A DNA stretch of 64,000 nucleotides, taken from contig CANMXP010000007.1 in assembly GCA_947501845.1 (NCBI GenBank), positions 151,381 to 215,380 on the forward strand, read 5' to 3'. Below, piece after piece: positions 1 to 64,000 of this stretch (its first letter is position 1; every line of letters starts with the position of its first letter). The notes below the pieces were generated by a model. The model was not told the DNA's origin. It searched no databases and worked only from the letters and a program-made list of their open reading frames with translations. The translations under genes were made by a program, and so were the position numbers. The stretch comes from an uncultured Flavobacteriaceae bacterium (GTDB taxonomy: Bacteria; Bacteroidota; Bacteroidia; Flavobacteriales; Flavobacteriaceae).

Positions 1-3000
1 CTTAAAAGGCTTTGGAATATAAGCGTCTGCTCCAGACTCTAAACCTTTTATACGATGCTCTACTGAATTTAAAGCTGTGAGCAAAATAATAGGAATATGA
101 CTTGTTCGAATATTTGTTTTTAGACTGTGACAAAATTCAACACCATCCATCTCGGGCATCAATACATCACTAATGATGATATCTGGCATTTCTTTTAGAG
201 CTATATTCAAAGCCTCTTTACCATTTTCTGCTTCAAATATACTATAGCCTTTAACAAACCCTTCTTTTACCAGTTCTCTTATTTCTTCATTGTCATCAAC
301 GATTAGTATGCTATTTTTAAATGTACTTTCTAATTGGTCTTTATCCTGCTCTTCATTTACATAATCTAAATCCATATCCTGTTCACTTAGGGGATCTGGC
401 ACGGTCATTTCTATTATTTCTTCTGGAAGTAAATGAGCATTGCCCAAGGGCAGTTTTATCATAAAACTAGTACCTTCACCTTTTTCAGATTCTACTTCTA
501 TCACTCCATGATGCAGATCAACTAAATCTTTTGTTATTGCTAAACCTATACCTGATCCTTTATTGGCGGATCCCCTTTTAGGCTTATTCACTTGATAAAA
601 ACGCTGAAAAACATAAGGTAATTGATTTTTATCTATACCATTTCCATTATCCTTAACTTCTATTTGTAGGTACTGTGTTTTTATATCTCTATCAACTATA
701 TAAAGCTCATCATTATCTTTAGGTTTACTTACTCTAACTGTAATCTGTCCTCCTGATGGCGTAAATTTAATGGCATTATATATTAAATTATTGAGGATTT
801 TTTCCAATTTATCCCAATCAAACCAAGCATCTGCTGAATATAATTCACTTTCAAAAGAAAGATTAATTTCGTTTTTCTTTGCTGATGCTCTAAATGAAAA
901 TGTAATTTCCCTAATAAAATTTATAATATTGGCTTTTGTAGTTCCTAACTTGGTTTCTCCTACTTCTATCTTTCTAAACTCCATAAGTTGGTGCACCAAT
1001 CTTAATAACGAATTAGCATTTCGCTGTACTATTTTTAATTTTGACTGTATTGATAAACTATCTCCAACAGATTCTAAAAGTTCTTCTATAGGATTAAGTA
1101 TAAGTGTTATAGGGGTTTTGAATTCATGAGATATATTAGTGAAAAACTGAAGTTTTAATTTATTCACTTCTTCAATTTCTTTTTGTACTTGAAGTGTTGC
1201 GCGTTGTTGAGAACGTAAATTAAGATAAGATTGAACGCCCCATAAAACACCTAAGATTAAAAAACCATATATTAGGTAAGCCCACCAAGTTAACCAAAAA
1301 GGTGGATGTATACTCAATTTTATATTTGCTGAATCTTCATTCCATAATCCATCATTATTAGATGCTTTGACTTTGAACGTATAATTACCTGGCGATAGAT
1401 TTGTATAATGTGCAAAGGGCAACTTTTTAGAATCAACCCAATCCTTATCAAATCCTTCTAGTTTAAATTTAAATCTGTTTTTCTCTGGGGCTGCAAAATG
1501 TAATGCAGCAAATTCAAATGTTAATGTGTTTTCATGATACTTTAAATCTATTGGTTTTGAAATCAATGATATGGTTTTATCAAATAAAATTCTACCATTA
1601 TATTTTTCTCCTATGTTTATGTCTTCATTTTTTATTTTAAAACCTGTTAATTTTACAGGTGCAGGAATGTCATTTTCTTTTAAATGATTGGGATTAAATA
1701 TATTTAACCCTCTTAAACCTCCAAAAAACAAATAACCGTCGTTGTTTTTATAGTAAGCATTCATCCTAAAATTATTACTCTGTAACCCGTCGTCTTTACT
1801 GAAATTTTGAAAAGTCTCGGTTTTAGGGTTAAAATGAGAAATCCCATCGTCTGTACTTATCCATAAATCACCATTATTGTCTTCTAAAATGCCGTATACG
1901 GCATTATTTGCCAATCCATCTTCCTCGGTAAAATGTTTAAAAACTGGGTCTGTATTACCTATGGAAGATAAAGTCATTTTGTTTAAACCACCTCCAAATG
2001 TACCTATCCAAAAATTGCCTTCTCTATCTTCAAGTATTGAAAAAACCGAATTGTGACTTAATGTGTTAGGGTTATTTGGATCATGTTGATAGGAAACAAA
2101 TTGATCGTGTTGGCTATCTGCACTAGGTACAATTAAATTTAAACCACCTTGTAATGTCCCAACCCATATACTCCCATTTTTATCTTCATAAAGGCAGCTA
2201 ACCTCTTTTGCACTAATGCTATATTTATCATTACTATCTGGCAAATAATGTACCCGATTAGAAAAATCGAACTCATTACTATTATCTTTTTTAGTCTTTG
2301 TCCATTTTACCAATCCATCTATTAATGATCCAAACCATAAAACGCCATTTCTATCTTGTAAAGAAGAAAAAACTTCTAACATGTCAAGCTCGGTTAAATT
2401 AGAGGAAATCTTTTCTGATTTATAATCTTGGCGCATATGAACAATACCATCGGTAGTACCTAACCAATAATCTGCATCACTGTCTTTTAAGATAGACCAT
2501 ATATGTTCTTGTGCTCTTTGATTTGATTTGGAACCATCACTATTAAAGTAAAAATGCTTAAACGTTGGAGCTTTATAACTACCATCTTTAAAGATAACTT
2601 TGTTCAATCCATCTTGTGTTCCTACCCAGAAACTATTATCATTTTCTTTAGCAATGACATTAACAGAAGAGTTACTCAAAGAATTCTCAGAAAGCACCTT
2701 TTCATTAAAAAAAAGAAACTCTTTTTGCTTTAAATCACATTTATTCAACCCACCTTCTTCTGTTCCTACCCAAAGTACATTAGTGTTGTCAATTAGTATG
2801 GATTCTATGTTATTACTACTTATGCTTTCTGGTTTCGAAGGATCATGCACATAAGCACTATACTTGCATGTTTTCGGGTTAAAAACATAAAGCCCAAAAC
2901 CATGAATTCCAAATAATAGATTTCCATCTTTTCCTTCAAACATTGTAAGTAAACCTCCAGATTCATCAGTATCAGATTTGGCTGTATCAATTCTATATTC

Positions 3001-3807
3001 TTCGAAGTTTTTTTGGTTTTTTGGTGTAAACTTTTCTGGATCAGTAATTTTTATTAGTTTATGCCCTACTTTTGACGCCCAAAGGGTTCCTTTTTTGTCT
3101 ACAAATAGCAACTTGATACTTTCCTTTATTTTTTCAAAATGAAGAAACTCTGCAATTCCATTTTTAAAAATTATTTTATTTAAACCTTTTAGGGTTCCTG
3201 CCCACAAATTACCTGATTTATCCTTAACAATAGAATGTATCTGATTGCTGTTTATACTTGTCTCATGATTAGGTTTGTGTATATAGTTTATAGGGTTTTC
3301 TCCTATAACATCTGTACTATTAAAATAATATAAACCAGAATGCAATGTGCCTACCCATAATCCACCATTCAATTCGGGGTAAATAGCAGTGATTCTTGCA
3401 TTTTGTAAAACTATAGGGTATGTTGAAAAAGTTTGAGTAAGTCTATTGTATTTACTTACCCCCTTACCTGTACCTATCAATATATTTCCTTCAACATCAA
3501 GTTCCAACTCATATACCGAGTTGCTTACTAAACTATTTGGATTATTAAATTGATGTCTAAAAACAGTAAACTGCTGTCCGTCATACTTATATAATCCATT
3601 AAGTGTACCTATCCATATATAACCATCTAAATCTTGAAGAACCTTCATCACAGAGTTTTGAGTAAACCCTTTCTCATCAATAAAGTGTTCAAACTTTAAA
3701 TCCATATTTTGCGCATGAAATACCCTAGTACTACTAACACCGAAAACGATTAGTATTAACAATATATATTTTCTAATTGGGAATCCTAAAAAATTATTTT
3801 TATGCAT
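1..3807 (-). CDS. Hybrid two-component system sensor histidine kinase/response regulator (HTCS). N-terminus at 3807; the C-terminal part runs off the window start (an AraC-type HTH tail is expected by family analogy). Contains beta-propeller (Reg_prop / Y_Y_Y) repeats, a TM segment, HisKA, HATPase_c and a receiver domain
   Basis: Manual translation of the minus strand from ATG at 3805-3807 gives MHKNNFLGFP... It shows repeated 'LW(V/I)GT..GL' propeller motifs, an H-box (FFTNISHEFKTPITLI), a G-box and a receiver (IIISDVLMPEMDG...PFK). The ORF track did not list it because it is open at the window edge. Confidence 0.85.
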   Translation of the reverse strand, partial: MHKNNFLGFPIRKYILLILIVFGVSSTRVFHAQNMDLKFEHFIDEKGFTQNSVMKVLQDLDGYIWIGTLNGLYKYDGQQFTVFRHQFNNPNSLVSNSVYELELDVEGNILIGTGKGVSKYNRLTQTFSTYPIVLQNARITAIYPELNGGLWVGTLHSGLYYFNSTDVIGENPINYIHKPNHETSINSNQIHSIVKDKSGNLWAGTLKGLNKIIFKNGIAEFLHFEKIKESIKLLFVDKKGTLWASKVGHKLIKITDPEKFTPKNQKNFEEYRIDTAKSDTDESGGLLTMFEGKDGNLLFGIHGFGLYVFNPKTCKYSAYVHDPSKPESISSNNIESILIDNTNVLWVGTEEGGLNKCDLKQKEFLFFNEKVLSENSLSNSSVNVIAKENDNSFWVGTQDGLNKVIFKDGSYKAPTFKHFYFNSDGSKSNQRAQEHIWSILKDSDADYWLGTTDGIVHMRQDYKSEKISSNLTELDMLEVFSSLQDRNGVLWFGSLIDGLVKWTKTKKDNSNEFDFSNRVHYLPDSNDKYSISAKEVSCLYEDKNGSIWVGTLQGGLNLIVPSADSQHDQFVSYQHDPNNPNTLSHNSVFSILEDREGNFWIGTFGGGLNKMTLSSIGNTDPVFKHFTEEDGLANNAVYGILEDNNGDLWISTDDGISHFNPKTETFQNFSKDDGLQSNNFRMNAYYKNNDGYLFFGGLRGLNIFNPNHLKENDIPAPVKLTGFKIKNEDINIGEKYNGRILFDKTISLISKPIDLKYHENTLTFEFAALHFAAPEKNRFKFKLEGFDKDWVDSKKLPFAHYTNLSPGNYTFKVKASNNDGLWNEDSANIKLSIHPPFWLTWWAYLIYGFLILGVLWGVQSYLNLRSQQRATLQVQKEIEEVNKLKLQFFTNISHEFKTPITLILNPIEELLESVGDSLSIQSKLKIVQRNANSLLRLVHQLMEFRKIEVGETKLGTTKANIINFIREITFSFRASAKKNEINLSFESELYSADAWFDWDKLEKILNNLIYNAIKFTPSGGQITVRVSKPKDNDELYIVDRDIKTQYLQIEVKDNGNGIDKNQLPYVFQRFYQVNKPKRGSANKGSGIGLAITKDLVDLHHGVIEVESEKGEGTSFMIKLPLGNAHLLPEEIIEMTVPDPLSEQDMDLDYVNEEQDKDQLESTFKNSILIVDDNEEIRELVKEGFVKGYSIFEAENGKEALNIALKEMPDIIISDVLMPEMDGVEFCHSLKTNIRTSHIPIILLTALNSVEHRIKGLESGADAYIPKPFK

Positions 3808-4061
3808 AATTATGGTAAATTAATTTAGCTAAAAAAGGAGTTAACGGTCCAATTACCTATAAATCAATAATAGGGACATCATACAAGTTAAAAAATTAAC
3901 TTTACTAAAACTAATAGCTTAGTTTATATTTTATAGAGAAGTAATTTTCAATATAACTCTTTAATCCGTTTAAATATGAAAGTAAAACGGCAATTATCTA
4001 TTATAGAATAATCGCCGTTTACAACTAAACAATTAAAAATAATTGTGACTAATTCAACAAA

Positions 4062-5813
4062 CTAATATTGTGGATCCTGAGTAAGGACACCCTGTTGAAG
4101 GTCAATCTGTGCCTGAGGCACAGGGAAATGATCATCCTGCCCTGCAGTATAGACCGCTCCTTGAATCCAAGGTAGTTTACTATCAGACAACTCAGAATCT
4201 AAATAATTATTAATGACTTCTGCATCAATGCCCCAACGTACTAAATCTTGGAAACGCATTCCTTCTAATGCAAATTCTAAACGTGTTTCATGACGTACAG
4301 CTTTTCTAGCATAATCTTGATCTGGAAAAGATGTATACAACCCTAAGTTATAGTTTGCCGCAGGCTGATTTTCATCAATTACTATAGGATCTGAAGAACC
4401 AAACGTTGTATTGGCTACTCTACCCATTACGATATCATCTTGAGCTCTTTCACGTATCATATTAACCATATCTCTTGCTGTCACCAAATCATTCTCTTCA
4501 GCTGCAACTTCAGCTCTCCATAATATAATATGGCTTAACCTTAGTAGTCTCCAATTGTTTCCGTTCAAACCAGCAGACCATGTTGGCGTAGCAACAGAAA
4601 TTACTCTAAAGTTTCTTTTCCAAAACATATTCTTTTTATTCAAGAATGGTCCCATACCAGCTTGGTCAAGCATCCAATCACCACCACTCATTGGTCCCCA
4701 ATCTAAAAATGGAATACCGCGTCTAGCAATTGTCCAATCAACTCTAGGATCAAGTAATTCGTCAGTAGCTGTAAATGGATCTGTATCTAACAATCCATAA
4801 TCCTCTAACAATAAGTCATCCTGAAAAGTATCTAATAATGGTAATCCATTAGCATCAACTTTAAAAGCATTAAACAAATCGAAACTAGGTGCACTATACG
4901 CACAGCATAAACCAATATCTGATCCTCTAGGGAATAATGTTCTATGATCTGTACCAGCATTATGGTCTCCAGCTCCATCATTTACTGTGTATTGTACTTC
5001 AAAAATACTTTCAGCATTATTTTGCTTTTCTTCATCATGATTGTCATAAAAATGATCCATTAAAACAAATGGTCCATTATTTAATATATCGTCTAATATA
5101 GGTTTCGCTTGAGCAAATTCATTTTGGAACATATGAACTCTAGCTTTAAGTGCTTTAGCAGCCCAACGAGAAGCGCGTCCAACATCTGAAGGCGTTTCAT
5201 CCATATTATTATCGATACCCCACTGTAAATCAGCTTCAATGTCATCCCAAATTTCTCTGTCATTAGAAACTTCTCTAGCAACGACATCCTCAGTTATGAA
5301 AGGCACTTTTTCAATTTTGCTTCTTAATTGAAAATGAAACCATGCTCTTAACCATCTGGCCTCAGCCTCTAATTGTGTTGCTTTTTCTGGAGTTATTCTG
5401 TCTCCTGCATTTCTTATTACACGTAAAACGTCATTGGCTCTAGCAACACCATCAAAATTACCTCGCCACAATTCATCAACCCAAGGGTTTGTTGGATCTA
5501 CTTCATAACGTTCTATCAAGTTAATTGGAGCCCAACCACCCGTTTGATCTCCTCTATGCATATCATCTGAAGTAACATCTCCCCACACCCAATTGGTAGC
5601 CGATGCACCACCTGTGCCTCCAGCTCCACCTTGGGAATAACCGTCAATTAATGAATAAGCTCCTATAAGAACCAAATCTGCACCTGCTTCATCTGCAAGG
5701 GTCTCTGGAGTAACTACTCCATTAGGAAAATCTGTAATAAAATCTTCTCCACAAGAACTAAAAACAATTCCCAGAACTGTTAGTAGACTTATTTTTATAT
5801 ACCATTTTTTCAT
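4062..5813 (-). CDS. SusD/RagB-family outer-membrane nutrient-binding lipoprotein
   Basis: 583 aa. Lipoprotein signal (…VFSSCGED). Typical size and position immediately downstream of a SusC-like gene. Confidence 0.8.
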   Translation of the reverse strand: MKKWYIKISLLTVLGIVFSSCGEDFITDFPNGVVTPETLADEAGADLVLIGAYSLIDGYSQGGAGGTGGASATNWVWGDVTSDDMHRGDQTGGWAPINLIERYEVDPTNPWVDELWRGNFDGVARANDVLRVIRNAGDRITPEKATQLEAEARWLRAWFHFQLRSKIEKVPFITEDVVAREVSNDREIWDDIEADLQWGIDNNMDETPSDVGRASRWAAKALKARVHMFQNEFAQAKPILDDILNNGPFVLMDHFYDNHDEEKQNNAESIFEVQYTVNDGAGDHNAGTDHRTLFPRGSDIGLCCAYSAPSFDLFNAFKVDANGLPLLDTFQDDLLLEDYGLLDTDPFTATDELLDPRVDWTIARRGIPFLDWGPMSGGDWMLDQAGMGPFLNKKNMFWKRNFRVISVATPTWSAGLNGNNWRLLRLSHIILWRAEVAAEENDLVTARDMVNMIRERAQDDIVMGRVANTTFGSSDPIVIDENQPAANYNLGLYTSFPDQDYARKAVRHETRLEFALEGMRFQDLVRWGIDAEVINNYLDSELSDSKLPWIQGAVYTAGQDDHFPVPQAQIDLQQGVLTQDPQY

Positions 5814-5831
5814 ATCTTAATTTTTTTTGTT

Positions 5832-8800
5832 TTACATACTAATATTAACACCAAAAATAAACTGTTTTGGTTGTGGCCAAGTTCCAAGGTCGAAACCTCT
5901 ATCTATTTCAGTTAAAGGGAATGTTGGAGGCGCAATTTCTACGTCTAAACCTGAATAATTATCGAACAATGTAATTAAGTTCGTTCCCATTATATATAGT
6001 CTCATTTGTGATAAACCAAATTTATCTAATATAGTATCTGGTACATTGAAACCAATTTGGATGTTTTTCATTCTTAAGAACGAACCATCTTCTATCAAAT
6101 CTGAATGTGTATTTTGTTCAAAGCTAGTAGTACTTGATGCTTTTGGTAAAACAGCATCAGCATTATTATCTAAATAAGGACTACCCCAAGAACGGAATAA
6201 ACGATCTGCAGATTTAGGACCTTGGAATAAACCATAACGTGTAAACCTGTTATAATAGTTAATTAAATCGTTACCTACACTTGTGTACCAAATCATTGAT
6301 AGATCAAAATTTTTGTATTCGAACCCAAGGTTTAAACCTGCTGTAAAATCTGGATGAGGATTACCAATCCAAGTACGATCGTCTGCAGTAATTTCACCAT
6401 CTCCGTCTACATCTCTAATTTTTAAGTTACCTGGCTCGTTATAAGTTCCATTAGTTGGGTGGTTATCTGCTTCAGCTTGAGTTTGAAAAATACCATCTAC
6501 AACATAACCGAAAAATTCTGGAAATGCTCTTCCAACCTGAGCACGTGTATAAACCTGGCTACGTTGGCTTCTTCCTGTAAGGAATTCGTCATCATTACCA
6601 GAAAACTTCAACACTTTATTTTTGTATGTAGACACATTTAATCCTACACTATAACTAAAGTCATTTGAAACTTGTTTATTAAAGTTTAACTCCACATCAA
6701 GTCCTTTGTTCTCTATATCACCAATGTTAATAAATGGTGCTCTGGCTATACCTTCAACATCTGGAATAGCAACTTGGAATAATAAATCACTTGTTTTTTT
6801 CTTCCAAAAATCAACACTTAAATTCAAGCCAAAAGCCAATGTAGCATCAATACCAAAGTTAGTAGATTGTGTTGTTTCCCAAACCGCATCTGGGTTTCCT
6901 TTTGAAGTTGACTGATATCCTAAAGAAATAGTATTATCTCCTCCTGCAATACCATAGTATGAATTTCCTAAACCTGAACCAAAACCGTCATATCCGTTAA
7001 GACTTCCTCCTACATTATCGTTACCAGATTCACCCCAACCTGCTCTTAACTTTAATTGACGTAACCAATTGCTTGTACCTTCCATAAATGATTCATTAGA
7101 TATTACCCAACCTGCAGAAACTGCTGGAAAAACTGCATACTTGTTTGCCGCCAAAAAGTTTGAAGAACCATCACGACGAACTGTTCCCTCTATCATATAC
7201 TTATCGTCATAAGAATAAAATAATCTTGAAAACAGAGAAAACACAGCCCCTTCAGAAGAAGAAGAACTGTTTGTAACATCAGAAGCTCCTGAGCTTAATT
7301 CATAAAAATCTTCATTTGTAGAAATAAAACCTGCTCGTCCTGCTTGAATTTGATCAAACTCATTTTGAGTTGCCTCAGCACCTAATAATATATCAAAATT
7401 ATGCTTTTCAGCTATAGTTTTTGAATAGCTTAAAGTATTAGACCAGTTCCATGTCAAGAAATTAGATCGTGTTTCTGTCAACGTATTCACTGTAGTTCCA
7501 TTAGTGTTTTCTGGATCTCCAAATCTTGGATCGTGATTACTGAACCAATTCATATTGTAACCGAAAAGTGTTTTAACACTTAAATCTTTAATAGGTTTTA
7601 CCTCAAGATAGAAATTACCAGTTACATTTAAGGTTTTTCTTAAATCTCTTCGTTGTCTAAAGTTGTTACCAAGTGGATTTGGACCATCATTTAAGTTTCC
7701 TCCTACGACACCACCTGCATAATTACCAGCTACATCAAACACAGGTATTAAAGGGCTTGTCTCTACAATAGCATTAAAACCTACAGTATTACCTTTACTT
7801 TCACTTAAAGTAGCTCCTAAACGCTGACCAATAGTTAACCAATCTGTCAATTCAGAATCTACATTACTTCTAAAAGCATATCTTTTAAATCCGTTATACT
7901 TAAACACACCTTCTTCACTAAAGAAGTTAGCACTCATAGCATACGATGTCTTCGCTGAACCTCCACTAACAGAAATAGTATAATCTTGCAATAAAGCAGG
8001 TCTATATAACTCTTCTAACCAATCGGTACCATTTTGATTAGTTAAAGTAATTGGATAATTTCTTTCTTCATATAAAGAAGGATCTGTAGATGGGTCTCCA
8101 ATAGAAGCACCATTAGGGAACAAATAATCATTAACCCTAGTAGCTGAAATATTATTAGGATCAAACTGAAAATGAGCATGAGATGGTGTAATACCGTCAT
8201 TGGTTTGTTCTAACCATATCATTTGACCTATTAAATTAGGATCTGTTACTAAATCATATTTAGCATTGTTAATACCAACACCAGTTCTTACATTAAATTC
8301 AAACTTAGCAGCTTGCTCTTTTCTACCTGTTTTGGTCTTAACCAAAATTACACCACTAGCTCCTCTGGCTCCATAAATAGCTGTAGAAGAAGCATCTTTT
8401 AAAACTTGTATAGTCTCTATTTGTGTTGGAGGTGGTAAAGCCGCACCAATAACTCCATCTACTACGTATAATGGATTATTACCATTAATACTTCCAATAC
8501 CACGAATCCTTACTTGAGCTTGTTGCCCCGGTCTTGCAGATGCAACAACAGTTACACCAGAAGCACTACCTTGTAACGCTCTAGTCGCATCTCCACTTGG
8601 TTGTTGATCTAAAAAGTCTTTGTCAACCTTACTCATGGCACTAACAACATTTGTTTTCTTTCTTGATCCATAACCAATTAAAACAACCTCATCTAAAGAC
8701 TGAGCATCTTCAACTAGAGCTACATTAATTGTTGTATTAGAACCAACTGTAATCTCTTTAGTAATAAATCCTGTATAAGAGACTACTAATACCTCTCCTG

Positions 8801-8999
8801 CATCTACAGAGATTGTATACTTTCCATCAAAATCTGTATATGCTCCTTTACTGGTTCCTTTCACCAAAACATTGGCTCCTGCTAAAGGTTCATTAGATTC
8901 GTCTGTAACTGTACCTGTTACATTAACTGTTTGTGCTTGTAACAAAAAAGCACTTAAAAGAAAGAATAACAATAACCCTTTCTTCTTGCCCAAAAACAT
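5832..8999 (-). CDS. SusC/RagA-family TonB-dependent outer-membrane transporter
   Basis: CarbopepD_reg-like N-domain (VNVTGTVTDESNEPLAGANVLVKGT...TDFDGKYTI). Plug motifs (VLIGYGSRKK, IRGIGSINGNNPLYVVDGV, VLKDASSTAIYGARGASGVILVKTK). Long barrel ending in an aromatic-rich C-terminus. Start placed at the internal Met (MFLGKKKG..., ATG at 8997-8999), which gives a plausible signal peptide. The ORF track start is 9041. Confidence 0.88.
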   Translation of the reverse strand: MFLGKKKGLLLFFLLSAFLLQAQTVNVTGTVTDESNEPLAGANVLVKGTSKGAYTDFDGKYTISVDAGEVLVVSYTGFITKEITVGSNTTINVALVEDAQSLDEVVLIGYGSRKKTNVVSAMSKVDKDFLDQQPSGDATRALQGSASGVTVVASARPGQQAQVRIRGIGSINGNNPLYVVDGVIGAALPPPTQIETIQVLKDASSTAIYGARGASGVILVKTKTGRKEQAAKFEFNVRTGVGINNAKYDLVTDPNLIGQMIWLEQTNDGITPSHAHFQFDPNNISATRVNDYLFPNGASIGDPSTDPSLYEERNYPITLTNQNGTDWLEELYRPALLQDYTISVSGGSAKTSYAMSANFFSEEGVFKYNGFKRYAFRSNVDSELTDWLTIGQRLGATLSESKGNTVGFNAIVETSPLIPVFDVAGNYAGGVVGGNLNDGPNPLGNNFRQRRDLRKTLNVTGNFYLEVKPIKDLSVKTLFGYNMNWFSNHDPRFGDPENTNGTTVNTLTETRSNFLTWNWSNTLSYSKTIAEKHNFDILLGAEATQNEFDQIQAGRAGFISTNEDFYELSSGASDVTNSSSSSEGAVFSLFSRLFYSYDDKYMIEGTVRRDGSSNFLAANKYAVFPAVSAGWVISNESFMEGTSNWLRQLKLRAGWGESGNDNVGGSLNGYDGFGSGLGNSYYGIAGGDNTISLGYQSTSKGNPDAVWETTQSTNFGIDATLAFGLNLSVDFWKKKTSDLLFQVAIPDVEGIARAPFINIGDIENKGLDVELNFNKQVSNDFSYSVGLNVSTYKNKVLKFSGNDDEFLTGRSQRSQVYTRAQVGRAFPEFFGYVVDGIFQTQAEADNHPTNGTYNEPGNLKIRDVDGDGEITADDRTWIGNPHPDFTAGLNLGFEYKNFDLSMIWYTSVGNDLINYYNRFTRYGLFQGPKSADRLFRSWGSPYLDNNADAVLPKASSTTSFEQNTHSDLIEDGSFLRMKNIQIGFNVPDTILDKFGLSQMRLYIMGTNLITLFDNYSGLDVEIAPPTFPLTEIDRGFDLGTWPQPKQFIFGVNISM

Positions 9000-9371
9000 A
9001 AATCTGTCGAATAGGCATTTAAAAAAATAAATTTTCCTCATAATTTTAGTTTAGTTAATAATTTAGTTTTTCAAGACTTGTTTAGAAGTATTATTCACTT
9101 ATAAATAAAAGGTGCATAACACATGTCTTAGAATAGGTATGCAAATTACACCTTAAGCATACTTCAAGGTGAGTAAACGGAATTCAACAAAGAGTAAAAA
9201 TCAATCAAAAACCACTTAAGATTCCATATTTATCAATGAATGAGCAAATAATTATTAACTTGGTCTTTTTTTAAGAGGTATTTTAAATATTTCTAAATAC
9301 AACTCTTAAATCCTATATTGTTTAAGCAATTAACATCTAGTATATTTTTAAAGAAAAAGATCTCATTTTTC

Positions 9372-12300
9372 ATGTTGAAAAAAATTTATGGCATTTTAAT
9401 TTTGGCTGTGTTAAGTACAAATTCTTGTACTAAAAACGCTCCGCCTATTTTGAGTGAATCGGATAAACATTTTAGTTTAATTAGCTCAAATCATACAGGA
9501 ATTACATTTTCAAATACCCTAATCGAAACCAAAGATGAAAACCACCTTATTAACGAGAATTTTGTAAACGGGGCTGGTGTTGCTATTGGAGATATTAATA
9601 ATGACGGATTACCTGATATTTATTTTTCGGGAAATCAAGTTAAAGACAAATTATATTTAAACAAAGGACATTTAACTTTCGAGGACATTTCTTTAAAATC
9701 TGGAATAAACAATATTAATTCCTGGTCAACGGGTGTAACCTTTGCCGATGTGAACGCAGACGGCTATCAAGATATTTATGTTTGTAAAAATGTAAATCAA
9801 AAAAAAGGCAACAGCAGCAACCTCCTTTATATAAACAATGGCGATTTAAGTTTTACCGAAAGTGCTCAAGCCTATCGAATCAATGATCCTGGACATTCAA
9901 TTCAAGCCAATTTTTTTGATTTCAATAAAGATGGCTGGGTCGATTTATACCTAGTCAATCAGCCTCCTGGGTATGGAAATAGGTCCAGTGGACAAACACC
10001 ATTAAAATATGCAAATCCGCGTTTTAGTGATAAACTTTTTCTAAATCTGGGAGCAAACAAAGGCTTTGTTGAAATATCGCATATGGCTGGTACAAAAAAT
10101 TTGGCCCATGGACTATCAGCAAGTATTGGAGATATTAATAATGATAGTTGGCCCGATATATATATTACCAACGATTACGACAAACCAGATTATCTGTATG
10201 TAAATAATGGCAATAGGACTTTTAAAAATACCACTAATGAATCCTTTAAACATATTTCTAATTTTAGTATGGGAAGCGATATAGCCGATTTTGACAATGA
10301 TGGGCATCTGGATATTATGGTTGTAGATATGGTAGCCGAAGACCATAAACGTATAAAAACAAACATGGGCGGTATGAATCCTGAGGACTTTTGGGCAATA
10401 GTAGATAGGGGTTGGCACTACCAATACATGTTTAATACATTGCAAAAGAATAATGGCAACAATACCTTTAGTGATCTCGCACAAATTGCTGGGGTTTCAA
10501 ATACAGACTGGAGCTGGGGGCCACTAATTGCAGATTTTGATAATGACGGTCTCAAAGACATTTTTGTCACGAATGGTATTAAAAGAAATATGCGCTACAG
10601 TGATGTAAACAATAAATACGAAATAATTTTAGACAGTATTGAAATTGAAGCAAAAAAACAAAACAAAAGATTTCAAGATGTCGTTAATGTCTTGGCTCTA
10701 GCACAAATGGCTCCTGAAGACAAGCTAAATAATTACATTTATAAAAATAAGGGGAACTTAACTTTTGAAAACAAAATTGAAGATTGGGGGTTTGATTTAC
10801 CAACCTTATCAAATGGCGCCTGCTATGCCGATTTAGATTTAGATGGCGATTTAGATATCGTGATTAACAACATAGACAAAGAAGCATTTATATATAGAAA
10901 CAATACTGCCGAAAGAAACATAGGAAACTATATTAGGTTTAAATTAAAACCAAAAAACAACGCCAATATATATGGCGCAAGAGTTAATTTATATAAAAAT
11001 GACTCTTTATGGCAAATGGTTGAGCTTTCTAACAACAGAGGTTATATGTCTAAAAGTGAAGACATTGCTCATTTTGGAATTGGCGATGCTAATCAAGTTG
11101 AAAAAGCCGAAATTAAATGGCCCAATGGAGCAACCACTTTACTAGAAAATGTTAAAGGCAATCAAACAATTCTGGTTTCGTCTAGAAACATCACAGCTAA
11201 CCAATCTGCTTTTAAAGAGAAAAAAACTACCCCAATTTTTAAAGATATTATTCAAGACACCAAACTTTTACACAAACACAAAGAGAATGTTTATAATGAT
11301 TATCTAAAAGAAGTCTTGTTACCTCACAAAATGTCTCAATTTGGCCCTCATCTTTCTGTTGGAGATGTTAACAATGATAATTTAGAAGATTTTTTTATTG
11401 GCGGATCTGCAGGCTATTCAGGCGTATTATTTCTGCAAAAAGAAGATGGTACTTTTCTAGAAAAAAAAGATGGCGCTTGGACGCAAGATAAAGAAGCCGA
11501 AGATGCTGGAAGTACCTTTTTAGATGTAGATAATGACGGTGATTTAGATCTATTTGTAACCAGCGGTGGTAATGAATTCCCAGAAAACCATAGGCTTTTT
11601 CAAGACAGGTTATACATAAATAACGGTTTAGGTACTTTTAAAAAAGATAAAACTCGAGTCCCAAAATATCATATTAGTAGCTCTGTAGTTAAGCAAGCAG
11701 ACTATGATAATGATGGAGATGTAGACCTTTTTATAGGAGGTAGATTGACACCCCAAAAGTACCCCCATCCAGCAAATAGTAAATTACTTGAAAATAGAAA
11801 TGGTTCCTTTATAGATGTAACCAACACTATAATCCCAGACCTAAACAAACTTGGACTAACAACATCTGCAACATGGACTGATATTAACAATGACACTTTT
11901 TTAGATTTGGTTGTTACAGGAGAATGGATGCCTATCATAATTTTCATAAATAAAAATGGCTCTTTTGTAAGAAAGGAATTTGAAGGCCTTAAAAACACCG
12001 AAGGATGGTACTTTCATGTTACCAGTGCGGATATGGACAAAGACGGAGATAACGATCTTATTGTTGGAAACTTAGGTCTTAATTATAAGTACAAAGCTTC
12101 AAAAGATCACCCTTTTCAGGTTCACAGCTACGATTTTGATCAAAACGGTTCGAATGATATTGTTTTAAGCTATTATAACCATGGGCAAGTATACCCTGTA
12201 CGTGGCAGATCTTGTTCTCTTGAACAAATACCTTCTTTAGAAAAGAAATTTCCAAGTTTCGAATCTTTTGGAAACTCCAATTTAAAAGACATCTATGGTG

Positions 12301-12701
12301 ACAACCTAGATAATGCCTTGCATTTCAAAGCACACGATTTTGCGTCATATTATATTGAAAATATTGAAGGAGAAGATTTTAAGCTACATAAACTGCCTCA
12401 ATCAGCACAAATATCAAGTATTAACGCTATTATTGCTGACGATTTTGATCATGACGGCAATAACGATATTATCATATCAGGAAACTTATATGGTTCTGAA
12501 ATAGAAACCCCTAGAAACGATGCTGGTATAGGCTTATATCTAAAAGGGGATGGAAATGGCAAGTTTAAAAGTATTCCTGTAACAGGAAGTGGATTTTACG
12601 CACCCCACAATGCAAAATCTATGGTAAAGATTAAAGTTAACAAATCCAATGCTATTATAATTGGCAATAATAATGATAGCTTGCAGGTATTTAAATATTA
12701 G
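9372..12701 (+). CDS. FG-GAP / ASPIC-UnbV (CRTAC1-family) repeat lipoprotein
   Basis: Repeated NDG(L/Y)PDIY / DxNxDGxxDL(Y/F) calcium-binding FG-GAP motifs. Lipoprotein signal (LSTNSC) from the internal Met at 9372. C-terminal UnbV/ASPIC-like region. Confidence 0.75.
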   Translation: MLKKIYGILILAVLSTNSCTKNAPPILSESDKHFSLISSNHTGITFSNTLIETKDENHLINENFVNGAGVAIGDINNDGLPDIYFSGNQVKDKLYLNKGHLTFEDISLKSGINNINSWSTGVTFADVNADGYQDIYVCKNVNQKKGNSSNLLYINNGDLSFTESAQAYRINDPGHSIQANFFDFNKDGWVDLYLVNQPPGYGNRSSGQTPLKYANPRFSDKLFLNLGANKGFVEISHMAGTKNLAHGLSASIGDINNDSWPDIYITNDYDKPDYLYVNNGNRTFKNTTNESFKHISNFSMGSDIADFDNDGHLDIMVVDMVAEDHKRIKTNMGGMNPEDFWAIVDRGWHYQYMFNTLQKNNGNNTFSDLAQIAGVSNTDWSWGPLIADFDNDGLKDIFVTNGIKRNMRYSDVNNKYEIILDSIEIEAKKQNKRFQDVVNVLALAQMAPEDKLNNYIYKNKGNLTFENKIEDWGFDLPTLSNGACYADLDLDGDLDIVINNIDKEAFIYRNNTAERNIGNYIRFKLKPKNNANIYGARVNLYKNDSLWQMVELSNNRGYMSKSEDIAHFGIGDANQVEKAEIKWPNGATTLLENVKGNQTILVSSRNITANQSAFKEKKTTPIFKDIIQDTKLLHKHKENVYNDYLKEVLLPHKMSQFGPHLSVGDVNNDNLEDFFIGGSAGYSGVLFLQKEDGTFLEKKDGAWTQDKEAEDAGSTFLDVDNDGDLDLFVTSGGNEFPENHRLFQDRLYINNGLGTFKKDKTRVPKYHISSSVVKQADYDNDGDVDLFIGGRLTPQKYPHPANSKLLENRNGSFIDVTNTIIPDLNKLGLTTSATWTDINNDTFLDLVVTGEWMPIIIFINKNGSFVRKEFEGLKNTEGWYFHVTSADMDKDGDNDLIVGNLGLNYKYKASKDHPFQVHSYDFDQNGSNDIVLSYYNHGQVYPVRGRSCSLEQIPSLEKKFPSFESFGNSNLKDIYGDNLDNALHFKAHDFASYYIENIEGEDFKLHKLPQSAQISSINAIIADDFDHDGNNDIIISGNLYGSEIETPRNDAGIGLYLKGDGNGKFKSIPVTGSGFYAPHNAKSMVKIKVNKSNAIIIGNNNDSLQVFKY

Positions 12702-12822
12702 TGCAATTCTCGTTGCATACTGCGTATAAACTAAAATTTACTTCTATTTGATTTGGGATTACTCTTTTAAAAACTATGTATATTTTAAATTGGTACGGCT
12801 AACTAAAATATAGATAAACGTT

Positions 12823-14655
12823 TTGCATACTTCTAAATTACTAGTACTTTTTTTAATATTTGGCGTTACAGTTGTAGAGGCTCAGAGATTTTTTGAAAAG
12901 AATATTTCTATTTTTTCTGAAATGAAAGTGAATTATGGAAATGCCGTTGCTGACTACGATTTAGATGGTGATTTAGACGTTTTTATTGTGGCATATAATT
13001 CCTTCGATAAAAACGATTCTAATACCTGGAGTAGGCTCCTAAATAATAGAGGTGGGCGGTTTGAAGATGTCACAGAAGATGCTGGATTTGCAAATCAACA
13101 TTCTAATATAAATAAATTCGATTTAAAACTTGGTGCTGCCTGGGGAGACTACAACAATGATGGCTATCCAGATTTATTGCTCGCTCACCAAAATGGCACA
13201 CAACTATATAAAAATACAGGTAATGGCACATTTATCGATGTTAGCGTACAAGCTAATATAACTTCTTGTACTAATAATTGTAGCAATACAGGAGGGCTAT
13301 GGTGGGATTACGATAATGATGGAGATCTTGATCTCTATCTGCAATATCTAGATGCTGCCAATAGATTATTTACCAATAATAACGATGGCACATTTACAGA
13401 GATAGAAGGCGCACTTAATCTTGATGATGGTAATAGAACATGGTCTTGTCTCCCAATTGATGTAAATTATGATGGTTGGATGGATATATATGTGGTAAAC
13501 GATTTTGGTTTGAGTAAATTTTACCTAAGCCAAGAAGGAAAATCGTTTGTTGAGTCAACAGAAGCATACAATTTGGTTAATCTGGGGTGCGGTATGGGTT
13601 CAGATATTGGTGATTATAACAACGATGGATATTTTGATATATACGTAACTAATATAGCTGAAGGCAAAAGTAATCCGCTGTTTATGGGAACTCCTGGAGC
13701 ACCGTTTGAAAATAAAACCAAGGTCGAAAAAGTTGGAAACGGTCATTTTGGCTGGGGCACCCGAATTTTTGATGCTGACAATGATGGAGATCAGGATATA
13801 TATGTTGTTAATGGTGATAATGACTTGCGCTATAAAAATGTATTCTTTAAAAACTTAAGAAGCGAAGGCAGTAATAGTTTTGAAGAATGGTCAAATCAAT
13901 CTGAAGCAGATGGTATTGCAAACGGTATGGGGGCTGAAGTTTTTGATTTTGATAATGATGGTGATCTTGATATTCTGGTTTGCAACACGAATAGCGCCCC
14001 TTATTTATATGAAAATATAGTTGCCACCCCTAATTCTTGGCTACAAGTAAATTTACAGGGCACTACCGTAAACCGAAACGCGTTTGGCGCCACTTTATCT
14101 GCTTTTTCCGAAGGCAAAGCTGTACACAGACTCAATCACGGAGCTGCAATTATGGGACAAAGCATTAAACCCATACATTTTGGCCTTGGGGAAACTAAAA
14201 AAGTAGATAGTCTTATCGTTAAGTGGCCCAATGGTGAAAAAGAAACCATTTACAATATTGACAAAAATCAAAAAATTAGTATCGTTGAAGGTCTGGGGAT
14301 GACCGAAGGAAAAACTTTTGAAGAAACCGAAAATGAAGAAGAAGAGGAAAACAATGAAGAAATCCCTGAGCCAGCATCTGAAGAAATAAGTCTCTCTTGT
14401 ATTCCTAACCCCTTTTCTTTATTTACTGAATTCAAAATCAATACGATCTCTCAAACATCATTAGAAATTAACATTTATTCTATTTCTGGACTTCAAGTAT
14501 GGAATCTTTACAGAGAAAATATTCCAGAAGGCGAATGGTCTGAAAAATGGTATGGAGAAAGCCTAAACGGCCACCACTTCCCTGCTGGTCTCTATATTTA
14601 TCAAATAAAATTAGAGAATAAAACCTGGACAGGAAAACTTGTTTTAAAGAGTTAA
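12823..14655 (+). CDS. FG-GAP / VCBS-repeat protein with T9SS (Por) C-terminal sorting domain
   Basis: Signal peptide (MHTSKLLVLFLIFGVTVVEAQ). Many DxDxDGxxD(I/L)Y repeats. An acidic linker, then a C-terminal ~85-aa block (LSCIPNPFS...GLYIYQIKLENKTWTGKLVLKS) typical of T9SS CTDs. Confidence 0.7.
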   Translation: MHTSKLLVLFLIFGVTVVEAQRFFEKNISIFSEMKVNYGNAVADYDLDGDLDVFIVAYNSFDKNDSNTWSRLLNNRGGRFEDVTEDAGFANQHSNINKFDLKLGAAWGDYNNDGYPDLLLAHQNGTQLYKNTGNGTFIDVSVQANITSCTNNCSNTGGLWWDYDNDGDLDLYLQYLDAANRLFTNNNDGTFTEIEGALNLDDGNRTWSCLPIDVNYDGWMDIYVVNDFGLSKFYLSQEGKSFVESTEAYNLVNLGCGMGSDIGDYNNDGYFDIYVTNIAEGKSNPLFMGTPGAPFENKTKVEKVGNGHFGWGTRIFDADNDGDQDIYVVNGDNDLRYKNVFFKNLRSEGSNSFEEWSNQSEADGIANGMGAEVFDFDNDGDLDILVCNTNSAPYLYENIVATPNSWLQVNLQGTTVNRNAFGATLSAFSEGKAVHRLNHGAAIMGQSIKPIHFGLGETKKVDSLIVKWPNGEKETIYNIDKNQKISIVEGLGMTEGKTFEETENEEEEENNEEIPEPASEEISLSCIPNPFSLFTEFKINTISQTSLEINIYSISGLQVWNLYRENIPEGEWSEKWYGESLNGHHFPAGLYIYQIKLENKTWTGKLVLKS

Positions 14656-14726
14656 TTCTTTGCTAAATAAAGGGGACATAAACTTTTTACAAAGTATTGT
14701 ATTATATAGATTAATTAAAAAACGGT

Positions 14727-15900
14727 TTATCGATTAGCAAAAGAACCATCGTTCTTTCTTAATCTTGGAATTTCAACTGGAATAAATTCATTTTTTTGAG
14801 CTAACGCTTCATTGACCTCAACACCAAGACCAGGTGTATCTAAAACTGGATATCTTGAACCGTCTAATTTGGGTTGTACTGGATAAAATTTTGGATCATT
14901 TGTAAAACCATGAGCACCAGTATTTAATTCTTCTAACCTACTAAAATTAGGGCTAGCAGCTGCCAAGTGAATGCTAGCAGCCGTACAAATTGGTCCTAGA
15001 GGATAATGTGGCATTAAATCTATATAATGAGATTCCTGCCATTGAGGCTACCTTCATTGCTTCAGTAATGCCACCTACGTTACATACATCTACACGGGCA
15101 TACTGCGTAATATTTCGTTCTATAAAAGGTAAAAACTGCCATTTACTTGAAAATTCTTCACCTATTGCAAAAGGAATATCTATCATTTTGCGTAAGGCTT
15201 CATAGGCATCTGGGTTTTCGTCACGAATAGGCTCTTCTATAAAATCTAAAGTTCCTTCTGGCATGCGTTTCATAAATGAATACGTTTCAGCTAAACTCAA
15301 CCTTGAGTGATAATCGATACTTATAGTAATTTTACTTCCAACTTCTTTTCTTAGTGCAAGCATCCATTCTGCAATGATAGTTATAGACTTCCTAGGTTCA
15401 AAACGAGAAATATCTTCTTGCTCTTCAAATTCAGCGGGAGCAAGTCTTAGCATATCCCAACCTTCACTTATCAATCTTTTAGATTGACTTATCAATTCCT
15501 CTAAAGTTGAAAAACGAATTGAAGCAAAGCACGTAACGAAATCACGTTGTTTTCCTCCTAATAATTCATAAACGGGTACTCCTAACGCCTTTCCTTTTAT
15601 ATCATAAAGAGCAATATCTATTGCAGAAATAGCTGCTGTTAAAACACGACCTCCTTCAAAGTATTGACCTCTGTACAAATCTTGCCATATAGCTCCTATT
15701 TACATAGGGTTTCTCCCTATAATTAAAGAGGCATAATGTTTAAGTGCGCCTATAACGGCGTACTCTCTGCCAGATAAACCAGAAGCTCCCCAACCGTAAA
15801 TACCAGAATCGGTTTCTACTTTAACAACTAATTGGCTTCCTGTACCTAATATTTATTGGATACGGTTTAACTGCTGTGATTTTCATTTATATGCAAATTT
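14727..15900 (-). pseudogene. Enolase-superfamily sugar-acid dehydratase (D-mannonate/D-galactonate dehydratase-like), disrupted by at least three frameshifts
   Basis: Minus-strand pieces in three frames. MKITAVKPYPINIR... then ...GSQLVVKVETDSGIYGWGASGLSGREYAVIGALKHYASLIIGRNPM* then ...LYRGQYFEGGRVLTAAISAIDIALYDIKGKALGVPVYELLGG... (ORF 14974-15678). Last, the C-terminal ORF 14727-15014. Together they reconstruct a ~390-aa MR/MLE-family enzyme. Confidence 0.7.
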
Positions 15901-15905
15901 TAGTA

Positions 15906-17201
15906 TTATCCCTTTGGAACAATACGCTCTACTTTTCCTACTAAAAATGTATATGCAAAAAAGCCTAAAAAAGCTACAGCAGCAATAAATATTAAAGCAG
16001 GGCTAAAATCCCCATCTTGTACTAAATATCCAATAACAGTTGGTACAACTATGCTGGATAGCCCCCCAATAAAGTTAAAAGCACCTCCTACTAAGCCTAA
16101 ATTTTCTTTAGGAGCTATTAAAGATACAAACACCCAAGCAATACTAGCCAATCCCATTCCAAAACCAGCAAGGGCCAAGAAGAATATCACAAAAAACGTA
16201 TCATTGGTATAATTAGCCCCAATAATACAGGTTGATAATAGCATCCCAACAAGAATTGGCAATTTTCTAGAAATTTCTGCTGAATATCCTTTTTTAATTA
16301 AAAAATCGGATGTGAAACCAGATAATAAAATACCACAAAATGCAGCTAGATAAGGTACCGATGCATAGAAACCCGATTTAACAAAGTCAAATCCTCTAAA
16401 TTCCACTAAATAAGTTGGAAACCAAGTTAAAAAAAACATGGTAATTGCCCCTAAACAAAACTGACCGATATAGATGCCCCAAAGCTTTCTATAAATAAAT
16501 GCCTGTATAAAATCTGACCATTCAAATTTTTTCTTAACCTCGTCTTTATCCTTGGCACCAATTATACCGCCTCCTTTTTCAATATATTCTAACTCAGATT
16601 CACTAACCCCTTTATGATCTCTAGGGTCTCTGTAAAATATATACCAAACCGCTGCCCAAACAATTCCTATAATTCCTGAAATTATAAATAACCCTCTCCA
16701 CCCTACAGCATCTTGAATAAGTGTTAATAAAGGTATTAAAAAAGCCAAGCCTAAAAACTGACCAGATGTGTACACTGCTATGGCCGATGCCCTTTCGTTT
16801 TCAGGAAACCATCTGCTCACCACTAAATTGTTAATAGGATAAGAAGGTGCTTCAAAAACACCTATACTAGCCCTCAGGCCTATTAAAGCTGTAAAAGAAT
16901 TTACCACCCCTTGTAACAAGGTAGCAATTGACCAAAATACTAGAAGAAATGAGTAAAGTATTCGTGATTTTATTTTGTCTGCAACAATTCCTCCAGGAAT
17001 TTGTAAACTGGCATAAAATATACCAAAAGCAGAAAATACATAGCCCATTTGAACAGTATCTATTCCTAAATCTTTTCGGAGTGCAAAAGCCGCCACAGAT
17101 ATATTGGTTCGGTCTAAATAATTTATTACAACAGTAATAAATATCATTACAAGAATATTATACCTTTTTCTGGTTTCTAATTTAATCGATGTTACACTCA
17201 T
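15906..17201 (-). CDS. MFS transporter (anion:cation symporter family, hexuronate/galactonate-type)
   Basis: 431 aa, 12 predicted TM segments. N-terminal ...NYLDRTNISVAA... motif characteristic of DgoT/ExuT-like MFS permeases. Confidence 0.75.
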   Translation of the reverse strand: MSVTSIKLETRKRYNILVMIFITVVINYLDRTNISVAAFALRKDLGIDTVQMGYVFSAFGIFYASLQIPGGIVADKIKSRILYSFLLVFWSIATLLQGVVNSFTALIGLRASIGVFEAPSYPINNLVVSRWFPENERASAIAVYTSGQFLGLAFLIPLLTLIQDAVGWRGLFIISGIIGIVWAAVWYIFYRDPRDHKGVSESELEYIEKGGGIIGAKDKDEVKKKFEWSDFIQAFIYRKLWGIYIGQFCLGAITMFFLTWFPTYLVEFRGFDFVKSGFYASVPYLAAFCGILLSGFTSDFLIKKGYSAEISRKLPILVGMLLSTCIIGANYTNDTFFVIFFLALAGFGMGLASIAWVFVSLIAPKENLGLVGGAFNFIGGLSSIVVPTVIGYLVQDGDFSPALIFIAAVAFLGFFAYTFLVGKVERIVPKG

Positions 17202-17245
17202 TTAATTGTTTGATTTTGATTTAATTGTTTGATTTTGATTGAATG
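17202..17245. repeat. Perfect tandem duplication of ~21 bp (ttaattgtttgattttgattt x2) abutting the start codon of the MFS transporter
   Basis: Read directly at 17202-17245. Confidence 0.6.
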
Positions 17246-17819
17246 ATGAAAGTCTAAATATATAATAATAGAATCATAAATCGTCCTAGAAGCCAGTAAA
17301 GGCATATACTTGACCTGAAATTACTATAAAACACTTCTAAAACTGAGCAGCAACAAACTGAAACGAATTTTAGAAAGCTTTAAAATAAAAACGAGTAAAT
17401 GTAAGCTTATTTATTAATATTTGATATTAATTCTATCGATTAAGTAGAGATTTAACATCTCAACACATTATATATACCATCAAGGAAGATTTCTTTTTAA
17501 ATCATTAACTGCAAATTAAGAGGAACAATAGTGGCATATCAATTTTTCATTAACATATCAAATGCATGGAAAGGATACAATATTTACGAGTTCGACATAG
17601 GCTTTGATTAATATAACTATGTAAAGTGTTAAAAAACAAATAATTGTCAGTTCGATAGCGTAACGAACGAACGATGAGAAACCTCAAAATAATGAGATTC
17701 CTTCTCATTCTTCGTTCAGGAATGACAATATAAAATTTTATTTATCTGATAATCAATGATTTATAATTTGTATTATGTCGAACTCACGCAATATTAGTAA
17801 TAATTTTAATAGGTAAATG

Positions 17820-19274
17820 TTACTCAGACATTAAGCGTTTTCTAATGTCCGTCAAAGATTCATCAATGATAAGTTTCCCATCTTTAAAAACTTCTTTTAA
17901 CTCTCCTTGTTTTTCTTCTGCCCATGTCACTTGGTCTATAAGTTTATAAGTTCCGTTAGACTTTATAATTTTTAAGAGTCCTTTTGCTGACTTTTTTGTG
18001 CCATCGTCGGTAACTGGATCTTTAAAAATTTCACGCCCTTCACCATTTACCTCTCCATAAGTAGCCTTCATAGCAAAACCAAAGGTATCACGGGTATTAT
18101 ACTGATAAGTAAAAGAACCTATTCCTAAAACGACATTGGTTGAAGCAAACCCTTTCTGTTTTAGGCGTTCACAAATCTGAGTAGCTCGCTCTAAGGTTAT
18201 ACTATCTCCATAAATAGCTCCTATATGTGAGTCTAGCTCTTTATATCCTTTACCGTTTATAGCGCCTCCAAAAACATCCCAAAGCAGTTCTATAACACCT
18301 CTCTGCTCTTTCTTCGTTTTACCATTTGGATTCCCACAAATAATATCTACGGGGTCTCCACTATCGGGTCGAATAACTACTTTTCCTTCTCTATTTAAAA
18401 CGTCTTCTTTCAAGTTAGGTAAATACTCAGTTAATACCTTCCATAAATCCCAAGTATCTGAAACAATAGAAACGATACCACTTGGATAAACTTCAGTTAT
18501 TAACCTTTTAAAAGTTTCTTGTTCACCTGTGTCTGTCCCCATACACATAACGGAGTGTTCTGTAGCCGCTACTGAGCCGCCTATCAATTCGGTATCAGAA
18601 TCTGCGTTATAATAGGTTTCTAAAAAATCTATGGCTGGAATGGTATCTGTTCCTGTAAAACTCAATAAATGTCCCGTTGCACTAAGTTTGGCAGCTTCTA
18701 ATCCTGCCATACCACGCATGGAAAAATCATGCCCTTGCCAATCTACAAATTCTGGTATTGACGATGTTTCCTTTGCATATTTATCTAATATATTTCGGTA
18801 TTGCTTAGCTATGGTAGCTGAATTACATGGCAACCAAACCGTTGTAGACAATAATGTTTCAAAATAATTAGTCAACCAAAAAAATTCAGGCTTTGTATTA
18901 TACATCGTAAACATGGGCACTCTAACAGGTACCGATACGCCTTCAGGCAATGCTTTAATAAGCATAGGTAAATATCCTAAATCATGTAAATCTGAAATAT
19001 GTTGAACATCTACCTTGTTTTCTCCTAAATAGTTATTAATTCTCCTAGTATACTTTTTGCATATAACATCTTTTGGCTGATTGAAAAAATTCTCTTGAAA
19101 ATCTTTAATCATATATTTTTTAATGAAGTACTGTAGTCCAAAAAACACGACCTTGTCAACATTATCAATTCGACTCTTTCTAGGTGTCCAATTAGAATAT
19201 ACCAAGGTTGTATTTTCTGGATATTGTCTTCTGTGATCTACTTTATAACCGTCTGTAAATAATAATGGGTTCAT
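17820..19274 (-). CDS. nadV: Nicotinamide phosphoribosyltransferase family protein (NadV/NAMPT homologue; possibly a Namat-type enzyme)
   Basis: 484 aa. N-terminus MNPLLFTDGYKVDHRRQYP... matches the NAMPT signature (…TDSYK..H…QYP). Size typical of NadV. Confidence 0.8.
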   Translation of the reverse strand: MNPLLFTDGYKVDHRRQYPENTTLVYSNWTPRKSRIDNVDKVVFFGLQYFIKKYMIKDFQENFFNQPKDVICKKYTRRINNYLGENKVDVQHISDLHDLGYLPMLIKALPEGVSVPVRVPMFTMYNTKPEFFWLTNYFETLLSTTVWLPCNSATIAKQYRNILDKYAKETSSIPEFVDWQGHDFSMRGMAGLEAAKLSATGHLLSFTGTDTIPAIDFLETYYNADSDTELIGGSVAATEHSVMCMGTDTGEQETFKRLITEVYPSGIVSIVSDTWDLWKVLTEYLPNLKEDVLNREGKVVIRPDSGDPVDIICGNPNGKTKKEQRGVIELLWDVFGGAINGKGYKELDSHIGAIYGDSITLERATQICERLKQKGFASTNVVLGIGSFTYQYNTRDTFGFAMKATYGEVNGEGREIFKDPVTDDGTKKSAKGLLKIIKSNGTYKLIDQVTWAEEKQGELKEVFKDGKLIIDESLTDIRKRLMSE

Positions 19275-19332
19275 AATTTATTTGATTTAATTTGCGTAAT
19301 TATTACACAAATATAAAAAGCGTTTTTGATTC

Positions 19333-19372
19333 AACAAACTAATTTGCGTTTTTTTTACGCAAATTAGTTTAA
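19333..19372. terminator. Perfect 14-bp inverted repeat with T6 loop (aaactaatttgcgt-tttttt-acgcaaattagttt). Bidirectional terminator-like hairpin
   Basis: Read directly between the 78-aa ORF and nadV. Confidence 0.6.
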
Positions 19373-19378
19373 AATGTG

Positions 19379-19615
19379 CTAATCGTCGATTATTTGGTGA
19401 TCTTTTAAAGCTGAAATTACTTTTCTAGCATAATTTCTATCTAGTTCTTTAATATCTTCAGGAAGATCTTTGTATGGAATGAAGTAGTTTTTCCATCTTT
19501 TAGTAGTTTCTTGAGACAACTTTTCTTTTTGCATTATTTGCTTGGCCCAATTCATCCATTGTTGATGTTCTAGCTCGGCCAAAGTCTCTAATAAATCTAA
19601 TTCTTCTTTTATCAC
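19379..19615 (-). CDS. Hypothetical small protein (78 aa)
   Basis: ORF only. No recognisable motif. Confidence 0.3.
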   Translation of the reverse strand: MIKEELDLLETLAELEHQQWMNWAKQIMQKEKLSQETTKRWKNYFIPYKDLPEDIKELDRNYARKVISALKDHQIIDD

Positions 19616-19730
19616 TTATATATAATTAATATGGTTTCTCCTATGGCTATATTGTTTGGGGTATTCATTAGAAAATAACACTAAGGCTTGGTTACCCAAA
19701 CATTATAATAGTCCACAAATGGCAAGAGAG

Positions 19731-20804
19731 TTATATACTTAATTCTTTAAAAGTTTTTGATTCTGGGCTATAAGAACCATAAACTTGATCAAAATTATTT
19801 TTCAATTTGTTCCAATCAATTGAGGCATCAAATTGATCTAGACAAGTTATTACAATATGACTCTTCTTTGATGTATTATAAATTTGATCGATTTTTTTAG
19901 CATGAAATAACAAATCAAGGTCTAATTCACCTAATCTTAAATGCTTTTGAAACTCGTTATAAACACATGTCTCTTCTTCATTATTCTTTAATTTAATTTC
20001 GCTTTCATTTAACATCCAACCGTTACCATGCCTAGTTATATAAGATCTTGAAACATAAAATGTCTCTATATCTTCTATTTGAAGTTTTTTACAAATTTCA
20101 ATAGCATTTTTTGAAGTTGTATTTGCATAAGTAACATTTGGAAATATACCATGATTCATATCCAACAAAACACCTTGGCTGCCTTCAAATATAAAAGTCT
20201 CGTACTTTTTTAAAAATGAATAATCTTTAATTTTCCAATTCAGACTATTAATGCATTCTAAAAAGTAATTTACTTCACTTCGTAATTCTTCGTTATCATA
20301 TATTCCATAATAATTCGCAATGCCTTTTAATTTTTCAACAAACATTGATCTAGGAGCTAATAAATCAATTGCATATAGTTTATTGGGACCTTCATTCCTT
20401 TTCATTGTTGCACCAATTCCTTTACCGCAACTTCCATGTTTTAAATTTTTAACATTTTTACGATTGTGCCAAACATCAAAGGGCGTTGTTAATTTAGCTA
20501 AGGGGTGGATATAAAGCTCTGTGTTACCGCTTTTCTCTTCTAACTCTTTTTTTTCATTATACAAAAAAGTGGGATGTATTATACAATGTTCGCTAAAATA
20601 GGACGGTAATCCTCTTAATGCTCCACTACCAAAACTAGCATGTATATGTTTCTTGTTATTAATTAACACGGTATGAGCTGCTTGTGGGCCACCAGAGAAA
20701 CGTATAACTATAGATTTAGGATATTGACGACACAGAAAATCGGTGGTAATACCTTTGCCTTCATCACCAAACCCTAAACCTATAACAATTTTAGCTTTTT
20801 TCAT
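19731..20804 (-). CDS. Adenylosuccinate-synthetase-like protein (PurA/PurZ superfamily), C-terminally shorter than housekeeping PurA
   Basis: 357 aa. GLGFGDEGKGITTD (P-loop GxxWGDEGKGK), GGPQAAHT (cf. GGHNAGHT), FEGSQGVLLDMNHGIFPNVTYANTTS (cf. [25 protein letters not shown]). About 75 residues shorter than E. coli PurA, as phage PurZ-type enzymes are. Confidence 0.7.
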   Translation of the reverse strand: MKKAKIVIGLGFGDEGKGITTDFLCRQYPKSIVIRFSGGPQAAHTVLINNKKHIHASFGSGALRGLPSYFSEHCIIHPTFLYNEKKELEEKSGNTELYIHPLAKLTTPFDVWHNRKNVKNLKHGSCGKGIGATMKRNEGPNKLYAIDLLAPRSMFVEKLKGIANYYGIYDNEELRSEVNYFLECINSLNWKIKDYSFLKKYETFIFEGSQGVLLDMNHGIFPNVTYANTTSKNAIEICKKLQIEDIETFYVSRSYITRHGNGWMLNESEIKLKNNEEETCVYNEFQKHLRLGELDLDLLFHAKKIDQIYNTSKKSHIVITCLDQFDASIDWNKLKNNFDQVYGSYSPESKTFKELSI

Positions 20805-20807
20805 TAT

Positions 20808-21668
20808 TTATAACATCTCCATATCATCGAAGCTTGCTCCTGAAATGTCTGTTTTCACACTTTTATTAGATTCATATTTTTCACATACTAGATTTTTCAC
20901 AACTTCGGGTATGGTTTTATAATCGCCTACAGAAATACAGTTATTTCCCAATAACTCTTTCCAACCCTTTTCTGCTTCAACAGCTCTAGGGGAATGATTA
21001 ACGCTTACATGAAATACTTCATATCTCTTTTTAGCCTCTTCCAGCAATTCTATTTCAGAATAAGTCTGTTGCCCCGAACCCATAATTTCTTTGATAGCAG
21101 AAGCGGGCAATGATTTTAAATTAGGTTCATCCCCTATAGTAATTAATACCCCTTTTTGTTTTCTTTTCTCGAAGGCATCCGTTCTTGTATGGAATGCTGC
21201 AAAGTACCAAGCTAGCAAGTAACTTTCTCCTGCGTTTCCTCCGCCTCCAGATTCTATATAAGTTCGGGTAAGCCACATATCCAATTCTTCATCTCCAGAT
21301 TCAAACTGACCTACCTGTAAAGGATAAGAGTCACATTCATGGTCACCAATTCCTAAAAAAAGCAGTGCAGCATCTGGAACACCATCCTGGATAATTCCGC
21401 CCATTAATTTTGGTAAACCCTCTTTAATTAAATCATGCGGTATATGTCCCATACTTCCCGTTACATCTAAAGCTAAAATAACAGGAAACGAATTTGGATG
21501 TATTTCGGAATCCCTTGCTTCTCTAAATTCAATATTTTCGGGATTCATTGAATTATGAGCTCTTCGTTCTTTATTTTGTTGAAAAATATCATTTACAGAT
21601 TTGCTAGCATAACCCGCTTTTTTAGCTCTTAAAAGCCTGTCTCCTATATTATATTTTGTTCCTCCCAT
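20808..21668 (-). CDS. von Willebrand factor type A (vWA) domain protein
   Basis: MIDAS motif VILALDVTGSMGHIP (DxTGSM). 286 aa. Confidence 0.6.
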   Translation of the reverse strand: MGGTKYNIGDRLLRAKKAGYASKSVNDIFQQNKERRAHNSMNPENIEFREARDSEIHPNSFPVILALDVTGSMGHIPHDLIKEGLPKLMGGIIQDGVPDAALLFLGIGDHECDSYPLQVGQFESGDEELDMWLTRTYIESGGGGNAGESYLLAWYFAAFHTRTDAFEKRKQKGVLITIGDEPNLKSLPASAIKEIMGSGQQTYSEIELLEEAKKRYEVFHVSVNHSPRAVEAEKGWKELLGNNCISVGDYKTIPEVVKNLVCEKYESNKSVKTDISGASFDDMEML

Positions 21669-21670
21669 AA

Positions 21671-22006
21671 TTAATATTTTTTTCCAAATAAGTATTCGTA
21701 TCTATTTTTTGTTATCTCGAACTGAATTTTTAAGTTTCTAATTTTTAAAGATATTTCAATATCTTTTTCAACAAAACTATCAGGATTAAAGTCTGCAAAA
21801 GTTAAACTGTTTTTATCTAAAGGACTTATATCAATAGCACTTTCTTGCTCTCTGCTTAAACGCTTAATTTTTAGCTCTATGTCTTCAATTCTTCTTCTAT
21901 AAATTAATTCAGAATCTTCAGCTATAACTTTAGCTCTGTCTTCTCTAATCTGATCGTTGTTTCTTCTTAAAGCATCAACAAATCGTGGTTTTAAATCGTC
22001 ACTCAT
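21671..22006 (-). CDS. Hypothetical coiled-coil protein (111 aa), translationally coupled to the vWA gene
   Basis: ORF. Heptad-like charged sequence. 3-bp spacing to the downstream gene. Confidence 0.35.
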   Translation of the reverse strand: MSDDLKPRFVDALRRNNDQIREDRAKVIAEDSELIYRRRIEDIELKIKRLSREQESAIDISPLDKNSLTFADFNPDSFVEKDIEISLKIRNLKIQFEITKNRYEYLFGKKY

Positions 22007-22236
22007 TTTTGTTTGTTTTTAGGTTCTGTATAATCAACTGTTCTTATTTTCTTTTAAGGAACAAGGTTTAAAATCTCTTCTTTTAATTAGTGCTACAAAA
22101 CAAAGCTAAATATTATGCTTTTACTACCCTATTTTCCGTGAAAATAGTAGAAACCTTTGCTTATCTGTACTATTTTTTAATAAAATATTGATTTTCGTTT
22201 TTTATCTTGTTACGTGATTTTAATCTCTTTTCAGCG

Positions 22237-23205
22237 TTAAATCTTATACTTTTTTGATAATTCATCACACAACTTGGTAATATCTTCTTTTCGTGACAAA
22301 ACGGCTATCCAATTACTTGGAATAACATCATACCCATATAACAAACCTGCTAAACCTCCAGAAATTGCGGCCGTAGTGTCTGTATCTTTTCCTAAGTTGA
22401 CCGATTTTAAAACCGTTTCTTCATAGCTTTTTGAAGTTAGGATACACCATAAGCTGGCCTCTAAACTGTCTAAAACATATCCACTAGAATTAATTTCATT
22501 TTCTTCAAGTTCGTATAAAACTTGTATGTCATAATTCTCTATTTGATTTTCTAATATTTTGTGAAATTTGTCCATTTCTTTTTGGGAACAAATAGGATTA
22601 TTGTTCAAAAAATAGTTTACCTCAATCTGCATCTCTTTATAGGCTTCCCATTTTGTTTTATTCTCCAAAAGCTTAAGAGCATACTCTAAATAAATAAAAC
22701 ATGCTAAAACAGATCTAATATGGGCATGGGTAATTGATGAAACATCTTTAATTATATCAAACCGTTTTTCTATTTTAAGCTCTTTAATATAAAATACGAG
22801 TGGTAAAATTCGCATTAAAGATCCATTACCATTGTCCATTTCTGAATAGCCTCCCGCAAGTATTGGCTTTGTTCCTGTTGCTATAGAATGAATCGCTTGA
22901 TTAGTAGAAATACCAATATCAAAAACTTTCCCGTGTGGTGTCCAAATCTCCTCATTTCTCCATTGAACAAACTTTTTACCTATATCGTTAATATCGTATT
23001 GCTTGCATAAACTTTCTGCAAGACAAAATGTAAGCGAACTATCGTCACTCCAAGTACCTAAAGGCTGTTCATGGGTTCCATATCCTAACATGTCCTTAAC
23101 TGGAAATCGTTTTAAATAATCTCTATCTTTAAATTCAACGGGGACTCCCAAAGCATCTCCTACTGCCAAGCCAAACAATGCTGCATGTATTTTATTCTGC
23201 TTCAT
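22237..23205 (-). CDS. ADP-ribosylglycohydrolase family protein (DraG/ARH-like)
   Basis: N-terminus KIHAALFGLAVGDALGVPVEF... (ARH signature GxAxGDALG). 322 aa. Confidence 0.8.
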   Translation of the reverse strand: MKQNKIHAALFGLAVGDALGVPVEFKDRDYLKRFPVKDMLGYGTHEQPLGTWSDDSSLTFCLAESLCKQYDINDIGKKFVQWRNEEIWTPHGKVFDIGISTNQAIHSIATGTKPILAGGYSEMDNGNGSLMRILPLVFYIKELKIEKRFDIIKDVSSITHAHIRSVLACFIYLEYALKLLENKTKWEAYKEMQIEVNYFLNNNPICSQKEMDKFHKILENQIENYDIQVLYELEENEINSSGYVLDSLEASLWCILTSKSYEETVLKSVNLGKDTDTTAAISGGLAGLLYGYDVIPSNWIAVLSRKEDITKLCDELSKKYKI

Positions 23206-23214
23206 TCTTACTAT

Positions 23215-23685
23215 TTAATTAAAATCATAAACAACCGTTTTGATACCATTATTAACTAAATTATTCAATAAAACAGGCTCTATTTTCTCCCATTTTCCTC
23301 CAGCTAAACCACAACCAATTCTTGGCATATGTACAGAAGCTTTTAAATCTTTTGCTTTTTTAAAAACCTTTTGCATAGCCTCTTCAACAGCCACATACCG
23401 AATTGGTGGATGACCTTGTTCATCTTTTCTAATCTTATGCTGCCCTATTACATTAGCAACCCATAAATCATTTTCAACTTGTATAAACTGTACGTTTCCT
23501 AATTCAAAATCATTTTGTGATTTATACCATGCCCGATAAGAAGCCTCAGGTAATGCCCACCTTTTTGAAATTGCTATTACAAATCCTTTTCCCCATCCCC
23601 CAATATCGTTGCAGATATGGACTATGATTTTATTTCCTTCTGAACTGGGTTGCGTTGCATCACCATTTAAATATTGAATTTCCAT
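23215..23685 (-). CDS. Macro-domain protein of the TARG1/OARD1 (Macro_2) type
   Basis: 156 aa. C-terminal [21 protein letters not shown]...IKTVVYDF aligns with human TARG1 ...[20 protein letters not shown]...IKITVYTL. Confidence 0.7.
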   Translation of the reverse strand: [156 protein letters not shown]

Positions 23686-23689
23686 ACCT

Positions 23690-24556
23690 TTAATTTAGGG
23701 TTTGAGAATTTAAAACATCTTTGATACAATTGCCTATTGGAATCCGATATACTGGTATTTTTATATTGTATAGTTTTATAAAACGTTTTATTTCACTATC
23801 CACATTTTTTTGGTCATAGCGAGATGAGAAATGTCCTAAAATAAGTTTATTTACTTTTATTTCTGAAACCATCTGCATAACTTCTTCGAGCGAACTATGT
23901 TTATTTTTATGATTACCCTTTTCTAATTCTTTTTTGCTTAAAAAGGTAGCTTCGTGTATTAAAACTTCACAATTATCAAACTTTGAATAATCAAAGATTG
24001 GCGTATCTCCAGAATAAATCAATACATTTTTATGTTGTTTTTCATTTATAAAACCTTCGCCTTTTTCCTTTTTTAAAGCAATTAATTCTTCAGCCTTTAA
24101 CTTGTGAAATTCTTTTTTCAGTTTATTTTTAGTTTCTACAACTTTATAAGATAAACTTTTGAGCTGACCATAAATATCAATATGTCTATTCTCAAACCCT
24201 TGAACACTTAAGTTTGATTTAATGTTTATAATTTCATTATCCATTAATGGTTTCCAAAGCGTACCAGAAGTATGCGGATCAAACTTAGTTGTAAATTCAG
24301 CTAAAAATTTGAATGAATTTGCATCTTTTGGATAATGAATAGCAGGTTTTCCATGTGAAAACAACTGATTATATTGCAATAACCCTCCCAAATGATCTCT
24401 ATCTGCATGAGATATAAAAACATGTTTTATTTTGCCTGTTTTTCCTAGCAAATTAGCTGTAAGCCCATCACCTGCATCAAATAGCAAACCTAGCTCTTCT
24501 ATAAAATACCACGTCGCAAATAAAGCCGTTGAATATCCATGTATAGTTAATTTCAT
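23690..24556 (-). CDS. MBL-fold metallo-hydrolase (RNase Z/ElaC-like fold)
   Basis: 288 aa. Motif HVFISHADRDHLGGL (HxHxDH-type, with HxDxDH variant). Confidence 0.6.
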   Translation of the reverse strand: MKLTIHGYSTALFATWYFIEELGLLFDAGDGLTANLLGKTGKIKHVFISHADRDHLGGLLQYNQLFSHGKPAIHYPKDANSFKFLAEFTTKFDPHTSGTLWKPLMDNEIINIKSNLSVQGFENRHIDIYGQLKSLSYKVVETKNKLKKEFHKLKAEELIALKKEKGEGFINEKQHKNVLIYSGDTPIFDYSKFDNCEVLIHEATFLSKKELEKGNHKNKHSSLEEVMQMVSEIKVNKLILGHFSSRYDQKNVDSEIKRFIKLYNIKIPVYRIPIGNCIKDVLNSQTLN

Positions 24557-24558
24557 CT

Positions 24559-25065
24559 TTAGTTTTCCTTTAATAATTCTTTATAAATCCTATAATTCTC
24601 ATCATCATAACACACAAAAATCACCTCTTCTATTATAGGGTTTTGTTTTACTGTTTTTATAGCAATTAATGCGGCTTTTTCTTTTGGAAACTTATAAATT
24701 CCTGTACTTATATTTGGAAAAGCAATACTCTTGACATTATTATCTTTTGCTAATTGTAAACTATTTTTGTAGCAATTTTCTAATAATTGTGCTTCATTAT
24801 TATTTCCTCCATTCCATACTGGACCTACTGTATGGGTTACATACTTAGAAGGTAATAACCCGCCAGTAGTAATCACTGCCTCGCCCGTTTTGCAACCACC
24901 TTGTTTATCCCTAATCTTTATACATGCTTCTAAGATTGTTTTACCTCCTGCTTTATGAATAGCCCCATCAACACCTCCTCCACCTAAAAGCGATGTGTTA
25001 GCTGCATTTACTATAATTTCTACAGCTACTTTTGTAATATTTCCTTGTATGCAACTAATTGTCAT
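24559..25065 (-). CDS. Macro-domain protein (MacroD/YmdB-like O-acetyl-ADP-ribose deacetylase / ADP-ribose-1''-phosphatase type)
   Basis: 168 aa. [23 protein letters not shown] ... GEAVITTGG ... [11 protein letters not shown] are the canonical macro motifs. Confidence 0.85.
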
Positions 25066-25901
25066 TATTCTAGGTTTAGTGCAATTTGCTTGAATTGTTC
25101 AGTACTTTCAATACTCTTAAAAGAGTCTGTACTATAAATTTTATCAAAATGCTTATTAAGTTCCGTTAATCCTTTACTAAAAATACCATGACTAACAGCT
25201 AAATATAATTTACCCGCATTCTTCTTTTTTAACTCTTTAGCCAGCCCCATAAAGGTACCTCCGCCATCACAGATGTCGTCCACTATTAAACACGATTTCC
25301 CTTTCAAATCTTCGGCATATACTTTAAAATCTGATATCTGTCCAGTTTTCACATCTCTTGATTTTGAGCATTCTATAACTTCAATACCGCCTAATGCACT
25401 GGTTAATTTATATATCTTCTTTAAAGCACCGCCATCTGGTGAAATAAGTATAATATCTTCATCTATATCTTGAATTGCTTCTTTAATAAAGTTATGATTT
25501 GAAATCACTTTACAATTATTTAATAATGCTGGAACTACTTCTGAATGCGGGTCATAAACCGTTACGCTATTCAAATTCAAAGCATTTAATAGCTGTGCAT
25601 ATACTTTAACCGACAATGATTCGCCTTTTACCATAACCCTATCTTGCCTTGCTGCTGGGAAATAAGGTATAAATACATCTATTGATTTAATTCCCAATCT
25701 TTGTAATGCATCGATAGCCAAAAGCAACAAACCAAAATCGTTAAATGACTGTACCCTATGCGTTACAGTTACATTTTTGTTTTGATCTATTGGTGTTAAA
25801 ATTTTAATGTGCGGTTCTCCCCCCGAAAAAGTAAAACTTTCAAAATCGATACTTTCTTTTTCAATAAAGGGTCTAAATTTAGGGTCTAAATTTAAAATCA
25901 T
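25065..25901 (-). CDS. Ribose-phosphate pyrophosphokinase family protein (short Prs-like; could be a genuine PRPP synthetase or an ADP-ribose pyrophosphokinase 'Adps'-type homologue)
   Basis: 278 aa. [10 protein letters not shown] (Prs PYFxYARQDR) and [13 protein letters not shown] (PRPP-binding loop). Lacks ~30 N-terminal residues of housekeeping Prs. Confidence 0.78.
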
Positions 25902-25963
25902 ATTGCGTTTATTTTACGCAAATGTATAAAGAGAAAATGAGATAACAAAATTTTGTGTAATAT

Positions 25964-26656
25964 TTACACAAACTTTATTTCAAAATGGAAATCGTTAACG
26001 GTAAGTTGCTTGAATTTCTTTTTATTAAATTTAAAAAGTTTGGCAGGGCGGCCACTTCCAATTTTTTCAATTTTATTGGTTTCTTCAATGATGCCAAAGC
26101 TTAGCGTTTTCTTTCTAAAATTTCTTCGGTCTATTTCTTTTTCTAAAATAGTCATATACAAATTTTCTAAATCGGAAAACGGAAACTCATCATTTAGCAA
26201 ATCAAAGCCAATAGGCTCATAGCTCAATTTTGCTTTTAATCGTTGATGCGCCATATCTAAAATCTGTTGATGATCAAATGCTAATTTTGGTAATTCATTT
26301 AGGTGATACCATTGTACATCTGCTGCATCTGTATCTGCTTTAATATTAAAATGATTAGGTTTTACCAATCCAAAATAACTTACTGAAAGCACTCTATTTC
26401 TAGGATCTCTTTTAGGAGTTCCAAATGTGTAGAGTTGCTCCAGGTAATCTATAGTTATTCCTGTTTCTTCACTAAGTTCCCTTTCTACAGCCTCTTCAAG
26501 CGATTCATTATTAAGAACCAAACCTCCAGGTAAGGCCCACTTCCCTTTAAAAGGTTCAATTCCGCGTTTAATTAATAATACTGACAGATTGTTTTTAGAT
26601 TCGTAACCAAATACAACTGCATCTACAGAGACTTTTATATCTTGATTCACTTTCAT
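25964..26656 (-). CDS. NUDIX hydrolase (ADP-ribose pyrophosphatase-like) with a ~80-aa C-terminal extension
   Basis: Nudix box GGLVLNNESLEEAVERELSEETGI (GX5EX7REUXEEXGU). 230 aa. Confidence 0.8.
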   Translation of the reverse strand: MKVNQDIKVSVDAVVFGYESKNNLSVLLIKRGIEPFKGKWALPGGLVLNNESLEEAVERELSEETGITIDYLEQLYTFGTPKRDPRNRVLSVSYFGLVKPNHFNIKADTDAADVQWYHLNELPKLAFDHQQILDMAHQRLKAKLSYEPIGFDLLNDEFPFSDLENLYMTILEKEIDRRNFRKKTLSFGIIEETNKIEKIGSGRPAKLFKFNKKKFKQLTVNDFHFEIKFV

Positions 26657-26940
26657 TTATGCGTATTTAGAACACAAAGATACAGTCTTTAATCTTTCTC
26701 CTCAAAGAATATTATACCTTGCCTTATTATAACCGTATCCGTAAAATACTTTTTCTACAAATTAATAAATTGAAAAATATTGTAACATTTGTAATTATTA
26801 AGATACATATAATTAGATTGGCAACTATAGAAAAGCAAATAATATAATAAGAATGTACCGATTGAAATATAAAAAAAATTACCTAATATTGTTTGTAAGT
26901 AATTGCTCTTAAAAAATTTACCACCAAAAACTCTAACCTA

Positions 26941-27690
26941 TTGAATACTATCATTGATATTGCTTTTTCATCTGTAAATATTACACTAAGCATACTCGTT
27001 ATTTTACTTATAGTGTATTGGCTTTTCAATATGATTTCTGGAATTGATTTTGATCTAGACGTTGATGTAGATATTGATATTGATGCAGACGTAGATGTAG
27101 ACCTCGATACCAGTCTTGAAAGTGGAAGCATAACCGATCTTGCCAACGCAGAAATTAACAAAGAAGATATTGTTAGAAATCCAAGAAAAAAACTAGAATG
27201 GTGGCAAATTGTATTAATCTACTTCAATTTTGTTGGATTACCGTTTATGTTCACATTTACATGTTGGATTTTTATTTGGTGGTTATGCACCGTAATTTCA
27301 ACAAGTATTACTGAATCTTATAATACTAGTTTTGGATACACGGTCCTTTTAGCTGGTATATTACCATCTTTAATTTTAACCAAACTTTTTACAACACCTT
27401 TTAAAGGTTTTTTTAAGAACTTGAATCAAGACGGAGATTTACCTACAGATTTAACTAGCAAAAAAGGTGTTATGTTATCAAACATATCTGGAGAAAAAAT
27501 GGGATCTGCAGAAGTAGTAGCAGATGGCAATCCCATGTCTATTTATGCCAAATCATTAGATGGCCAAACCATTAAATACAAACAAGATATTTTAATCGTA
27601 AAACAATCTGATGATAAAAATTTTTATTGGGTACTACCCTTCGAAGATGACAATGATAAAATACTTAATATTAATGACATCGAATTCTAA
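26941..27690 (+). CDS. NfeD/YqiJ-like membrane protein (TM segments + acidic DxD repeat + C-terminal OB-fold)
   Basis: 249 aa. TM helices. DFDLDVDVDIDIDADVDVDLD acidic repeat. C-terminal beta-rich NfeD-like segment. Immediately upstream of a flotillin gene, as in yqiJ-yqiK pairs. Confidence 0.6.
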   Translation: MNTIIDIAFSSVNITLSILVILLIVYWLFNMISGIDFDLDVDVDIDIDADVDVDLDTSLESGSITDLANAEINKEDIVRNPRKKLEWWQIVLIYFNFVGLPFMFTFTCWIFIWWLCTVISTSITESYNTSFGYTVLLAGILPSLILTKLFTTPFKGFFKNLNQDGDLPTDLTSKKGVMLSNISGEKMGSAEVVADGNPMSIYAKSLDGQTIKYKQDILIVKQSDDKNFYWVLPFEDDNDKILNINDIEF

Positions 27691-27739
27691 AACATATCAT
27701 ATAACTTAAATCAATTAAAAACAAAACCAAATAACAACT

Positions 27740-29806
27740 ATGGAACACATCACGCAGTTTATTGGAATAGGAGTTGGACTTATTCTGTTCTTAATCATAA
27801 TTTATTTTGCAATTATTGCACTATTCTATAAAAAAGTCCCGCAAGGAGAAGCCTTAGTAAGGACAGGATTTAAGGGTACTAAAGTCGCTACAGATAAAGG
27901 GCTGTACGTAGTACCTGTATTTCATAAAGTAGAAATTATGGATATTTCGGTAAAGAAAATCCAAATTGAGCGTATTGGAGACAACGGATTATTATGTAAG
28001 GATAATATGCGCGCCGATATTAAAGTGGCATTTTTCGTAAGAGTAAACAATGAGGTAGATTTCATAAAAAAAGTAGCACAAACAGTAGGTTGCGAAAGAG
28101 CTTCAGATATTTCTACATTAGAAGAACTTTTTGAAGCCAAATTCTCTGAAGCTTTAAAAACCGTTGGGAAAAAGTTTCAATTTGTAGAGCTTTACGAAGC
28201 ACGTAGAGAATTTCGTGATGAAATTGTTGATATTATTGGTACAGATCTTAATGGTTATACCTTAGAAGATTGCGCCATAGATTACTTAGAGCAAACACCT
28301 GTTCAATTTTTAAAGTCTGATAACATTCTAGATGCAGAGGGGATTAAAAAAATCACAGAACTCACTGCTGAACAAAACATGAAAGCTAATCTTATTAAAC
28401 GCGATGAAGAAAAAGTAATTCGCAAGCAAGATGTTGAAGCGCGTGAAGCCATTTTAGAGTTGGATAAACAATTAGCAGAAAAAGAAGAACAACAAAGAAG
28501 AGAGATCTCTAACATAAAAGCCCGTGAAGAAGCAGAGATCTTAAAAGTAGCTCAAGAAGAACGTTTAAAATCTGAAAGTGCCAGAATTTCTACTGAAGAA
28601 AAAGTAAAAGTGGCTGAAGAAAATATGGAGCGTCAAATTATAGTTGCAGCAAAAAACAAGCAACGTACAGATGCTGTAGAATCTGAAAGAGTTGAAAAAG
28701 ACAGAATGCTAGAAGCTACAGAAAGAGAACGTATCGTTACTTTAGCTCAAATTGAAAAAGAAAAAGTAGTAGAAGTTGAAAAGAAAAGTATTCAAGATGT
28801 GATTCGAGATAGAGTGATGCTTGAAAAAGGCGTGGTAGAAGAGCAAGAAAACATGAAAGACATCGAAGCATTTAAGACTGCCGACAGAGAAAAGCAAGTA
28901 AAGATTACAATTGCAGAAGCTAACGCACAAGAATCATTAATTAAAACCATAAAAGCTGCGGAAGCCGAAAAAGAAGCATCTAAACAAAAAGCAGAAGAAA
29001 TTAATATTGAAGCGGAAGCGAAGAAACAAGCGAGCCAAAAAGAAGCGGAAGCTAGAAAAACACTAGCCGAAGCCAAAGCTAAAGAAGAAGCAACTATTGG
29101 TATGTCTGAAGCGCAAGTAATGCATGCAAAAGCAGATGCCAACGAACGTCAAGGTCTGGTAGAAGCAACTATTATAGAAGAAAAAGCTAAAGCAGAAGCT
29201 GCTGGAATTTTAGCTAAAGCAGAAGCTGTGAAAGAAGAAGGTATAGCTCAAGCTGAAGTCATTAAGGAGCAAGCCTTAGCAGAAGCTACTGGTATAGAAG
29301 AAAAAGCTAACGCTATGAAAAAATTAGATGGTGTTGGTAAAGAACATGAAGAATTTAAATTACGTTTAGACAAAGAATTACAAGTAGATCTAGCCGAAAT
29401 TAATATTCAAAAAGAAATTGCAGATGCGCAAGCTGAAGTTATTGGTGAAGCATTAAAAGCAGCAAATATTGATATTGTTGGTGGTGAGACAATGTTCTTC
29501 GATCAAATTATTGGACAAATCACAAAATCTAAAGGTGTAGACCGTCTGGTAAATCATTCAGATAATATTACCCAAGTAAAAGATGCTATTCTAGGAAGCG
29601 ATGATGTTAAAGGCAATCTATTAGATAAAATCAAAGAGTTTGCAACCAAATATGGTATCTCTTCAGAAGACATTAAAAACTTAACAGTTGCTAATTTGTT
29701 AATGGATTTAAAATCTAAAACATCAAATACCAGCGAAGAAACCCTATTTAATAACCTAGCGAACCTTGCCAAGGGCTTAGGTTTATCTGATAAAAAGTTA
29801 GGGTAA
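27740..29806 (+). CDS. Flotillin-like SPFH/band-7 protein (YqiK/FloA-like) with long Ala/Glu/Lys-rich coiled-coil
   Basis: 688 aa. N-terminal TM anchor. SPFH core (…GEALVRTGFKGTKV…YVVPVFHKVEIMDISVKKIQI…). Long EA-repeat region. Confidence 0.8.
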   Translation: MEHITQFIGIGVGLILFLIIIYFAIIALFYKKVPQGEALVRTGFKGTKVATDKGLYVVPVFHKVEIMDISVKKIQIERIGDNGLLCKDNMRADIKVAFFVRVNNEVDFIKKVAQTVGCERASDISTLEELFEAKFSEALKTVGKKFQFVELYEARREFRDEIVDIIGTDLNGYTLEDCAIDYLEQTPVQFLKSDNILDAEGIKKITELTAEQNMKANLIKRDEEKVIRKQDVEAREAILELDKQLAEKEEQQRREISNIKAREEAEILKVAQEERLKSESARISTEEKVKVAEENMERQIIVAAKNKQRTDAVESERVEKDRMLEATERERIVTLAQIEKEKVVEVEKKSIQDVIRDRVMLEKGVVEEQENMKDIEAFKTADREKQVKITIAEANAQESLIKTIKAAEAEKEASKQKAEEINIEAEAKKQASQKEAEARKTLAEAKAKEEATIGMSEAQVMHAKADANERQGLVEATIIEEKAKAEAAGILAKAEAVKEEGIAQAEVIKEQALAEATGIEEKANAMKKLDGVGKEHEEFKLRLDKELQVDLAEINIQKEIADAQAEVIGEALKAANIDIVGGETMFFDQIIGQITKSKGVDRLVNHSDNITQVKDAILGSDDVKGNLLDKIKEFATKYGISSEDIKNLTVANLLMDLKSKTSNTSEETLFNNLANLAKGLGLSDKKLG

Positions 29807-29816
29807 CATAATCTCA

Positions 29817-29851
29817 TTCACTTGCTTGTCAGTCTCTGGCAAGCAAGTGAA
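29817..29851. terminator. 12-bp inverted repeat hairpin (ttcacttgcttg…caagcaagtgaa) just after the flotillin stop
   Basis: Read directly. Confidence 0.45.
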
Positions 29852-29867
29852 TTAAACCTCTTAATTA

Positions 29868-30308
29868 GTGTCCAAATTAAAAATCATTTTCATTGTAATC
29901 ATTTCAGCAATGGTATTCTGTTTAACTGATAATATATTCTCAAGAGAAGAATATCTAAAGGGAATTATTATTAAAAAAGGGTACAGAAACAAAATGATTA
30001 TTACAGCGACAGGAAATAATACCAGTAGAGGACACAGTGTTGTTAATACTCCAACTTATGATCCTAATGGGTATATAATATTTATTAAAGATAAAAATGG
30101 TGATCAAATAGTGATAAGGAGTAACCGGGATACTTATACCAACGCTTACAAAGGTGATTCTATAAAATACCGTTTATCAAAAGGCTTTTTTTCTAGAAAA
30201 ATATGGAAATCTTCTATAGTTGAAGTCATGCCAAATTTTGAAAACAGAAAACAATTTTTAAATAAAAAACTATCACCACTAGAAAAATTTCTTAAAAACA
30301 ACAGATGA
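29868..30308 (+). CDS. Hypothetical small membrane-anchored protein (146 aa)
   Basis: ORF with N-terminal hydrophobic segment. Confidence 0.35.
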   Translation: MSKLKIIFIVIISAMVFCLTDNIFSREEYLKGIIIKKGYRNKMIITATGNNTSRGHSVVNTPTYDPNGYIIFIKDKNGDQIVIRSNRDTYTNAYKGDSIKYRLSKGFFSRKIWKSSIVEVMPNFENRKQFLNKKLSPLEKFLKNNR

Positions 30309-30326
30309 TTTTAACTAAAAAAGTAC

Positions 30327-33300
30327 ATGATAAGTAATTCCATAAAAGAAAAAACTATGGAACAAACCAATTCAGAGAATAACATACAGTTAGACGGTGG
30401 CACCTATGAGATTATTCAAGGGCGTTTACAAAAACAAAAAAGTGAACTACTTTCAAGATTGTCTCAATTAAACGATGCTCGCAAAAGTGTTTTCGGCAAT
30501 GTTGAAACTAAACTTATTGCCAATAATCGCATCAATACCGAAAACAACTGTATAGCCAGAGATATTGTTACCATTGGAGATAAGTGTTTATTTGGTTATA
30601 ATGTACACTTTGGACTTCGAACAGGTATCACACTTGCAGATGTGTTTAGCATTTACACTTACGATAGTGATCACTTCACCATTCAGCCCTTAGATATACT
30701 AGAAGATGCTATTTTTATAAACGATTTCACCAATCTTTATAAATACTATAGAAATACCATTTTTTCAAAATTTGCCATAGTTGGTAATTATTTGCACATG
30801 GTATTTCAATTAAGCGATAGTATCACAGATATAAAAACATTTAAATGGTTAATTAACGACAATAAACTTGAATATGTAGACAATCGTAGTGAACACGAAT
30901 TTAAATTCCCTAATCAGCATGAATTCAATTGGGTGGAACCTACCAGAGACCATCATGTGTATGGCGAGCACCCTCACATATCTATTCTAGATAAAGTATT
31001 TGTAGAAACTATTGGTGGGGATTTAACTATTAAAATAGAAGATAATACAGAGGATGGTAAAGGTATTTATAGTGAGCCCGTAGAGCATCCAGATCAAACC
31101 TTAGATGACGGACAGTATAAATATGCAGACTTAGGTAATTTAATTACTTTAGAAATAAAGCCTTTTCAGGAAACTCCAAGGTATTTTGTTTATAATCATA
31201 AAATACAAGAGGTAAAAAAAATACCAAGTATTGCCGATGCTTGTGTATTATTACCAGATGATCAAGGTATTATTTTTGCAGATGGCTATTATTTACAATC
31301 TGGAGATTTTAAATTATTTGATAATGGTATTTCCAACGTTAAATTCAAAAAGAAAGTAAGTTCTCCTAACGGTGAAGATTTTCTTTATGTATTTTATGAA
31401 AGTGAAAGAGGCTTGTATGTACTCATGTCTTACAATGTTATAGAACAAGAGGTAAAGACACCTATTATCTGTAACGGGTATACCATTTTAAATGATGGTG
31501 AATTATGTTACTTTAAAACCGAAGACGAACAGACAAAACACCATGTTATTCAAATATGGCAAACCCCATTTTTAAAAGGTGATGTTATTCCTTCAGAACA
31601 TACCGATACGCTTTTATATAAAATAGGAAATAAAGACATCGTAAAGGCCATGGCAGAATGTCAAGCCTTAATTACCTTACTAAATAAAGAAGACAGTTAC
31701 GATGGACTGTATGATGATATTGCTAAATCCTCAAGCGATGTTTTAAATAGTTATTACTGGATAACAGAGCCTGACACTTTTCTGATTAATGAGCCTCTAA
31801 CAGAATTAAACGAGGCCGCTAATGCAGCTATAGATGAATTTGAAAAAGTAGTTCAACTGCGTAAAACTGCTGCAAATATTACCAAAGACACGCAGACCAA
31901 AGCAAATGGTATTTTTGGAAAAATTAAAAGCAGCACTTTTAAGTCTATTGAAGACTTCGTTTTTGTACTATCACAATTAAGAACACTAAGAGGCGAAGTT
32001 ATAGGTTTAAACGATATTCGGTACATAGATACATCATTTATTAGCGGATTAGAAGAAGAGATAGTCCTTCAAAATGATAAAATTTCTGAGCGTTGTGTGC
32101 AATTTTTATTGAACGACAAAGCGCTTATACCTTATCACAACCGTGTTGCTGAAAAAGAAACAGCATTAGACGAGATTAAAAAAGTTATTGACGCTAAAAA
32201 ATTAGAAGAAGATGTCAATCAAATCGCTACCGATTTGGAAATGCTCATAGATATTGTTTCAAACTTAGAAATAGAAGACGCTTCGCATTCTACAAAAATT
32301 ATTGATAACATTTCATTAATTTTTGCCACCATTAATCAACTTAAAGCAGGATTAAAAAACAAATTAAAAGCTTTAGGAGAAAAGGAAGCTTCAGCTGAAT
32401 TTGCTGCGCAGCTAAAATTAGTAGATCAAAGCATTATTAATTATTTAGATATTGCTACCACACCAGAAAAAACAGACGAACTACTAAATAAAGTGTCAGT
32501 ACATTTAGAAGACTTAGAAGGTCGGTTTGCAGATTTTGAAGATTTCATCTCTCAAATTATTGAAAAAAGAGAAGAAGTATATAATGCTTTTGAAACTAGG
32601 AAAAATAGCCTTGTTGAAGCTAGAAATAAAAAAGCGATAACCTTAGAGGCCGCAGCCAACAGAATCTTAAAAGGGGTAACAAAAAAAGCCTTAAGCTTTA
32701 AAACTACGGTTGAGATTAACGGTTATTTTGCTTCTGATTTAATGATTAATAAGCTTCGTGATATTATAACGAGGCTTAAAGATTTAGATGATGCTGGAAA
32801 GGCTGAAGCTATTGAAACAGGACTTAAAGTTGCTAAAGAAGATGCTGTTAGAAAACTAAAAGACACTCAAGATTTATATGAAGATGGCGAAAACATTATT
32901 AAACTAGGCAAACACAAATTTGGAGTTAACAAACAGCCTTTAGACCTTACTATTGTTTATAAAGACGAAACCTTAAAATATCATCTAACAGGTACCGATT
33001 TTTATCAAACTATTGAAGACAAAACGCTAATTACATCTCAAAAATATTGGAATCAAGAATTAATTTCAGAAAATCAACATATATACAGGTCCTCTTATTT
33101 GGCCTATAAAATATTCACAAATGCATCGCTTGATATAAATCAACTTAACGAAACAGAGTTACTCGAGCTTGTAAAAAATGAAAGTAGTAAAAACTATTCT
33201 GAAGGTTATATAAAAGGGGTTCATGATGAAGATGCAACCCAAATTTTAAAGGCTTTAATTAACAAACATCACGATTTGGGGCTATTGCGTTATACACCTA

Positions 33301-35249
33301 TAGTTAGAGCCTACGCACAGTTCTTTTGGAACGCTTTAGACAATGAAACTAAAGCGATCTGGAATCAAAAAATAAAAGCTTCAGGCGAAGTTTTATCAGC
33401 TTTTCCTAACAGTAAAGAATACCAAGTTATTATAGATGCATTAAATCATGAATTAAGCACATGTATATTTCAAAACATCATTTCTAAACATGATGAAGAT
33501 GGCATAGATACGCTTGAATTTGAAACGGCCTCATATTTATTTGATGAGTTACAAAGCGACAACACCTTTTGTATTAGCAAAACGGCTCAAGAATTATTTA
33601 ACAACTTTACAAAGGCTTTAGAAAGCAAAAACGTATTTACAGCTTTTAAAATGTCTCTTAAAACCGCTCTTGGTGATAAAAATATAACTACCGATGCCGT
33701 ACAATTAGCTGTGCAATGGGTGAGTTCTTTTGTAAAATCTCAAGCTCCAGAAAATATAGAATACATTTATGAAGTTGTTGCGCTAATACTATTTAAAAGT
33801 GAGGCCAACTCAAATATCATTCAGGTAAGCCCAACCTTAGTTATCCAAAATTTAAAAGGAAGTCACACTTCAATTAACGAGGGGAATTTTGAGTTCAATT
33901 ATCATCATTTTATAAATCAGCTACAACACTTCTATACCATTGAAGTACCCGCATTTAACGAGTATCGTGAAGCTAAACATTCTGTAACCGAAGCCCTGAA
34001 GGAACAACTAAAACTTGAAGAGTTTAAACCAAGAGTGTTATCATCTTTTGTAAGAAACAAACTTATAGACAAAGTCTATTTGCCATTATTTGGAGATAAT
34101 TTATCCAAACAATTAGGAAGTATAGGCGATAACAAACGTACCGACCGTATGGGGATGCTATTACTTATATCACCTCCTGGTTATGGTAAAACCACTCTAA
34201 TGGAATACATGGCAAATCGTTTAGGACTTATATTTATGAAAATAAATGGTCCAGCCATAGGTCATGAAGTCACTTCTGTAGATCCATTAACAGCAAATAA
34301 CTCTGCAGCTCGAGAAGAACTGAACAAGCTTAATTTAGCTTTTGAAATGGGTAATAACGTCATGCTGTATTTGGACGATATACAACATTGTAACCCAGAG
34401 TTTTTACAAAAATTTATATCGCTTGCTGATGGCACTCGTAAAATAGAAGGTGTTTATAATGGTAAACCTAAAACTTACGATTTGCGCAGCAAAAAGTTTT
34501 GTGTAATAATGGCAGGTAATCCATATACCGAAAGTGGGGAGAAATTTCAAATACCAGATATGTTAGCTAACCGTGCTGATATTTATAATTTAGGTGATAT
34601 TATTGGAGATACTGCAGATTTATTTAAGCTTAGCTTAATTGAAAATGCATTAACCTCAAACCCTATTCTACACCAATTAAGCAGTAAATATTTTGAAGAC
34701 ATCTATGAATTAATAGAAGTTGTAGAATCTGGAAATCGAGACAACTTAGCACTTAAAGGCAACCATACAAAACAAGAAATTCAAGATTATTTAGCAGTAT
34801 TAGACAAGGTTGTTACCATTCGTAATACCGTATTAAAGGTAAACGAAACCTATATTAAATCGGCTGCAATGGATGACAATTATCGTATTGAACCTTCTTT
34901 TAAACTACAGGGGTCTTATCGTGATATGAACAAATTGGTAGCCAAGGTAGTTCCCATTATGAACAATAAAGAACTACAAACTCTTTTATTGTCGCATTAT
35001 GAAAATGAATCGCAAACACTCACAAGTGCTGCCGAGGCCAATTTATTAAAATACAAAGAGCTTACACATACTATCGATGAAACCGAAACTGAGCGCTGGA
35101 AAACCATTAAAGATACGTTTGTAAAAAACAATAAGTTAAAAGGTTTCGGCGATCAAAATGAAATGACACAAGTGCTTGCACAAATGATGCAATTTAGCGA
35201 ACATTTAGAAGGCATACAGAATGTACTAAAGAGTGGTTTGGATAGGTAA
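30327..35249 (+). CDS. Very large (1640 aa) protein with C-terminal AAA+ ATPase (AAA_5/MoxR-dynein-like) domain
   Basis: Walker A LLISPPGYGKTTLMEY. Walker B-like VMLYLDDIQHCN. Arginine-finger region NRADIYNLGDI. Long coiled-coil/alpha-helical N-terminal two thirds without recognisable motifs. The true start may be the Met at 30357 (MEQTNSENN). Confidence 0.6.
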   Translation: MISNSIKEKTMEQTNSENNIQLDGGTYEIIQGRLQKQKSELLSRLSQLNDARKSVFGNVETKLIANNRINTENNCIARDIVTIGDKCLFGYNVHFGLRTGITLADVFSIYTYDSDHFTIQPLDILEDAIFINDFTNLYKYYRNTIFSKFAIVGNYLHMVFQLSDSITDIKTFKWLINDNKLEYVDNRSEHEFKFPNQHEFNWVEPTRDHHVYGEHPHISILDKVFVETIGGDLTIKIEDNTEDGKGIYSEPVEHPDQTLDDGQYKYADLGNLITLEIKPFQETPRYFVYNHKIQEVKKIPSIADACVLLPDDQGIIFADGYYLQSGDFKLFDNGISNVKFKKKVSSPNGEDFLYVFYESERGLYVLMSYNVIEQEVKTPIICNGYTILNDGELCYFKTEDEQTKHHVIQIWQTPFLKGDVIPSEHTDTLLYKIGNKDIVKAMAECQALITLLNKEDSYDGLYDDIAKSSSDVLNSYYWITEPDTFLINEPLTELNEAANAAIDEFEKVVQLRKTAANITKDTQTKANGIFGKIKSSTFKSIEDFVFVLSQLRTLRGEVIGLNDIRYIDTSFISGLEEEIVLQNDKISERCVQFLLNDKALIPYHNRVAEKETALDEIKKVIDAKKLEEDVNQIATDLEMLIDIVSNLEIEDASHSTKIIDNISLIFATINQLKAGLKNKLKALGEKEASAEFAAQLKLVDQSIINYLDIATTPEKTDELLNKVSVHLEDLEGRFADFEDFISQIIEKREEVYNAFETRKNSLVEARNKKAITLEAAANRILKGVTKKALSFKTTVEINGYFASDLMINKLRDIITRLKDLDDAGKAEAIETGLKVAKEDAVRKLKDTQDLYEDGENIIKLGKHKFGVNKQPLDLTIVYKDETLKYHLTGTDFYQTIEDKTLITSQKYWNQELISENQHIYRSSYLAYKIFTNASLDINQLNETELLELVKNESSKNYSEGYIKGVHDEDATQILKALINKHHDLGLLRYTPIVRAYAQFFWNALDNETKAIWNQKIKASGEVLSAFPNSKEYQVIIDALNHELSTCIFQNIISKHDEDGIDTLEFETASYLFDELQSDNTFCISKTAQELFNNFTKALESKNVFTAFKMSLKTALGDKNITTDAVQLAVQWVSSFVKSQAPENIEYIYEVVALILFKSEANSNIIQVSPTLVIQNLKGSHTSINEGNFEFNYHHFINQLQHFYTIEVPAFNEYREAKHSVTEALKEQLKLEEFKPRVLSSFVRNKLIDKVYLPLFGDNLSKQLGSIGDNKRTDRMGMLLLISPPGYGKTTLMEYMANRLGLIFMKINGPAIGHEVTSVDPLTANNSAAREELNKLNLAFEMGNNVMLYLDDIQHCNPEFLQKFISLADGTRKIEGVYNGKPKTYDLRSKKFCVIMAGNPYTESGEKFQIPDMLANRADIYNLGDIIGDTADLFKLSLIENALTSNPILHQLSSKYFEDIYELIEVVESGNRDNLALKGNHTKQEIQDYLAVLDKVVTIRNTVLKVNETYIKSAAMDDNYRIEPSFKLQGSYRDMNKLVAKVVPIMNNKELQTLLLSHYENESQTLTSAAEANLLKYKELTHTIDETETERWKTIKDTFVKNNKLKGFGDQNEMTQVLAQMMQFSEHLEGIQNVLKSGLDR

Positions 35250-35295
35250 AGAGAAAACTTTTACGTCTCTCTTCTAATTAGTAACACATTCATTA

Positions 35296-36357
35296 TCAAC
35301 ATATTTGACTGTAAAATAGACTTCTTAATTCCACAAGAAGTCTATTTATCTTTTCAAGATCAGGTCTGTTTTGTAAACTAGAATCAGCATACCGTTTTAC
35401 TAACTCTTTTTTCCGCTCTTCAGCCCAAAACACCAACTCATCATATTCATATTTACCTTGCTTGACATCTAGCAGAAAAGCTCTATCAGGACGCATAACA
35501 TGAATAATCTTTTCGAAGGCAATTTCCTTAGCCATATGCAATAGTCTAAACGTATGCATCATATTTTTAGAATCGTAATTTTTACCGTGAGACACAGTTG
35601 TTTTATAACGTTCTTCATTGCGCTTGCCTACCCAATCCCAATATTCTTTATACTTTTTACAATATGTTGAATATCCATCTTTGTTAAAGAAAAGCATTCC
35701 TATTGCTATTTCTCCTTTAGGAATAGAACTTAGTGCAATATCATTGGCTATTTCACTTTTTATAATGCCTTTATAAGGAATCTCTAAGCTATGATATAGA
35801 TTATTGCAATCTTTAAGATGTGAAATATTTGCTATACCGCAATTTTCTTGTTTTATCTTTTTAGCATCTAAAAATGTTTTTAAAGACATTGTTTTGCCTT
35901 TTTCATATACCAAACAAAAATCTAAAACCGACTTACGTTCTTTTTCAACAGGATTCACAATTTTCTTTTCCAAACCTCTTGCTTTTTTAATTTGAGCATA
36001 GGCATAGTTAGCAAATGACTTTTCACATTGTTTAGACAAAAAATACTCGAGCTTTATCTCATCAAATATAGGATGCTTGTAAAGCACACATTCTTCAGGT
36101 ACATTTAATAACTCTAGGATATTAGGGTTGTTTTTTGAGCAGAGTTCTATAAATTTTCGTAGCTCATAATAGACAATATCATTCGTTTCATTGTTTATTT
36201 GACCAATATAATCAAGCGAATAAAAGCTTTCTTTAGGAAGAACGAACACACCTCTTATATCAGTATCTGATGTAGGTGTGTCCAATCCATAAGCTCTACT
36301 CCCACTTATACATTCAAAAATGATATGCCCCGAAGCTTTTAATTCTTCTAGTGTCAT
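35296..36357 (-). CDS. Pol-beta-superfamily nucleotidyltransferase (RlaP-like, 'RNA-ligase-associated' NTase family)
   Basis: GSRAYGLDTPTSDTDIRGVF (GS…D.D NTase motif). 353 aa. Confidence 0.65.
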   Translation of the reverse strand: MTLEELKASGHIIFECISGSRAYGLDTPTSDTDIRGVFVLPKESFYSLDYIGQINNETNDIVYYELRKFIELCSKNNPNILELLNVPEECVLYKHPIFDEIKLEYFLSKQCEKSFANYAYAQIKKARGLEKKIVNPVEKERKSVLDFCLVYEKGKTMSLKTFLDAKKIKQENCGIANISHLKDCNNLYHSLEIPYKGIIKSEIANDIALSSIPKGEIAIGMLFFNKDGYSTYCKKYKEYWDWVGKRNEERYKTTVSHGKNYDSKNMMHTFRLLHMAKEIAFEKIIHVMRPDRAFLLDVKQGKYEYDELVFWAEERKKELVKRYADSSLQNRPDLEKINRLLVELRSLFYSQIC

Positions 36358-37103
36358 TATATTATCGTTTTTAAAAACAACTCGTTAAAGTCATCTGGAT
36401 TAGATTTTTTATTAACTAATTTATTTTTAATTCTATTGTTTTCGTTTACTATATCTCTTACTAAATGTATTAAATCCACTTCTACAGGATCATTACTTTT
36501 CTCTATACGCTCACTCTTTAACGCAATAAGTGCATCTAATTTGGAATGATAACTTGTATCTATTAATGAATACATCTCTCTAAACAACACTGGTGGAATA
36601 GTTTCATTTTTATAAATCCAGTTTGCACAAAGTGCTGTGCGTATTGCATAGAAGAAACTTTTTAATGTCATCTTCTCTGAACCTAATGTCTCTTCAAAAT
36701 TTTTATTCATACTATGAAAATGATAAAACCCAGAAACTGGATTAAAGTTAGCATTGGCTACTTTCTTTATCTCATTTAAGAAATCATTATTTGCACGATA
36801 TACAATTGGTGAAAATAACCATCCTGTAAAAGATGCATTTGACTTTGCTAATAATCGTAATGCCTTTCGGATATCCCAACCAGAACCATCCAAATCATCT
36901 TCCGTCATAAACTGTATCGTATCTGCTTGTTCCCAAAGGTTTAAATACCAATCTTTAGAATGTTTGTACACAAAGCGTATATCATAATCAGAATCTGGAG
37001 ACGCAAAGCCCCAGGCTCTACTTCCCGATTCTACTGCGAACAAGATTTCTATATTTTTATCCTGTTCTATTTGTCTTAATTTGTCTAATATTTTCGCTTT
37101 CAT
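36357..37103 (-). CDS. Pol-beta-superfamily nucleotidyltransferase (RlaP-like), paralogue of the downstream gene
   Basis: GSRAWGFASPDSDYDIRFVY. 248 aa. 1-nt overlap with the next NTase gene. Confidence 0.65.
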   Translation of the reverse strand: MKAKILDKLRQIEQDKNIEILFAVESGSRAWGFASPDSDYDIRFVYKHSKDWYLNLWEQADTIQFMTEDDLDGSGWDIRKALRLLAKSNASFTGWLFSPIVYRANNDFLNEIKKVANANFNPVSGFYHFHSMNKNFEETLGSEKMTLKSFFYAIRTALCANWIYKNETIPPVLFREMYSLIDTSYHSKLDALIALKSERIEKSNDPVEVDLIHLVRDIVNENNRIKNKLVNKKSNPDDFNELFLKTII

Positions 37104-37139
37104 AATTTTACTAATTTATACTTCAAAAGTAAAATCATG

Positions 37140-37160
37140 GTACGCAGTTATTCTGCGTAG
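37140..37160. promoter_or_regulatory. Palindrome gtacgcag-ttatt-ctgcgtag upstream of the NTase operon. Divergent relative of the ...ttttgcgtagt... element seen at 40301, 44511, 49358
   Basis: Read directly. Confidence 0.35.
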
Positions 37161-37241
37161 TGAATATTATTTGTTATATTACCTTTAAATACGCTCCTTA
37201 ATAAAACAAAAATGCGTCAACCTAAATCAACGCATTTCCTA

Positions 37242-38342
37242 TTACTTATTCACTGAGAAAATGTCCTTTAACTGCTCAATAACGTTACCGTTACCAGCAA
37301 CAGTAATCTCACCAATTTTATCAGCAATTTTCTCTACGTATTCCATCTCTTTTAATTTAAACAACATACTGTTGTCTTCCATTAATTTTGCAGTATTTAA
37401 CAAGCTTCGTGTAGACGCAGTTTCTTCTCGTCTTGTTACCACATTTGCTTGCGCTTTTTTGTGAGCAATCAATACTTGGTTCATGATATCTTTCATATCA
37501 CCTGGTAAGATCACATCTCTAATACCAGTATGTAATACGTTTACACCCAATTTACCAGCTTGTGCTTTTACATCGTTTAAAACAGCTTGAGCAATAGTTT
37601 CTTTTTGCTCTAACAATTCATCTAATGTATAAGTACCAACAAAGGCTCTCAATGCTAATTGTAAGACAATATATAATTGCTTTTCGTAATCTTTATTGTG
37701 CATTAATGCAGTCTCAATGTTTGCGACTTTATATTGCGCATAAAAGTTAATACGAACTGTTGCCTTATCTTTAGTTAACAATTCTTGACCAGCAACTTCT
37801 AATTGTAACTGACGTAAATCGGCTTTTGCTATTTTAATCGTTTGGTCATTTCTCCAGAAGTGGTATGTACCATGTTCTAAAGTTTTTACAAACTTATCGT
37901 TTACAATCATAACCGCTTTTTCGTAAGCAGCTACTTCAAATACTCTGATGTATCTGCTTAATTCTGGCTTATTGTAGATTGCTTTTTCGATAGCTTCTGT
38001 AATCTCGATTTTGCTTAAATCTGCAGTTACAAATTTATAGTCAATCAAGCTATTCCAGTACGTGTAACGTCCTGCAGCTAATACCTGCTTAAAGTTACCG
38101 TTTTCGTATACCAAAACAATCTCATTATCCTTAACCTCAACTACGGTTAACATATCTGCCAAAGCTTGATCTTTAAGTAAGATCTCTAATGCTTTTGGCG
38201 CGTTAAATGGCTGAGACAAGCTATATTTTACAACTTTCGCTCTAAAGCCTATCCAATGCTTACCCTCGGTAATAACACGTGTGTAATTACCATTTTTAAA
38301 CACTAAACCTACCATACCTGCATGAATTCTTACTCTTTTCAT
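37242..38342 (-). CDS. SPFH/band-7 (stomatin/prohibitin-like) protein
   Basis: 366 aa. SPFH core (…ATVRINFYAQYKV…DELLEQKETIAQAV…) plus C-terminal coiled-coil (…HKKAQANVVTRREETASTRSLLNTAKLMEDN…). Confidence 0.75.
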   Translation of the reverse strand: MKRVRIHAGMVGLVFKNGNYTRVITEGKHWIGFRAKVVKYSLSQPFNAPKALEILLKDQALADMLTVVEVKDNEIVLVYENGNFKQVLAAGRYTYWNSLIDYKFVTADLSKIEITEAIEKAIYNKPELSRYIRVFEVAAYEKAVMIVNDKFVKTLEHGTYHFWRNDQTIKIAKADLRQLQLEVAGQELLTKDKATVRINFYAQYKVANIETALMHNKDYEKQLYIVLQLALRAFVGTYTLDELLEQKETIAQAVLNDVKAQAGKLGVNVLHTGIRDVILPGDMKDIMNQVLIAHKKAQANVVTRREETASTRSLLNTAKLMEDNSMLFKLKEMEYVEKIADKIGEITVAGNGNVIEQLKDIFSVNK

Positions 38343-38740
38343 GATTTCTAATTTTTTTGTTCTGATGTTTTTGTTTTTTTGTCAGAACGGTTAAACATTT
38401 ATAATAGAACCTCTTATTTAAAGGTAGCTATTCATTTGTAAAACAAAGCGAAGGAAAACCATCTTTCTAACTACGGAAACACAACCAATTTAAAGTGTTT
38501 TTAAGTATTGTTTCTTAGAAGATTAATCAATTAAGACATGCAAAAATTCACAATATCTTTTTTTGAAAAATGAGTCTTTAAAAGAACACTCAAAACATCT
38601 AAAAATGCGAGTGCATTTCAAGGTGTTGCCTGGACTGCTTAAACAACAAGTTGTTTTCGCGAGCTTTAATTCACTTTGTTTTTGTCGTTTAGAGTGAGAC
38701 ACACTTGAGACCTATTTTTAAAAGTTGGCCTTCTTTTCTA

Positions 38741-38805
38741 AAAATGGATAAAAGTCCACATCCTACATTATGAGTGTAGTGCTCTACCTACTGAGCTATG
38801 TAACC
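38741..38805 (-). ncRNA. tRNA-like element: intact tRNA-Met(CAU)-type 5' two-thirds (acceptor 5' strand, D-arm, anticodon arm CUACA-CUCAUAA-UGUAG) but degenerate T-arm and no matching acceptor 3' strand
   Basis: Reverse complement reads GGTTACATAGCTCAGTAGGTAGAGCACTACACTCATAATGTAGGATGTGGAC... Confidence 0.35.
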
Positions 38806-38810
38806 TAAAA

Positions 38811-38877
38811 TGGTGGTCACAACAGGATTCGAACCTGTGCAAAAATCTATTGCTCTAACCGCTGAGCTACTTCCCCA
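38811..38877 (-). ncRNA. tRNA-like element lacking an anticodon arm: acceptor-5'/D-arm (GGGGAAGTAGCTCAGCGGTTAGAGC) joined by 14 nt to a T-arm (CAGGTTCGAATCCTG), ending in genomically encoded ACCA. Candidate tRNA mimic (Y-RNA/YrlA-like)
   Basis: Reverse complement of 38811-38877. The complementary CTTCCCC lies 20 nt upstream in the transcript (38894-38900), adjacent to another T-arm. Confidence 0.35.
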
Positions 38878-40300
38878 TGTTTTCCGATATAATTAGAGGG
38901 GAAGATGGGAGTCGAACCCATGACACATAGATGTCGGTTATTGTTTAACCAAATAACCAGTTGGTACCAAGCCAAGTTGAACATAAAAACCTCATACGAA
39001 ACCGTAAGGATTTATACAATAGTGCTATATCGAAACACGTAACAAGACTTACTTGATATTTTTTCTGTAAAAACAGATATTTTGTACCTCTTACCAGATT
39101 CGAACTGGCACTTTCAGATTCCTCTGAACAGATAGGCTCTAAATGCGCTTCCCTACTTTACATCCTGCGTATTTCGGTGCTTCTGCAAAACCTAGTCATT
39201 GGCGGGCGCACCACCAACCACATCATCCTATCACTCCACGGTTACGTTAATCTTTTTCCGCAGCTCTTCCCTTTAAGCTAAAGAGGTATTTTATATTTAA
39301 AAAAAGCGTTCTGAGAATACCTTCGCTTATAGACAAGCTTTCCTAGTATTATAGCCGTAGCCTTTCTCTAGTTTTCCACATACTTCTCATTGCTTAGAGA
39401 AATATGTACTTGTCTGATGCCTAATTACATTACAGCTGTTCAGCGACTTAGACTTGGCTTGCATAGTGGTTATTTACCACGCTTTGCAACTACAAGGGTT
39501 GGCTCCCTCACCATTAGTAGGCGTCCTCTATTTGAGGCGGCCTATTAGAATGTTCACTACACAGTAAAGGCTTGCGACCTCTACCGTCCCATATATTGCA
39601 ATGGGTTTAGGCAACTACTAGCTGCTGTAATGTTCGAAGTCTTTTGCGATTTGCTCACCGACTGAGCTATCCTTAAATTGGTTTATAGGATGGGACTTGA
39701 ACCCAAATAGTTTTTCGACCTAGGAAAAGGGCTTCGAAAATGGCTTCGTAGATTTTTGCCCACAAAATACCAACCTTTTCCTTGTGTGCCTCCCAACACA
39801 CGACATTTTAAGTTACCGAACAATTTCTCATCGGGTCACTCTAATATTGCAATACGCTCCGCTAGGCTGGATAACCTAAACGTAACCCATTACTACAACT
39901 TTCCCTGTTGATGTCTCCATCGCAAGCCTAATTCCTGTTGGCTATAAGCTCTTATTTACTTTAGCGGTTGCCCCTAGCAAATAATAACTTATGTGAGTTG
40001 CTTGCTTACCTGTACTGCCTTCTAATGAAAGTAGTCTCCACTTGCTGTGTCCGCAAATAGATTTATCCTTGTTGCCAAGTTTATCTAAGGACGATAAGCC
40101 GCCCCATCACTCAATAACCGAGATTAAAGAATGATGATTTTTTATACTAATGAAACTAATATTTAGCTTCAATTTATGTCAATGAACATTTTTTATTAAG
40201 CTCTGCCAGTTTCTAACGTCTGGCAGAGCGCTACTTTTAAAAAGTCTAATTCCAAAAGACTTTTTAGATTCCCAATTTCTCGGGAATGACAGCTACCTGT

Positions 40301-40356
40301 CAATTACTCTGCAAATATTTTGTGATATTGCGCAATGATTTTGCGTAGTTAAAAAT
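40301..40356. promoter_or_regulatory. Copy of a shared ~55-bp cis-element (ctctgcaaatatttt-N5-attgcgcaat-N-attttgcgtagtt-aaaa) immediately upstream (minus orientation) of the ncRNA region
   Basis: Near-identical copy at 44511-44565. Related copy at 49358-49415. Confidence 0.5.
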
Positions 40357-40868
40357 TATTTTAATTTTCTAAATGTTAAACTCATTCTTCCGTTTTCAGT
40401 ATTTGATTTTGTTATAGCATGTTGCCACTCGTTTTGAATCTCATTAGCCATATAAATTAATGAACCAGAAACAAGATTAAAGTCAACAATTATCTCTCGA
40501 TTTTTAACATTTCTAAATCGAAGTGTTCTAGTCTCACCCACAGAAATAATCACTACACCTGTATCATTTTCTAGAATGTCTATTTGATCAGAATGAAATC
40601 CCATTGATGAGTTTCCATCTTCATAATAGTTTATCAAACAATTATTAGGTCTAAAACCAAGAGTACTATTAATGGATTCAATAATGTCTTTTAAGTCAGA
40701 TGTAAAAGGCTGAAAAGGATATTCCATTTGAGAATAATCATAAGCCCTTCCAAAACTAGCTGTTTTCCTTGCCGACATTCTTTCATCCCAAATAATATTA
40801 TTTTTTAATATTTCAAACAATGACTCATGATTATCTAAAAAGTTTTCTCTATAAATAATTCCTTCCAT
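40356..40868 (-). CDS. alkB: AlkB-family Fe(II)/2-oxoglutarate-dependent dioxygenase (nucleic-acid demethylase)
   Basis: 170 aa. HxD (MGFHSDQ), distal His (EWQHAI) and RxSxTFR (RMSLTFR) signature. Confidence 0.72.
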   Translation of the reverse strand: MEGIIYRENFLDNHESLFEILKNNIIWDERMSARKTASFGRAYDYSQMEYPFQPFTSDLKDIIESINSTLGFRPNNCLINYYEDGNSSMGFHSDQIDILENDTGVVIISVGETRTLRFRNVKNREIIVDFNLVSGSLIYMANEIQNEWQHAITKSNTENGRMSLTFRKLK

Positions 40869-40971
40869 AATTTTGTTAAATTTTATTCACTTGGTTTAAA
40901 AATTCCGCCAGATTTTAGGTTAAATAAAACCCAGCAGAATTAACTAACTAGGAACAGGGACCTATTCCTAA

Positions 40972-41466
40972 GTGAAGTACTTTACACCACCTTATCTGCA
41001 CAAGACGAACTTGCAAAGGCATAAGGTTTAGCTTTAAAGACAAACCCCATTCCTAATATATAGCCCATAGCATCCTTAAGCGCCACATTAGACTGAAACT
41101 TAGGGTCAGTATTAATATCTGCGTGTACCTCTAATTCAACATTATATTTGTCTAGTATATCACAGATAGTAATGCTACTTCAACAGACATTGTTACCTCT
41201 TTAAGCATTCGCTCTTTAATACCAATGTGTTTTGTGCCTTTATAATTTGTCATAAACATAAAACCACCTTTACCTTCTCGAAGTACTACAATGACAGTTG
41301 CATACTCTACGTGAGATTTATAGGCTTGAGAATCCGAACCCACACAAACCTTAAGACGATGTCCTGCTTTTTGCTCTCTTATAATGGCATTTTCTATGAT
41401 ATCTGTAATAGGCAGATCAAACACTTTACCACTAAAGTTTCTCCATTTTTGTTGTGCAATTTTCAT
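40972..41466 (-). pseudogene. DUF458/YkuK-family (RNase-H-like fold) gene interrupted by a single frameshift
   Basis: ORF 41152-41466 (…KVCVGSDSQ…VIVVLREGKGGFMF…VEVALLSVIY*) continues in another frame as CDILDKYNVELEVHADINTDPKFQSNVALKDAMGYILGMGFVFKAKPYAFASSSCADKVV* ending at 40972. Both halves match the YkuK pattern (GTDSQ…GKGG…HxDhxxD…KPxAFA). Confidence 0.5.
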
Positions 41467-41500
41467 GATTACTCATTTTTTTAGTTAAACATTTATATTG

Positions 41501-41573
41501 TGGAACAAACTGGACTCGAACCAGTATCTTCGGAGCTTCAATCCGACGCATAGACCTGTTTTGCTATTGTTCC
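41501..41573 (-). tRNA. tRNA-Phe (GAA)
   Basis: Manual fold of the reverse complement GGAACAATAGCAAAACAGGTCTATGCGTCGGATTGAAGCTCCGAAGATACTGGTTCGAGTCCAGTTTGTTCCA. Perfect 7-bp acceptor, anticodon loop UUGAAGC, T-loop TTCGAGT. CCA not encoded. Confidence 0.8.
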
Positions 41574-41578
41574 TTTTT

Positions 41579-41651
41579 GGGTGACTTTGGGATTCGAACC
41601 CTATTTTCCTCATTCACAGTGAGGTGTTTTACCACATAAACTAAAGCCACC
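41579..41651 (-). tRNA. tRNA-His (GUG)
   Basis: Anticodon arm CCUCA-CUGUGAA-UGAGG. Discriminator C. T-arm AGGGTTCGAATCCCA. Confidence 0.75.
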
Positions 41652-41659
41652 ATAGCCTG

Positions 41660-41730
41660 TTAATCCGATAGGACTCGAACCTATACCTCAGGAGTCAAAT
41701 TCCTGTATGCTGCCTTTACATCACGGATTA
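41660..41730 (-). tRNA. tRNA-Gln (UUG)
   Basis: Acceptor TAATCCG/CGGATTA. Anticodon arm CAGGA-AUUUGAC-UCCUG. T-arm ATAGGTTCGAGTCCTAT. Confidence 0.7.
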
Positions 41731-41735
41731 ATTTG

Positions 41736-41860
41736 TAGGTCTAATAGGATTTGAACCCATACCACAAGGGTCGAAATATTATATATTCACGAATTCCTAT
41801 TTAATGAAATGGTTATACAATGAGCTAAACCTTGTATGCTATCCGTTACACCATAGACCT
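41736..41860 (-). tRNA. Atypical ~125-nt tRNA-like gene: canonical acceptor (AGGTCTA/TAGACCT), D-arm and T-arm, UAG at the anticodon position, but a ~53-nt AT-rich insertion inside/after the anticodon loop (enclosed by helix CAAGG…CCTTG)
   Basis: Manual fold. Paralogous to 42420-42541, including the insertion. Confidence 0.45.
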
Positions 41861-41866
41861 ATTTTG

Positions 41867-41940
41867 TACTCCCCCTTGGATTCGAACCAAGACTTAACAG
41901 GGCTTAAACCTGATGCCTCTTCCATTTGGGCTAGTGGAGC
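41867..41940 (-). tRNA. 74-nt class-I (short variable arm) tRNA-like gene with anticodon UAA (Leu-type anticodon on a non-Leu-type body), discriminator A
   Basis: Anticodon arm (U)CAGG-UUUAAGC-CCUG(U). Acceptor GCTCCAC/GGGGAGT with one mismatch. Confidence 0.5.
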
Positions 41941-41945
41941 AATTG

Positions 41946-42019
41946 TACAGGGAAAGAGACTCGAACTCTCAAATTTCAGATTCTAAATCTGACGCCTATA
42001 CCTATTCGGCTACCCCTGC
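41946..42019 (-). tRNA. 74-nt class-I tRNA-like gene with anticodon UAG (Leu-type anticodon, short variable arm), discriminator A
   Basis: Anticodon arm UCAGA-UUUAGAA-UCUGA perfect. Acceptor GCAGGGG/TCCCTGT with two G·U. Confidence 0.5.
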
Positions 42020-42024
42020 ATGTG

Positions 42025-42098
42025 TTGAGATGTCAGAATTCGAACCTGAACCCTTCGCCTTATGAGAGCGATGCTCTACCAAATTAAGCTACATCTCA
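42025..42098 (-). tRNA. tRNA with CAU anticodon (elongator Met or lysidine-Ile2 type; U1-A72)
   Basis: TGAGATG-TAGCTTAATTTGGTAGAGCA-TCGCT-CTCATAA-GGCGA…CATCTCA-A. Confidence 0.75.
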
Positions 42099-42108
42099 CT
42101 ATGCCTTG

Positions 42109-42181
42109 TTGAGATATTAGGACTTGAACCTAAACCTATCATCGTATCAGGATGATGCTCTACCAATTAAGCTATATCTCA
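42109..42181 (-). tRNA. tRNA-Ile (GAU)
   Basis: TGAGATA…TCATC-CTGATAC-GATGA…TATCTCA-A. Confidence 0.78.
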
Positions 42182-42186
42182 ATATG

Positions 42187-42258
42187 TTGAGGCAATAGGA
42201 TTCGAACCTATGACTTTCACGATGTAAGCGTGACGCTCTTCCTCTGAGCTATACCTCA
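42187..42258 (-). tRNA. tRNA-Val (UAC)
   Basis: TGAGGTA…TCACG-CTTACAT-CGTGA…TGCCTCA-A. Confidence 0.75.
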
Positions 42259-42263
42259 ATTTG

Positions 42264-42335
42264 TACTCCGTAAGGGAATTGAACCCTTAATTCCACATAG
42301 AAAGTGTGGCGTCTTAGCCATTTGACCAACGGAGC
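42264..42335 (-). tRNA. tRNA-Glu (UUC)
   Basis: GCTCCGT…CCACA-CTTTCTA-TGTGG…ACGGAGT-A. Confidence 0.7.
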
Positions 42336-42340
42336 TATTG

Positions 42341-42412
42341 CGGTTCATACGAGAATCGAACTCGTATCTCCCGAGAGACAGTCGGGAAGGATAACCATTA
42401 CCCCAATGAACC
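42341..42412 (-). tRNA. tRNA-Asp (GUC), discriminator G
   Basis: GGTTCAT…CCCGA-CTGTCTC-TCGGG…ATGAACC-G. Confidence 0.75.
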
Positions 42413-42419
42413 AATTTTG

Positions 42420-42541
42420 TACATCTACTAAGATTCGAACTTAGACTTAGAGATTAGAAATGCTATGCATTCACAAACACCTTCATTTAAAATAAAATGA
42501 GTGAGCTAAATCTCTTGTGCTATCCCTTACACCATAGATGC
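42420..42541 (-). tRNA. Atypical ~122-nt tRNA-like gene, paralogue of 41736-41860: acceptor GCATCTA/TAGATGT, D-arm TGGTGTAAGGGATAGCA, loop start TTTAGCTCA (UAG), ~50-nt insertion closed by helix AGAGA…TCTCT, normal T-arm
   Basis: Manual fold. The insertions of the two paralogues align (…TTAAAT…GTGAAT…ATTTC…). Confidence 0.45.
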
Positions 42542-42547
42542 ATGTTG

Positions 42548-42630
42548 TGGAAGTGGTAGGACTCGAACCTACAAACTCATAAGAGACCAGATTTACAGTC
42601 TGGCGAGCCAACCAATTGCTCAACACTTCC
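42548..42630 (-). tRNA. tRNA-Tyr (GUA), class II with long variable arm
   Basis: GGAAGTG…CCAGA-CTGTAAA-TCTGG + 13-nt variable arm + GTAGGTTCGAGTCCTAC + CACTTCC-A. Confidence 0.78.
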
Positions 42631-42638
42631 TTTATTTG

Positions 42639-42711
42639 AGACAAGGATGAGATTCGAACTCATAAATAACGGATTTGCAATCAGACGCCTTAGCCATTCA
42701 GCCACCTTGTC
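42639..42711 (-). tRNA. tRNA-Cys (GCA)-like, discriminator U. The anticodon stem has two mismatches relative to a canonical Cys tRNA (UCUGA…UCCGU), so possibly a weakened/pseudo tRNA
   Basis: GACAAGG…TCTGA-TTGCAAA-TCCGT…CCTTGTC-T. Confidence 0.5.
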
Positions 42712-42715
42712 TTAG

Positions 42716-42787
42716 CTATATTGGAAGGATTCGAACCTACAACTTCAGACTTAACAGGTCTTTGCTCTACCTTTGAGCTACAATATC
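42716..42787 (-). tRNA. tRNA-Asn (GUU), discriminator G
   Basis: Anticodon loop CUGUUAA. T-arm GTAGGTTCGAATCCTTC. One G1·A72 mismatch in the acceptor. Confidence 0.65.
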
Positions 42788-42792
42788 ATTTG

Positions 42793-42880
42793 CGGAGAGT
42801 AGAGGAATCGAACCTCCACCGCCTCTGGTGCGGCCTTGTTTAGCAGACAAGTGCAACAAACCAATATTTGCCTACTCTCC
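42793..42880 (-). tRNA. tRNA-Ser (GCU), class II, discriminator G
   Basis: GGAGAGT…CTTGT-CTGCTAA-ACAAG + 16-nt variable stem-loop + GGAGGTTCGATTCCTCT + ACTCTCC-G. Confidence 0.78.
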
Positions 42881-42894
42881 ATTAATTACTTTCG

Positions 42895-42967
42895 TCTGAG
42901 AGACAGGATTCGAACCTGCAACCTCTCGCTTCCAAAGCGAGTAAACCAACCATCGTTATCCTCTCAG
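42895..42967 (-). tRNA. tRNA-Pro (UGG), C1-G72, discriminator A, G at position 8
   Basis: CTGAGAG…CTCGC-TTTGGAA-GCGAG…CTCTCAG-A. Confidence 0.65.
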
Positions 42968-42972
42968 TTTTG

Positions 42973-43115
42973 CGGAAGGAGTGGGAGTCGAACCCACACG
43001 AGTCATTAACTCCGAACACTTTTAACTCAAAGATTTCTATTCTGATAAACAGGATTCGTTGAATTCGTAAACACATTTCAAGAGTGTGGCCACCACTAAT
43101 TTGGCTTGTCCTTCC
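42973..43115 (-). tRNA. Atypical ~143-nt tRNA-like gene: acceptor GGAAGGA/TCCTTCC, discriminator G, apparent anticodon arm ACACU-CUUGAAA-UGUGU (UGA, Ser-type), T-arm GTGGGTTCGACTCCCAC, but ~75 nt between the anticodon stem and the T-stem (Ser variable arm plus ~55-nt AT-rich insertion)
   Basis: Manual fold of the reverse complement. Confidence 0.4.
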
Positions 43116-43121
43116 GTTTTG

Positions 43122-43194
43122 TTGACGCGGTGGGTCTCGAACCCACGACCTCGGCGTTAAAAGCACCTTGCTCTGCCAACTGAGCTACGCGTCA
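43122..43194 (-). tRNA. tRNA-Lys (UUU), discriminator A
   Basis: TGACGCG-TAGCTCAGTTGGCAGAGCA-AGGTG-CTTTTAA-CGCCG…GTGGGTTCGAGACCCAC-CGCGTCA-A. Confidence 0.75.
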
Positions 43195-43218
43195 CTATGT
43201 TATTTCAATGAACATCAT

Positions 43219-43256
43219 AAAAAAAGCGCCTCGTTTTATGGAAGGCGCTTTTTTTA
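43219..43256. terminator. A-tract / GC hairpin / T-tract (aaaaaaagcgcct-cgttttatgga-aggcgcttttttt). Bidirectional terminator-like structure at the 5' side of the tRNA array
   Basis: Read directly. Confidence 0.55.
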
Positions 43257-43379
43257 TATTTATGAATACGTATCTATGTATCCATAACCTTCCTAGTATA
43301 TATTGTAAATCTTTCATCATTCCCTGCCGCGACCATCTGTTTCGGCGAGCCTATGCAGAGACTTATTTGAATAGTATGT

Positions 43380-43670
43380 TCTAAATAGTTTGTCATTTGT
43401 TTTTTAATTATTTCGACGGTGCAAATATGAAATGTATTTTTGAATTACACAAGAAAAATATCAATTTAATTTACTGACAATCAATTAGTTATGTTAGGTT
43501 TAGAAAATAGAGTCCCTGTCCGTTTTTTACGGATAATCGTTAATTTTCACAATAGTCAGTCTCCCTGTTGTTTATCAATTATTTGCTATTTTTTATACTT
43601 GCTTAACTTTTCATTTTATTTTTAAAAAAATTCATAAAAAAAGCGTCCAATTTTCATTGGACGCTCGATA
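43380..43670. repeat. Copy A of a ~270-bp intergenic module also present at 47470-47725. Ends in the hairpin aaaaaaagcgtccaat-tttc-attggacgct
   Basis: Aligned blocks, e.g. aattacacaagaaaaatatcaatttaatttactgacaatcaattagtta vs aattacgcaagaaaaaaaataatttaatttactaaaaatcaaatagtta. Confidence 0.55.
43634..43665 (-). terminator. 10-bp stem hairpin followed (on the minus strand) by a U-tract. Intrinsic terminator downstream of the HEPN-like gene and upstream of the tRNA array
   Basis: agcgtccaat/attggacgct with tttc loop. A8 tract on the plus strand. Confidence 0.6.
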
Positions 43671-43853
43671 TTCTAAGTTTTAACTGTGTTTAATTCACAA
43701 TTTATGTTTTAAATTTAGATACAAAACGTCCGTTTAGATGATTCAGTAAAACTTCTGACCCTCTATAATCACATTCACTAAAGCGTGATTTCGGTTGAAT
43801 ATGTATCTGTTTTGTTATCATTTTTTGTTATTACGAAGCAAATATAACTTTTA

Positions 43854-44492
43854 TTATTTTTCAGTTGGTTTATAATCATCGGGATATGGAAATGAGTCTG
43901 TCAAGCTTCTCATTATAATTAAAAAATTTTTTAGTTCGACAAAAAACTCATCGAAGTCTCCAATATCTCTATTTTTATATGCGTGTATTGCATTTCGCCT
44001 TTGTTGAATTTTTAAAATCCAATCAATTATATCCAACCTTCCTTCTTCTTTCCAAATTTCTCTTATTTTTTTTGGATAAATTTCTTTAGCAAAAAATACT
44101 CTTAACTTTTCTAATATTAATATATCTGGTTCAATTAATCCCCCGTGTTTATCTCTGTATCCTCTTAATGTCGATTTTAAGGCACTTTCTTCATAACTAC
44201 TGTGCCATACAGAAAGGAATAATTTTAACACTCCTTCGGTCAAACTACCCAAAGTTGTCCACGCAAGTATTAAACCACCATCCTCCTTTTTTATGTCGTC
44301 AGTATTAAAAACACGCAGAACTCTAGCTAATGACGCTTGCCAATCTAATCTTGATTTAGCCATTAAGTCAGCTACTTTTATGGGTGCCCATCCATTAGAA
44401 CTACTCCAAAAATCAGCAAGTCCTTCTGTCAATTTTATTATTCTTTCTATAACCTCTTCATTAGAATAAGCTAAAGGTTCATTCTCCTCCAT
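43854..44492 (-). CDS. Hypothetical protein with a C-terminal HEPN-like Rx4H motif (…QQRRNAIHAY…). Candidate HEPN RNase/RNA-binding domain
   Basis: 212 aa. Motif seen by eye. No other recognisable domain. Confidence 0.35.
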   Translation of the reverse strand: MEENEPLAYSNEEVIERIIKLTEGLADFWSSSNGWAPIKVADLMAKSRLDWQASLARVLRVFNTDDIKKEDGGLILAWTTLGSLTEGVLKLFLSVWHSSYEESALKSTLRGYRDKHGGLIEPDILILEKLRVFFAKEIYPKKIREIWKEEGRLDIIDWILKIQQRRNAIHAYKNRDIGDFDEFFVELKNFLIIMRSLTDSFPYPDDYKPTEK

Positions 44493-44510
44493 AATGTTTA
44501 TTTAAATTAA

Positions 44511-44565
44511 TTACTCTGCAAATATTTTACACTATTGCGCAATATTTTTGCGTAGTAAAAATCAT
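44511..44565. promoter_or_regulatory. Copy of the shared ~55-bp cis-element (ctctgcaaatatttt-N5-attgcgcaat-atttttgcgtagt-aaaa) directly upstream of the HEPN-like gene
   Basis: ~90% identical to 40301-40356. Confidence 0.5.
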
Positions 44566-45101
44566 TTCCTTTTCTTCTTTGATTTTTTAGATGATTTCTT
44601 CTTTTTATCCAATTTCATCTTCTTTTCTATACGCCTTTGTTCATCTACCATAAAATCATAATAATGATCATTATAGCAGTGCCTTTTTGCTTCTTTTAAG
44701 TATTTTAAGCAGGTTTTGTATTTTCCTTGCGTTTCCTCTATATAAGAAGACAACCAATTTATTTCGGCTTTACTTATCGTTTCTATAGTTTGTGAAAAGT
44801 CTACTAGTTTTTTTGCTCTATCTATCTTGTTATTCCAAATTAGGTATTTGATGTACATTGGATAAACATCTTCGTAACTGGTATCTATAGCAATAACTTT
44901 ATCAAAACATTCAAATGCTTTCTCTGGCATCGATAAATATTTTGCATAGATTTCTCCTAATAAGCAAAGTGACGCACAGTGGTTTTCATCGTACGAAAGT
45001 GCATAGTTTAAAGATTCACAAACTTCTTCCCAGTCACTACAAAAACCACTTGTTGCAGCTTTTGCTTTTAAATAATAACTGTCTGCTAATGTTAATCCCA
45101 T
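44562..45101 (-). CDS. TPR-like helical-repeat protein with lysine-rich C-terminal tail
   Basis: 179 aa. Tail [17 protein letters not shown]. Overlaps prfH by 10 nt (operon). Confidence 0.35.
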
Positions 45102-45787
45102 TTTTGTTGTCTTAAATTATTCTTTAATTCTTGTCGTTTAGACTTGTAATTTTTATTTATTTTTTGTGTTTTAAAATCAGTTCCAATAAAAACACGTACT
45201 GGATTCCCTCTTTCTAAATTGAGGTGGTTTCCCCATTGGTTCTGAACTGATTTTTTTAATTGCTCATTATTATATTCAGCTACTTTTTCTTGTAACCGTT
45301 TTATAGCTATCTTTTTATTTTGGTGCTGAGACCTGCTGTCCATTACCAAAACCTGTATGCCTGTTTTTGTATGTGTTGCTCTAATGGCTGAGCTTACTTT
45401 ATTAACATGTTGTCCTCCTGGCCCTGAACTTCTAATAGCTTGAAATTTTATATCGCTATCTATTAAAAGAGTCCCTTTCTCAGCTTCAATTTCATAAATA
45501 CCAACAAACCAATTTTTTCGCTTACGAAATTTTCTGAAAGATGATTTTCCTATCCATTGTACTGTCCCCAACCAATTGCTTAAAAAAGACTCCAACGCTT
45601 TTCCTTGTAATTGAATAGTTGCAGATTGTAACGTTCCGTTTTCTGTACCAGATTCTCTTTGTAATAGCGTATATTCTATTTTCGCTTTTTTTATCTCTTC
45701 AATGAAATACTTTAAAACTTGAGCTACAACCCAGCAACATTCAATAGGTCCTCTTCCTGATGTTATTTGTATTGTTTTTGTTTTCAT
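45092..45787 (-). CDS. prfH: PrfH (peptide-chain-release-factor homologue H), the partner of RtcB2 in ribosome/rRNA-repair modules
   Basis: 231 aa. GGQ motif [15 protein letters not shown]. Short RF-like architecture lacking a codon-recognition domain. Start overlaps the rtcB stop. Confidence 0.8.
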
Positions 45788-47178
45788 TATTTATCCATTC
45801 TAACAATTTTTGGTGTAAATGTTCCTAACACTTCTACCAATTCTTGTTGATTATTCATTACTTTTTTAATGTTCTTATAAGCCATTGGTGCTTCATCTAC
45901 GCCACCACCAATAAGCGTAACATCATGCATTTTTAATTGCTGCTTTATATCACTTTTTGTGAATTTCTCTTTGCACTTTCTTCGTGAATGCAAACGTCCT
46001 GCTCCATGAGATGCCGAGTTTAAGCTTTCACTATTACCCAAGCCTTGTACTATATATCCAGGAGCAGTCATCGATCCTGGGATAATACCCAACTCGCCTT
46101 TATTGGCTGGTGTTGCTCCTTTACGATGTACAATACATTCTTTATCGTTTACCATTTCTTTCCAAGCAAAATTGTGGTGATTTTCAATCTTAACTACAGC
46201 TTTAGAACCCAGTAACTTTCCTATGCGATAATGAATGTCGTCATGACATGCCTTAGCGTAATCACCAGCTAGATTCATAGCTAGCCAATATTCTTGACCA
46301 TCATGCGTATTTAAATCCAGCCATGCTAAATGCTGAACATTTTTAGGTAATGGGCATTGTTTACTAGCTAAATAGGTATAATGTTTTGCAATGTTAGCTC
46401 CTAATCCTCTTGAGCCACTATGTGACAATACACCTATGTAATCACCAGCTTTAAGCTGCCATTGATTATCCTCATCCGTTATAGAAACCACTCCAAACTC
46501 CACAAAATGATTGCCTCCTCCCGATGTTCCCAATTGCTTAAATGCTTTTATCTTTAACCGTTTTAGTAAAGGAATATCGTCAAACTCAGCTCTTGCAAAA
46601 ATCTCATGGTCGTGTTTTTTATCATGTGTTTCATACATCCCAAATTTGGTGTGATTTGATAAAATATTCTCCAACTGATGTTGCTTCCCCTTTAAATAAG
46701 AAGCTTTCATTGGGTAAATGGTTAAACACATTCTACACCCAATATCTACCCCAACACCATAAGGAATTACTGCATTATCAGTTGCTAAAACAGCGCCTAT
46801 TGGCAACCCATAACCTGAATGTGCATCTGGCATTAAAGCTCCTGATACAGCTATTGGTAATTTTAAGGCATCGTATAATTGGTACTTTGCTTGTTCATCA
46901 ATCTCGTTTTCACCATAAATATTAAAAGGCACTCTTGTATTTTTAAGTTGATGAAATTTAACCTCAACTGGCTTTACCAAACCTTCAACTACTTTTCCCC
47001 AAATGGCATTACCTTGAAATTTTTCTGGGTTTTGTAATACGGCTTTCGCTTCTTCCAAAATGCGTTCTTTTTTTTCTCTTTTTCGGTATCTGTTTATTTG
47101 CCCTAAAGCAATATTGATACTATTATTTTTTGGGAACCCCAATTTTATTAGGTCTTTCCCTTTTAGTTTATTTCCCAT
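45787..47178 (-). CDS. rtcB: RtcB-family RNA 3'-phosphate/5'-OH ligase (RtcB2-type, paired with PrfH)
   Basis: 463 aa. [33 protein letters not shown] catalytic motifs. Confidence 0.85.
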
Positions 47179-47469
47179 GATATAATGAGATGTTAGATGT
47201 TAGAGGAAAGACATAAGACGTTCCTCATAAAATATGTTTTGTATGGTATTTCGGAAAGTGTTGCCTTAAAAATTAAGGCATAAAAAAAGTCCAAAACGTT
47301 TTGGCTTCGGACTCTTTTAATATGATAGATGAAATTCTATGTAATAGGAAAGTAGTCTCGAAGCGTATGCACAATAGAACCTGGTTCTTTTTGTGTATTT
47401 TTATTTAATTGATACTTGAACATGTACTTCGTTTTTAGTTGAAAAGACCTTTCGACTGCGCTCAAGGTG

Positions 47470-47725
47470 ACAATTCAAAATTAATAATTTGTTTTGCTTT
47501 ATTGCGATGCAAAGATGATATGCATTTTTTAATTACGCAAGAAAAAAAATAATTTAATTTACTAAAAATCAAATAGTTAACTTGATTTTAAACAATAGAA
47601 TTTCTGTCCGCATTATGCAGATATTGCAATTAATTGATAAACGGATATTTAGCTTTAAACTCACATGTTGCCAAATCGGAAAAAAATTATAAAAAAAAGC
47701 GTCCAATTTCTTGGACGCCTTTTAG
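47470..47725. repeat. Copy B of the ~270-bp intergenic module (see 43380-43670). Ends in the hairpin aaaaaaaagcgtccaa-tttc-ttggacgc
   Basis: Alignment with copy A. Confidence 0.55.
47691..47722 (-). terminator. Hairpin + U-tract terminator (minus strand) downstream of the second RtcB gene
   Basis: gcgtccaa/ttggacgc stem, A8 tract on plus. Confidence 0.6.
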
Positions 47726-47888
47726 ATTTTATACCTTTTTAAAGTTTTCACCTATTTCATGTGTAGTAGAAATAGCTTTTCAGCATCCTTTTTATGTTTA
47801 ATTAATATATCACTCATAGGTTTAAACTTTTATTTAATTTGTAATTGTTGAGTGCAAATATGCATAAAATTTAGCAAACTTTCCAAAA

Positions 47889-49274
<1,386 letters not shown>

Positions 49275-49357
49275 TTATTTTTCTTTAAGCTCCGTTAGCT
49301 TCCTCGTCTAACGGAGCTCTACTTTAAAGTCTATCTAAAGACTTATTCATGATTCCG

Positions 49358-49415
49358 AGACAAATATTTTAAGTAACTGCGCAATTATTTTGCACAGTTA
49401 ATTAATTTTTACAAT
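49358..49415. promoter_or_regulatory. Third copy of the shared cis-element (caaatatttt-aagta-actgcgcaat-tattttgcacagtt-aattaa), ~90 bp upstream of the divergent rtcB
   Basis: Alignment with 40301-40356 and 44511-44565. Confidence 0.45.
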
Positions 49416-49469
49416 CTTGATCCTTCTATATACATTCATACTCGTAAAATTTATTAAAACCTTTAAATA

Positions 49470-51080
49470 ATGAACATTAAAATTGCATCTGTACTGTATT
49501 TATTTGGCTTAACATTACAATTATTTTCTCAAGAAACACCTAAAAACTGGCATCTATTAGATGAAAAAGAAGACAATATCCCTGGAATTAGTCTTGAAAA
49601 AGCTTATAACCTGTTGAAAGAGCATAATAAAAAGTCATCACCAGTAATAGTTGCTGTTTTAGACTCTGGCTTAGATATCAATCATGAAGATATTAATCCC
49701 ATTTTATGGGTCAATCCCAAAGAAATTGAAGGCAATAATTTAGATGATGATGGCAATGGTTATATTGACGACGTTCATGGTTGGAATTTTATTGGTGGCC
49801 CAAACGGACAAAATATAGAAGCCGAAACTTTAGAACTAACAAGATTCTACAAAAAATTCAAAGAACAATTTAAAGGGAAAAACAAATTTAATATTGCTCC
49901 TGAAGAAAAAGAAGATTATGAAAAGTTCCTCATATATATGAAAGCATACAATGAAGGAAAAAGCAAATTAAAATCCTCTATAAAAAATAACACAGAAGAA
50001 TTTACGTTTTTTGACAAGCTAATACCTCCACTACAAGAAGCAGTTGGAAAAAACTCATTTACCGAAAAAGAACTTAAAAAAGCGAAGCTTAAAGGCCAAA
50101 AACTTGAAAACTTAAGAGCTAAGTTTTTTAGAATTTTAGAGCGAAACAAAGAAAAGGACCTTACCTCAGTAAAATTAATCAAACATTACGAAGACCTTTC
50201 ATCTCAAATGGAATCTTTAAACACCAGATTAGAATATAACTATAGTTTAGATTTTGACGGCAGAGCCATTATTGGTGATGATTATAGTAACTTAAATGAA
50301 AAAATTTATGGTAACAATGATGTTTCTAAAAGGGCTGAACACGGTACCCACGTTTCTGGCATTATAGGCGCTGTTAGACATAACAATATTGGCATTAACG
50401 GTATTGCAGATAATGTCATTATAATGCCCATTCGAAACACACCTATGGGAGATGAAGCCGATAAAGATGTCGCTAATGGTATCCGTTATGCTGTTGATAA
50501 TGGTGCTAAAATTATTAATATGAGCTTTGGAAAAGATTTTTCTCCCCAAAAAGAAGCTGTTGATGAAGCGGTTAAATATGCACAAGAAAAAGGCGTGCTC
50601 CTGGTACATGCAGCAGGAAATGATAATAAAAACACAGACTATTTTTACAATTATCCTAGTGCCTTATTAAAAGACGGTTCAGTTGCTGATAATTGGATTG
50701 AAGTGGGAGCCAGCTCTTTTAATTTGAATGAAAAACTACCAGCTACATTCTCCAATTATGGTAATGTATCTGTTGATATTTTTGCGCCAGGGGTCGATAT
50801 CTATGCCACTTTGCCCAATAACGCTTATGATACTAGAAGCGGAACTAGCATGGCAGCCCCTGTAGTTTCTGGTATTGCAGCCTTGCTATTTTCATATTTC
50901 CCACATTTAACACCCGAACAAGTCATATCAATCATCACTGAATCTGGCATTACTTATAACATAGATGTTAACCAACCTGGTTCAGAAAATAAAGTACCAT
51001 TTTCTTCTTTATCAAAAACTGGCAAGATTATAAATGCTTATTCTGCGGTCAAACTAGCTTTAAAGAACTATGACAACTAA
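49470..51080 (+). CDS. Secreted subtilisin-like serine protease (peptidase S8)
   Basis: Signal peptide. Catalytic triad motifs VAVLDSGLD (Asp), HGTHVSGIIG (His), GTSMAAPVVSG (Ser). Confidence 0.85.
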   Translation: MNIKIASVLYLFGLTLQLFSQETPKNWHLLDEKEDNIPGISLEKAYNLLKEHNKKSSPVIVAVLDSGLDINHEDINPILWVNPKEIEGNNLDDDGNGYIDDVHGWNFIGGPNGQNIEAETLELTRFYKKFKEQFKGKNKFNIAPEEKEDYEKFLIYMKAYNEGKSKLKSSIKNNTEEFTFFDKLIPPLQEAVGKNSFTEKELKKAKLKGQKLENLRAKFFRILERNKEKDLTSVKLIKHYEDLSSQMESLNTRLEYNYSLDFDGRAIIGDDYSNLNEKIYGNNDVSKRAEHGTHVSGIIGAVRHNNIGINGIADNVIIMPIRNTPMGDEADKDVANGIRYAVDNGAKIINMSFGKDFSPQKEAVDEAVKYAQEKGVLLVHAAGNDNKNTDYFYNYPSALLKDGSVADNWIEVGASSFNLNEKLPATFSNYGNVSVDIFAPGVDIYATLPNNAYDTRSGTSMAAPVVSGIAALLFSYFPHLTPEQVISIITESGITYNIDVNQPGSENKVPFSSLSKTGKIINAYSAVKLALKNYDN

Positions 51081-51112
51081 TTTTATTGACAGATACGAAT
51101 TAAAATTAGCTA

Positions 51113-52129
51113 ATGGCACTAAATAAAAACGCATTAATACGCTATAAAACCATTGATAAATGTCTCCAAAACAATTATAGACAATGGACATTAGATGATT
51201 TGATAGAGGCGTGCTCTGATACATTATGTGAATATGAAGGCAGGGAAGTAAATGTAAGCAAACGCACTGTTCAATTAGACATCCAAATGATGCGTAGTGA
51301 TAAACTAGGTTATAACGCTCCAATTGTTGTCTACGACAAAAAGTTCTACAAATATGAGGATGAAGATTATTCTATAACTGACATTCCCCTCAACGAAAAT
51401 GACATGAATGTGCTTTCGGAAACGGTTGAGATGTTAAAGCAATTTAAAGACTTCTCTTTATTTTCAGAATTAGGTGGTATTATTCAACGTTTGGAAGATA
51501 AAGTTTATACCGAAAAAACACATCAATCCGCCATTATACATTTAGACAAGAATGAAAAGCTAAAAGGCTTAGAACATTTAGATATATTGTATCAGGCCAT
51601 TTTAAAAAAGATGGTTCTAAAAATTGAGTACCAATCATTTAAAGCAAGGCAGGCCTCTGAGATTATTTTTCATCCGTTTATTTTAAAAGAGTTTAACAAT
51701 CGCTGGTTTTTAATAGGTAAACCAGGAGTAGAAGCTAAAAAACCGATAGTTACTTTTGCTTTAGACAGAATAGTTGCTATCGATTATGATACTACAATCA
51801 AATACAAAAACGACAACTTTAATGGCGATCAATATTATAAAGATGTCATTGGGGTTACTGTTTCAAATACCCGTGCTGAAAGAATCCAATTTTGGGTAGA
51901 CAAGAAAAATGCTCCTTATGTAATAACTAAGCCTTTTCACAATTCACAAAGGGTCATAAAACAAACCGATGACGGTGTTGTTTTTAACATTTTTGTGCAA
52001 ATTAATTTTGAATTGGAACGGATGATCTTGGGTTTTGGAGACTCTATTGAAGTTATTAAACCAAAACGTCTTAGAGATCGCATGCAACAAAAGTTAGAAA
52101 AGGCTGTAGAATTTTACGAAAAAGAATAG
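51113..52129 (+). CDS. WYL-domain transcriptional regulator (N-terminal wHTH + WYL + C-terminal extension; BrxR/CapW-like architecture)
   Basis: HTH region …SKRTVQLDIQMMR. WYL region …IIFHPFILKEFNNRWFLIG…FALDRIVAIDY…. Confidence 0.6.
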   Translation: MALNKNALIRYKTIDKCLQNNYRQWTLDDLIEACSDTLCEYEGREVNVSKRTVQLDIQMMRSDKLGYNAPIVVYDKKFYKYEDEDYSITDIPLNENDMNVLSETVEMLKQFKDFSLFSELGGIIQRLEDKVYTEKTHQSAIIHLDKNEKLKGLEHLDILYQAILKKMVLKIEYQSFKARQASEIIFHPFILKEFNNRWFLIGKPGVEAKKPIVTFALDRIVAIDYDTTIKYKNDNFNGDQYYKDVIGVTVSNTRAERIQFWVDKKNAPYVITKPFHNSQRVIKQTDDGVVFNIFVQINFELERMILGFGDSIEVIKPKRLRDRMQQKLEKAVEFYEKE

Positions 52130-52283
52130 TATCTGCTTAAGGTACATTTTTATGTTCTATAATAAATAATATTAGCCTTATTTTCTAAGTAAATATACTT
52201 TACTCATTAAAACGCCCCGTTCACTCAATCATATTTTATTTAAAAGATCCATTTTATCTAGATTTGAAGAAATAATCATTCAA

Positions 52284-55109
52284 ATGGGTTTAAAAAAATA
52301 CAATTCTTATTTATTTTTCTTCTTTCTCTTTATTACATCGTTGTGCTCTGCTCAAAGAGGTATTATTTCTGGTGTATTAGAAGATGAATCTGGAATTCCC
52401 CTTCCTGGAGTCAATGTTATTGTAAAAGGAACTACTAGTAGTGTTCAAACTGATTTCGATGGCAATTATAGTATTGAATGTCAGGTAGGTGATATTTTGC
52501 TGTTTACCTACATTGGAATGAAAACAAGGGAAGCAAAGGTGACCTTAGAGATGTTTGGTGACCAAAAATTAACGCAATCTAAACGAGAGGAGCCAGTATC
52601 TAACATTATCAATGAAGCCTACTCCAATGCTCTGAAAACAGTTATAGATTCATTATCTCGTTCACAGGATATTTCAGAAAACCCATTAAAATATAATAAA
52701 AGAAACTATTATTTTGATTATGATAGAATTAAAAATATAAAAGAAGACTCAAACAAGATTAAAGTAACTTATTTTAGACCAGATATCTTTTATAAAATTG
52801 GATTTAATAGTTCAACTAGCTTTCAATTTGTTGACAAAAATAATTTGCCCGAATTACAAAAGACTTTCGTACAAGGAAGACCAGTAAATGGAAGTAATCA
52901 ATGGTTTGGTCCTGAAACAGATGAAATGTTTTCTTTTGGATCGACTATTAATGCGTTGACCTTTGATGGCTCAAATTACTTGTATGACACCAATGGGAGA
53001 TTAATCAATAGTGTCGCTGGGAATCAAACACTTCCATATAACAATAATCTATTTAAGACCAGTAAGATATTATCAAACAACCTAAATCTAGCAATATCAA
53101 ATAATATACATTCCATTAATCTGAACTTAAGAAGAAAGACTCAAGAAGATTTATTTGGTATTGAAAAAGGAAACTTAACTCAAATAGATTTTAACTACAA
53201 TTTCAAGAGCAAGCATAAGGTTTTTTTTAAATCGAATACTGAAATTAACAATCAACCAAATATTAATGGTTTTTACAGCAATATCCTGTTAGCGTCTTAT
53301 ATAACTCCTACTTCATTTGAAAATAATCAGGGATATATTTTTGATGATAATATGCAGCGTAATTTTAGTCCTAATCATTTTAACAATCCATTTTGGTTGT
53401 TAAATTTAAATAGAAACAGAAACAGGTCAACATCTATACTTTTTGGAGTAAAGAATAAGTTTAATATCACCGATGACTTAAAATTAAACACAATCCTAAG
53501 TTTCAATAAGGAAAAAGATAAAATCAACTTTGCATTACCCATAAATACTGTTGGTTTTGTAAGCGGATATAGAAGTAATAAAGGTTATTTTAAAGAAACA
53601 TTACATGGTTATTTAGCTTTAAAATATAAAAAGTTTATTGATGATTTTTCCAATATTGAAATTGAATCATCAATAAAATATTTGGATGCCTCTCTTAAAT
53701 ACGACTTAATGGAACTTAGTGATTTTTCAGACTTAAGTTTTAACAATCCGTCAAATGGGTCATTTGTTTCTCACAAAGTGAAAAATAATTCCATTCGTCT
53801 TGCAAATGAAATAAAGTTTGACTTAGACGTAGATTTTGATGCTGATATAACTTTAAAAAACAACTCTATTATATCCTCATTACAAGGAAATGAAGTTTTA
53901 TTACCAGCAATACAATTATATATAGATGCTTCTCAAATATTTTATACTGACTGGTTAAATACATTTTCAATAGCCGTTGGTATAGCTAAAGAAGCCAAAG
54001 AATCACCTTTGTTTTATTCTAATCTAAGCCATAATAGCCTTAATATTACACCCGAACAATCACAATCTTTATTAGCCAATAATGATCTATTTAATTCTAA
54101 GGCATTAGATTTTGAAACAGGTACTAATTTCGATATTGAAAGTAACATGCGATTATTTTATAATGTTGTTAATATTGGTATAAACTATTATGTCTCAAAA
54201 ACTAATAACAATATCTTTCCTCTTCTTACAAATGGTGCATTTGAATTACAAAATGTAGCATCAATAAAAAACAGAGGTCTAGATGCCAGTCTTGAATTTA
54301 ACATAGGCCGTTCGTGGAATAAGTTTCTTTATCAACCCACATTCCTTTTTTCTAGAAGTAGAGCAAAAGTCTTAAAGCTAAATGATGGCAGAACTTCTAT
54401 TCCCATTGCAGGTTTTAGTAATGTATCTAAAAATTTAATTGTTGGTGAGCAAACAGGAGCTATTGTAGGATCTACTTTCTTAAGAGATGCTAATGGTTCT
54501 GTTATAATGGGTAATGAAGGTTATCCAATAGTAGATTCACAAAATAAAATTATTGGAAATACAACTCCTGATTTTAATTTGAGTATGGATAATAATTTTA
54601 AAATTGGAAAAATTAAAATCAATTTTTTAATTGATTATCAAAAAGGTGGAGATGTTTGGAGTGGCACAAAAAATGTCTTGAATTACATAGGAAAATCTCA
54701 AGAGTCTGCAAATTTAAGAGAAACAACAAACTTTATATTTAACGGAGTAGACCAGTTTGGTAATACTAATACAATTCCTGTAGATTTTGCAAATCCAAAT
54801 CAGGATGTTATGTCGAATAGATGGGTACGGTATGGTTTTGATGGTGTCGATGAGGAAGCTATTGTTGATGGATCATTTATCAACTTAAAATCAATCAGTC
54901 TTTCATACGATTTTGGAAAGAATAATAAAGATGATTTATTCAGACAATTTGAATTAAGTCTTTATGGGTTTAATCTATTATCATACACAAAAGCATCAGG
55001 AGTATCACCATATTCTTCCTTATTCAATTATACTTCAGGTAAAGGATTAGATTATTTCAATACTCCATTAATAAAAGAAATAGGATTTAAAATCAATATA
55101 AAAATCTAA
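52284..55109 (+). CDS. SusC-like outer-membrane beta-barrel protein with signal peptide and CarbopepD_reg N-domain but NO recognisable plug domain
   Basis: 941 aa. GIISGVLEDESGIPLPGVNVIVKGTTSSVQTDFDGNYSI (CarbopepD_reg). The remainder is Asn/Tyr/Gly-rich with alternating-hydrophobic C-terminus (…EIGFKINIKI). No IVVxGYG…IRG…DGVP… plug motifs seen. Confidence 0.5.
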   Translation: MGLKKYNSYLFFFFLFITSLCSAQRGIISGVLEDESGIPLPGVNVIVKGTTSSVQTDFDGNYSIECQVGDILLFTYIGMKTREAKVTLEMFGDQKLTQSKREEPVSNIINEAYSNALKTVIDSLSRSQDISENPLKYNKRNYYFDYDRIKNIKEDSNKIKVTYFRPDIFYKIGFNSSTSFQFVDKNNLPELQKTFVQGRPVNGSNQWFGPETDEMFSFGSTINALTFDGSNYLYDTNGRLINSVAGNQTLPYNNNLFKTSKILSNNLNLAISNNIHSINLNLRRKTQEDLFGIEKGNLTQIDFNYNFKSKHKVFFKSNTEINNQPNINGFYSNILLASYITPTSFENNQGYIFDDNMQRNFSPNHFNNPFWLLNLNRNRNRSTSILFGVKNKFNITDDLKLNTILSFNKEKDKINFALPINTVGFVSGYRSNKGYFKETLHGYLALKYKKFIDDFSNIEIESSIKYLDASLKYDLMELSDFSDLSFNNPSNGSFVSHKVKNNSIRLANEIKFDLDVDFDADITLKNNSIISSLQGNEVLLPAIQLYIDASQIFYTDWLNTFSIAVGIAKEAKESPLFYSNLSHNSLNITPEQSQSLLANNDLFNSKALDFETGTNFDIESNMRLFYNVVNIGINYYVSKTNNNIFPLLTNGAFELQNVASIKNRGLDASLEFNIGRSWNKFLYQPTFLFSRSRAKVLKLNDGRTSIPIAGFSNVSKNLIVGEQTGAIVGSTFLRDANGSVIMGNEGYPIVDSQNKIIGNTTPDFNLSMDNNFKIGKIKINFLIDYQKGGDVWSGTKNVLNYIGKSQESANLRETTNFIFNGVDQFGNTNTIPVDFANPNQDVMSNRWVRYGFDGVDEEAIVDGSFINLKSISLSYDFGKNNKDDLFRQFELSLYGFNLLSYTKASGVSPYSSLFNYTSGKGLDYFNTPLIKEIGFKINIKI

Positions 55110-55114
55110 AGGTT

Positions 55115-58100
55115 ATGCATACTAGAAAAGCGATACTATTCATTCTAATTTCATTCCTGTTTTCATTTAAGGGCATAGAGCTGCACAGACAAAGCTTTAT
55201 TGAGAAGGTTTATACACAAACCGATCGATCTCTATACTTTCCAGAGGATACTATTTGGTTTAAATCTTATATCACAAATGCTGAAGGCAAAATATCAACA
55301 ATTAGCGAGGTTATGCATGCGCAATTAATATCCCCAAAAGGAATTGTAGTTAAAGACATTAAGCTTTCAATTACTCAAGGTTATGCATATGGTGATTTTG
55401 AAATTGAAGAAGATTGGGTTGGTGGGATATATAAAATCCGTATGTTCACCAACTGGATGAGAAATTTTGGAAAATCTTCATTTTTTGAAAAAGAGCTTGT
55501 TGTTCAAAAAGTTATAAGTCCAAACCTATTAATGACTTTGGAGTTTGATAAAGAGTCCTATGGAAGTAATTCTGAAGTCATTGCTCACTTTGAAGTAAAA
55601 GATCTAAAAAACGAACCTTTATCAAATAAAGAAATACAATTCGATGTTCACATCAAAGGTAAAAAAATAAAATCTGAAACAGTAACAATAGGTGTCAATG
55701 GAAAATATGATATCACCTTTAATCTACCTCATAATTTAAAGTCTACAGATGTACTACTAAATGTATTGGTTCCACACAAAAGTTCTAAAGAATCTATTTC
55801 AAGAAGTGTTCCTGTCACCTTAAATAATGTTGACTTACAATTTTTTCCAGAAAGTGGCAGAGCCATAATAGGTATTGACAATCAAATTGCTTTTAAAGCG
55901 GTGAATGAATTTGGAAAGCCTACTGATATTTCTGGTGACATTGTAGATACAAAAGGCCAACTAATTAAAACGTTTAGGAGTTTTCATGATGGTATGGGAA
56001 GTTTTACTTTTACACCTAATTCAGAACAGTATTATGCTAAAATTACTGAACCGTTTAAATCTGATTCATTAATACCTCTTCCAAAGGCACATATTAAAGG
56101 GGCTTCATTTAGTATAATTGATAAGAATAATTCTTATTACATAAATATCCATTCAAATGAAAAAACGGCGTTGACACTTTCTGTTTCTAATGCTTATAAA
56201 GAATTGGTTACAAAACAACTTTATGTGTCAAATAATGAGGCTTCATTTCAATTGAGTAAAGAAGATTTGTCTAAAGGAATTATTAAAGTGTCTTTGCAAA
56301 GTGAGAAAGGTAATGTTTTAGCAGAACGATTACTCTTCGCTAATAAGTCGAACCAATTAAAAGTGAATGTATCTCTGGACAAAAAGACTTATAACACTAG
56401 AGAAAAAGTGATAGTAAAAATAAAAACAACCGATGCTTTCGATAACCCCGTCCCATCCAATTTATCAGTCAGTGTTGCTGACAATAAGTTAGTTTCATTT
56501 GCTAATGATAAACAGGATAACATTCAATCTTATCTACTAATGTCTTCTGAATTGAGAGGCAAAATATATAAACCTTCATTTTACTTTGATCCAGATGAAG
56601 ATAAAGCTGAAAAAGCTCTAGATTACGTCATGCTTACACATGGTTGGAGAAGATATATTAATGATACTATAACATTTGAAAACGCAAGATTTCGGCCTGA
56701 TCTAAAAGCAATTCAGTATGGTAAAGTAGTTGATAAAAATTCTAAAGGAATAAAGAGCCATTTATTGTTATTTAATCAGGATTCAGACAAGGTGTTAAAG
56801 TTTGATACTAATGAAAAAGGCGCATTTTCATTTAAAGTTGATAAGATTAGTAATATGGTTTTAGTTGCTTACACAGACGATGGTAAAAAATTAAACATCA
56901 TTAGGGAAAAATTTGTTAAGGCTACTGTTCAAAATGATAAACAGCAATCTAATGATAAAAAAAGTATTATAGGATTTAAGCGAAATGATATTAAAAAACC
57001 TCTTAATAAAACAATTAAGGAAGCGGTAAAACAAATGGGGGCAGTCGCTATAACTTTAGATGAGGATAGTGCACAACTTGATGAGATTGTAGTTGTTGGT
57101 TATGGAATACAAAAAAAGAGAGCGCTCTCTGGTGCAGTTGTTACTGTTGTTGAGGACAACAGTATTTCTAAAATAAATGTAGATAATATTGGTCAATTAT
57201 TACAAGGTAGAATATCAGGTGTTCAAGTTGTAAATGCTTCAGGTCTTTATGGTAGTAGATCTAATATTTCAATTAGAGGATCGAGCTCTATAACAGGGAA
57301 TTCACAACCTCTATTTGTGATTGATGGTGTACCCTATAACCAGAATGATTTAGGAGGCGGTGCATTACAAAATATTGACCCATTAAATATAAATAATATT
57401 CATGTTCTAAAAGGAGCAGCAGCTTCCTCTTTATATGGCTCGAATGGGGTAAATGGTGTTGTTATAATAACAACTAAAAATCAAGCCTTTAATCGTCTTT
57501 ATGGCAGCAAGTCTTTAAACAATAAGAAATTTAAGAACTACGCTGTACAGACATTTCATAATTATGGACTAAACACTTATAACAGTAAACAATTCTATAT
57601 CCCGATATATGAGAGCGAAACGTTTTTAAATGATAGAAATGATTTTAGGGAAACTATTTATTGGAATCCAGTAATACAAACTGATGAAAATGGAGAAGCT
57701 TCTTTTGAATATTATAATTCGGATGCTATAACATCATTTATTATTACAACGGAAGGTATTGGATACAATGGGTTAATTGGTAAGAATGAAACAAAATATG
57801 CTACAAAAAAAATATTAAATATTGATTTTAAAGCTCCTAGCTATATGGTGCTTAATGACACGATAAGTTTGCCTATAACAATAAGTAATGAGTCCAACAG
57901 ATTAATTACAGCAAAATTAAATATAGAACTCCCTGATGAGTTAAAACCCCTTGAGCCTTTCAAAGAATTAAGTATTAACATTAAACCTAATTCATATGAA
58001 GTTAAAAACATCAAGATTACACCTATTAAAAAAACTAAAGAAACTACAATTAAAATTAGTGCCATTGGGGATGATTATAATGATAAAATAGATAAGAATG

Positions 58101-59695
58101 TTACAATCATTAGCCCTTATTTTCCAACTCAAACATCTATTTCAGGACATAAAGATGGAACATATCAGTTTGATATTAATAATGTTGTGGATGGAAGTTT
58201 AAAGGCGGAATTTTCTATATATACTGATATTGTTGGGAATGTCATGGACGGCATTGAATCTTTAATAAGAGAGCCTTATGGGTGTTTTGAACAAGTATCT
58301 TCAAGCACATATCCTAACGTTTTAATATTAAAATATCTTAAGGAAGCAAATAAGAGCAACCCAGAAATAGAAAAAAAAGCATTGAGTTTCATAAAAAAGG
58401 GGTACAGAAAATTAGCTGCATATGAAACCTCCGAAGGTGGTTTCGAATGGTATGGACATACACCTCCTCATGAAGCGTTATCTGCTTATGGTTTAATGGA
58501 GTTTATGGAAATGAAAGACGTATATGATGGTGTAAGTGACCAGATGATTCAAAGAACAGTCAATTATCTTATTAGTAGAAAGAATGGTGTAGGAGGCTTT
58601 AAACAGAATAGAGGTAAATATGGTTTTTCAGCTGCTCCTGAAAATGTAAATAATGCTTATATCATTTATGCGCTAAGTGAATCTAAAATAAAAGTAGATG
58701 TTGAAAAAGAATATAACGCCGCTTTTAACGAAGCCTTGACAAGTAATGATTCATATAGAATGGCTTTAATGGCTTGCGCTAGTTTTAATTTAAACAAGCT
58801 TGAAAACGCCCATCTTCTTATTAGCAAAATAAAAGAGAATATTAATCTTTATGGTTTTAATAAACTATCTGTCGAAAATACAATCACACGATCTTATGGC
58901 AATGCCAAAGAAATTGAAACTACTGCATTCTCCATTTTTGCCTTGTTGAAACAAGGTGAATCTGAATACCTTGTAAGTCAAGGAATAGAATCTATTTTAT
59001 CAAAAAGGAAATATGGCCGATTTGGTTCTACACAGGCAACCTCAATGGCATTAAAAGCATTGATCGAATATACCAAAACTCAAAAACAGAAGATTGTAAA
59101 TGATAGTTCAATTGAAATTATTATTAATGGTCATAGCTTAAAAGAGAAATTAACCGTGAATAGTACAGGCAAAATTGTCATTGAGAATATCGAAAATTAT
59201 ATAAAACCTGGCAAACAAAATGTGACCATAAGTTTTTCAAATCCAGAAATCACATTCCCGTATATGCTTAATGTAGAATGGGACAGTACACTTCCAAACA
59301 TTTCGCCTGAATGTAAGTTAGAACTTAAGACGAATATATCTGATCCTATATATCAAGTTGGAGAAACTATTCGAATGAATATTAACGTGATAAATAAAAC
59401 AAATAAGCCCTTACCAATGACCACTGCCATTATTGGTATTCCTTCTGGCACATCAGCGCAACCGTGGCAGTTAAAAGAAATATTGAAACAACATAAAGCA
59501 GACTATTTTGAGATTTTTGATAATTATTTAGTATTCTATTGGAAAGAGTTTAATAGCTCAGAAAGTAAAGAAATTAAATTAGATCTTAAAGCAGAAGTCT
59601 CAGGTAGCTATCATGCACCAGCTAGTACCGTTTATTTATACTATGCGGATGAATTTAAACATTGGTTAAGAGGGAACAAAGTAGTAATTGAATAG
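55115..59695 (+). CDS. Alpha-2-macroglobulin-family protein (MG domains + thioester-domain-like region, motif GCFEQ) carrying an internal CarbopepD_reg-like + TonB-plug module
   Basis: 1526 aa. N-terminal MG-like TDRSLYFPEDTIWFKSYI. Internal IVVVGYGIQKKRALSGAVVTV…LQGRISGVQV…ISIRGSSSITGNSQPLFVIDGVPY…HVLKGAAASSLYGSNGVNGVVIITTK (classic SusC plug). Downstream MG motif TIYWNPVIQTDENGEASFEY. TED-like REPYGCFEQ…GGFEWYG. Confidence 0.6.
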   Translation: MHTRKAILFILISFLFSFKGIELHRQSFIEKVYTQTDRSLYFPEDTIWFKSYITNAEGKISTISEVMHAQLISPKGIVVKDIKLSITQGYAYGDFEIEEDWVGGIYKIRMFTNWMRNFGKSSFFEKELVVQKVISPNLLMTLEFDKESYGSNSEVIAHFEVKDLKNEPLSNKEIQFDVHIKGKKIKSETVTIGVNGKYDITFNLPHNLKSTDVLLNVLVPHKSSKESISRSVPVTLNNVDLQFFPESGRAIIGIDNQIAFKAVNEFGKPTDISGDIVDTKGQLIKTFRSFHDGMGSFTFTPNSEQYYAKITEPFKSDSLIPLPKAHIKGASFSIIDKNNSYYINIHSNEKTALTLSVSNAYKELVTKQLYVSNNEASFQLSKEDLSKGIIKVSLQSEKGNVLAERLLFANKSNQLKVNVSLDKKTYNTREKVIVKIKTTDAFDNPVPSNLSVSVADNKLVSFANDKQDNIQSYLLMSSELRGKIYKPSFYFDPDEDKAEKALDYVMLTHGWRRYINDTITFENARFRPDLKAIQYGKVVDKNSKGIKSHLLLFNQDSDKVLKFDTNEKGAFSFKVDKISNMVLVAYTDDGKKLNIIREKFVKATVQNDKQQSNDKKSIIGFKRNDIKKPLNKTIKEAVKQMGAVAITLDEDSAQLDEIVVVGYGIQKKRALSGAVVTVVEDNSISKINVDNIGQLLQGRISGVQVVNASGLYGSRSNISIRGSSSITGNSQPLFVIDGVPYNQNDLGGGALQNIDPLNINNIHVLKGAAASSLYGSNGVNGVVIITTKNQAFNRLYGSKSLNNKKFKNYAVQTFHNYGLNTYNSKQFYIPIYESETFLNDRNDFRETIYWNPVIQTDENGEASFEYYNSDAITSFIITTEGIGYNGLIGKNETKYATKKILNIDFKAPSYMVLNDTISLPITISNESNRLITAKLNIELPDELKPLEPFKELSINIKPNSYEVKNIKITPIKKTKETTIKISAIGDDYNDKIDKNVTIISPYFPTQTSISGHKDGTYQFDINNVVDGSLKAEFSIYTDIVGNVMDGIESLIREPYGCFEQVSSSTYPNVLILKYLKEANKSNPEIEKKALSFIKKGYRKLAAYETSEGGFEWYGHTPPHEALSAYGLMEFMEMKDVYDGVSDQMIQRTVNYLISRKNGVGGFKQNRGKYGFSAAPENVNNAYIIYALSESKIKVDVEKEYNAAFNEALTSNDSYRMALMACASFNLNKLENAHLLISKIKENINLYGFNKLSVENTITRSYGNAKEIETTAFSIFALLKQGESEYLVSQGIESILSKRKYGRFGSTQATSMALKALIEYTKTQKQKIVNDSSIEIIINGHSLKEKLTVNSTGKIVIENIENYIKPGKQNVTISFSNPEITFPYMLNVEWDSTLPNISPECKLELKTNISDPIYQVGETIRMNINVINKTNKPLPMTTAIIGIPSGTSAQPWQLKEILKQHKADYFEIFDNYLVFYWKEFNSSESKEIKLDLKAEVSGSYHAPASTVYLYYADEFKHWLRGNKVVIE

Positions 59696-59851
59696 TTGTT
59701 TTCTAATATTAGCTTATAGCTTCGTATGAAAATATTCAAGCAACTAAACCAATTTTTGTCTTATAAATTTGTTAGATTAGTAGAGTGTTTGTGAGTATTT
59801 GAAATAATATCAAGTAACTTCATCTAATACTAATTATCTAAATCAATATTA

Positions 59852-60244
59852 ATGACAATACTTACAATCAAAGATGAAACTGCTTCGGGAGATATTTTAA
59901 ATGAAATACGAATTAAAGTAGAAAACGAAAGGACTACGCTGAAAGATATTATTACAGCTCGTGTATTAACAGAAGTAGAAAATTATAATAATTCTAAATC
60001 AGAGTATTTTAAAGGATTGATTCAACCAAGTGATACAGAGAAAACATTAAACGGATTTCGAGTTAAAAAAAGAAAATCCATAGATGGAGAGCAGCAAGTT
60101 TATGTTGCGCTTTATGCATTCATGCGTAATGGCTTTTTTGTAATTGTAGATGATGAACAAATTACAGATTACGATGAAGAAATACTTGTAAACACAGACA
60201 CCAAAATAAGTTTTTTTAGATTAACGCCATTAGTTGGAGGTTAA
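59852..60244 (+). CDS. Hypothetical 130-aa protein ending in Gly-Gly (…RLTPLVGG*). Possible ubiquitin-like/beta-grasp tail
   Basis: ORF. The GG terminus and an 11-nt overlap with the next gene are read directly. Fold is not verifiable. Confidence 0.3.
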   Translation: MTILTIKDETASGDILNEIRIKVENERTTLKDIITARVLTEVENYNNSKSEYFKGLIQPSDTEKTLNGFRVKKRKSIDGEQQVYVALYAFMRNGFFVIVDDEQITDYDEEILVNTDTKISFFRLTPLVGG

Positions 60245-60248
60245 GAAT

Positions 60249-62759
60249 ATGAATGATTTTTTTAAAAGAATGTTTGGGCATCAAGCCAAAGAAACCCAAA
60301 AAGAAACATCAGTTAATAAGGAAGTACAATTATTCATAAATGACTTTGTTAATGAGTCTATAGAGACAAAAGAAGGTTACGCAATAAAACTAAGCGGTCT
60401 TGAACATTATAAATCTCTTAAAACAAAACCTATTGACTTTAAAAAGGATGTTATTCACCTTTTAATTTACTATAAAAATATTGGATATCAAGGCATCAAT
60501 CACATATGGTCTAAAGAATCATATTTTGTGAAAGATGTATTTTCTAAACTATTAAGTTTATTAATGCGTTCATCAGCTTTAAGTTTTAATGAAGATGAAT
60601 TGCTGAAATTAAGCATAGAACTTTCTGCAAAGAAGAGTAGTTATTTTCACACACCTGAATGGCCAATCATCCCTTTTTTAAGCAGAGTAGAAAAACTGGC
60701 AAAAGATTCTACACTTACTCCTAAGCTAAAAGAAAGCCTTAATCATATTCAAAAGCTAATTTCTAATCAAAGATATGTTTATGCTGACGAGACTAAAGTT
60801 TTAAATAGAATTAAGCTTATTAAAGAAGGTCCAAAACAGTTTTCTATTAGTAGCAGTGATAAACTAGGTAAAGCTATTTTAAATACCACAAAAGCATTTA
60901 AAGATGAAAAGGAAGAAGCATTTATTTCATTATTGAACCATTTTTCAAAAGGAAGAGAAAAAAGTACACCAACAAAGGCTTGGTTTAAAGACTGTAATAG
61001 TAAAATAGAATTAATTGGGAAAGAATTCTTGGTAACCAGTTTTATATCATGGATTGGTTTGATAATACAAGTGCTAAAGGAAATCCATAAAGATAAATCT
61101 TATGAGTTTACATTTGCTTCCGATGAAAATATTCAATTGCTAAGATCATCTATTTGGATGAGTTCTGTATTGAATGATAATAACTTAAATCAAACAGTAG
61201 AAGACTTAGGCTTGTGGAGTTTTAAAAAATTGTCAGGTCACGGTGCCGTTAGTGTAAAATTAGGTAATGCTTGTATTTATGCATTTTCTAAATTACCATA
61301 TAAGGATGGGGTTTCAAGGTTGACGAAGTTTAGAATGAAAATTAAATACCCTTCTGTACAATCACTAATCACTAAGGCTATTGTTAGAGTTGCAGAGGCT
61401 GAAGGCAAGACAATGGATGAAATAGAGGAGCTCGCTGTTCAAGATTTTAAATTAAATGATAATTATCAATTAATCAAAGATTTTGGTTCTTATAAAGGAA
61501 TAATAACAATTATAGACAGTAGCACTGTAACCTTATTATGGGAAAATGAAAAAGGAAAACAAATTAAGACTATTCCTAAATACGTAAAAGACAACTTGCC
61601 TACGGAATTAAGGGAATTTAAAAAGCTGATAAAGGATATTCAATCAAATCTCAGCGCACAAAGGAATAGAATAGAAAAAATATTTTTAGGCAAGCGACAA
61701 TGGACATTTTCAGAATGGGAAGAATTATACTTAGAAAATAAATTATTAGCCTTTTTTGGAACAAAACTTATCTGGAATTTTACTGAAAATAATAAGACAA
61801 TAAGTGCCATTTTTCATAATGAAAAATTTGTCGATACTCAAGGGGTTATAAATGTTGATTTCAAGAAATCCTTAGTAGAATTGTGGCATCCTGTAACTGC
61901 TACTATAAAAGAAGTAGAATTATGGAGAGAATGGTTGCTTGAGAACCAAGTGAAACAACCTTTCAAGCAAGCTCACCGAGAAGTATATATAGTTACAGAA
62001 GCTGAAAAGACAACAAATTCTTATTCTAATAGGTATGCAGCGCATATTATTAGGCAACATATTTTTAATGCCTTATGCAGAGAAAGAGGGTGGCGCTATC
62101 AACTTCAAGGACAATGGGATTCTCATAATATTCCAACACTATACATTCCTTCTTGGAAATATAGAATAGAATTTTGGACTGATACCGAAGGTGTATATGA
62201 TTCAGCTAATGACATGGGGATATTTAATTATTTGCAAACTGACCAAGTTCGTTTTTACGATGAGTTTAATCAAGTTAATACGAGTGATGTTCCTGCAATA
62301 GTTTTTTCTGAATCTATGCGAGATGTCGATTTGTTTGTTGGTGTTACAAGTATTGGAGCTGACCCAAATTGGCGAGATGGCGGAGAAGAAAGATTTCATG
62401 GTTATTGGTCTAATTTTTCATTTGGAGAATTGGCTACAAGTGGTTTAGAACGAAAAGCTTTGCTTGAAAATCTAATACCAAAACTTCAAATAAAAGAAGA
62501 ATGCAGTTTTGAGGGAAATTTTCTTGTTGTAAAAGGTAAACTGAGGGTTTATAAAATTCATATGGGGAGTGGTAATATTTTGATGAAACCTAATGATCAA
62601 TATTTGTGTATAGTAGCGGACAGAAAAAAAGAACAAAATGTGTTTTTACCATTTGAAGGAGACTCAACATTATCTACCATATTAAGCAAAGCATTTATGT
62701 TAGCAAACGATGATAAGATTAAGGATAAGACAATAACGAGTCAAATTGAAAGGCGTTAA
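60249..62759 (+). CDS. DUF4132-like large protein (MolR-C-terminal-type domain)
   Basis: ~837 aa from ATG 60249 (ORF track starts at TTG 60234). C-terminal motifs LWHPV…ELWREWLLEN…QPFKQAHREVY resemble the DUF4132 signature. Confidence 0.45.
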   Translation: MNDFFKRMFGHQAKETQKETSVNKEVQLFINDFVNESIETKEGYAIKLSGLEHYKSLKTKPIDFKKDVIHLLIYYKNIGYQGINHIWSKESYFVKDVFSKLLSLLMRSSALSFNEDELLKLSIELSAKKSSYFHTPEWPIIPFLSRVEKLAKDSTLTPKLKESLNHIQKLISNQRYVYADETKVLNRIKLIKEGPKQFSISSSDKLGKAILNTTKAFKDEKEEAFISLLNHFSKGREKSTPTKAWFKDCNSKIELIGKEFLVTSFISWIGLIIQVLKEIHKDKSYEFTFASDENIQLLRSSIWMSSVLNDNNLNQTVEDLGLWSFKKLSGHGAVSVKLGNACIYAFSKLPYKDGVSRLTKFRMKIKYPSVQSLITKAIVRVAEAEGKTMDEIEELAVQDFKLNDNYQLIKDFGSYKGIITIIDSSTVTLLWENEKGKQIKTIPKYVKDNLPTELREFKKLIKDIQSNLSAQRNRIEKIFLGKRQWTFSEWEELYLENKLLAFFGTKLIWNFTENNKTISAIFHNEKFVDTQGVINVDFKKSLVELWHPVTATIKEVELWREWLLENQVKQPFKQAHREVYIVTEAEKTTNSYSNRYAAHIIRQHIFNALCRERGWRYQLQGQWDSHNIPTLYIPSWKYRIEFWTDTEGVYDSANDMGIFNYLQTDQVRFYDEFNQVNTSDVPAIVFSESMRDVDLFVGVTSIGADPNWRDGGEERFHGYWSNFSFGELATSGLERKALLENLIPKLQIKEECSFEGNFLVVKGKLRVYKIHMGSGNILMKPNDQYLCIVADRKKEQNVFLPFEGDSTLSTILSKAFMLANDDKIKDKTITSQIERR

Positions 62760-62776
62760 ACTTAAATTATAAGTAA

Positions 62777-63578
62777 ATGGTAAAAATAGTAGTTCTTTTT
62801 TTGGGAATATTTTTAAGTTGTAATCTAGTTATTTCTCAAACCCAAACAGAACATTGGGAGTCTTATATAGCATCTTATGAAGGTGGAAAACCTGGTTCTA
62901 CTATGGTAAGAATGGATTTAATTAACTCAGCTCCCTTATATAGGATACAATTACGTTTTAGTTTCTGGGATAACTTACGAAAGCGAAAGAGAAGATGGTT
63001 TTCCAAAAGGTGATGAGATATTTAAGTTATTACATAAAATTGGTGATGAATTAGAAACAATTCTTAATAAAAGTGTAGAGTATGTTTTAGTTGGCTCTTT
63101 TATGCACAATTTTGAAAGATTAGAATACTTCTATTTAAAATCAGATGAGGGTATAAAAAAAAAGATTGAGCAATTTTATAAAACCAGCTACCCAAATAAA
63201 AAATACTATTTAAACATTAAAGAAGACAAGCATTGGAAATATTATACAAAGTTCCTTTATCCTAATGAAGAAACCATTAATTATATGGAAGATCAAAAGG
63301 TTTTGGAAGCTCTAAAAAATGCTGGTGACAATTTGACTAAAGCAAGAAAAATTGATCATTGGGCTTATTTTCTTGATAATACTAGTATGCTTTCATTTAA
63401 AAAAGAAGTAATAAAACAAGGGTTCAAAATAGAATCTTCTAGCAAAATTGAAAATAAAAACATGCCTTATAGACTTCATTTTTTCAGAATAGACCATATT
63501 GATATTGATTCTATTTACCCAATCACATCATTATTAAGAAAAATGGCTATTCAACATAATGGAGACTATGATGGCTAG
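62777..63578 (+). pseudogene. Secreted DUF695-like + RraB-like (regulator of RNase activity B family) protein split by one frameshift
   Basis: ORF 62777-63013 (signal peptide, …EHWESYIASYEGGKPGSTMVRMDLINSAPL) continues in the frame of ORF 63102-63578 from ~62922 (…YIGYNYVLVSGITYESEREDGFPKGDEIFKLLHKIGDELETILNKSVEYVLVGSFMHNFERLEYF…DHWAYF…). Confidence 0.4.
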
Positions 63579-64000
63579 GAAACCTCAGTTGAAAAGGATT
63601 AAAATTTAAGATAACAAAATATTGTTTAGGTTTTTTAGTTTTTCTATTAATTGACTTAAATCAAGAATTCACTCAAGAATACAAACAAAAATTTAAAGAT
63701 TATGCTCATCAAATTAAACCAGTGATCTCCGTTATTGTCAACATGAAACATAAAAATGACTGTTCAAAAGCAATAGAAAAGAAAGTGAGGTATGAATGGG
63801 GAAATTATGTTTATGAATACCCCTAAGGAAAATGGACTGAATATTATAAAAATGGAAATATTGCTAATAAAACTATTTTAATAACCACAGAAGGTCTCAT
63901 ATCCCTCAAAGCTGGTAGTATCCAATAAACTGTGTAAACAGAAAATTAGGCGGGTTTTAAAACCCGCCTAATTTTTTTAATTAATTTTAAAACACCGTTT

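Follow-up and report, generated by a model that had tools for sequence, protein, structure and literature searches.

A probable NARP1-type NAD+ reconstitution module controlled by a predicted ADP-ribose-sensing repressor on a flavobacterial chromosome

Gene content and layout of the cluster

ORF calling combined with Pfam and NCBIfam profile searches identified 11 minus-strand, co-oriented ORFs between positions 17820 and 26656 of the window, the whole 64-kb stretch of DNA analysed, which belongs to a marine, Flavobacterium-type chromosome. The original prediction had counted nine co-oriented genes; all 7 domain families that it named were recovered by the profile searches, and the ORFs that it missed encode a 111-aa protein, a 286-aa vWA-fold protein, a 357-aa PurA-like protein and a 78-aa RyR-domain protein. 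In transcriptional order, the cluster starts with nrtR, a gene for a Nudix-related regulator, followed by an adps-like gene, and ends with a namat-like gene. The cargo between the last two comprises a MacroD-type macro domain, an RNase Z-like MBL enzyme, a second macro domain resembling that of phage NARP1 loci, an ADP-ribosylglycohydrolase (ARH), a trio formed by the 111-aa, vWA and PurA-like genes, and the RyR-domain gene.

Successive genes from adps to the ARH gene are spaced by -1, 2, 4 and 9 nt and those of the trio by 2 and 3 nt, with wider gaps of 62, 230, 115 and 104 nt elsewhere within the cluster. This pattern of tight groups and larger gaps gives about 4 transcription units, in place of the two or three operons with 0-5-bp spacing proposed earlier. 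The adps-like and namat-like genes are 5.8 kb apart and have separate promoters, unlike their counterparts in compact phage operons.

The Adps-like and Namat-like proteins and their regulator

The adps-like gene (25065-25901, minus strand) encodes a short Prs-family protein of 278 aa that lacks a C-terminal extension and is a predicted ADP-ribose diphosphokinase (ADPR + ATP -> ADPR-PP + AMP). It scores 281 bits against phrog_619 and 147 bits against TIGR01251, and shows 44% identity (160 bits) to ICP1 Adps compared with 27% (80.5 bits) to E. coli Prs, grouping with verified phage Adps and away from the E. coli enzyme. The residues of Adps known to contact ADPR and ATP (PMC13586617) are conserved along with K185 (F18, R87, H121, D161, K185, D212, D213 and D216 in ICP1 Adps), and two ICP1 contacts are altered (F92 to Met and F223 to Gly). 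Its PP loop reads DDICDG, as in Adps, whereas that of E. coli Prs reads DDMIDT.

The namat-like gene (17820-19274, minus strand) encodes a NAMPT-family protein of 484 aa, a predicted nicotinamide ADP-ribose transferase (ADPR-PP + nicotinamide -> NAD+ + PPi). Its closest solved relative is the crystallised SpβL1 Namat (9W5X/9W5W; 630 bits, ~68% identity), with ~250 bits for human NAMPT and 228 bits for Xanthomonas NAMPT. As to whether it resembles NadV or Namat, the protein carries every published Namat determinant: its SCH motif, GSFTYQYNTRD, agrees with the Namat consensus GSXΦXΦXΦTRD (PMC12774641), and the equivalents of the catalytic residues F189, D215 and R306 and of the clamp residues R40, F392 and Y396 are all conserved, giving the same complete adenine 'selectivity clamp' as in the crystallised enzyme. 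Its phage relatives form two bands of identity, 36-62% and 28-35%, which we tentatively read as NARP1-type and canonical NadV-type enzymes, respectively.

Both genes are preceded by predicted sites for the product of nrtR (25964-26656, minus strand), a predicted Nudix-related, ADPR-responsive transcriptional repressor of 230 aa. It matches PF21906 (NrtR_WHD; 79.5 bits, cutoff 27), PF00293 (77.4 bits) and NF050029 (148.8 bits, under the equivalog cutoff of 400). This Nudix plus NrtR_WHD architecture and the conserved operators described below recast what had been taken for a NUDIX enzyme as primarily a predicted repressor. The Nudix signature GX5EX7REUXEEXGU is intact, so the protein may keep residual ADPR pyrophosphatase activity; such hydrolysis might draw ADPR away from Adps or supply a ribose-5-phosphate route, a point against the NARP1 reading.

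Five palindromic NrtR boxes precede nrtR, the adps-like gene and the namat-like gene, and they carry the GT-N7-AC core of NrtR family operators (PMC2330246). The box before nrtR (26659-26677) has one mismatch to TTGYGT-N7-ACRCAA, lies directly before the start codon, begins within a -7-like TAnnTTTG element and keeps its position in all related loci. The other 4 are perfect: before adps, a distal palindrome that overlaps the nrtR stop codon and is conserved in the related loci (25953-25971) and a proximal one that starts within TACATTTG and ends 1 nt before the ATG (25903-25921); before namat, a distal one (19344-19362) and a proximal one that starts within TATATTTG (19292-19310). These are the only 4 perfect 19-bp operator palindromes in the 64-kb window, all of them intergenic within the cluster, with a chance expectation of 0.017. 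The trio is NrtR-boxed at other loci; none of the boxes in the window belongs to it.

The grouping of the Adps-like protein, the motif and residues of the Namat-like protein and the NrtR boxes therefore lead us to regard the cluster as probably a chromosomal NARP1-type NAD+ reconstitution module controlled by an ADP-ribose-sensing repressor; the pairing of Adps with Namat, raised earlier as an alternative, holds at the level of sequence. Besides the intact Nudix signature, the two altered Adps contacts, the distance and separate promoters of the adps-like and namat-like genes and the lack of a box for the trio in the window count against this reading. The canonical route, also offered earlier, would be ordinary nicotinamide salvage, in which NrtR or another Nudix enzyme would convert ADPR into AMP and ribose-5-phosphate, a Prs paralogue would make PRPP, NadV would make NMN and a housekeeping adenylyltransferase encoded elsewhere would complete NAD+. 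This is how nrtR-prs-nadV operons were read in 2008 (PMC2330246); it fits the intact Nudix signature, a correlate of ADPR pyrophosphatase activity in NuhA, and the NMN-forming activity that Namat enzymes retain in vitro (PMC12774641). Both proteins also exceed curated NCBIfam cutoffs, the Prs-like one for ribose-phosphate diphosphokinase (score 146.7, cutoff 113) and the NAMPT-like one for NadV-type PRTase (score 620, cutoff 405); these models do not tell Adps from Prs or Namat from NadV. We nevertheless consider salvage improbable, given the full selectivity clamp, the Adps-type PP loop, a similarity to verified Adps twice that to E. coli Prs, and the lack of an NMN adenylyltransferase (NMNAT) or a second prs in the 64-kb window; moreover, it would make little sense to keep an essential PRPP synthase repressed until ADPR appears.

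Cargo between adps and namat

The expectation that ADPR-releasing enzymes accompany the pair was borne out by the macro and ARH families present. The MacroD/YmdB-type macro protein (24559-25065, minus strand; 168 aa) matches PF01661 (166 bits) and NF001664 (225 bits, over the cutoff of 200) and is a predicted O-acetyl-ADPR deacetylase or mono-ADP-ribosyl hydrolase. The second macro domain, Macro2 (23215-23685, minus strand; 156 aa), had been called TARG1-type; it falls instead in the BT1257/SCO6735/ALC1-like class (~200-209 bits against PDB 2fg1, 2afc and 5e3b), and its matches to DarG, TARG1 and Poa1p are weak (Poa1p-type 6lfu, E 1e-5). It also matches phrog_335, annotated 'phosphatase', and aligns end to end in BLASTP with gp178 of Vibrio phage Bennett (E 1e-10), which is likewise placed between adps and namat; this homology makes Macro2 a candidate ADPR-1''-phosphate phosphatase (Adpp-like). 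The ARH (22237-23205, minus strand; 322 aa, PF03747 244 bits) is DraG/Tri1-like, scoring 174 bits for Tri1 and 117 bits for DraG, each under its equivalog cutoff.

The MBL gene (23690-24556, minus strand) encodes a 288-aa RNase Z-family phosphodiesterase whose best solved match, along its full length, is T. maritima tRNase Z (1ww1, 133 bits). In motif II, HADRDH replaces HxHxDH, which reads HGHVDH in the T. maritima enzyme. A faint Apyc1 family match is recorded for an identical gene, and the gene recurs in the F. columnare cargo. We propose ADPR-linked cyclic phosphates or comparable diesters as possible substrates for ring opening. The MBL enzyme had earlier been suggested to open cyclic ADPR-type products; for 2'/3'-cADPR, the RyR (R12)-domain ORF (19379-19615, minus strand; 78 aa) is the better candidate, as a RyDEP-like binder or hydrolase. 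It scores 26.8 bits against PF02026, whose gathering score is 27.4; an identical protein carries a PF02026 annotation and has been called as a gene in GCA_947494505.1, and H17, W20 and D59 are invariant among 16 homologues.

Within the trio, the 111-aa protein (21671-22006, minus strand) has no family match in the Pfam, NCBIfam and PHROG searches, and in Flavobacteriia its gene is always directly upstream of the vWA gene (8 loci, 73-100% identity). The vWA-fold protein (20808-21668, minus strand; 286 aa, phrog_2971) has a MIDAS-like motif, DVTGS, and 5264 homologues; Foldseek matches of its AF2 model (pLDDT 60, pTM 0.66) are solely to vWA/integrin I domains. Its gene adjoins a PurA-like gene in three phage lineages. 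The short PurA-like protein of the window (19731-20804, minus strand; 357 aa, PF00709 150.6 bits, phrog_1211) scores 77 bits against E. coli PurA and by alignment retains the P-loop, catalytic His and IMP-site motifs while lacking the aspartate-binding loop and a C-terminal insert of ~60 residues.

Conservation of the frame and proposed function

The frame nrtR-adps-[cargo]-namat is kept in ~20 Flavobacteriia loci with operators at conserved positions and variable cargo. We found it at 14 genome loci, to which F. johnsoniae, T. jejuense and F. columnare add others; it is complete in Flavivirga, Psychroserpens, Winogradskyella, Aquimarina, F. johnsoniae and F. columnare, while the T. jejuense locus begins inside the cargo and shows only the cargo-to-namat end. 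Together with the perfect operators, 4 against 0.017 expected, this recurrence means that the arrangement is not due to chance. The two-enzyme NARP1 pathway, which rebuilds NAD+ from its breakdown products, was first found in phages; chromosomal bacterial NARP1 (bioRxiv 10.1101/2024.02.11.579819; PMC11724313; assayed in PMC12774641), nrtR-prs-nadV operons (PMC2330246) and phage NARP1 accessory genes (bioRxiv 10.64898/2026.01.28.702374 and 10.64898/2026.05.28.727677) have already been published, which weakens the novelty premise of the original prediction. Adpp and RyDEP provide precedents for cargo function.

A phage-derived or mobile anti-defence island, such as a prophage remnant, could account for the strong PHROG matches of Adps, Namat, Macro2, ARH and the vWA and PurA-like proteins, the mosaic cargo and the flanking genes, which differ even between the window and a close relative. 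Such an origin is nonetheless very unlikely: no phage structural gene, integrase or transposase adjoins the cluster, its G+C content (0.31-0.33) equals that of the surroundings, several genera share the frame and its operators together with a host-type regulator, and most bacterial NARP1 loci in published surveys lie outside mobile elements.

The observed turnover of cargo between genomes, close relatives included, is typical of conflict systems and bears on a further possibility, that this is a host system mainly reversing ADP-ribosylation by phage or competitor ADP-ribosyltransferases, with NAD+ rebuilding as a secondary clean-up. An NrtR-type regulator with ARH, macros, vWA and variable embellishments fits the template of Nudix- or WYL-regulated, ARG-centred conflict systems predicted by Iyer et al. 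2022, and the best named relative of the ARH is the T6SS immunity hydrolase Tri1. A Chryseobacterium locus, in addition, retains NrtR and cargo without adps and namat, so the cargo can function without NARP1. We find this account doubtful as the main function, as only nrtR, adps and namat are invariant in the 14 Flavobacteriaceae genome loci, ARH occurs in 8 of the 15 clusters (window counted), some loci lacking it and a minimal one reading nrtR-adps-ARH-namat, and the operators are placed on the adps and namat promoters.

The cargo of the relatives also raises an RNA-repair NAD+ loop, in which Tpt1/KptA would consume NAD+ in removing RNA 2'-phosphates and yield nicotinamide together with ADPR-1'',2''-cyclic phosphate. 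The latter would be turned into ADPR by a phosphodiesterase and a macro phosphatase, and Adps and Namat would regenerate NAD+. Of the 15 clusters, 10 encode Tpt1 and 11 a calcineurin-like phosphoesterase, and the cargo of the window includes the RNase Z-like phosphodiesterase. An RNA-repair island lies 9-30 kb from the cluster (two RtcB genes, a PrfH-like gene, two RlaP genes, an AlkB-like gene and a 16-tRNA array). However, there is no Tpt1 in the window cluster or the rest of the 64 kb, only the two closest relatives have RNA-repair genes beside the cluster, and Tpt1 turnover would hardly threaten the NAD+ pool, making this loop an improbable purpose of the cluster.

For the NARP1-type module that we favour, we infer the enzymatic activities, the inducing role of ADPR and the physiological trigger as follows. 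At rest, NrtR would occupy the five operators, of which the promoter-proximal ones each overlap a Bacteroidetes-type -7 element before nrtR, the adps operon and namat. When NADase effectors or toxins, reversal of ADP-ribosylation, or sirtuin or Tpt1 reactions cleave NAD+ to ADP-ribose and nicotinamide, free ADPR would bind the Nudix domain of NrtR and lift repression. The Adps-like enzyme would pyrophosphorylate ADPR with ATP to ADPR-PP, which the Namat-like enzyme would couple to nicotinamide, forming NAD+. The genes in between would broaden the input of the pathway: acting on O-acetyl-ADPR, ADPR-1''-phosphate and ADP-ribosylated macromolecules, the MacroD-type macro, the Adpp-like macro and ARH would liberate ADPR or trim it off, the RyR-domain protein may bind or linearise 2'/3'-cADPR and the RNase Z-like enzyme may open a cyclic phosphodiester. 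Because consumption of ADPR would bring repression back, the unit would act as a self-limiting homeostat.

Cluster layout and genomic surroundings

ORF calling in the window identified 11 co-oriented ORFs on the minus strand, running from 26656 down to 17820. In order, they encode a 230-aa Nudix protein, a 278-aa Prs-like protein, a 168-aa macro-domain protein (Macro1), a 288-aa MBL-fold protein (MBL), a second macro-domain protein of 156 aa (Macro2), a 322-aa ADP-ribosylglycohydrolase (ARH), products of 111 and 286 aa, a 357-aa PurA-like protein, a 78-aa product and a 484-aa NAMPT-like protein, with successive intergenic distances of 62, -1, 2, 4, 9, 230, 2, 3, 115 and 104 nt. The original prediction had described this cluster as an ADP-ribose/NAD+ recycling island; all the domain families it named were recovered with Pfam and NCBIfam, but four of the 11 ORFs were missing from its description. 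The G+C content of the cluster (0.31-0.33) equals that of the remainder of the window, and a prophage origin was rejected because there were no integrase or structural genes and no compositional shift. An Rfam search of the cluster returned no regulatory RNA, and PADLOC reported nothing in it but a weak DarG match for Macro2.

The nearest relatives of the cluster are found in Flavivirga and other marine Flavobacteriaceae, and the sibling assembly GCA_947494505.1 shows an identical gene order. The order nrtR-adps-...-namat (the Nudix, Prs-like and NAMPT-like genes) does not vary among 14 Flavobacteriaceae genome loci, and adps and namat are linked in all of them (14/14), with genes in between, here called cargo, that vary even among near kin. 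In its smallest form the cluster consists of nrtR-adps-ARH-namat. The design is shared, with extra cargo including a Schlafen-like ATPase, by F. johnsoniae and F. columnare, and the T. jejuense locus, which starts within the cargo, matches in its layout from Tpt1 to namat. The Chryseobacterium locus consists of NrtR and cargo without adps or namat: in Chryseobacterium herbae (JAOAMU010000005.1), NrtR heads 14 ADPR-related cargo genes and the terminal gene encodes a 574-aa protein without a Pfam match. In the window, adps and namat lie on one strand and in one predicted NrtR regulon, 5.8 kb apart and not adjacent as in phages.

Several neighbouring features were also recorded. Divergent from nrtR, the plus strand at 26941-35249 encodes a 249-aa membrane protein, a 688-aa flotillin-like coiled-coil protein without a Pfam match, a 146-aa protein and a 1640-aa DUF3686/DUF7902/AAA_5 ATPase, with no PADLOC match; a functional link of the cluster to the flotillin/DUF3686 ATPase genes was rejected, since the two closest relatives (L003 and the sibling contig, L024) are the only loci where they flank it. 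The region 35296-49271 is an RNA-repair/ribotoxin-response neighbourhood. Its protein-coding genes encode two RlaP nucleotidyltransferases (35296-37103), an SPFH/Band7 protein (37242-38342), an AlkB-like 2OG oxygenase (40356-40868) and two RtcB proteins (45787-47178 and 47889-49271), the first RtcB gene being followed by one for a GGQ release-factor-like (PrfH-like) protein (45092-45787); 16 tRNA genes form an array at 41500-43194. Two tRNA-Leu genes of this array (41866-42019) are just 75 nt long and lack the long variable arm typical of tRNA-Leu. About 3 kb off, in an ORF-poor stretch of higher G+C, are two more tRNA-like matches (38745-38876), 61-63 nt in length and just over the threshold of Rfam. 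What looks like a frameshifted or split gene lies at 14727-15678, where a pair of overlapping ORFs on the minus strand each match the C-terminal region of the enolase superfamily (MR_MLE); the split is also present in the sibling assembly.

The Prs-like, NAMPT-like and Nudix proteins

[quoted passage not shown] BLASTP aligned the Prs-like protein with the Adps of Vibrio phage ICP1, for which structures and activity are published, at 44% identity over 201 aligned residues (39% overall, 160 bits), whereas E. coli Prs reached 27% and 80.5 bits; phage Bennett Adps scored 127 bits and the top canonical Prs in the PDB 85 bits. Profile searches gave the same ranking, with 281 bits for phrog_619 against 147 bits for TIGR01251. 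Nine of the 11 ICP1 contact or catalytic residues are identical (F18, R87, H121, D161, K185, D212, D213, D216 and F221), the two changes being F92 to Met and F223 to Gly. The PP loop, DDICDG, is of the Adps type (DDICDGAASF in ICP1, DDMIDTGGTL in E. coli Prs), and the canonical Prs C-terminal extension is absent. The 64-kb window contains no second prs, and tblastn found in it no NadD-, NadM- or NadR-like NMN adenylyltransferase, the partner of NadV expected for canonical Prs-NadV salvage or NARP2.

For the NAMPT-like protein, the top solved relatives were 9W5X and 9W5W, the SpβL1 Namat structures (630 bits, about 68% identity), with scores falling to about 250 bits for human NAMPT and to 228 bits for the Xanthomonas enzyme. 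In the study reporting the Namat structure, a helix motif of the form GSXΦXΦXΦTRD, X being aromatic, is given as diagnostic, and mutagenesis shows that the clamp residues R40, F392 and Y396 and the core residues F189, D215 and R306 matter (PMC12774641). The window protein carries GSFTYQYNTRD, as does SpβL1 Namat, where human NAMPT has GSGGGLLQKLTRD. All six clamp and core residues are kept, the SCL stacking residue R40 having R35 as its equivalent, and F189, D215 and R306 fall in alignment blocks identical to 9W5X. Its phage relatives form two identity bands, 36-62% and 28-35%, which we read as putative NARP1-type and canonical NadV-type phages, respectively.

Judged from pairwise and profile scores and diagnostic residues, rather than from a formal phylogeny, the Prs-like protein belongs with Adps and not with housekeeping Prs, and the NAMPT-like protein is a Namat. 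The original prediction had proposed homologues of both enzymes at this locus, and both proposals are borne out at the level of sequence, the first by the greater closeness to ICP1 Adps and the retained residues, the second by the SpβL1 score, the identical motif and the six assayed positions.

The same prediction had listed a NUDIX enzyme. A Nudix domain is indeed present (PF00293, 77.4 bits, N-terminal and Nudix-like), but the protein is not a plain pathway enzyme, as its C-terminal, DNA-binding half matches the NrtR winged helix (PF21906, 79.5 bits versus a cutoff of 27). Because the NCBIfam equivalog NF050029 gives 148.8 of the 400 bits required, the assignment is made at the level of family and not of equivalog: on its domain architecture, the Nudix protein of the cluster is a regulator of the NrtR family. 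The window NrtR has an intact Nudix signature, GX5EX7REUXEEXGU, as do the NrtR proteins at 10 of the 14 genome loci. Given that an intact signature correlates in the NrtR family with retained ADPR pyrophosphatase activity, the window protein may act as both sensor and enzyme.

A comparison of the intergenic DNA of 15 clusters uncovered a conserved palindrome, TTGYGT-N7-ACRCAA, which shares a GT-N7-AC core with the NrtR operators described previously (PMC2330246). The 64-kb window contains four perfect copies, against 0.017 expected from shuffles, and all four fall inside the cluster: two predicted NrtR boxes precede the Prs-like gene (25953-25971 and 25903-25921) and two precede the NAMPT-like gene (19344-19362 and 19292-19310). 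A copy with one mismatch abuts the nrtR start (26659-26677), bringing the window sites that fit to five, and the box positions are kept in about 20 related loci. Each promoter-proximal box starts inside a TAnnTTTG element (TACATTTG, TATATTTG and TATCTTTG), which we take to be the Bacteroidetes promoter -7 box, so NrtR binding should occlude the promoter. A sigma-70 promoter scan performed no better on the window than on shuffles, the sigma-70 model being unsuited to Bacteroidota, and one of the two 'terminators' from the same scan was an NrtR box. A separate NrtR-like palindrome with one mismatch lies at 17773-17791, 29 nt 3' of the namat stop and 572 nt 5' of an MFS transporter gene (15906-17201), and is kept in the sibling contig.

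Cargo genes between adps and namat

We counted cargo families by Pfam in 15 clusters, comprising the 14 genome loci and the window. A calcineurin-like phosphoesterase was the most frequent (11/15), followed by Tpt1/KptA (10/15), ARH and MacroD (8/15 each) and DUF4291 (7/15). NADAR, a nucleoside deoxyribosyltransferase-like protein, a 140-aa family without a Pfam match, a second macro type and a 2OG-Fe oxygenase each occurred in four of the 15, the trio formed by the 111-aa, vWA and PurA-like genes in three, and microbial PARG, SIR2-TPR and SLOG in one each. Elsewhere the cargo slot also holds NAD+-consuming or conflict-type genes, namely a 637-aa SIR2_2-TPR protein, short SIR2 genes beside macro genes and a Schlafen/AlbA_2-HATPase (sites in related loci: L009, 10848-12761; L023, 2033-2845; L030, 13714-14400; L032, 7923-9368); because of these SIR2 and Schlafen-type genes, the adps-namat interval is not purely one of hydrolases.

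Among the window cargo, Macro1, of the MacroD/YmdB type, passes the curated cutoff for O-acetyl-ADP-ribose deacetylases (NF001664, 225 versus 200), and ARH is DraG/Tri1-like by NCBIfam. The nearest matches of Macro2 are BT1257, SCO6735 and the macro domain of ALC1, with a weak match to the ADPR-1''-phosphate phosphatase structure 6lfu (E 1e-5). Macro2 also aligns over its full length with gp178 of Vibrio phage Bennett (E 1e-10, 25% identity), which sits between the Adps and Namat of that phage, the slot of Adpp in NARP1-AP operons. Macro1 was rejected as an Adpp equivalent, given that it has no similarity to gp178, the middle gene of the phage operon, and that its relatives appear in only 12 phage records.

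MBL, a member of the RNase Z family, aligns with T. maritima tRNase Z over its full length (133 bits), falls below the RNase Z equivalog level (TIGR02650, 128.6 versus 507 required) and shows faint similarity to Apyc1. Its metal motif reads HADRDH for HxHxDH, with Asp in place of the second His, while the fold and the other motifs are kept, and a counterpart with 56% identity occurs as cargo in F. columnare. Our guess is that its substrate would be a cyclic phosphodiester such as Appr>p.

The 78-aa product scores 26.8 bits against the RyR domain PF02026 (gathering score 27.4, E 6e-6); an identical protein is a called gene with a precomputed PF02026 match, and the gene is also present in two other nrtR-adps clusters. 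In the phage enzyme RyDEP, which linearises 2'/3'-cADPR to ADPR for NARP1, H75 and D117 form the catalytic dyad and W78 stacks on adenine (bioRxiv 10.64898/2026.05.28.727677). H17, W20 and D59 of the 78-aa protein, invariant in 16 homologues, reproduce the spacing of H75, W78 and D117 (+3, +42), a correspondence by spacing and not by alignment to RyDEP, and the equivalent of RyDEP H100 is Lys. Because most tested RyDEP homologues bind cADPR isomers without cleaving them, the protein may be a sponge, an enzyme or neither. No RyDEP gene was found beside NARP1 in Mycobacterium phage Jobypre, where we sought one. More distant homologues of the 78-aa protein (P0130-P0136, alignment A4) have lipoprotein-like N-terminal hydrophobic segments ending in Cys, and some members of this protein family may therefore be exported, which would be at odds with a cytosolic cADPR role.

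The trio spans window positions 19731-22006 and is strongly conserved in Flavobacteriia (seven related loci: L017, L018, L019, L021, L023, L030 and L031), where the 111-aa ORF always precedes the vWA gene and the PurA-like gene comes after it. The 286-aa vWA protein has 5264 relatives, with at least 70% identity across Flavobacteriia genera, and carries a MIDAS-like motif, DVTGS. A PDB sequence search with it returned nothing, and its AF2 model (pLDDT 60, poor) matches only vWA/integrin I domains, which supports the fold class and not its details. The PurA-like proteins retain the P-loop GDEGKG, the catalytic His and the IMP-site motifs FEGxQG and NTT. In the alignment the aspartate-binding loop (GATTGRRRRTGW in E. 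coli) is replaced by EFQKHL-RLG in all members, phage ones included, and a C-terminal insert is missing as well from the flavobacterial proteins; the window protein scores far below the cutoff of every purA and purZ model in NCBIfam. The vWA and PurA-like genes also stand side by side in three unrelated phage lineages, represented by Vibrio phage phiKT1024, Mycobacterium phage QBert and Rhizobium phage RHph_Y65, in the last of which the pair lies near NAD salvage genes.

Pairs of NrtR boxes immediately precede the trio in T. jejuense and Chryseobacterium, and even a stand-alone trio in Cellulophaga, and the trio therefore appears to belong to the ADPR-responsive regulon. A bolder reading, which we regard as possible but unlikely, is that the trio would be a new ADPR/NAD+-linked enzymatic module, part of the NrtR regulon in Flavobacteriia even when standing alone, with a vWA-PurA core exchanged with jumbo or large Vibrio, Rhizobium and Mycobacterium phages, that performs a GTP/ATP-driven amination or ligation at purine C6 (or an analogous reaction) with a nucleophile other than aspartate, and that the adps-namat interval of Flavobacteriia is a natural catalogue of undescribed NARP1 accessory activities. 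If so, the trio might, for example, act on a deaminated or otherwise altered breakdown product to restore ADPR, NAD+ or adenine nucleotides, adding another input branch to NAD+ reconstitution, and the catalogue would extend to DUF4291, the 140-aa family, the 2OG oxygenase, SLOG and the RNase Z-like enzyme.

Relation to known systems and biological meaning

The cluster shares with phage NARP1 (SpβL1, ICP1, Bas63) both enzymes, including a Namat SCH motif and clamp identical to those of SpβL1. The phage systems are compact, unregulated early operons, whereas the window pair is chromosomal, in a member of the Bacteroidota, with 5.8 kb of cargo between the two genes, their own promoters and a predicted ADPR-responsive repressor. 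In gene families, order and 21-bp-type palindromic operators with a GT-N7-AC core, it resembles the nrtR-prs-nadV operons of Shewanella oneidensis, Acinetobacter ADP1 and Cytophaga hutchinsonii (PMC2330246). Those operons were read as a PRPP synthase plus NadV (Rodionov et al. 2008, PMC2330246), whereas the residues in the window indicate Adps plus Namat; here, moreover, up to a dozen accessory genes separate the two, and an operator pair of its own precedes namat.

Among phage NARP1 variants with accessory genes, both described in 2026, NARP1-AP (Adps-Adpp-Namat of Vibrio phage Gary; bioRxiv 10.64898/2026.01.28.702374) likewise has a macro-domain gene between adps and namat, a comparison made through Bennett gp178, a presumed Adpp orthologue to which Macro2 is only 25% identical; unlike NARP1-AP, the window has an additional MacroD-type macro domain, rare in phages. 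As with RyDEP, the RyR-domain glycosidase of mycobacteriophage DyoEdafos (bioRxiv 10.64898/2026.05.28.727677), a small RyR/R12 gene adjoins namat, although the window protein has only 78 aa, lies just under the Pfam gathering score and has Lys at the H100 equivalent.

Bacterial chromosomal NARP1 has already been noted and assayed: the non-prophage pair of Paenibacillus foliorum, pfAdps/pfNamat, makes NAD+ from ADPR and nicotinamide and counters a Sir2 NADase (PMC12774641; surveys in PMC11724313). The window cluster is a similar non-prophage copy from another phylum, and it differs in its explicit NrtR control and hypervariable cargo, both absent from the papers searched. The ARG-centred, Nudix/WYL-regulated systems (Iyer, Burroughs, Anantharaman, Aravind 2022, PMC9503650) also combine a Nudix-HTH repressor, ARH, macro/NADAR, phosphoesterases, a vWA protein and a variable periphery, but they are built on an ARG hydrolase and a phosphatase, without Adps or Namat, whereas the invariant core of the flavobacterial clusters is the predicted NAD+-rebuilding pair. 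In the literature searched, we found no paper linking NrtR with NARP1 and none on a PurA-like/vWA module. Within that literature, the hypervariable cargo between two core genes across Flavobacteriia is new, as are the explicit NrtR operator control predicted for an Adps/Namat pair and an uncharacterised vWA/PurA-like module in what appears to be the same regulon.

Gene content, residue-level family assignments and operator layout are read directly from the DNA and suggest the following cycle. NrtR would repress nrtR, the adps operon and namat until NAD+ cleavage frees ADPR and repression is lifted; cargo hydrolases would turn bound or modified ADPR into free ADPR, from which, with ATP and nicotinamide, Adps and Namat would rebuild NAD+; and as ADPR falls, repression would return. 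The enzymatic activities, the inducer and the natural trigger in this cycle we infer from published work on homologues. ADPR is the anti-repressor of Shewanella NrtR, its release of NrtR from DNA having been demonstrated for the Synechocystis and Shewanella proteins only. Candidate triggers are abortive-infection NADases of the cell itself, NADase or ART toxins of competitors, and RNA repair.

NAD+ depletion is among the commonest bacterial anti-phage strategies, and NARP1 is a phage answer to it. Wired to an ADPR sensor, NARP1 should switch on only once NAD+ is cleaved. The adps-namat interval behaves as a swap-shop of ADPR-processing genes, and because Adpp and RyDEP, the two accessory enzymes characterised to date, came from phage NARP1 neighbours and each has a putative counterpart in the window, the rest of the cargo, the trio foremost, may serve as a shortlist for new activities. 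Flavobacterium johnsoniae is genetically tractable and carries the same cluster (locus L021, CP140160.1, around 3.50 Mb), so these predictions are directly testable. The literature poses the question of why bacteria keep chromosomal NARP1, and for one phylum the cluster would offer a concrete, testable answer.

Follow-up and report, generated by a model that had tools for sequence, protein, structure and literature searches.

GOLLD RNAs are at least approximately 800 nt long; their 5' domain is less conserved, and a tRNA may be housed in their variable linker. The cryo-EM structure of GOLLD is known, and GOLLD assembles into a 14-mer nanocage. Circularly permuted tRNA genes are known from Cyanidioschyzon merolae. 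tRNAs have been found in GOLLD linkers (PMC12286853). [quoted passage not shown] RlaP adds 1 to 2 nt to damaged tRNA 3' ends (PMC12776372).

We analyzed a 64,000-nt stretch (the window) of a marine Flavobacteriaceae chromosome, in which positions 38343-40355 contain no open reading frame (ORF) of at least 60 aa on either strand (the longest has 59 aa), as the original prediction had stated. This 2-kb region is flanked by a tRNA array and AlkB on one side and by an SPFH/Band-7–RlaP–RlaP operon on the other. On the minus strand (-), the order is RtcB, RtcB, PrfH, the tRNA array, an RNaseH-like gene, AlkB, the ORF-free region with GOLLD, a module that we call X and an RNA that we call the core RNA, and then SPFH/Band-7, RlaP and RlaP. 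The Pfam-type domains of the neighbors are RtcB (twice), RF-1-domain PrfH, RlaP (twice), Band_7 and 2OG-FeII_Oxy_2. The proposed link to RNA repair is supported by the gene context: the region lies within this RtcB/PrfH/RlaP island, which is kept across the bacterial family. An exact-sequence search with the Band-7 protein gave no record.

The tRNA array consists of 16 canonical and 3 noncanonical genes, and ARAGORN called no tRNA inside the ORF-free region. T-loop-type motifs (GGTTCRANTCC) were found 21 times in the whole window versus 4.5 expected by chance. Perfect motifs at 38825, 38908 and 39693, a near match at ~39097 and a D-arm at ~39660 confirmed all T-arms and the D-arm listed previously. 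Phage-type Pfam domains were not detected in the 38 scanned ORFs of at least 100 aa in the window. BLAST of the region against GenBank phages revealed no similar phage (the sole match was an 80-nt, tRNA-like stretch in T4-like phages), and scanning viral contigs with the core-RNA motif gave no match. A scan for sigma-70 promoters and terminators returned none assignable to these RNAs, Bacteroidota promoters being outside the scope of the tool. On balance, the ORF-free 2 kb is probably a co-oriented minus-strand battery of structured RNA genes in a chromosomal RNA-repair island, an assessment that we make jointly with the functional model given below.

Directly after the AlkB stop codon, a cis element is located at positions 40302-40355 (-). 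Within it lie the inverted repeat CGCAA-N5-TTGCG and the stretch AATATTTG. As predicted, the element is shared: a second copy (87% identical) was found at 44509-44561 (-), directly after the stop codon of the ORF 44562-45101, and a partial copy at ~49378-49393. In the loci of relatives, copies recur several times per locus. The element cannot be regarded as a demonstrated promoter, since it sits directly after stop codons and a terminator-like hairpin comes next. This hairpin belongs to a block of hairpins between the cis element and GOLLD (40172-40301, -), which were read directly from the sequence: GACAGGTAGCTGTC, ATTCCCGAGAAATTGGGAAT, the terminator-like AAAAAGTCT...AGACTTTTT, and GCTCTGCCAG...CTGGCAGAGC. 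In this block, query positions 90-165 are conserved in approximately 10 relatives, and in L080 query positions 2-184 run directly into the part that starts at position 1056.

The next feature is a GOLLD RNA cassette of ~870 nt (39301-40171, -), which covers 43% of the ORF-free region. The original prediction had named GOLLD only as one target of an Rfam scan. The whole RF02032 model (positions 1-416) matched at 39305-39782 (-) with 133.1 bits (E=2.1e-36), which is below the gathering score of 150; the match was therefore missed in the gathering-threshold scan and was revealed by the E-value scan only. Homologues in L051, L008, L044 and L020 scored 117 to 136 bits, all of them below 150 as well. 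Judged by these scores, the shortfall is a subgroup-wide divergence and not truncation. The match comprises the conserved 3' domain (39782-39305, -), and the variable 5' domain extends over 40171-39783 (-). The boundaries of the cassette were set by a clean presence/absence difference to L080 and L001. GOLLD is an optional cassette: it occurs in 13 of the 80 related loci, and close relatives differ in whether they have it. Since most of these loci lack GOLLD, the core system can do without it. The array with the 16 canonical tRNAs is located 1.3 kb upstream of GOLLD here and directly upstream in L051 and L020.

The linker of this GOLLD RNA contains a circularly permuted tRNA-like unit (39653-39705, -), which consists of a T-arm (TGGG/CCCA), a closed acceptor hairpin (TCCT(A)TAA-ACCAAT-TTAAGGA) and then a D-arm. 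In an alignment of 14 GOLLD linkers, the T-arm and D-arm are conserved and, by eye, the intervening hairpin varies on both strands. Inspection by eye also indicated that the linkers of 8 of 13 relatives have an additional anticodon-like hairpin (5 bp, 7-nt loop), and that this anticodon arm was lost in the present genome.

Downstream of GOLLD, RNAalifold analysis of 22 genomes predicted module X at 39084-39289 (-). Its acceptor stem and D-arm are followed by an extra hairpin and an anticodon-like stem, in which a conserved insert of ~90 nt replaces the loop; a long variable arm and the T-arm at ~39097 complete the module. Compensatory changes were found in 18 of the 47 predicted pairs. Module X is present in approximately 22 of the 80 loci, in L032 and L041 upstream of GOLLD, and matches no Rfam family. 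According to this model, the RNA has the shape of a tRNA whose anticodon domain is expanded.

The core RNA is ~430 nt long and spans 39057 to ~38630 (-), the latter end being approximate. Its parts include a three-way junction and a pseudoknot, as well as two tRNA-like domains that are circularly permuted and have closed acceptor hairpins of 7 bp. Overall, 94% of the alignment cells are paired, versus 30 to 49% in the controls. The three-way junction forms the 5' domain (38967-39057, -) and was analyzed in an alignment of 78 sequences (A1). Its helices P1 (TCAAG TAAGT / ACTTG-G-CTTGG) and P4 (GTGTT-TCGATAT-AGCAC) and its hairpin P2/P3 are 92.9 to 99.4% paired, with compensatory changes in 16 of 28 pairs and near-invariant junction bases. 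It is followed by an H-type pseudoknot (38936-38965, -), in which S1 is TACCA/TGGT(T), or GGTT/AACC in most species, and S2 is GGTTA(TT)/(AA)TAACC. Both stems covary, with changes on both sides in 4/4 pairs of S1 and 4/5 pairs of S2. For the 5' domain and pseudoknot together, 93.6% of cells are paired versus 30 to 44% with slid partners, and 24/37 pairs show compensatory changes; the observed values were reached in 0 of 500 shuffles.

The permuted domains were analyzed in 69 sequences (alignment A2). Domain 1 (38846-38931, -) has the topology of YrlA: a closing anticodon-like stem (TCTAT...ATAGA, 98.6% paired) and V region GTGTC, a T-arm (99.4%), the acceptor CTTCCCC-(21 nt)-GGGGAAG (7 bp, 91.0%) and a D-arm (97.5%). 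The complementarity of CTTCCCC and GGGGAAG, already seen in the original prediction, is real and is kept in the 69 genomes by compensatory changes, which affect 7/7 pairs of this hairpin. Domain 2 (38763-38838, -) consists of a T-arm (100% paired), the closed acceptor TGTGACC-ACCATTTTA-GGTTACA (92.9% paired; 6/6 pairs with compensatory changes), a D-arm and an anticodon arm (CTACA-CUCAUAA-TGTAG, with the anticodon CAU). U33 and R37 are kept in this arm in 64 of the 69 genomes, and the anticodon itself varies between species. Together, the two domains are 94.6% paired versus 38 to 49% in controls, and 31/36 pairs show compensatory changes.

In the 3' part of the core RNA (38630-38759, -), stem changes on both sides were seen by eye in an alignment of 24 genomes. 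It contains an anticodon-stem-loop-like mini-hairpin, GTGGA-CTTTTA-TCCAT (38759-38744, -), and the hairpins GGCCA..CTTTTAAAA..TAGGTC (38730-38709, -) and AGTG-TGTCT-CACT (38705-38693, -). This part also holds further helices.

A tRNA-Met(CAU)-like element and, next to it, an element without an anticodon arm but with an encoded ACCA end had been proposed within the core RNA. Both elements overlap domain 2. Rfam tRNA matches are indeed located there on the minus strand (38745-38805, 36 bits; 38814-38876, 32.5 bits); they come from D-, T- and anticodon-arm parts. The second element, however, was misphased: when it is read as an ordinary tRNA, end-to-end acceptor pairing is found in 40% of cells, which is chance level. 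Instead, the acceptor strands pair with their neighbors and form closed hairpins. In view of the 40% pairing and the lack of ARAGORN calls, this element was rejected as an ordinary or anticodon-less tRNA with an ACCA end. The core RNA has no Rfam family of its own; it is a conserved RNA of rearranged tRNA-like modules that is apparently uncatalogued.

The core RNA was found upstream of Band-7 in 78 of the 80 related genomes, which belong to many genera, with RtcB, PrfH and RlaP nearby. A motif-only search of metagenomes revealed 53 core-RNA loci on contigs; 44 of them have a Band-7 gene on the same strand 570 to 910 nt downstream, and at the remaining 9 the contig breaks off. In this window, the Band-7 operon probably has its promoter and 5' UTR at 38343-38629 (-); a promoter is suggested there by the conservation profile, which shows the conserved blocks ACACCTTGAAAT (38626-38615, -) and GATGTTTTG (38599-38591, -) upstream of Band-7.

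The position of the core RNA, on the Band-7 strand, upstream of the gene and at a near-constant distance, would equally fit a leader acting in cis, in which the tRNA-like part senses the state of tRNA-processing or repair enzymes, or of damaged tRNA, and thereby controls expression of the Band-7–RlaP operon. In line with this, a terminator between the core RNA and Band-7 was not found, in a terminator scan that was uninformative overall. We nevertheless consider a leader unlikely, because the putative promoter formed by ACACCTTGAAAT ... GATGTTTTG would separate the core RNA from Band-7, and the closest analogue, YrlA, acts in trans (PMC4201824). Furthermore, the 5' end of the core RNA abuts a tRNA 3' end in several genomes, as expected of a processed stable RNA: in L003, L004, L012 and L015, the end of a tRNA-Tyr gene lies exactly 1 nt ahead of P1.

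The closed acceptor hairpins could alternatively belong to permuted or split tRNA genes. On this view, the domains would be more than mimics: once RNase P and 3' processing had opened the acceptor loops, RtcB would ligate the remaining ends, yielding real tRNAs, split or recircularized, or tRNA decoys, with species-specific anticodons. This would agree with the 7-bp acceptor hairpins, with ACCA following the 3' strand in part of the family, with the canonical anticodon loops of domain 2, with the two RtcB ligases nearby and with the processing of M. smegmatis YrlA by RNase P and CCA addition (PMC4201824). Moreover, sequence arithmetic shows that joining GATGT to the T-arm yields a 76-nt tRNA-Met(CAU) in this window. 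However, the linker that follows domain 1 varies between 5 and 13 nt across species and so does not behave like a conserved anticodon loop; the idea that it is such a loop, to be closed by ligation, was rejected. In domain 2, the anticodon arm is usually followed by 3 to 8 nt and then a conserved hairpin, not by a variable loop of 4 to 5 nt. In addition, CCA is absent from most acceptor loops, no splicing-endonuclease gene or bulge-helix-bulge motif was seen, and canonical tRNAs with these anticodons are already encoded in the array. We regard this alternative as quite improbable. If it is true, permuted tRNA genes would have an equivalent in bacteria, linked to anticodon-nuclease defense.

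A third possibility, that the core RNA is a genuine Y RNA (YrlA) of Rsr/Ro60, is more improbable still. Partial matches to the Rfam YrlA model (RF02553), an identical domain order and the RtcB neighborhood speak for it. The better match in the window (38845-38929) scored 33.6 bits and the second 26.7 bits, and relatives scored 35 to 41 bits, approximately half the gathering score of 69. The matches cover model positions 23-88 or 30-81 of 114, which is the tRNA-like part only. The 5' and 3' ends of the core RNA form no Ro-binding stem; the domain 1 closing stem leads into the pseudoknot on one side and into the second tRNA-like domain on the other. The original prediction had pointed to an Rsr/Ro60 gene as a possible companion, but a TROVE/Ro60 domain was not detected in the 38 scanned ORFs of at least 100 aa in the 64-kb window. 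Since these ORFs showed no TROVE domain and the RNA no Ro-binding stem, membership in the Y RNA family was rejected; of the proposed Y-RNA likeness, the topology of the tRNA-like domain remained. Finally, the notion that the region, apart from GOLLD, is decaying pseudo-tRNA debris, which would fit the adjoining 16-gene tRNA array, the lack of ARAGORN calls and the weak Rfam tRNA matches, has a negligible probability and was rejected, since compensatory changes were found in 55 of 73 tested pairs of an RNA conserved in 78 genomes of many genera and on 53 metagenome contigs. The covariation in the comparative alignment corroborates the view that these are structured, tRNA-mimicking noncoding RNAs.

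For the favored battery of structured RNA genes, we propose the following model. The RNAs may be transcribed jointly with the upstream tRNA or tRNA-like gene, in one precursor or a few, from which tRNA-processing enzymes may release them. The core RNA would be the cognate RNA partner of the SPFH/Band-7–RlaP–RtcB machinery and would present tRNA-shaped surfaces that are incapable of aminoacylation. It could recruit or organize the enzymes that heal cleaved tRNAs, or could be a decoy or sensor for anticodon-targeting toxins, in parallel to the YrlA tRNA-like domain that serves Rsr/Ro60. GOLLD, with its similar permuted linker unit, would be an accessory module of this tRNA-centered system. From the gene linkage and the shape of the RNA, we infer that the core RNA is a scaffold, mimic or decoy in tRNA repair. 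A pure scaffold role leaves the species-specific domain 2 "anticodons" in canonical U33/R37 loops unexplained.

A row of RNAs beside RNA-repair genes would offer a concrete setting for testing RNA functions. GOLLD appears here, as in a number of related marine Flavobacteriaceae, as an optional cassette inside a chromosomal island for repairing the translation apparatus (two RtcB, PrfH, two RlaP, AlkB and a tRNA array), and its linker bears a permuted tRNA-like unit of the kind found in the neighboring core RNA. This provides a testable context for GOLLD, namely, tRNA damage and repair in culturable bacteria, the carriers including Flavivirga, Winogradskyella, Olleya, Zobellia and Aquimarina; in the literature searched, we found no joint mention of GOLLD and RtcB. 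The core RNA would be a second, Ro60-independent way of pairing a tRNA mimic with an RNA-repair system.

When compared to typical GOLLD, the present RNA is similar in matching the full 416-position model (RF02032), in its length of ~870 nt, its variable 5' domain, the neighboring tRNA array and the tRNA-like insert in the linker. It differs in that the five flavobacterial copies (this one and the four tested) score below the curated gathering score, and in its location on a chromosome, where it lies in an RNA-repair island (RtcB/PrfH/RlaP/Band-7) and no phage genes were seen in the window. Furthermore, the tRNA-like unit inserted in its linker is circularly permuted, and the acceptor hairpin of this unit is closed. 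As in the permuted tRNA genes of C. merolae, the 3' half (T-arm and acceptor 3' strand) of the core-RNA units precedes the 5' half (acceptor 5' strand and D-arm), and the strands are complementary; in contrast to C. merolae, evidence for circularization and a bulge-helix-bulge motif were not found in the region, and the units form part of a larger conserved RNA.

Like YrlA, the core RNA has a T-arm, an acceptor-like hairpin and a D-arm inside a closing stem, with covariation in all four helices of domain 1, T-loop and D-loop sequences of tRNA type and an RtcB-type repair neighborhood. Unlike YrlA, it has an SPFH/Band-7 gene as partner instead of an Rsr/Ro60 gene and lacks a Ro-binding stem. 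It is also longer by a factor of approximately four: a three-way junction at the 5' end, a pseudoknot and further 3' hairpins are added, as is a second permuted domain with a full anticodon arm. With the b7a-tRNA, as described in the citing preprint, it shares the tRNA-like character and the position beside a Band-7/SPFH gene in an RtcB repair neighborhood, and this description matches the core RNA. Most likely, the core RNA, which exceeds a tRNA in size by far, is the predicted b7a-tRNA. The preprint presents the b7a-tRNA as "strongly resembling an authentic tRNA," and the 2016 prediction, as quoted there, only as a "tRNA-like molecule"; in contrast, the RNA described here is large (~430 nt) and strongly covarying, with tandem permuted tRNA-like domains and closed acceptor stems.

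The minus-strand RNA encoded upstream of the SPFH/Band-7 gene (the core RNA) has a genuine and intricate fold, and its tRNA-like pieces are circularly permuted. It lies in window region 38343-40355, which, as originally predicted, holds no ORF of at least 60 aa on either strand (the longest has 59 aa). BLAST comparison with 80 related loci (L001-L080), fetched around Band-7 homologues, separated the region into five minus-strand pieces: a cis element (40355-40302), a hairpin block (40301-40172), the giant RNA GOLLD (RF02032), a tRNA-shaped RNA termed module X (39289-39084), and the core (39063 to ~38680), which is present in 78/80 loci. All previously listed tRNA-like motifs were found in the sequence. 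Rfam tRNA matches were located at 38745-38805 (36 bits) and 38814-38876 (32.5 bits), exact T-loop motifs at 38825, 38908, and 39693, and a near-match at ~39097. Across the window, 21 T-loop motifs were observed versus 4.5 expected.

The source is a marine Flavobacteriaceae chromosome, with Flavivirga amylovorans as the nearest species representative (Band-7 protein 95% identical). Genes were assigned by Pfam domain matches at the curated cut-off. In minus-strand gene order, rtcB (47889-49271) is followed by a second rtcB (45787-47178), the gene for a PrfH-like protein with an RF-1 domain (45092-45787), two ORFs without a match above the cut-off, 16 tRNA genes (41500-43194), and genes for an RNaseH-like protein and an AlkB-like 2OG-Fe(II) oxygenase (170 aa; 40356-40868), the latter flanking the ORF-free region upstream. 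The Band-7 gene (366 aa; 37242-38342) flanks it downstream and precedes genes for RlaP and an RlaP-like protein. Plus-strand genes for a WYL/WCX regulator (51113-52129), a DUF4132/DUF7737 protein (60234-62759), and an RraB-like RNase regulator (63102-63578) flank the island. A plus-strand DUF3686/DUF7902/AAA gene (1640 aa; 30327-35249) converges on the RlaP genes; together with three plus-strand ORFs upstream of it, all without a Pfam match (146 aa, 29868-30308; 688 aa, 27740-29806; 249 aa, 26941-27690), it may also belong to the island. The window also contains an NAD/ADP-ribose gene cluster at 17820-26656, encoding NAMPT-like, adenylosuccinate-synthetase-like, and PRPP-synthetase-like proteins, an ADP-ribosylglycohydrolase, two Macro-domain proteins, a metallo-beta-lactamase-fold protein, and an NrtR regulator.

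An alignment of the 5' domain and pseudoknot from 78 core RNAs supported helix P1 (10 bp, one bulge), hairpins P4 and P2/P3, and an H-type pseudoknot. In this alignment, 93.6% of cells were paired versus 30-44% with partners slid by 1-3 columns, and the covariation score was 0.352 versus 0.06-0.10; the observed values were reached by 0/500 shuffles. Both sides had changed at 24/37 pairs, and the junction sequences were near-invariant across genera. Hairpins 3' of the second tRNA-like domain (38759-38693) have stems that, judged by eye, vary on both sides. Beyond them, a conserved block, ACACCTTGAAAT ... GATGTTTTG (38626-38591), is a putative Band-7 promoter, and the core RNA would therefore span ~39057-38630. 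In four loci a tRNA-Tyr gene ends exactly 1 nt ahead of P1, and in L002 module X directly abuts P1, suggesting that the core RNA shares a transcript with a tRNA or tRNA-like gene upstream of it and is freed by tRNA 3' processing.

The permuted domains were aligned from 69 sequences. Domain 1 (38931-38846, minus strand) consists of a TCTAT closing strand, V region, T-arm, CTTCCCC, loop, GGGGAAG, TA, D-arm, A, and an ATAGA closing strand. Domain 2 (38838-38763, minus strand) consists of a T-arm, TGTGACC, ACCATTTTA, GGTTACA, TA, D-arm, A, and an anticodon arm (CAU). This structure paired 94.6% of cells versus 38-49% with slid partners, and 31/36 pairs were compensatory, including all 13 acceptor-hairpin pairs. 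The complementarity of CTTCCCC and GGGGAAG pointed out in the original prediction was thus the correct clue, whereas the unit drawn there at 38811-38877, with the acceptor-5'/D-arm joined to a T-arm and an encoded ACCA end, was a phase error: tRNA-type closure of this unit (GGGGAAG with TGTGACC) paired only 40% of cells.

The anticodon arm of domain 2 (38763-38779, minus strand) is canonical, with a stem of 5 bp and a loop of 7 nt; 64/69 genomes retain U33 and R37. Its anticodon differs by species (CAU, UUU, GUU, UAG, UCG, UUG, UAA, CAA, GAA, AGG, and AGA), and the D-arm type changes along with it between a TAGCTCAG form and a Leu-like TGGCGGAA form. A canonical loop with a changing anticodon favors anticodon-loop recognition by some partner. 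Furthermore, a third permuted domain follows domain 2 in L022, L030, L043, L070, and L079 (~9450-9650), and in nine loci domain 1 carries a local anticodon hairpin and no split closing stem; therefore, module number and type differ among species.

A degenerate motif from P4 and the junction region matched 53 metagenome contigs, mostly marine by their names, and no viral contigs. In 44/53, the same strand encodes a Band-7 homologue 570-910 nt downstream; the other nine end before that position. RtcB and PrfH are often encoded upstream, and RtcB sometimes downstream. This linkage fits the "band 7-associated tRNA" predicted by Burroughs and Aravind in 2016, as quoted in a passage of bioRxiv 10.1101/312249. 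The core RNA is without an Rfam family, and experimental reports on it were not found in the literature. In a Jejuia genome (L020), Flavo-1 RNA (RF01705) scored above gathering on both sides of Band-7 (9624-9701, plus; 11132-11285, minus); no Flavo-1 match was obtained at the equivalent position of the window.

GOLLD, an already known kind of RNA, was overlooked in the original prediction. An Rfam scan at gathering thresholds reported tRNA matches only, and an E-value scan detected GOLLD at 39305-39782 (minus strand; model positions 1-416; 133.1 bits; E=2.1e-36), slightly below the gathering score (150). Four related loci carry homologues that likewise fall short (117-136 bits, full model covered); these GOLLD copies therefore represent a flavobacterial subgroup missed as a group by gathering-threshold annotation. 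GOLLD behaves as a cassette of ~870 nt (40171-39301), present in 13 of the 80 loci; the closest relatives, L080 and L001, cleanly lack it. Its size, variable 5' domain, and neighboring tRNA array agree with published GOLLD (PMC12286853, PMC6582537). The linker, which faces the cage interior in the cryo-EM structure, here contains a T-arm, a closed hairpin, and a D-arm (39705-39653); in 8/13 relatives an anticodon-like hairpin follows the D-arm.

Module X occurs in ~22 loci, lies upstream of GOLLD in two of them, and had no match in the E-value scan of the region. RNAalifold on 22 genomes predicted an acceptor stem, D-arm, extra hairpin, anticodon-like stem (GATAGG/CCTATC replaced by GATTGG/CCAATC), a ~90-nt insert that includes invariant segments, a long variable arm, and a T-arm, with compensatory changes at 18/47 pairs. 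Its design agrees with that of three tRNA-shaped genes with expanded inner domains in gaps of the tRNA array (41735-41860, 42419-42541, and 42966-43115, minus strand), near the two RtcB ligase genes. Each has a 7-bp acceptor stem, D-arm, and T-arm, and none was called by ARAGORN or Rfam. In two, a 6-7-bp anticodon-like stem encloses an insert of 50-60 nt that starts TTTAGCTCA; in the remaining one, ~70 nt precede the T-arm. The cis element (~53 nt; inverted repeat CGCAA-N5-TTGCG) has a second copy at 44509-44561 and a partial one at ~49378-49393 (minus strand), and several copies per locus in relatives. A stop codon immediately precedes it in two copies. Its possible roles include that of an intercistronic RNA element or of an operator for the nearby WYL regulator.

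The core RNA most likely provides tRNA-shaped handles for the Band-7, RlaP, and RtcB proteins, as the analogy with YrlA and Rsr suggests; RlaP extends damaged tRNA ends by 1-2 nt (PMC12776372). Alternatively, it could be a substrate mimic for anticodon-directed toxins. Full permuted-tRNA maturation via RtcB is unlikely, because linker lengths vary and are not conserved. Since the acceptor hairpins are closed, aminoacylation is ruled out unless they are cut.

The original prediction of a Y-RNA-like tRNA mimic linked to RtcB held for the mimicry and the RtcB setting, but not for YrlA family membership, which we rejected: the Rfam YrlA match is partial (model positions 23-88; 33.6 bits), and none of the 38 scanned ORFs of at least 100 aa in the 64-kb window has a TROVE/Ro60 (Rsr) domain. 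The original interpretation is thus partly supported, with these RNAs probably acting like a Y-RNA-type tRNA mimic in an RtcB system. The YrlA tRNA-like domain has the same permuted order (PMC4201824), which explains the partial match. [quoted passage not shown] The Band-7-linked RNA can best be described as a variant of the "tRNA-mimic RNAs of RNA-repair operons."

Follow-up and report, generated by a model that had tools for sequence, protein, structure and literature searches.

A palindromic promoter module linked to RNA-repair genes across the Bacteroidota, with a WYL-domain protein as its candidate regulator

The RNA-repair island and its repeated element

Here we describe an RNA-repair island from an uncultured Flavobacteriaceae bacterium, contained in a window of 64,000 nucleotides (the whole stretch of DNA that was analysed, whose numbering is used throughout). 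All genes of the island lie on the minus strand, and their coordinates are collected in Table 1 together with those of the control elements discussed below. Most of the encoded proteins could be assigned by domain searches. No informative Pfam or NCBIfam match was obtained for the TPR-like 179-aa protein, and the 212-aa protein had no match in either collection; an exact-sequence look-up of the latter returned nothing on record, and a UniRef homologue with 70% identity is named 'RiboL-PSP-HEPN domain-containing protein'.

Table 1. Features of the island and its surroundings, in order of descending position
Feature	Position	Strand	Basis or remark
Candidate regulator, wHTH-3HB-WYL-WCX transcription factor, 338 aa	51113..52129	plus	Pfam WYL, WCX
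S8 subtilase gene	49470-51080	plus	just beyond rtcB1; WYL gene 33 bp further on
Operator O1 CTGTGCAAAATAATTGCGCAG	49377..49397	minus	upstream of rtcB1; pattern and dyad scans
Putative -7 box AATATTTG of P1	49361..49368	minus	TTTG 13 nt past dyad
Two-hairpin 5' leader RNA	49286..49355	minus	between P1 and rtcB1 start codon
rtcB1, RNA ligase, P1 cargo	47889..49271	minus	Pfam RtcB
Terminator-like hairpin after rtcB1	47694-47723		terminator scan
119-nt module, copy before rtcB2-prfH leader	47505-47623		repeat finder
rtcB2	45787-47178	minus	
prfH	45092-45787	minus	TIGR03072 equivalog, 234 bits
TPR-like 179-aa gene	44562-45101	minus	
Operator O2 CTACGCAAAAATATTGCGCAA	44535..44555	minus	upstream of 212-aa gene
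Putative -7 box AATATTTG of P2	44519..44526	minus	TTTG register
212-aa gene, P2 cargo	43854..44492	minus	UniRef homologue name
Terminator-like hairpin after 212-aa gene	43641-43666		terminator scan
119-nt module, copy before tRNA-array unit	43417-43535		repeat finder
16 tRNA genes	41500-43194	minus	
RNaseH-like gene	41152-41466	minus	
AlkB-like dioxygenase	40356-40868	minus	
Operator O3 CTACGCAAAATCATTGCGCAA	40328..40348	minus	immediately past AlkB-like gene stop codon
Putative -7 box AATATTTG of P3	40312..40319	minus	TTTG register
Structured leader of P3 transcript	40200..40303	minus	two hairpins shared with rtcB1 leader
~2 kb non-coding RNA	38343-40300	minus	
GOLLD-like giant RNA, P3 cargo	39305..39782	minus	Rfam RF02032
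tRNA-like and YrlA (Y RNA)-like elements, P3 cargo	38745..38929	minus	Rfam scan
SPFH/Band-7 gene, final P3 cargo	37242..38342	minus	Pfam
Terminator-like hairpin after SPFH	37208-37239		terminator scan
Operator O4 CTACGCAGAATAACTGCGTAC	37140..37160	minus	upstream of RlaP pair
Putative -7 box TACTTTTG of P4, perfect TAnnTTTG	37124..37131	minus	TTTG register
Two RlaP nucleotidyltransferase genes, P4 cargo	35296..37103	minus	Pfam RlaP

The island contains a family of ~55-bp repeats, and a repeat finder run on the 64-kb window grouped all four copies together. With the copy at 40302-40354 as reference, identity is 87% for 44509-44561, 70% for 49351-49403 and 64% for 37114-37166. A degenerate pattern, ACTRYGCARAATNNYTGCG, was derived from the minus-strand alignment of the copies and applied to the 64 kb with at most two mismatches. 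It matched each of the four copies on the minus strand and, in addition, gave one reverse match that overlaps, where 0.05 matches are expected by chance. The dyad TRCGCA-N7-TGCGYA, applied with at most one mismatch, recovered the identical four sites and none besides (0.09 expected by chance; none of 100 shuffles reached four). All four copies lie inside the island in a single orientation, each at the head of a unit. The first-pass annotation of this DNA had proposed a shared operator/promoter before four island units, and four sites on one strand against 0.05-0.09 expected bear this out. Its placement of every copy 10-100 bp upstream of a unit needs amendment: for three copies the first downstream start codon is 40-109 bp away, and the 40.3-kb copy precedes ~2 kb of non-coding RNA genes.

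A further module reported by the repeat finder is 119 nt long, with 77% identity between its two copies, and carries a canonical TTG-N20-nAnnTTTG promoter (at ~43.44 kb and 47.52 kb) and no operator. The copy at 43.4 kb stands before a terminated RNA of ~190 nt, behind which the tRNA array lies, and the copy at 47.5 kb stands before the leader of rtcB2-prfH. Because these two units have an operator-less promoter of their own, the operator, as far as can be read from the DNA, heads four units (P1 with rtcB1, P2 with the 212-aa gene, P3 with the non-coding RNAs and SPFH, and P4 with the RlaP pair) and not the whole island. The earlier proposal that one regulator coordinates the entire island is therefore narrowed: a single regulator very probably acts on all four operator units, and the rtcB2-prfH and tRNA-array units would fall outside its reach. 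The 212-aa (HEPN-like) gene, which had been thought to read into the tRNA array, probably does not, given the terminator-like hairpin behind it and the separate promoter before the array unit.

Unit P3 contains structured RNAs. In an Rfam scan run at an E-value threshold, the GOLLD model RF02032 was matched over its full length with 133.1 bits (E=2e-36; gathering score 150), and the match aligns the conserved blocks as well as the embedded tRNA-like insert. A locus of Winogradskyella sp. (L121) is homologous to P3 over the entire region, including GOLLD, which scores 134.1 bits there. More than 20 loci share a YrlA/tRNA-like non-coding core placed between the operator and SPFH. GOLLD was not found in eight further loci that run from an operator to SPFH, which hold tRNAs and YrlA-like matches only. 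GOLLD RNAs have been described from phages and from tRNA arrays (PMC12286853). Furthermore, the P1 and P3 transcripts start with a conserved two-hairpin leader, which also opens transcripts of several other Flavobacteriaceae; its second hairpin shows compensatory double changes in 7 of 10 pairs, and the leader has no match in Rfam.

Anatomy and distribution of the operator

Read on the minus strand, each copy has the form A-CTACGCAA-AAwnA-yTGCGyA-N9/10-nAnnTTTG. The operator consensus is A-CTrCGCAAAAwnAyTGCGyA-GT, 19-21 bp in length, and the nAnnTTTG box begins 9-10 bp further downstream. The conserved dyad, CTACGCAA-N5-TTGCGYAG, is centred on the A-rich spacer and has CTACGCAA and TTGCGTAG as its half-sites. 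Its centre does not fall on TTGCGCAA, which the first-pass annotation had named as the palindromic core and which is the right half-site plus two bases. The symmetry axis is plainest in the orthologous sites of other genera, which read CTACGCAA-N5-TTGCGTAG, and in the 37.1-kb copy, TACGCAG-AATAA-CTGCGTA, so that the copy once described as a mere palindromic relative of the others is in fact the most symmetric operator. The palindrome is suited to a dimer, with TRCGCA-N7-TGCGYA present at all four window sites. Direct repeats of GCGCAAnAT were also considered as the operator core and were ruled out by the CTACGCAA-N5-TTGCGTAG layout of the orthologous sites.

The housekeeping promoter of the Bacteroidota consists of a -7 box, TAnnTTTG, and a -33 element, TTTG. 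All four copies carry, on the minus strand, a TTTG 13 nt past the dyad (within AATATTTG three times and TACTTTTG once), which we take to be the -7 box, going by the consensus of Bacteroides and Flavobacterium promoters. Among the sites listed across genomes (see below), this part of the canonical housekeeping promoter is present as nAnnTTTG, with the A at 82% and the TTTG invariant by selection. No -33 TTG is possible at the operator promoters ~19-21 nt upstream of the -7 box, a position occupied by the spacer AAAA; the operator sits where the missing -33 element would be. Taken together, the sequences argue that the repeated element is a genuine promoter module, in which a palindromic site stands at a fixed distance from a Bacteroidota promoter box.

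A genome scan with the pattern CTRYGCAAAAWNAYTGCGYA, using one genome per species for 185,579 species, yielded at least 119 stretches of 8 kb with at least 130 sites. These counts are a sample and not a census; the pattern fixed most core positions, among them GCAA, and hence misses sites of the O4 type. In 114 of the 130 matches listed, the distance from the dyad to the TTTG beyond it is exactly 13 nt (80 sites) or 14 nt (34 sites), where the background for an eight-offset window is 6.5%. These 114 listed geometry sites are all from the Bacteroidota, and each class sampled within that phylum has the operator/-7 module (Flavobacteriia, Cytophagia, Saprospiria, Chitinophagia, Sphingobacteriia and Bacteroidia). 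Sites without the geometry number 16 among those listed and come mainly from outside the phylum (Acidobacteria, Ruminococcaceae, Burkholderiales, WOR-3 and others). A WYL or repair gene is close by at just one of these 16, L007, and a tRNA at one other; the group provides a negative control within the scan itself.

The genes next to the listed geometry sites resemble those of the island. At 96 of the 114, the first feature on the same strand, looking 2 kb downstream, is of a recognised island type; the dispersed REP/MITE-like repeat without promoter bias that the first-pass annotation had named as the opposing case was looked for in this way and not found. RtcB comes first at 27 sites, Ro60/TROVE at 20, SPFH at 16 (after a non-coding gap), a 746-aa family at 12, tRNA at 10, Hen1 at 4, RlaP at 3, a 192-aa family at 2, and ApeA-HEPN and a T4-type RNA ligase (Rnl1) at 1 each. 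As in this window, an operator stands directly 5' of RlaP in L047, L093 and L112. Nothing was recognised at the other 18, for 10 of which less than 2 kb of sequence was available.

Of the listed segments, 111 of 114 are distinct, and the sequence is conserved across classes while the flanks differ. Positions that the pattern left free extend the palindrome at the listed sites, with A at -1 in 74% and G/T at +1/+2 in 53%/71%, and an A/T-rich tract lies upstream of it. Under the geometry pattern, a single site is present in 88 of the 8-kb stretches, two or three in 20 and none in 16, counting the 119 stretches listed together with five further loci. In two Bacteroidales MAGs, TTTG is found 13-14 nt away on both sides of the palindrome, facing rtcB and the WYL gene. 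Among 2.9 million viral contigs scanned there were 32 matches, most of them belonging to two families of coding sequences that lack promoter geometry; only four stretches, representing three distinct sites, have that geometry, and the viral-contig scan rules out the element as a phage feature.

A WYL-domain protein as candidate regulator

The first-pass annotation had called for a nearby regulator gene and suggested an RtcR-like factor. None of the island ORFs and ten flanking ORFs scanned contains an RtcR, CARF or sigma-54 activator domain, and no -24/-12 GG accompanies the copies. What is linked to the operator instead is a gene for a wHTH-WYL-WCX protein, with Pfam matches to WYL (E=1.2e-10) and WCX (E=1.4e-13). 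Its homologues, which NCBI names 'helix-turn-helix transcriptional regulator', are 73-92% identical across the aligned Flavobacteriaceae (Winogradskyella, Tamlana, Aquimarina, Cellulophaga and Kordia among them). No HTH was found in residues 1-110 by Pfam or NCBIfam. An AlphaFold model of low confidence (pLDDT 57) has three helices and a beta-hairpin at residues 2-81, and the order suggested by it is wHTH (2-81), three-helix bundle (95-135), WYL (140-226) and WCX (256-337). Foldseek with this low-confidence model at full length gave DriD (8tp8, E=6e-9) and PafBC as the best matches, followed by BrxR and CapW. Sequence identity to DriD is 14-19%, and a sequence search against the PDB gave weak WCX matches only.

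In this window the S8 subtilase gene separates the regulator gene from the nearest operator. Elsewhere the WYL gene and rtcB point away from each other, ~160 bp apart (Winogradskyella luteola, Aquimarina sp. AD10 and C. lytica), and the motif lies within the WYL-rtcB intergenic region in all five loci compared (L001-L005), 37-38 bp from the regulator start codon. The site orthologous to O1 is the one in this intergenic region of W. luteola, Aquimarina and Cellulophaga. Because the WYL gene is adjacent to and divergent from rtcB in these genomes, with the motif between them, the subtilase gene here is an insertion into a conserved regulator-operator-rtcB arrangement. Across the 114 listed geometry sites, a divergent WYL homologue is found in the same 8-kb stretch for 62 and no more than 111 bp away for 31. 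About half of the listed sites have no WYL gene within their 8-kb stretch, and some sites would therefore act at a distance. From this linkage we infer that the wHTH-WYL-WCX protein is the candidate regulator that would bind the operator.

Proposed mechanism, rival readings and known systems

On balance we lean towards a reading in which each copy is a composite, regulator-dependent promoter, by which the WYL protein would activate RNA-repair genes and structured RNAs jointly. A dimer of the regulator would bind the palindromic operator, and its WYL domain would sense a nucleic-acid damage signal, presumably broken RNA. The signal-loaded regulator would then recruit RNA polymerase to the incomplete promoters in a DriD-like manner, so that rtcB1, the putative RiboL-PSP-HEPN gene, the GOLLD-like, Y-RNA-like and tRNA-like RNAs with SPFH, and the RlaP pair would be switched on together. 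Activation is favoured over repression because the operator promoters have no -33 TTG, yet the operator-less promoters of the island carry one, and because the architecture, a palindrome over the absent -33 at a fixed distance from the -7 box, matches that of DriD promoters. Damaged RNA is suggested as the ligand because of the cargo found here and because of the precedent of RtcR, which senses tRNA fragments (PMC7790460).

A broader version of this proposal, which we put forward tentatively as a possibility, is an SOS-like response to RNA damage throughout the Bacteroidota. The WYL regulator would sense broken RNA (such as tRNA halves or 2',3'-cyclic-phosphate ends, rather than ssDNA) and would activate a modular regulon via one operator, comprising RtcB, Ro60 and Y RNAs, Hen1, RlaP, SPFH and spare tRNAs, with the giant GOLLD RNA in some genomes.

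The serious alternative, in our estimate rather unlikely, is that the WYL protein acts on the identical operator as a repressor of the CapW/BrxR type, blocking RNA polymerase at the -33/spacer region until a damage signal binds. In its favour, repression is the mode of CapW and BrxR, two wHTH-WYL-WCX proteins that likewise appear among the structural matches, below DriD and PafBC (PMC11662680, PMC9122601); occlusion fits an operator that overlaps the core promoter equally well, and the analogous Anabaena regulon, with its tRNA array and rtcB, is under a repressor, TrcR (PMC10272220). A repressed promoter must, however, be strong unaided, and the operator promoters are without a -33 TTG at canonical spacing, whereas the operator-less promoters at 43.4 kb and 47.5 kb do have one. 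The strictly fixed operator-to-box distance is moreover a reported hallmark of DriD activation, and a repressor site could vary more.

Other readings take the motif away from the WYL protein or deny it a promoter role. It is improbable that an unlinked factor or an alternative sigma factor (ECF or sigma-54) reads the motif and that the WYL gene is merely a member of the regulon. The sites without a WYL gene in 8 kb, about half of those listed, would agree with another reader, and the CGCA-N7-TGCG spacing superficially resembles a two-block sigma-factor promoter. Nevertheless, the motif is a true palindrome, as is usual for the site of a dimeric HTH protein but not for that of a sigma factor; it is accompanied by a housekeeping-type -7 box in fixed register; and the sigma-54 signature GG-N10-GC (-24/-12) is absent from it, the positions equivalent to GG being C-G in 100% of the sites listed. 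A reader other than the WYL protein is also hard to square with the 31 listed sites within 111 bp of a divergent WYL start, a classic self-regulated layout, or with a half-site/spacer format that equals that of DriD. A reading of the element as a repeat of structural or selfish nature (REP/MITE-like) without promoter role, or as a hairpin terminator of the upstream gene, is largely refuted and very improbable. O2 and O3 do lie directly past the stop codons of upstream genes, and the terminator scan counted the palindrome of O4 among its terminator-like hits, but many sites occupy divergent intergenic regions with nothing to terminate. Against this reading stand also the four copies of single orientation in 64 kb, the context so strongly biased to RNA-repair genes, the conservation of sequence, and not of pairing alone, across the classes of the phylum between differing flanks, and the rarity of the geometry among the 2.9 million viral contigs, where only four stretches have it.

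The composite promoter activated by a WYL protein, if correct, has several implications. RNA-repair operons have a characterised regulator in few lineages only, namely RtcR in Proteobacteria and TrcR in cyanobacteria; for the Bacteroidota, among whose members are gut Bacteroides and environmental Flavobacteria, there would now be a proposed operator, a promoter design and a candidate regulator, with a regulon (RtcB, Ro60/Y RNA, Hen1, RlaP, SPFH and tRNAs) that is defined by sequence. The reach of WYL-domain signalling would grow beyond DNA damage and phage defence to include RNA damage. In addition, a GOLLD-like RNA is placed under a defined, putatively inducible promoter, which provides an experimental handle on a function that has been open since 2009; under the SOS-like reading, GOLLD would be tied to RNA-damage and translation-stress physiology in a chromosomal, non-phage setting. 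The genomic evidence points to a phylum-wide RNA-repair regulon with a DriD-like promoter design that is directly testable.

In the literature searched, neither this operator nor an RNA-repair (WYL-RtcB) regulon under WYL control was found described for the Bacteroidota. A gene-neighbourhood link between WYL regulators and RNA repair had probably been noted by Burroughs and Aravind in 2016. That work is cited for WYL domains and 2',3'-cyclic RNA ends in PMC7824862.

In content, the nearest known counterpart is the RtcR regulon of Salmonella and E. coli (rsr-yrlBA-rtcBA), which is equivalent in placing RtcB, Ro60 and Y-RNA-like RNAs under a single regulator that responds to damage (PMC7790460). 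RtcR itself (CARF, AAA+ and HTH domains; sigma-54) differs, however, in that regulator, sensor domain and promoter type are all unrelated to those found here. The ribbon-helix-helix repressor TrcR of Anabaena sp. PCC 7120 acts on repeats common to the promoters of a long tRNA array, rtcB and others, including the SPFH/slipin gene alr0740, and this set is induced by translational stress (PMC8421152, PMC10272220). The TrcR operator consists of tandem direct repeats (TGTAGTAT-like) over the -10 box, so that sequence, symmetry and position differ from those of the present operator, and the tRNA array in this window is preceded by an operator-less promoter; we regard the relation to TrcR as one of functional analogy only. 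The regulators and operators of the present system, RtcR and TrcR are mutually unrelated.

In regulator and promoter design, the likeness is to the WYL family. CapW and BrxR, which belong to the same protein family, are repressors of phage-defence operons whose operators overlap promoters (PMC11662680, PMC9122601); these operators are likewise palindromic and beside the regulators' own genes, whereas the two proteins repress defence systems, respond to ssDNA and are weaker structural matches than DriD and PafBC. DriD of Caulobacter crescentus and PafBC, known for mycobacterial 'sigma adaptation', share the domain family of the candidate regulator and are the best structural matches to its predicted model. 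The DriD site, ATACGAC-N7-GTCGTAT, lies over an absent -35 at a fixed distance from the -10 element, as seen by cryo-EM (PMC13004042), and the corresponding arrangement, a site over an absent upstream element at a fixed distance from the box, is found at 114 of the 130 listed sites. Both are pseudo-palindromes with half-sites of 6-7 bp and a spacer of 7 bp, TACGCA-N7-TGCGTA in the present case. They differ in that the host here is a member of the Bacteroidota with -7/-33 promoters and that the regulon consists of RNA repair and structured RNAs instead of DNA-damage genes. DriD and PafBC, like CapW, sense ssDNA; the regulator described here would sense damaged RNA instead.

RNAs downstream of the predicted operator O3

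Here we find a GOLLD-like giant RNA in a chromosomal RNA-repair/tRNA island, 3' of the predicted operator O3, which heads the promoter of the non-coding RNAs and the SPFH gene. A second copy lies at locus L121 (L-numbers denote loci from other genomes), and both match the Rfam model over its full length with 133-134 bits (E ~1e-36), under the gathering score of 150. The GOLLD-like RNA was found in two Winogradskyella-type genomes and was not detected in eight further operator-to-SPFH loci searched. Elements resembling YrlA (a Y RNA) and tRNAs also cluster between operator and SPFH gene, both in the window and in L016, L025, L029, L056, L120, L121 and others, with a homologous core at more than 20 loci among the matches listed. 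No Ro60 gene occurs within the 64-kb window; elsewhere Ro60 is a frequent operator cargo (gene or RNA downstream of the operator).

Coordinates of the features discussed (window unless a locus is named)
Feature	Position (strand)	Remark
YrlA-like/tRNA-like cluster	38745-39114 (-)	between operator and SPFH gene
GOLLD-like RNA	39305-39782 (-)	RF02032, full-length
GOLLD-like RNA	L121 6787-7277 (+)	RF02032, full-length
Two-hairpin 5' leader	40200-40266 (-); 49286-49355 (-)	conserved, 3' of promoter
tRNA-array gaps, ~135-150 nt	41731-41865, 42413-42546, 42968-43120 (-)	T-arm-like sequences
119-nt module	43417-43535 (-); 47505-47623 (-)	77% identical copies
212-aa gene	43854-44492 (-)	first in P2 unit
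S8 subtilase gene	49470-51080 (+)	between rtcB1 and WYL regulator gene
Two-sided palindromes	L046 635-653; L092 6398-6416	two Bacteroidales MAGs; each flanked left and right by TTTG, 13-14 nt away

Shared leader and promoter modules

The two-hairpin 5' leader recurs in L002, L004, L026, L036, L056, L066, L102 and L121 and is kept with all three kinds of cargo: rtcB, tRNAs and non-coding RNAs. GTAG follows hairpin 1 (AAGTCTT...AGACTT); hairpin 2 has a 10-bp stem, in which covariation is present, and a loop resembling ACnAGGAAG. Rfam gives no match to this leader.

Another shared cis-module, 119 nt long, has a canonical TTG-N20-nAnnTTTG promoter and no WYL operator. In one copy it lies upstream of a terminated small RNA (~190 nt) and the tRNA array; in the second, it lies upstream of the ~330-nt rtcB2-prfH leader, which includes a terminator-like hairpin and is a possible attenuator or riboswitch. 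Within the array, the T-arm-like sequences of the gaps (repeat families D3, D4, D6, D9 and D14) may represent tRNA-like genes of degenerate or unusual form; ARAGORN called no tRNA in them.

Protein cargo and the regulator gene

The 212-aa protein of the P2 unit has no match in Pfam or NCBIfam. A Chryseobacterium homologue (70% identical) is named 'RiboL-PSP-HEPN domain-containing protein' in UniRef, and homologues extend to Methanoregula and Bacillota at 46-50% identity. Uncharacterised families also recur as the operator's first cargo: a ~746-aa family with a weak Prok-RING_4 match, often preceded by a ~500-nt leader (L013, L052, L084, L122 and others), and a ~190-aa family without a Pfam match (L032, L066, L097). 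Further cargo includes Hen1, a T4-type RNA ligase and an ApeA-HEPN protein.

Whereas rtcB and the gene of the candidate WYL regulator are directly divergent in W. luteola, Aquimarina and Cellulophaga, the subtilase gene intervenes in the window. Because only 33 bp separate its stop codon from the regulator gene start, the two are probably co-transcribed. At L046 and L092, one TTTG side of the palindrome is directed towards rtcB and the other towards the WYL gene, which suggests that one predicted operator carries a bidirectional, self-regulated promoter pair.
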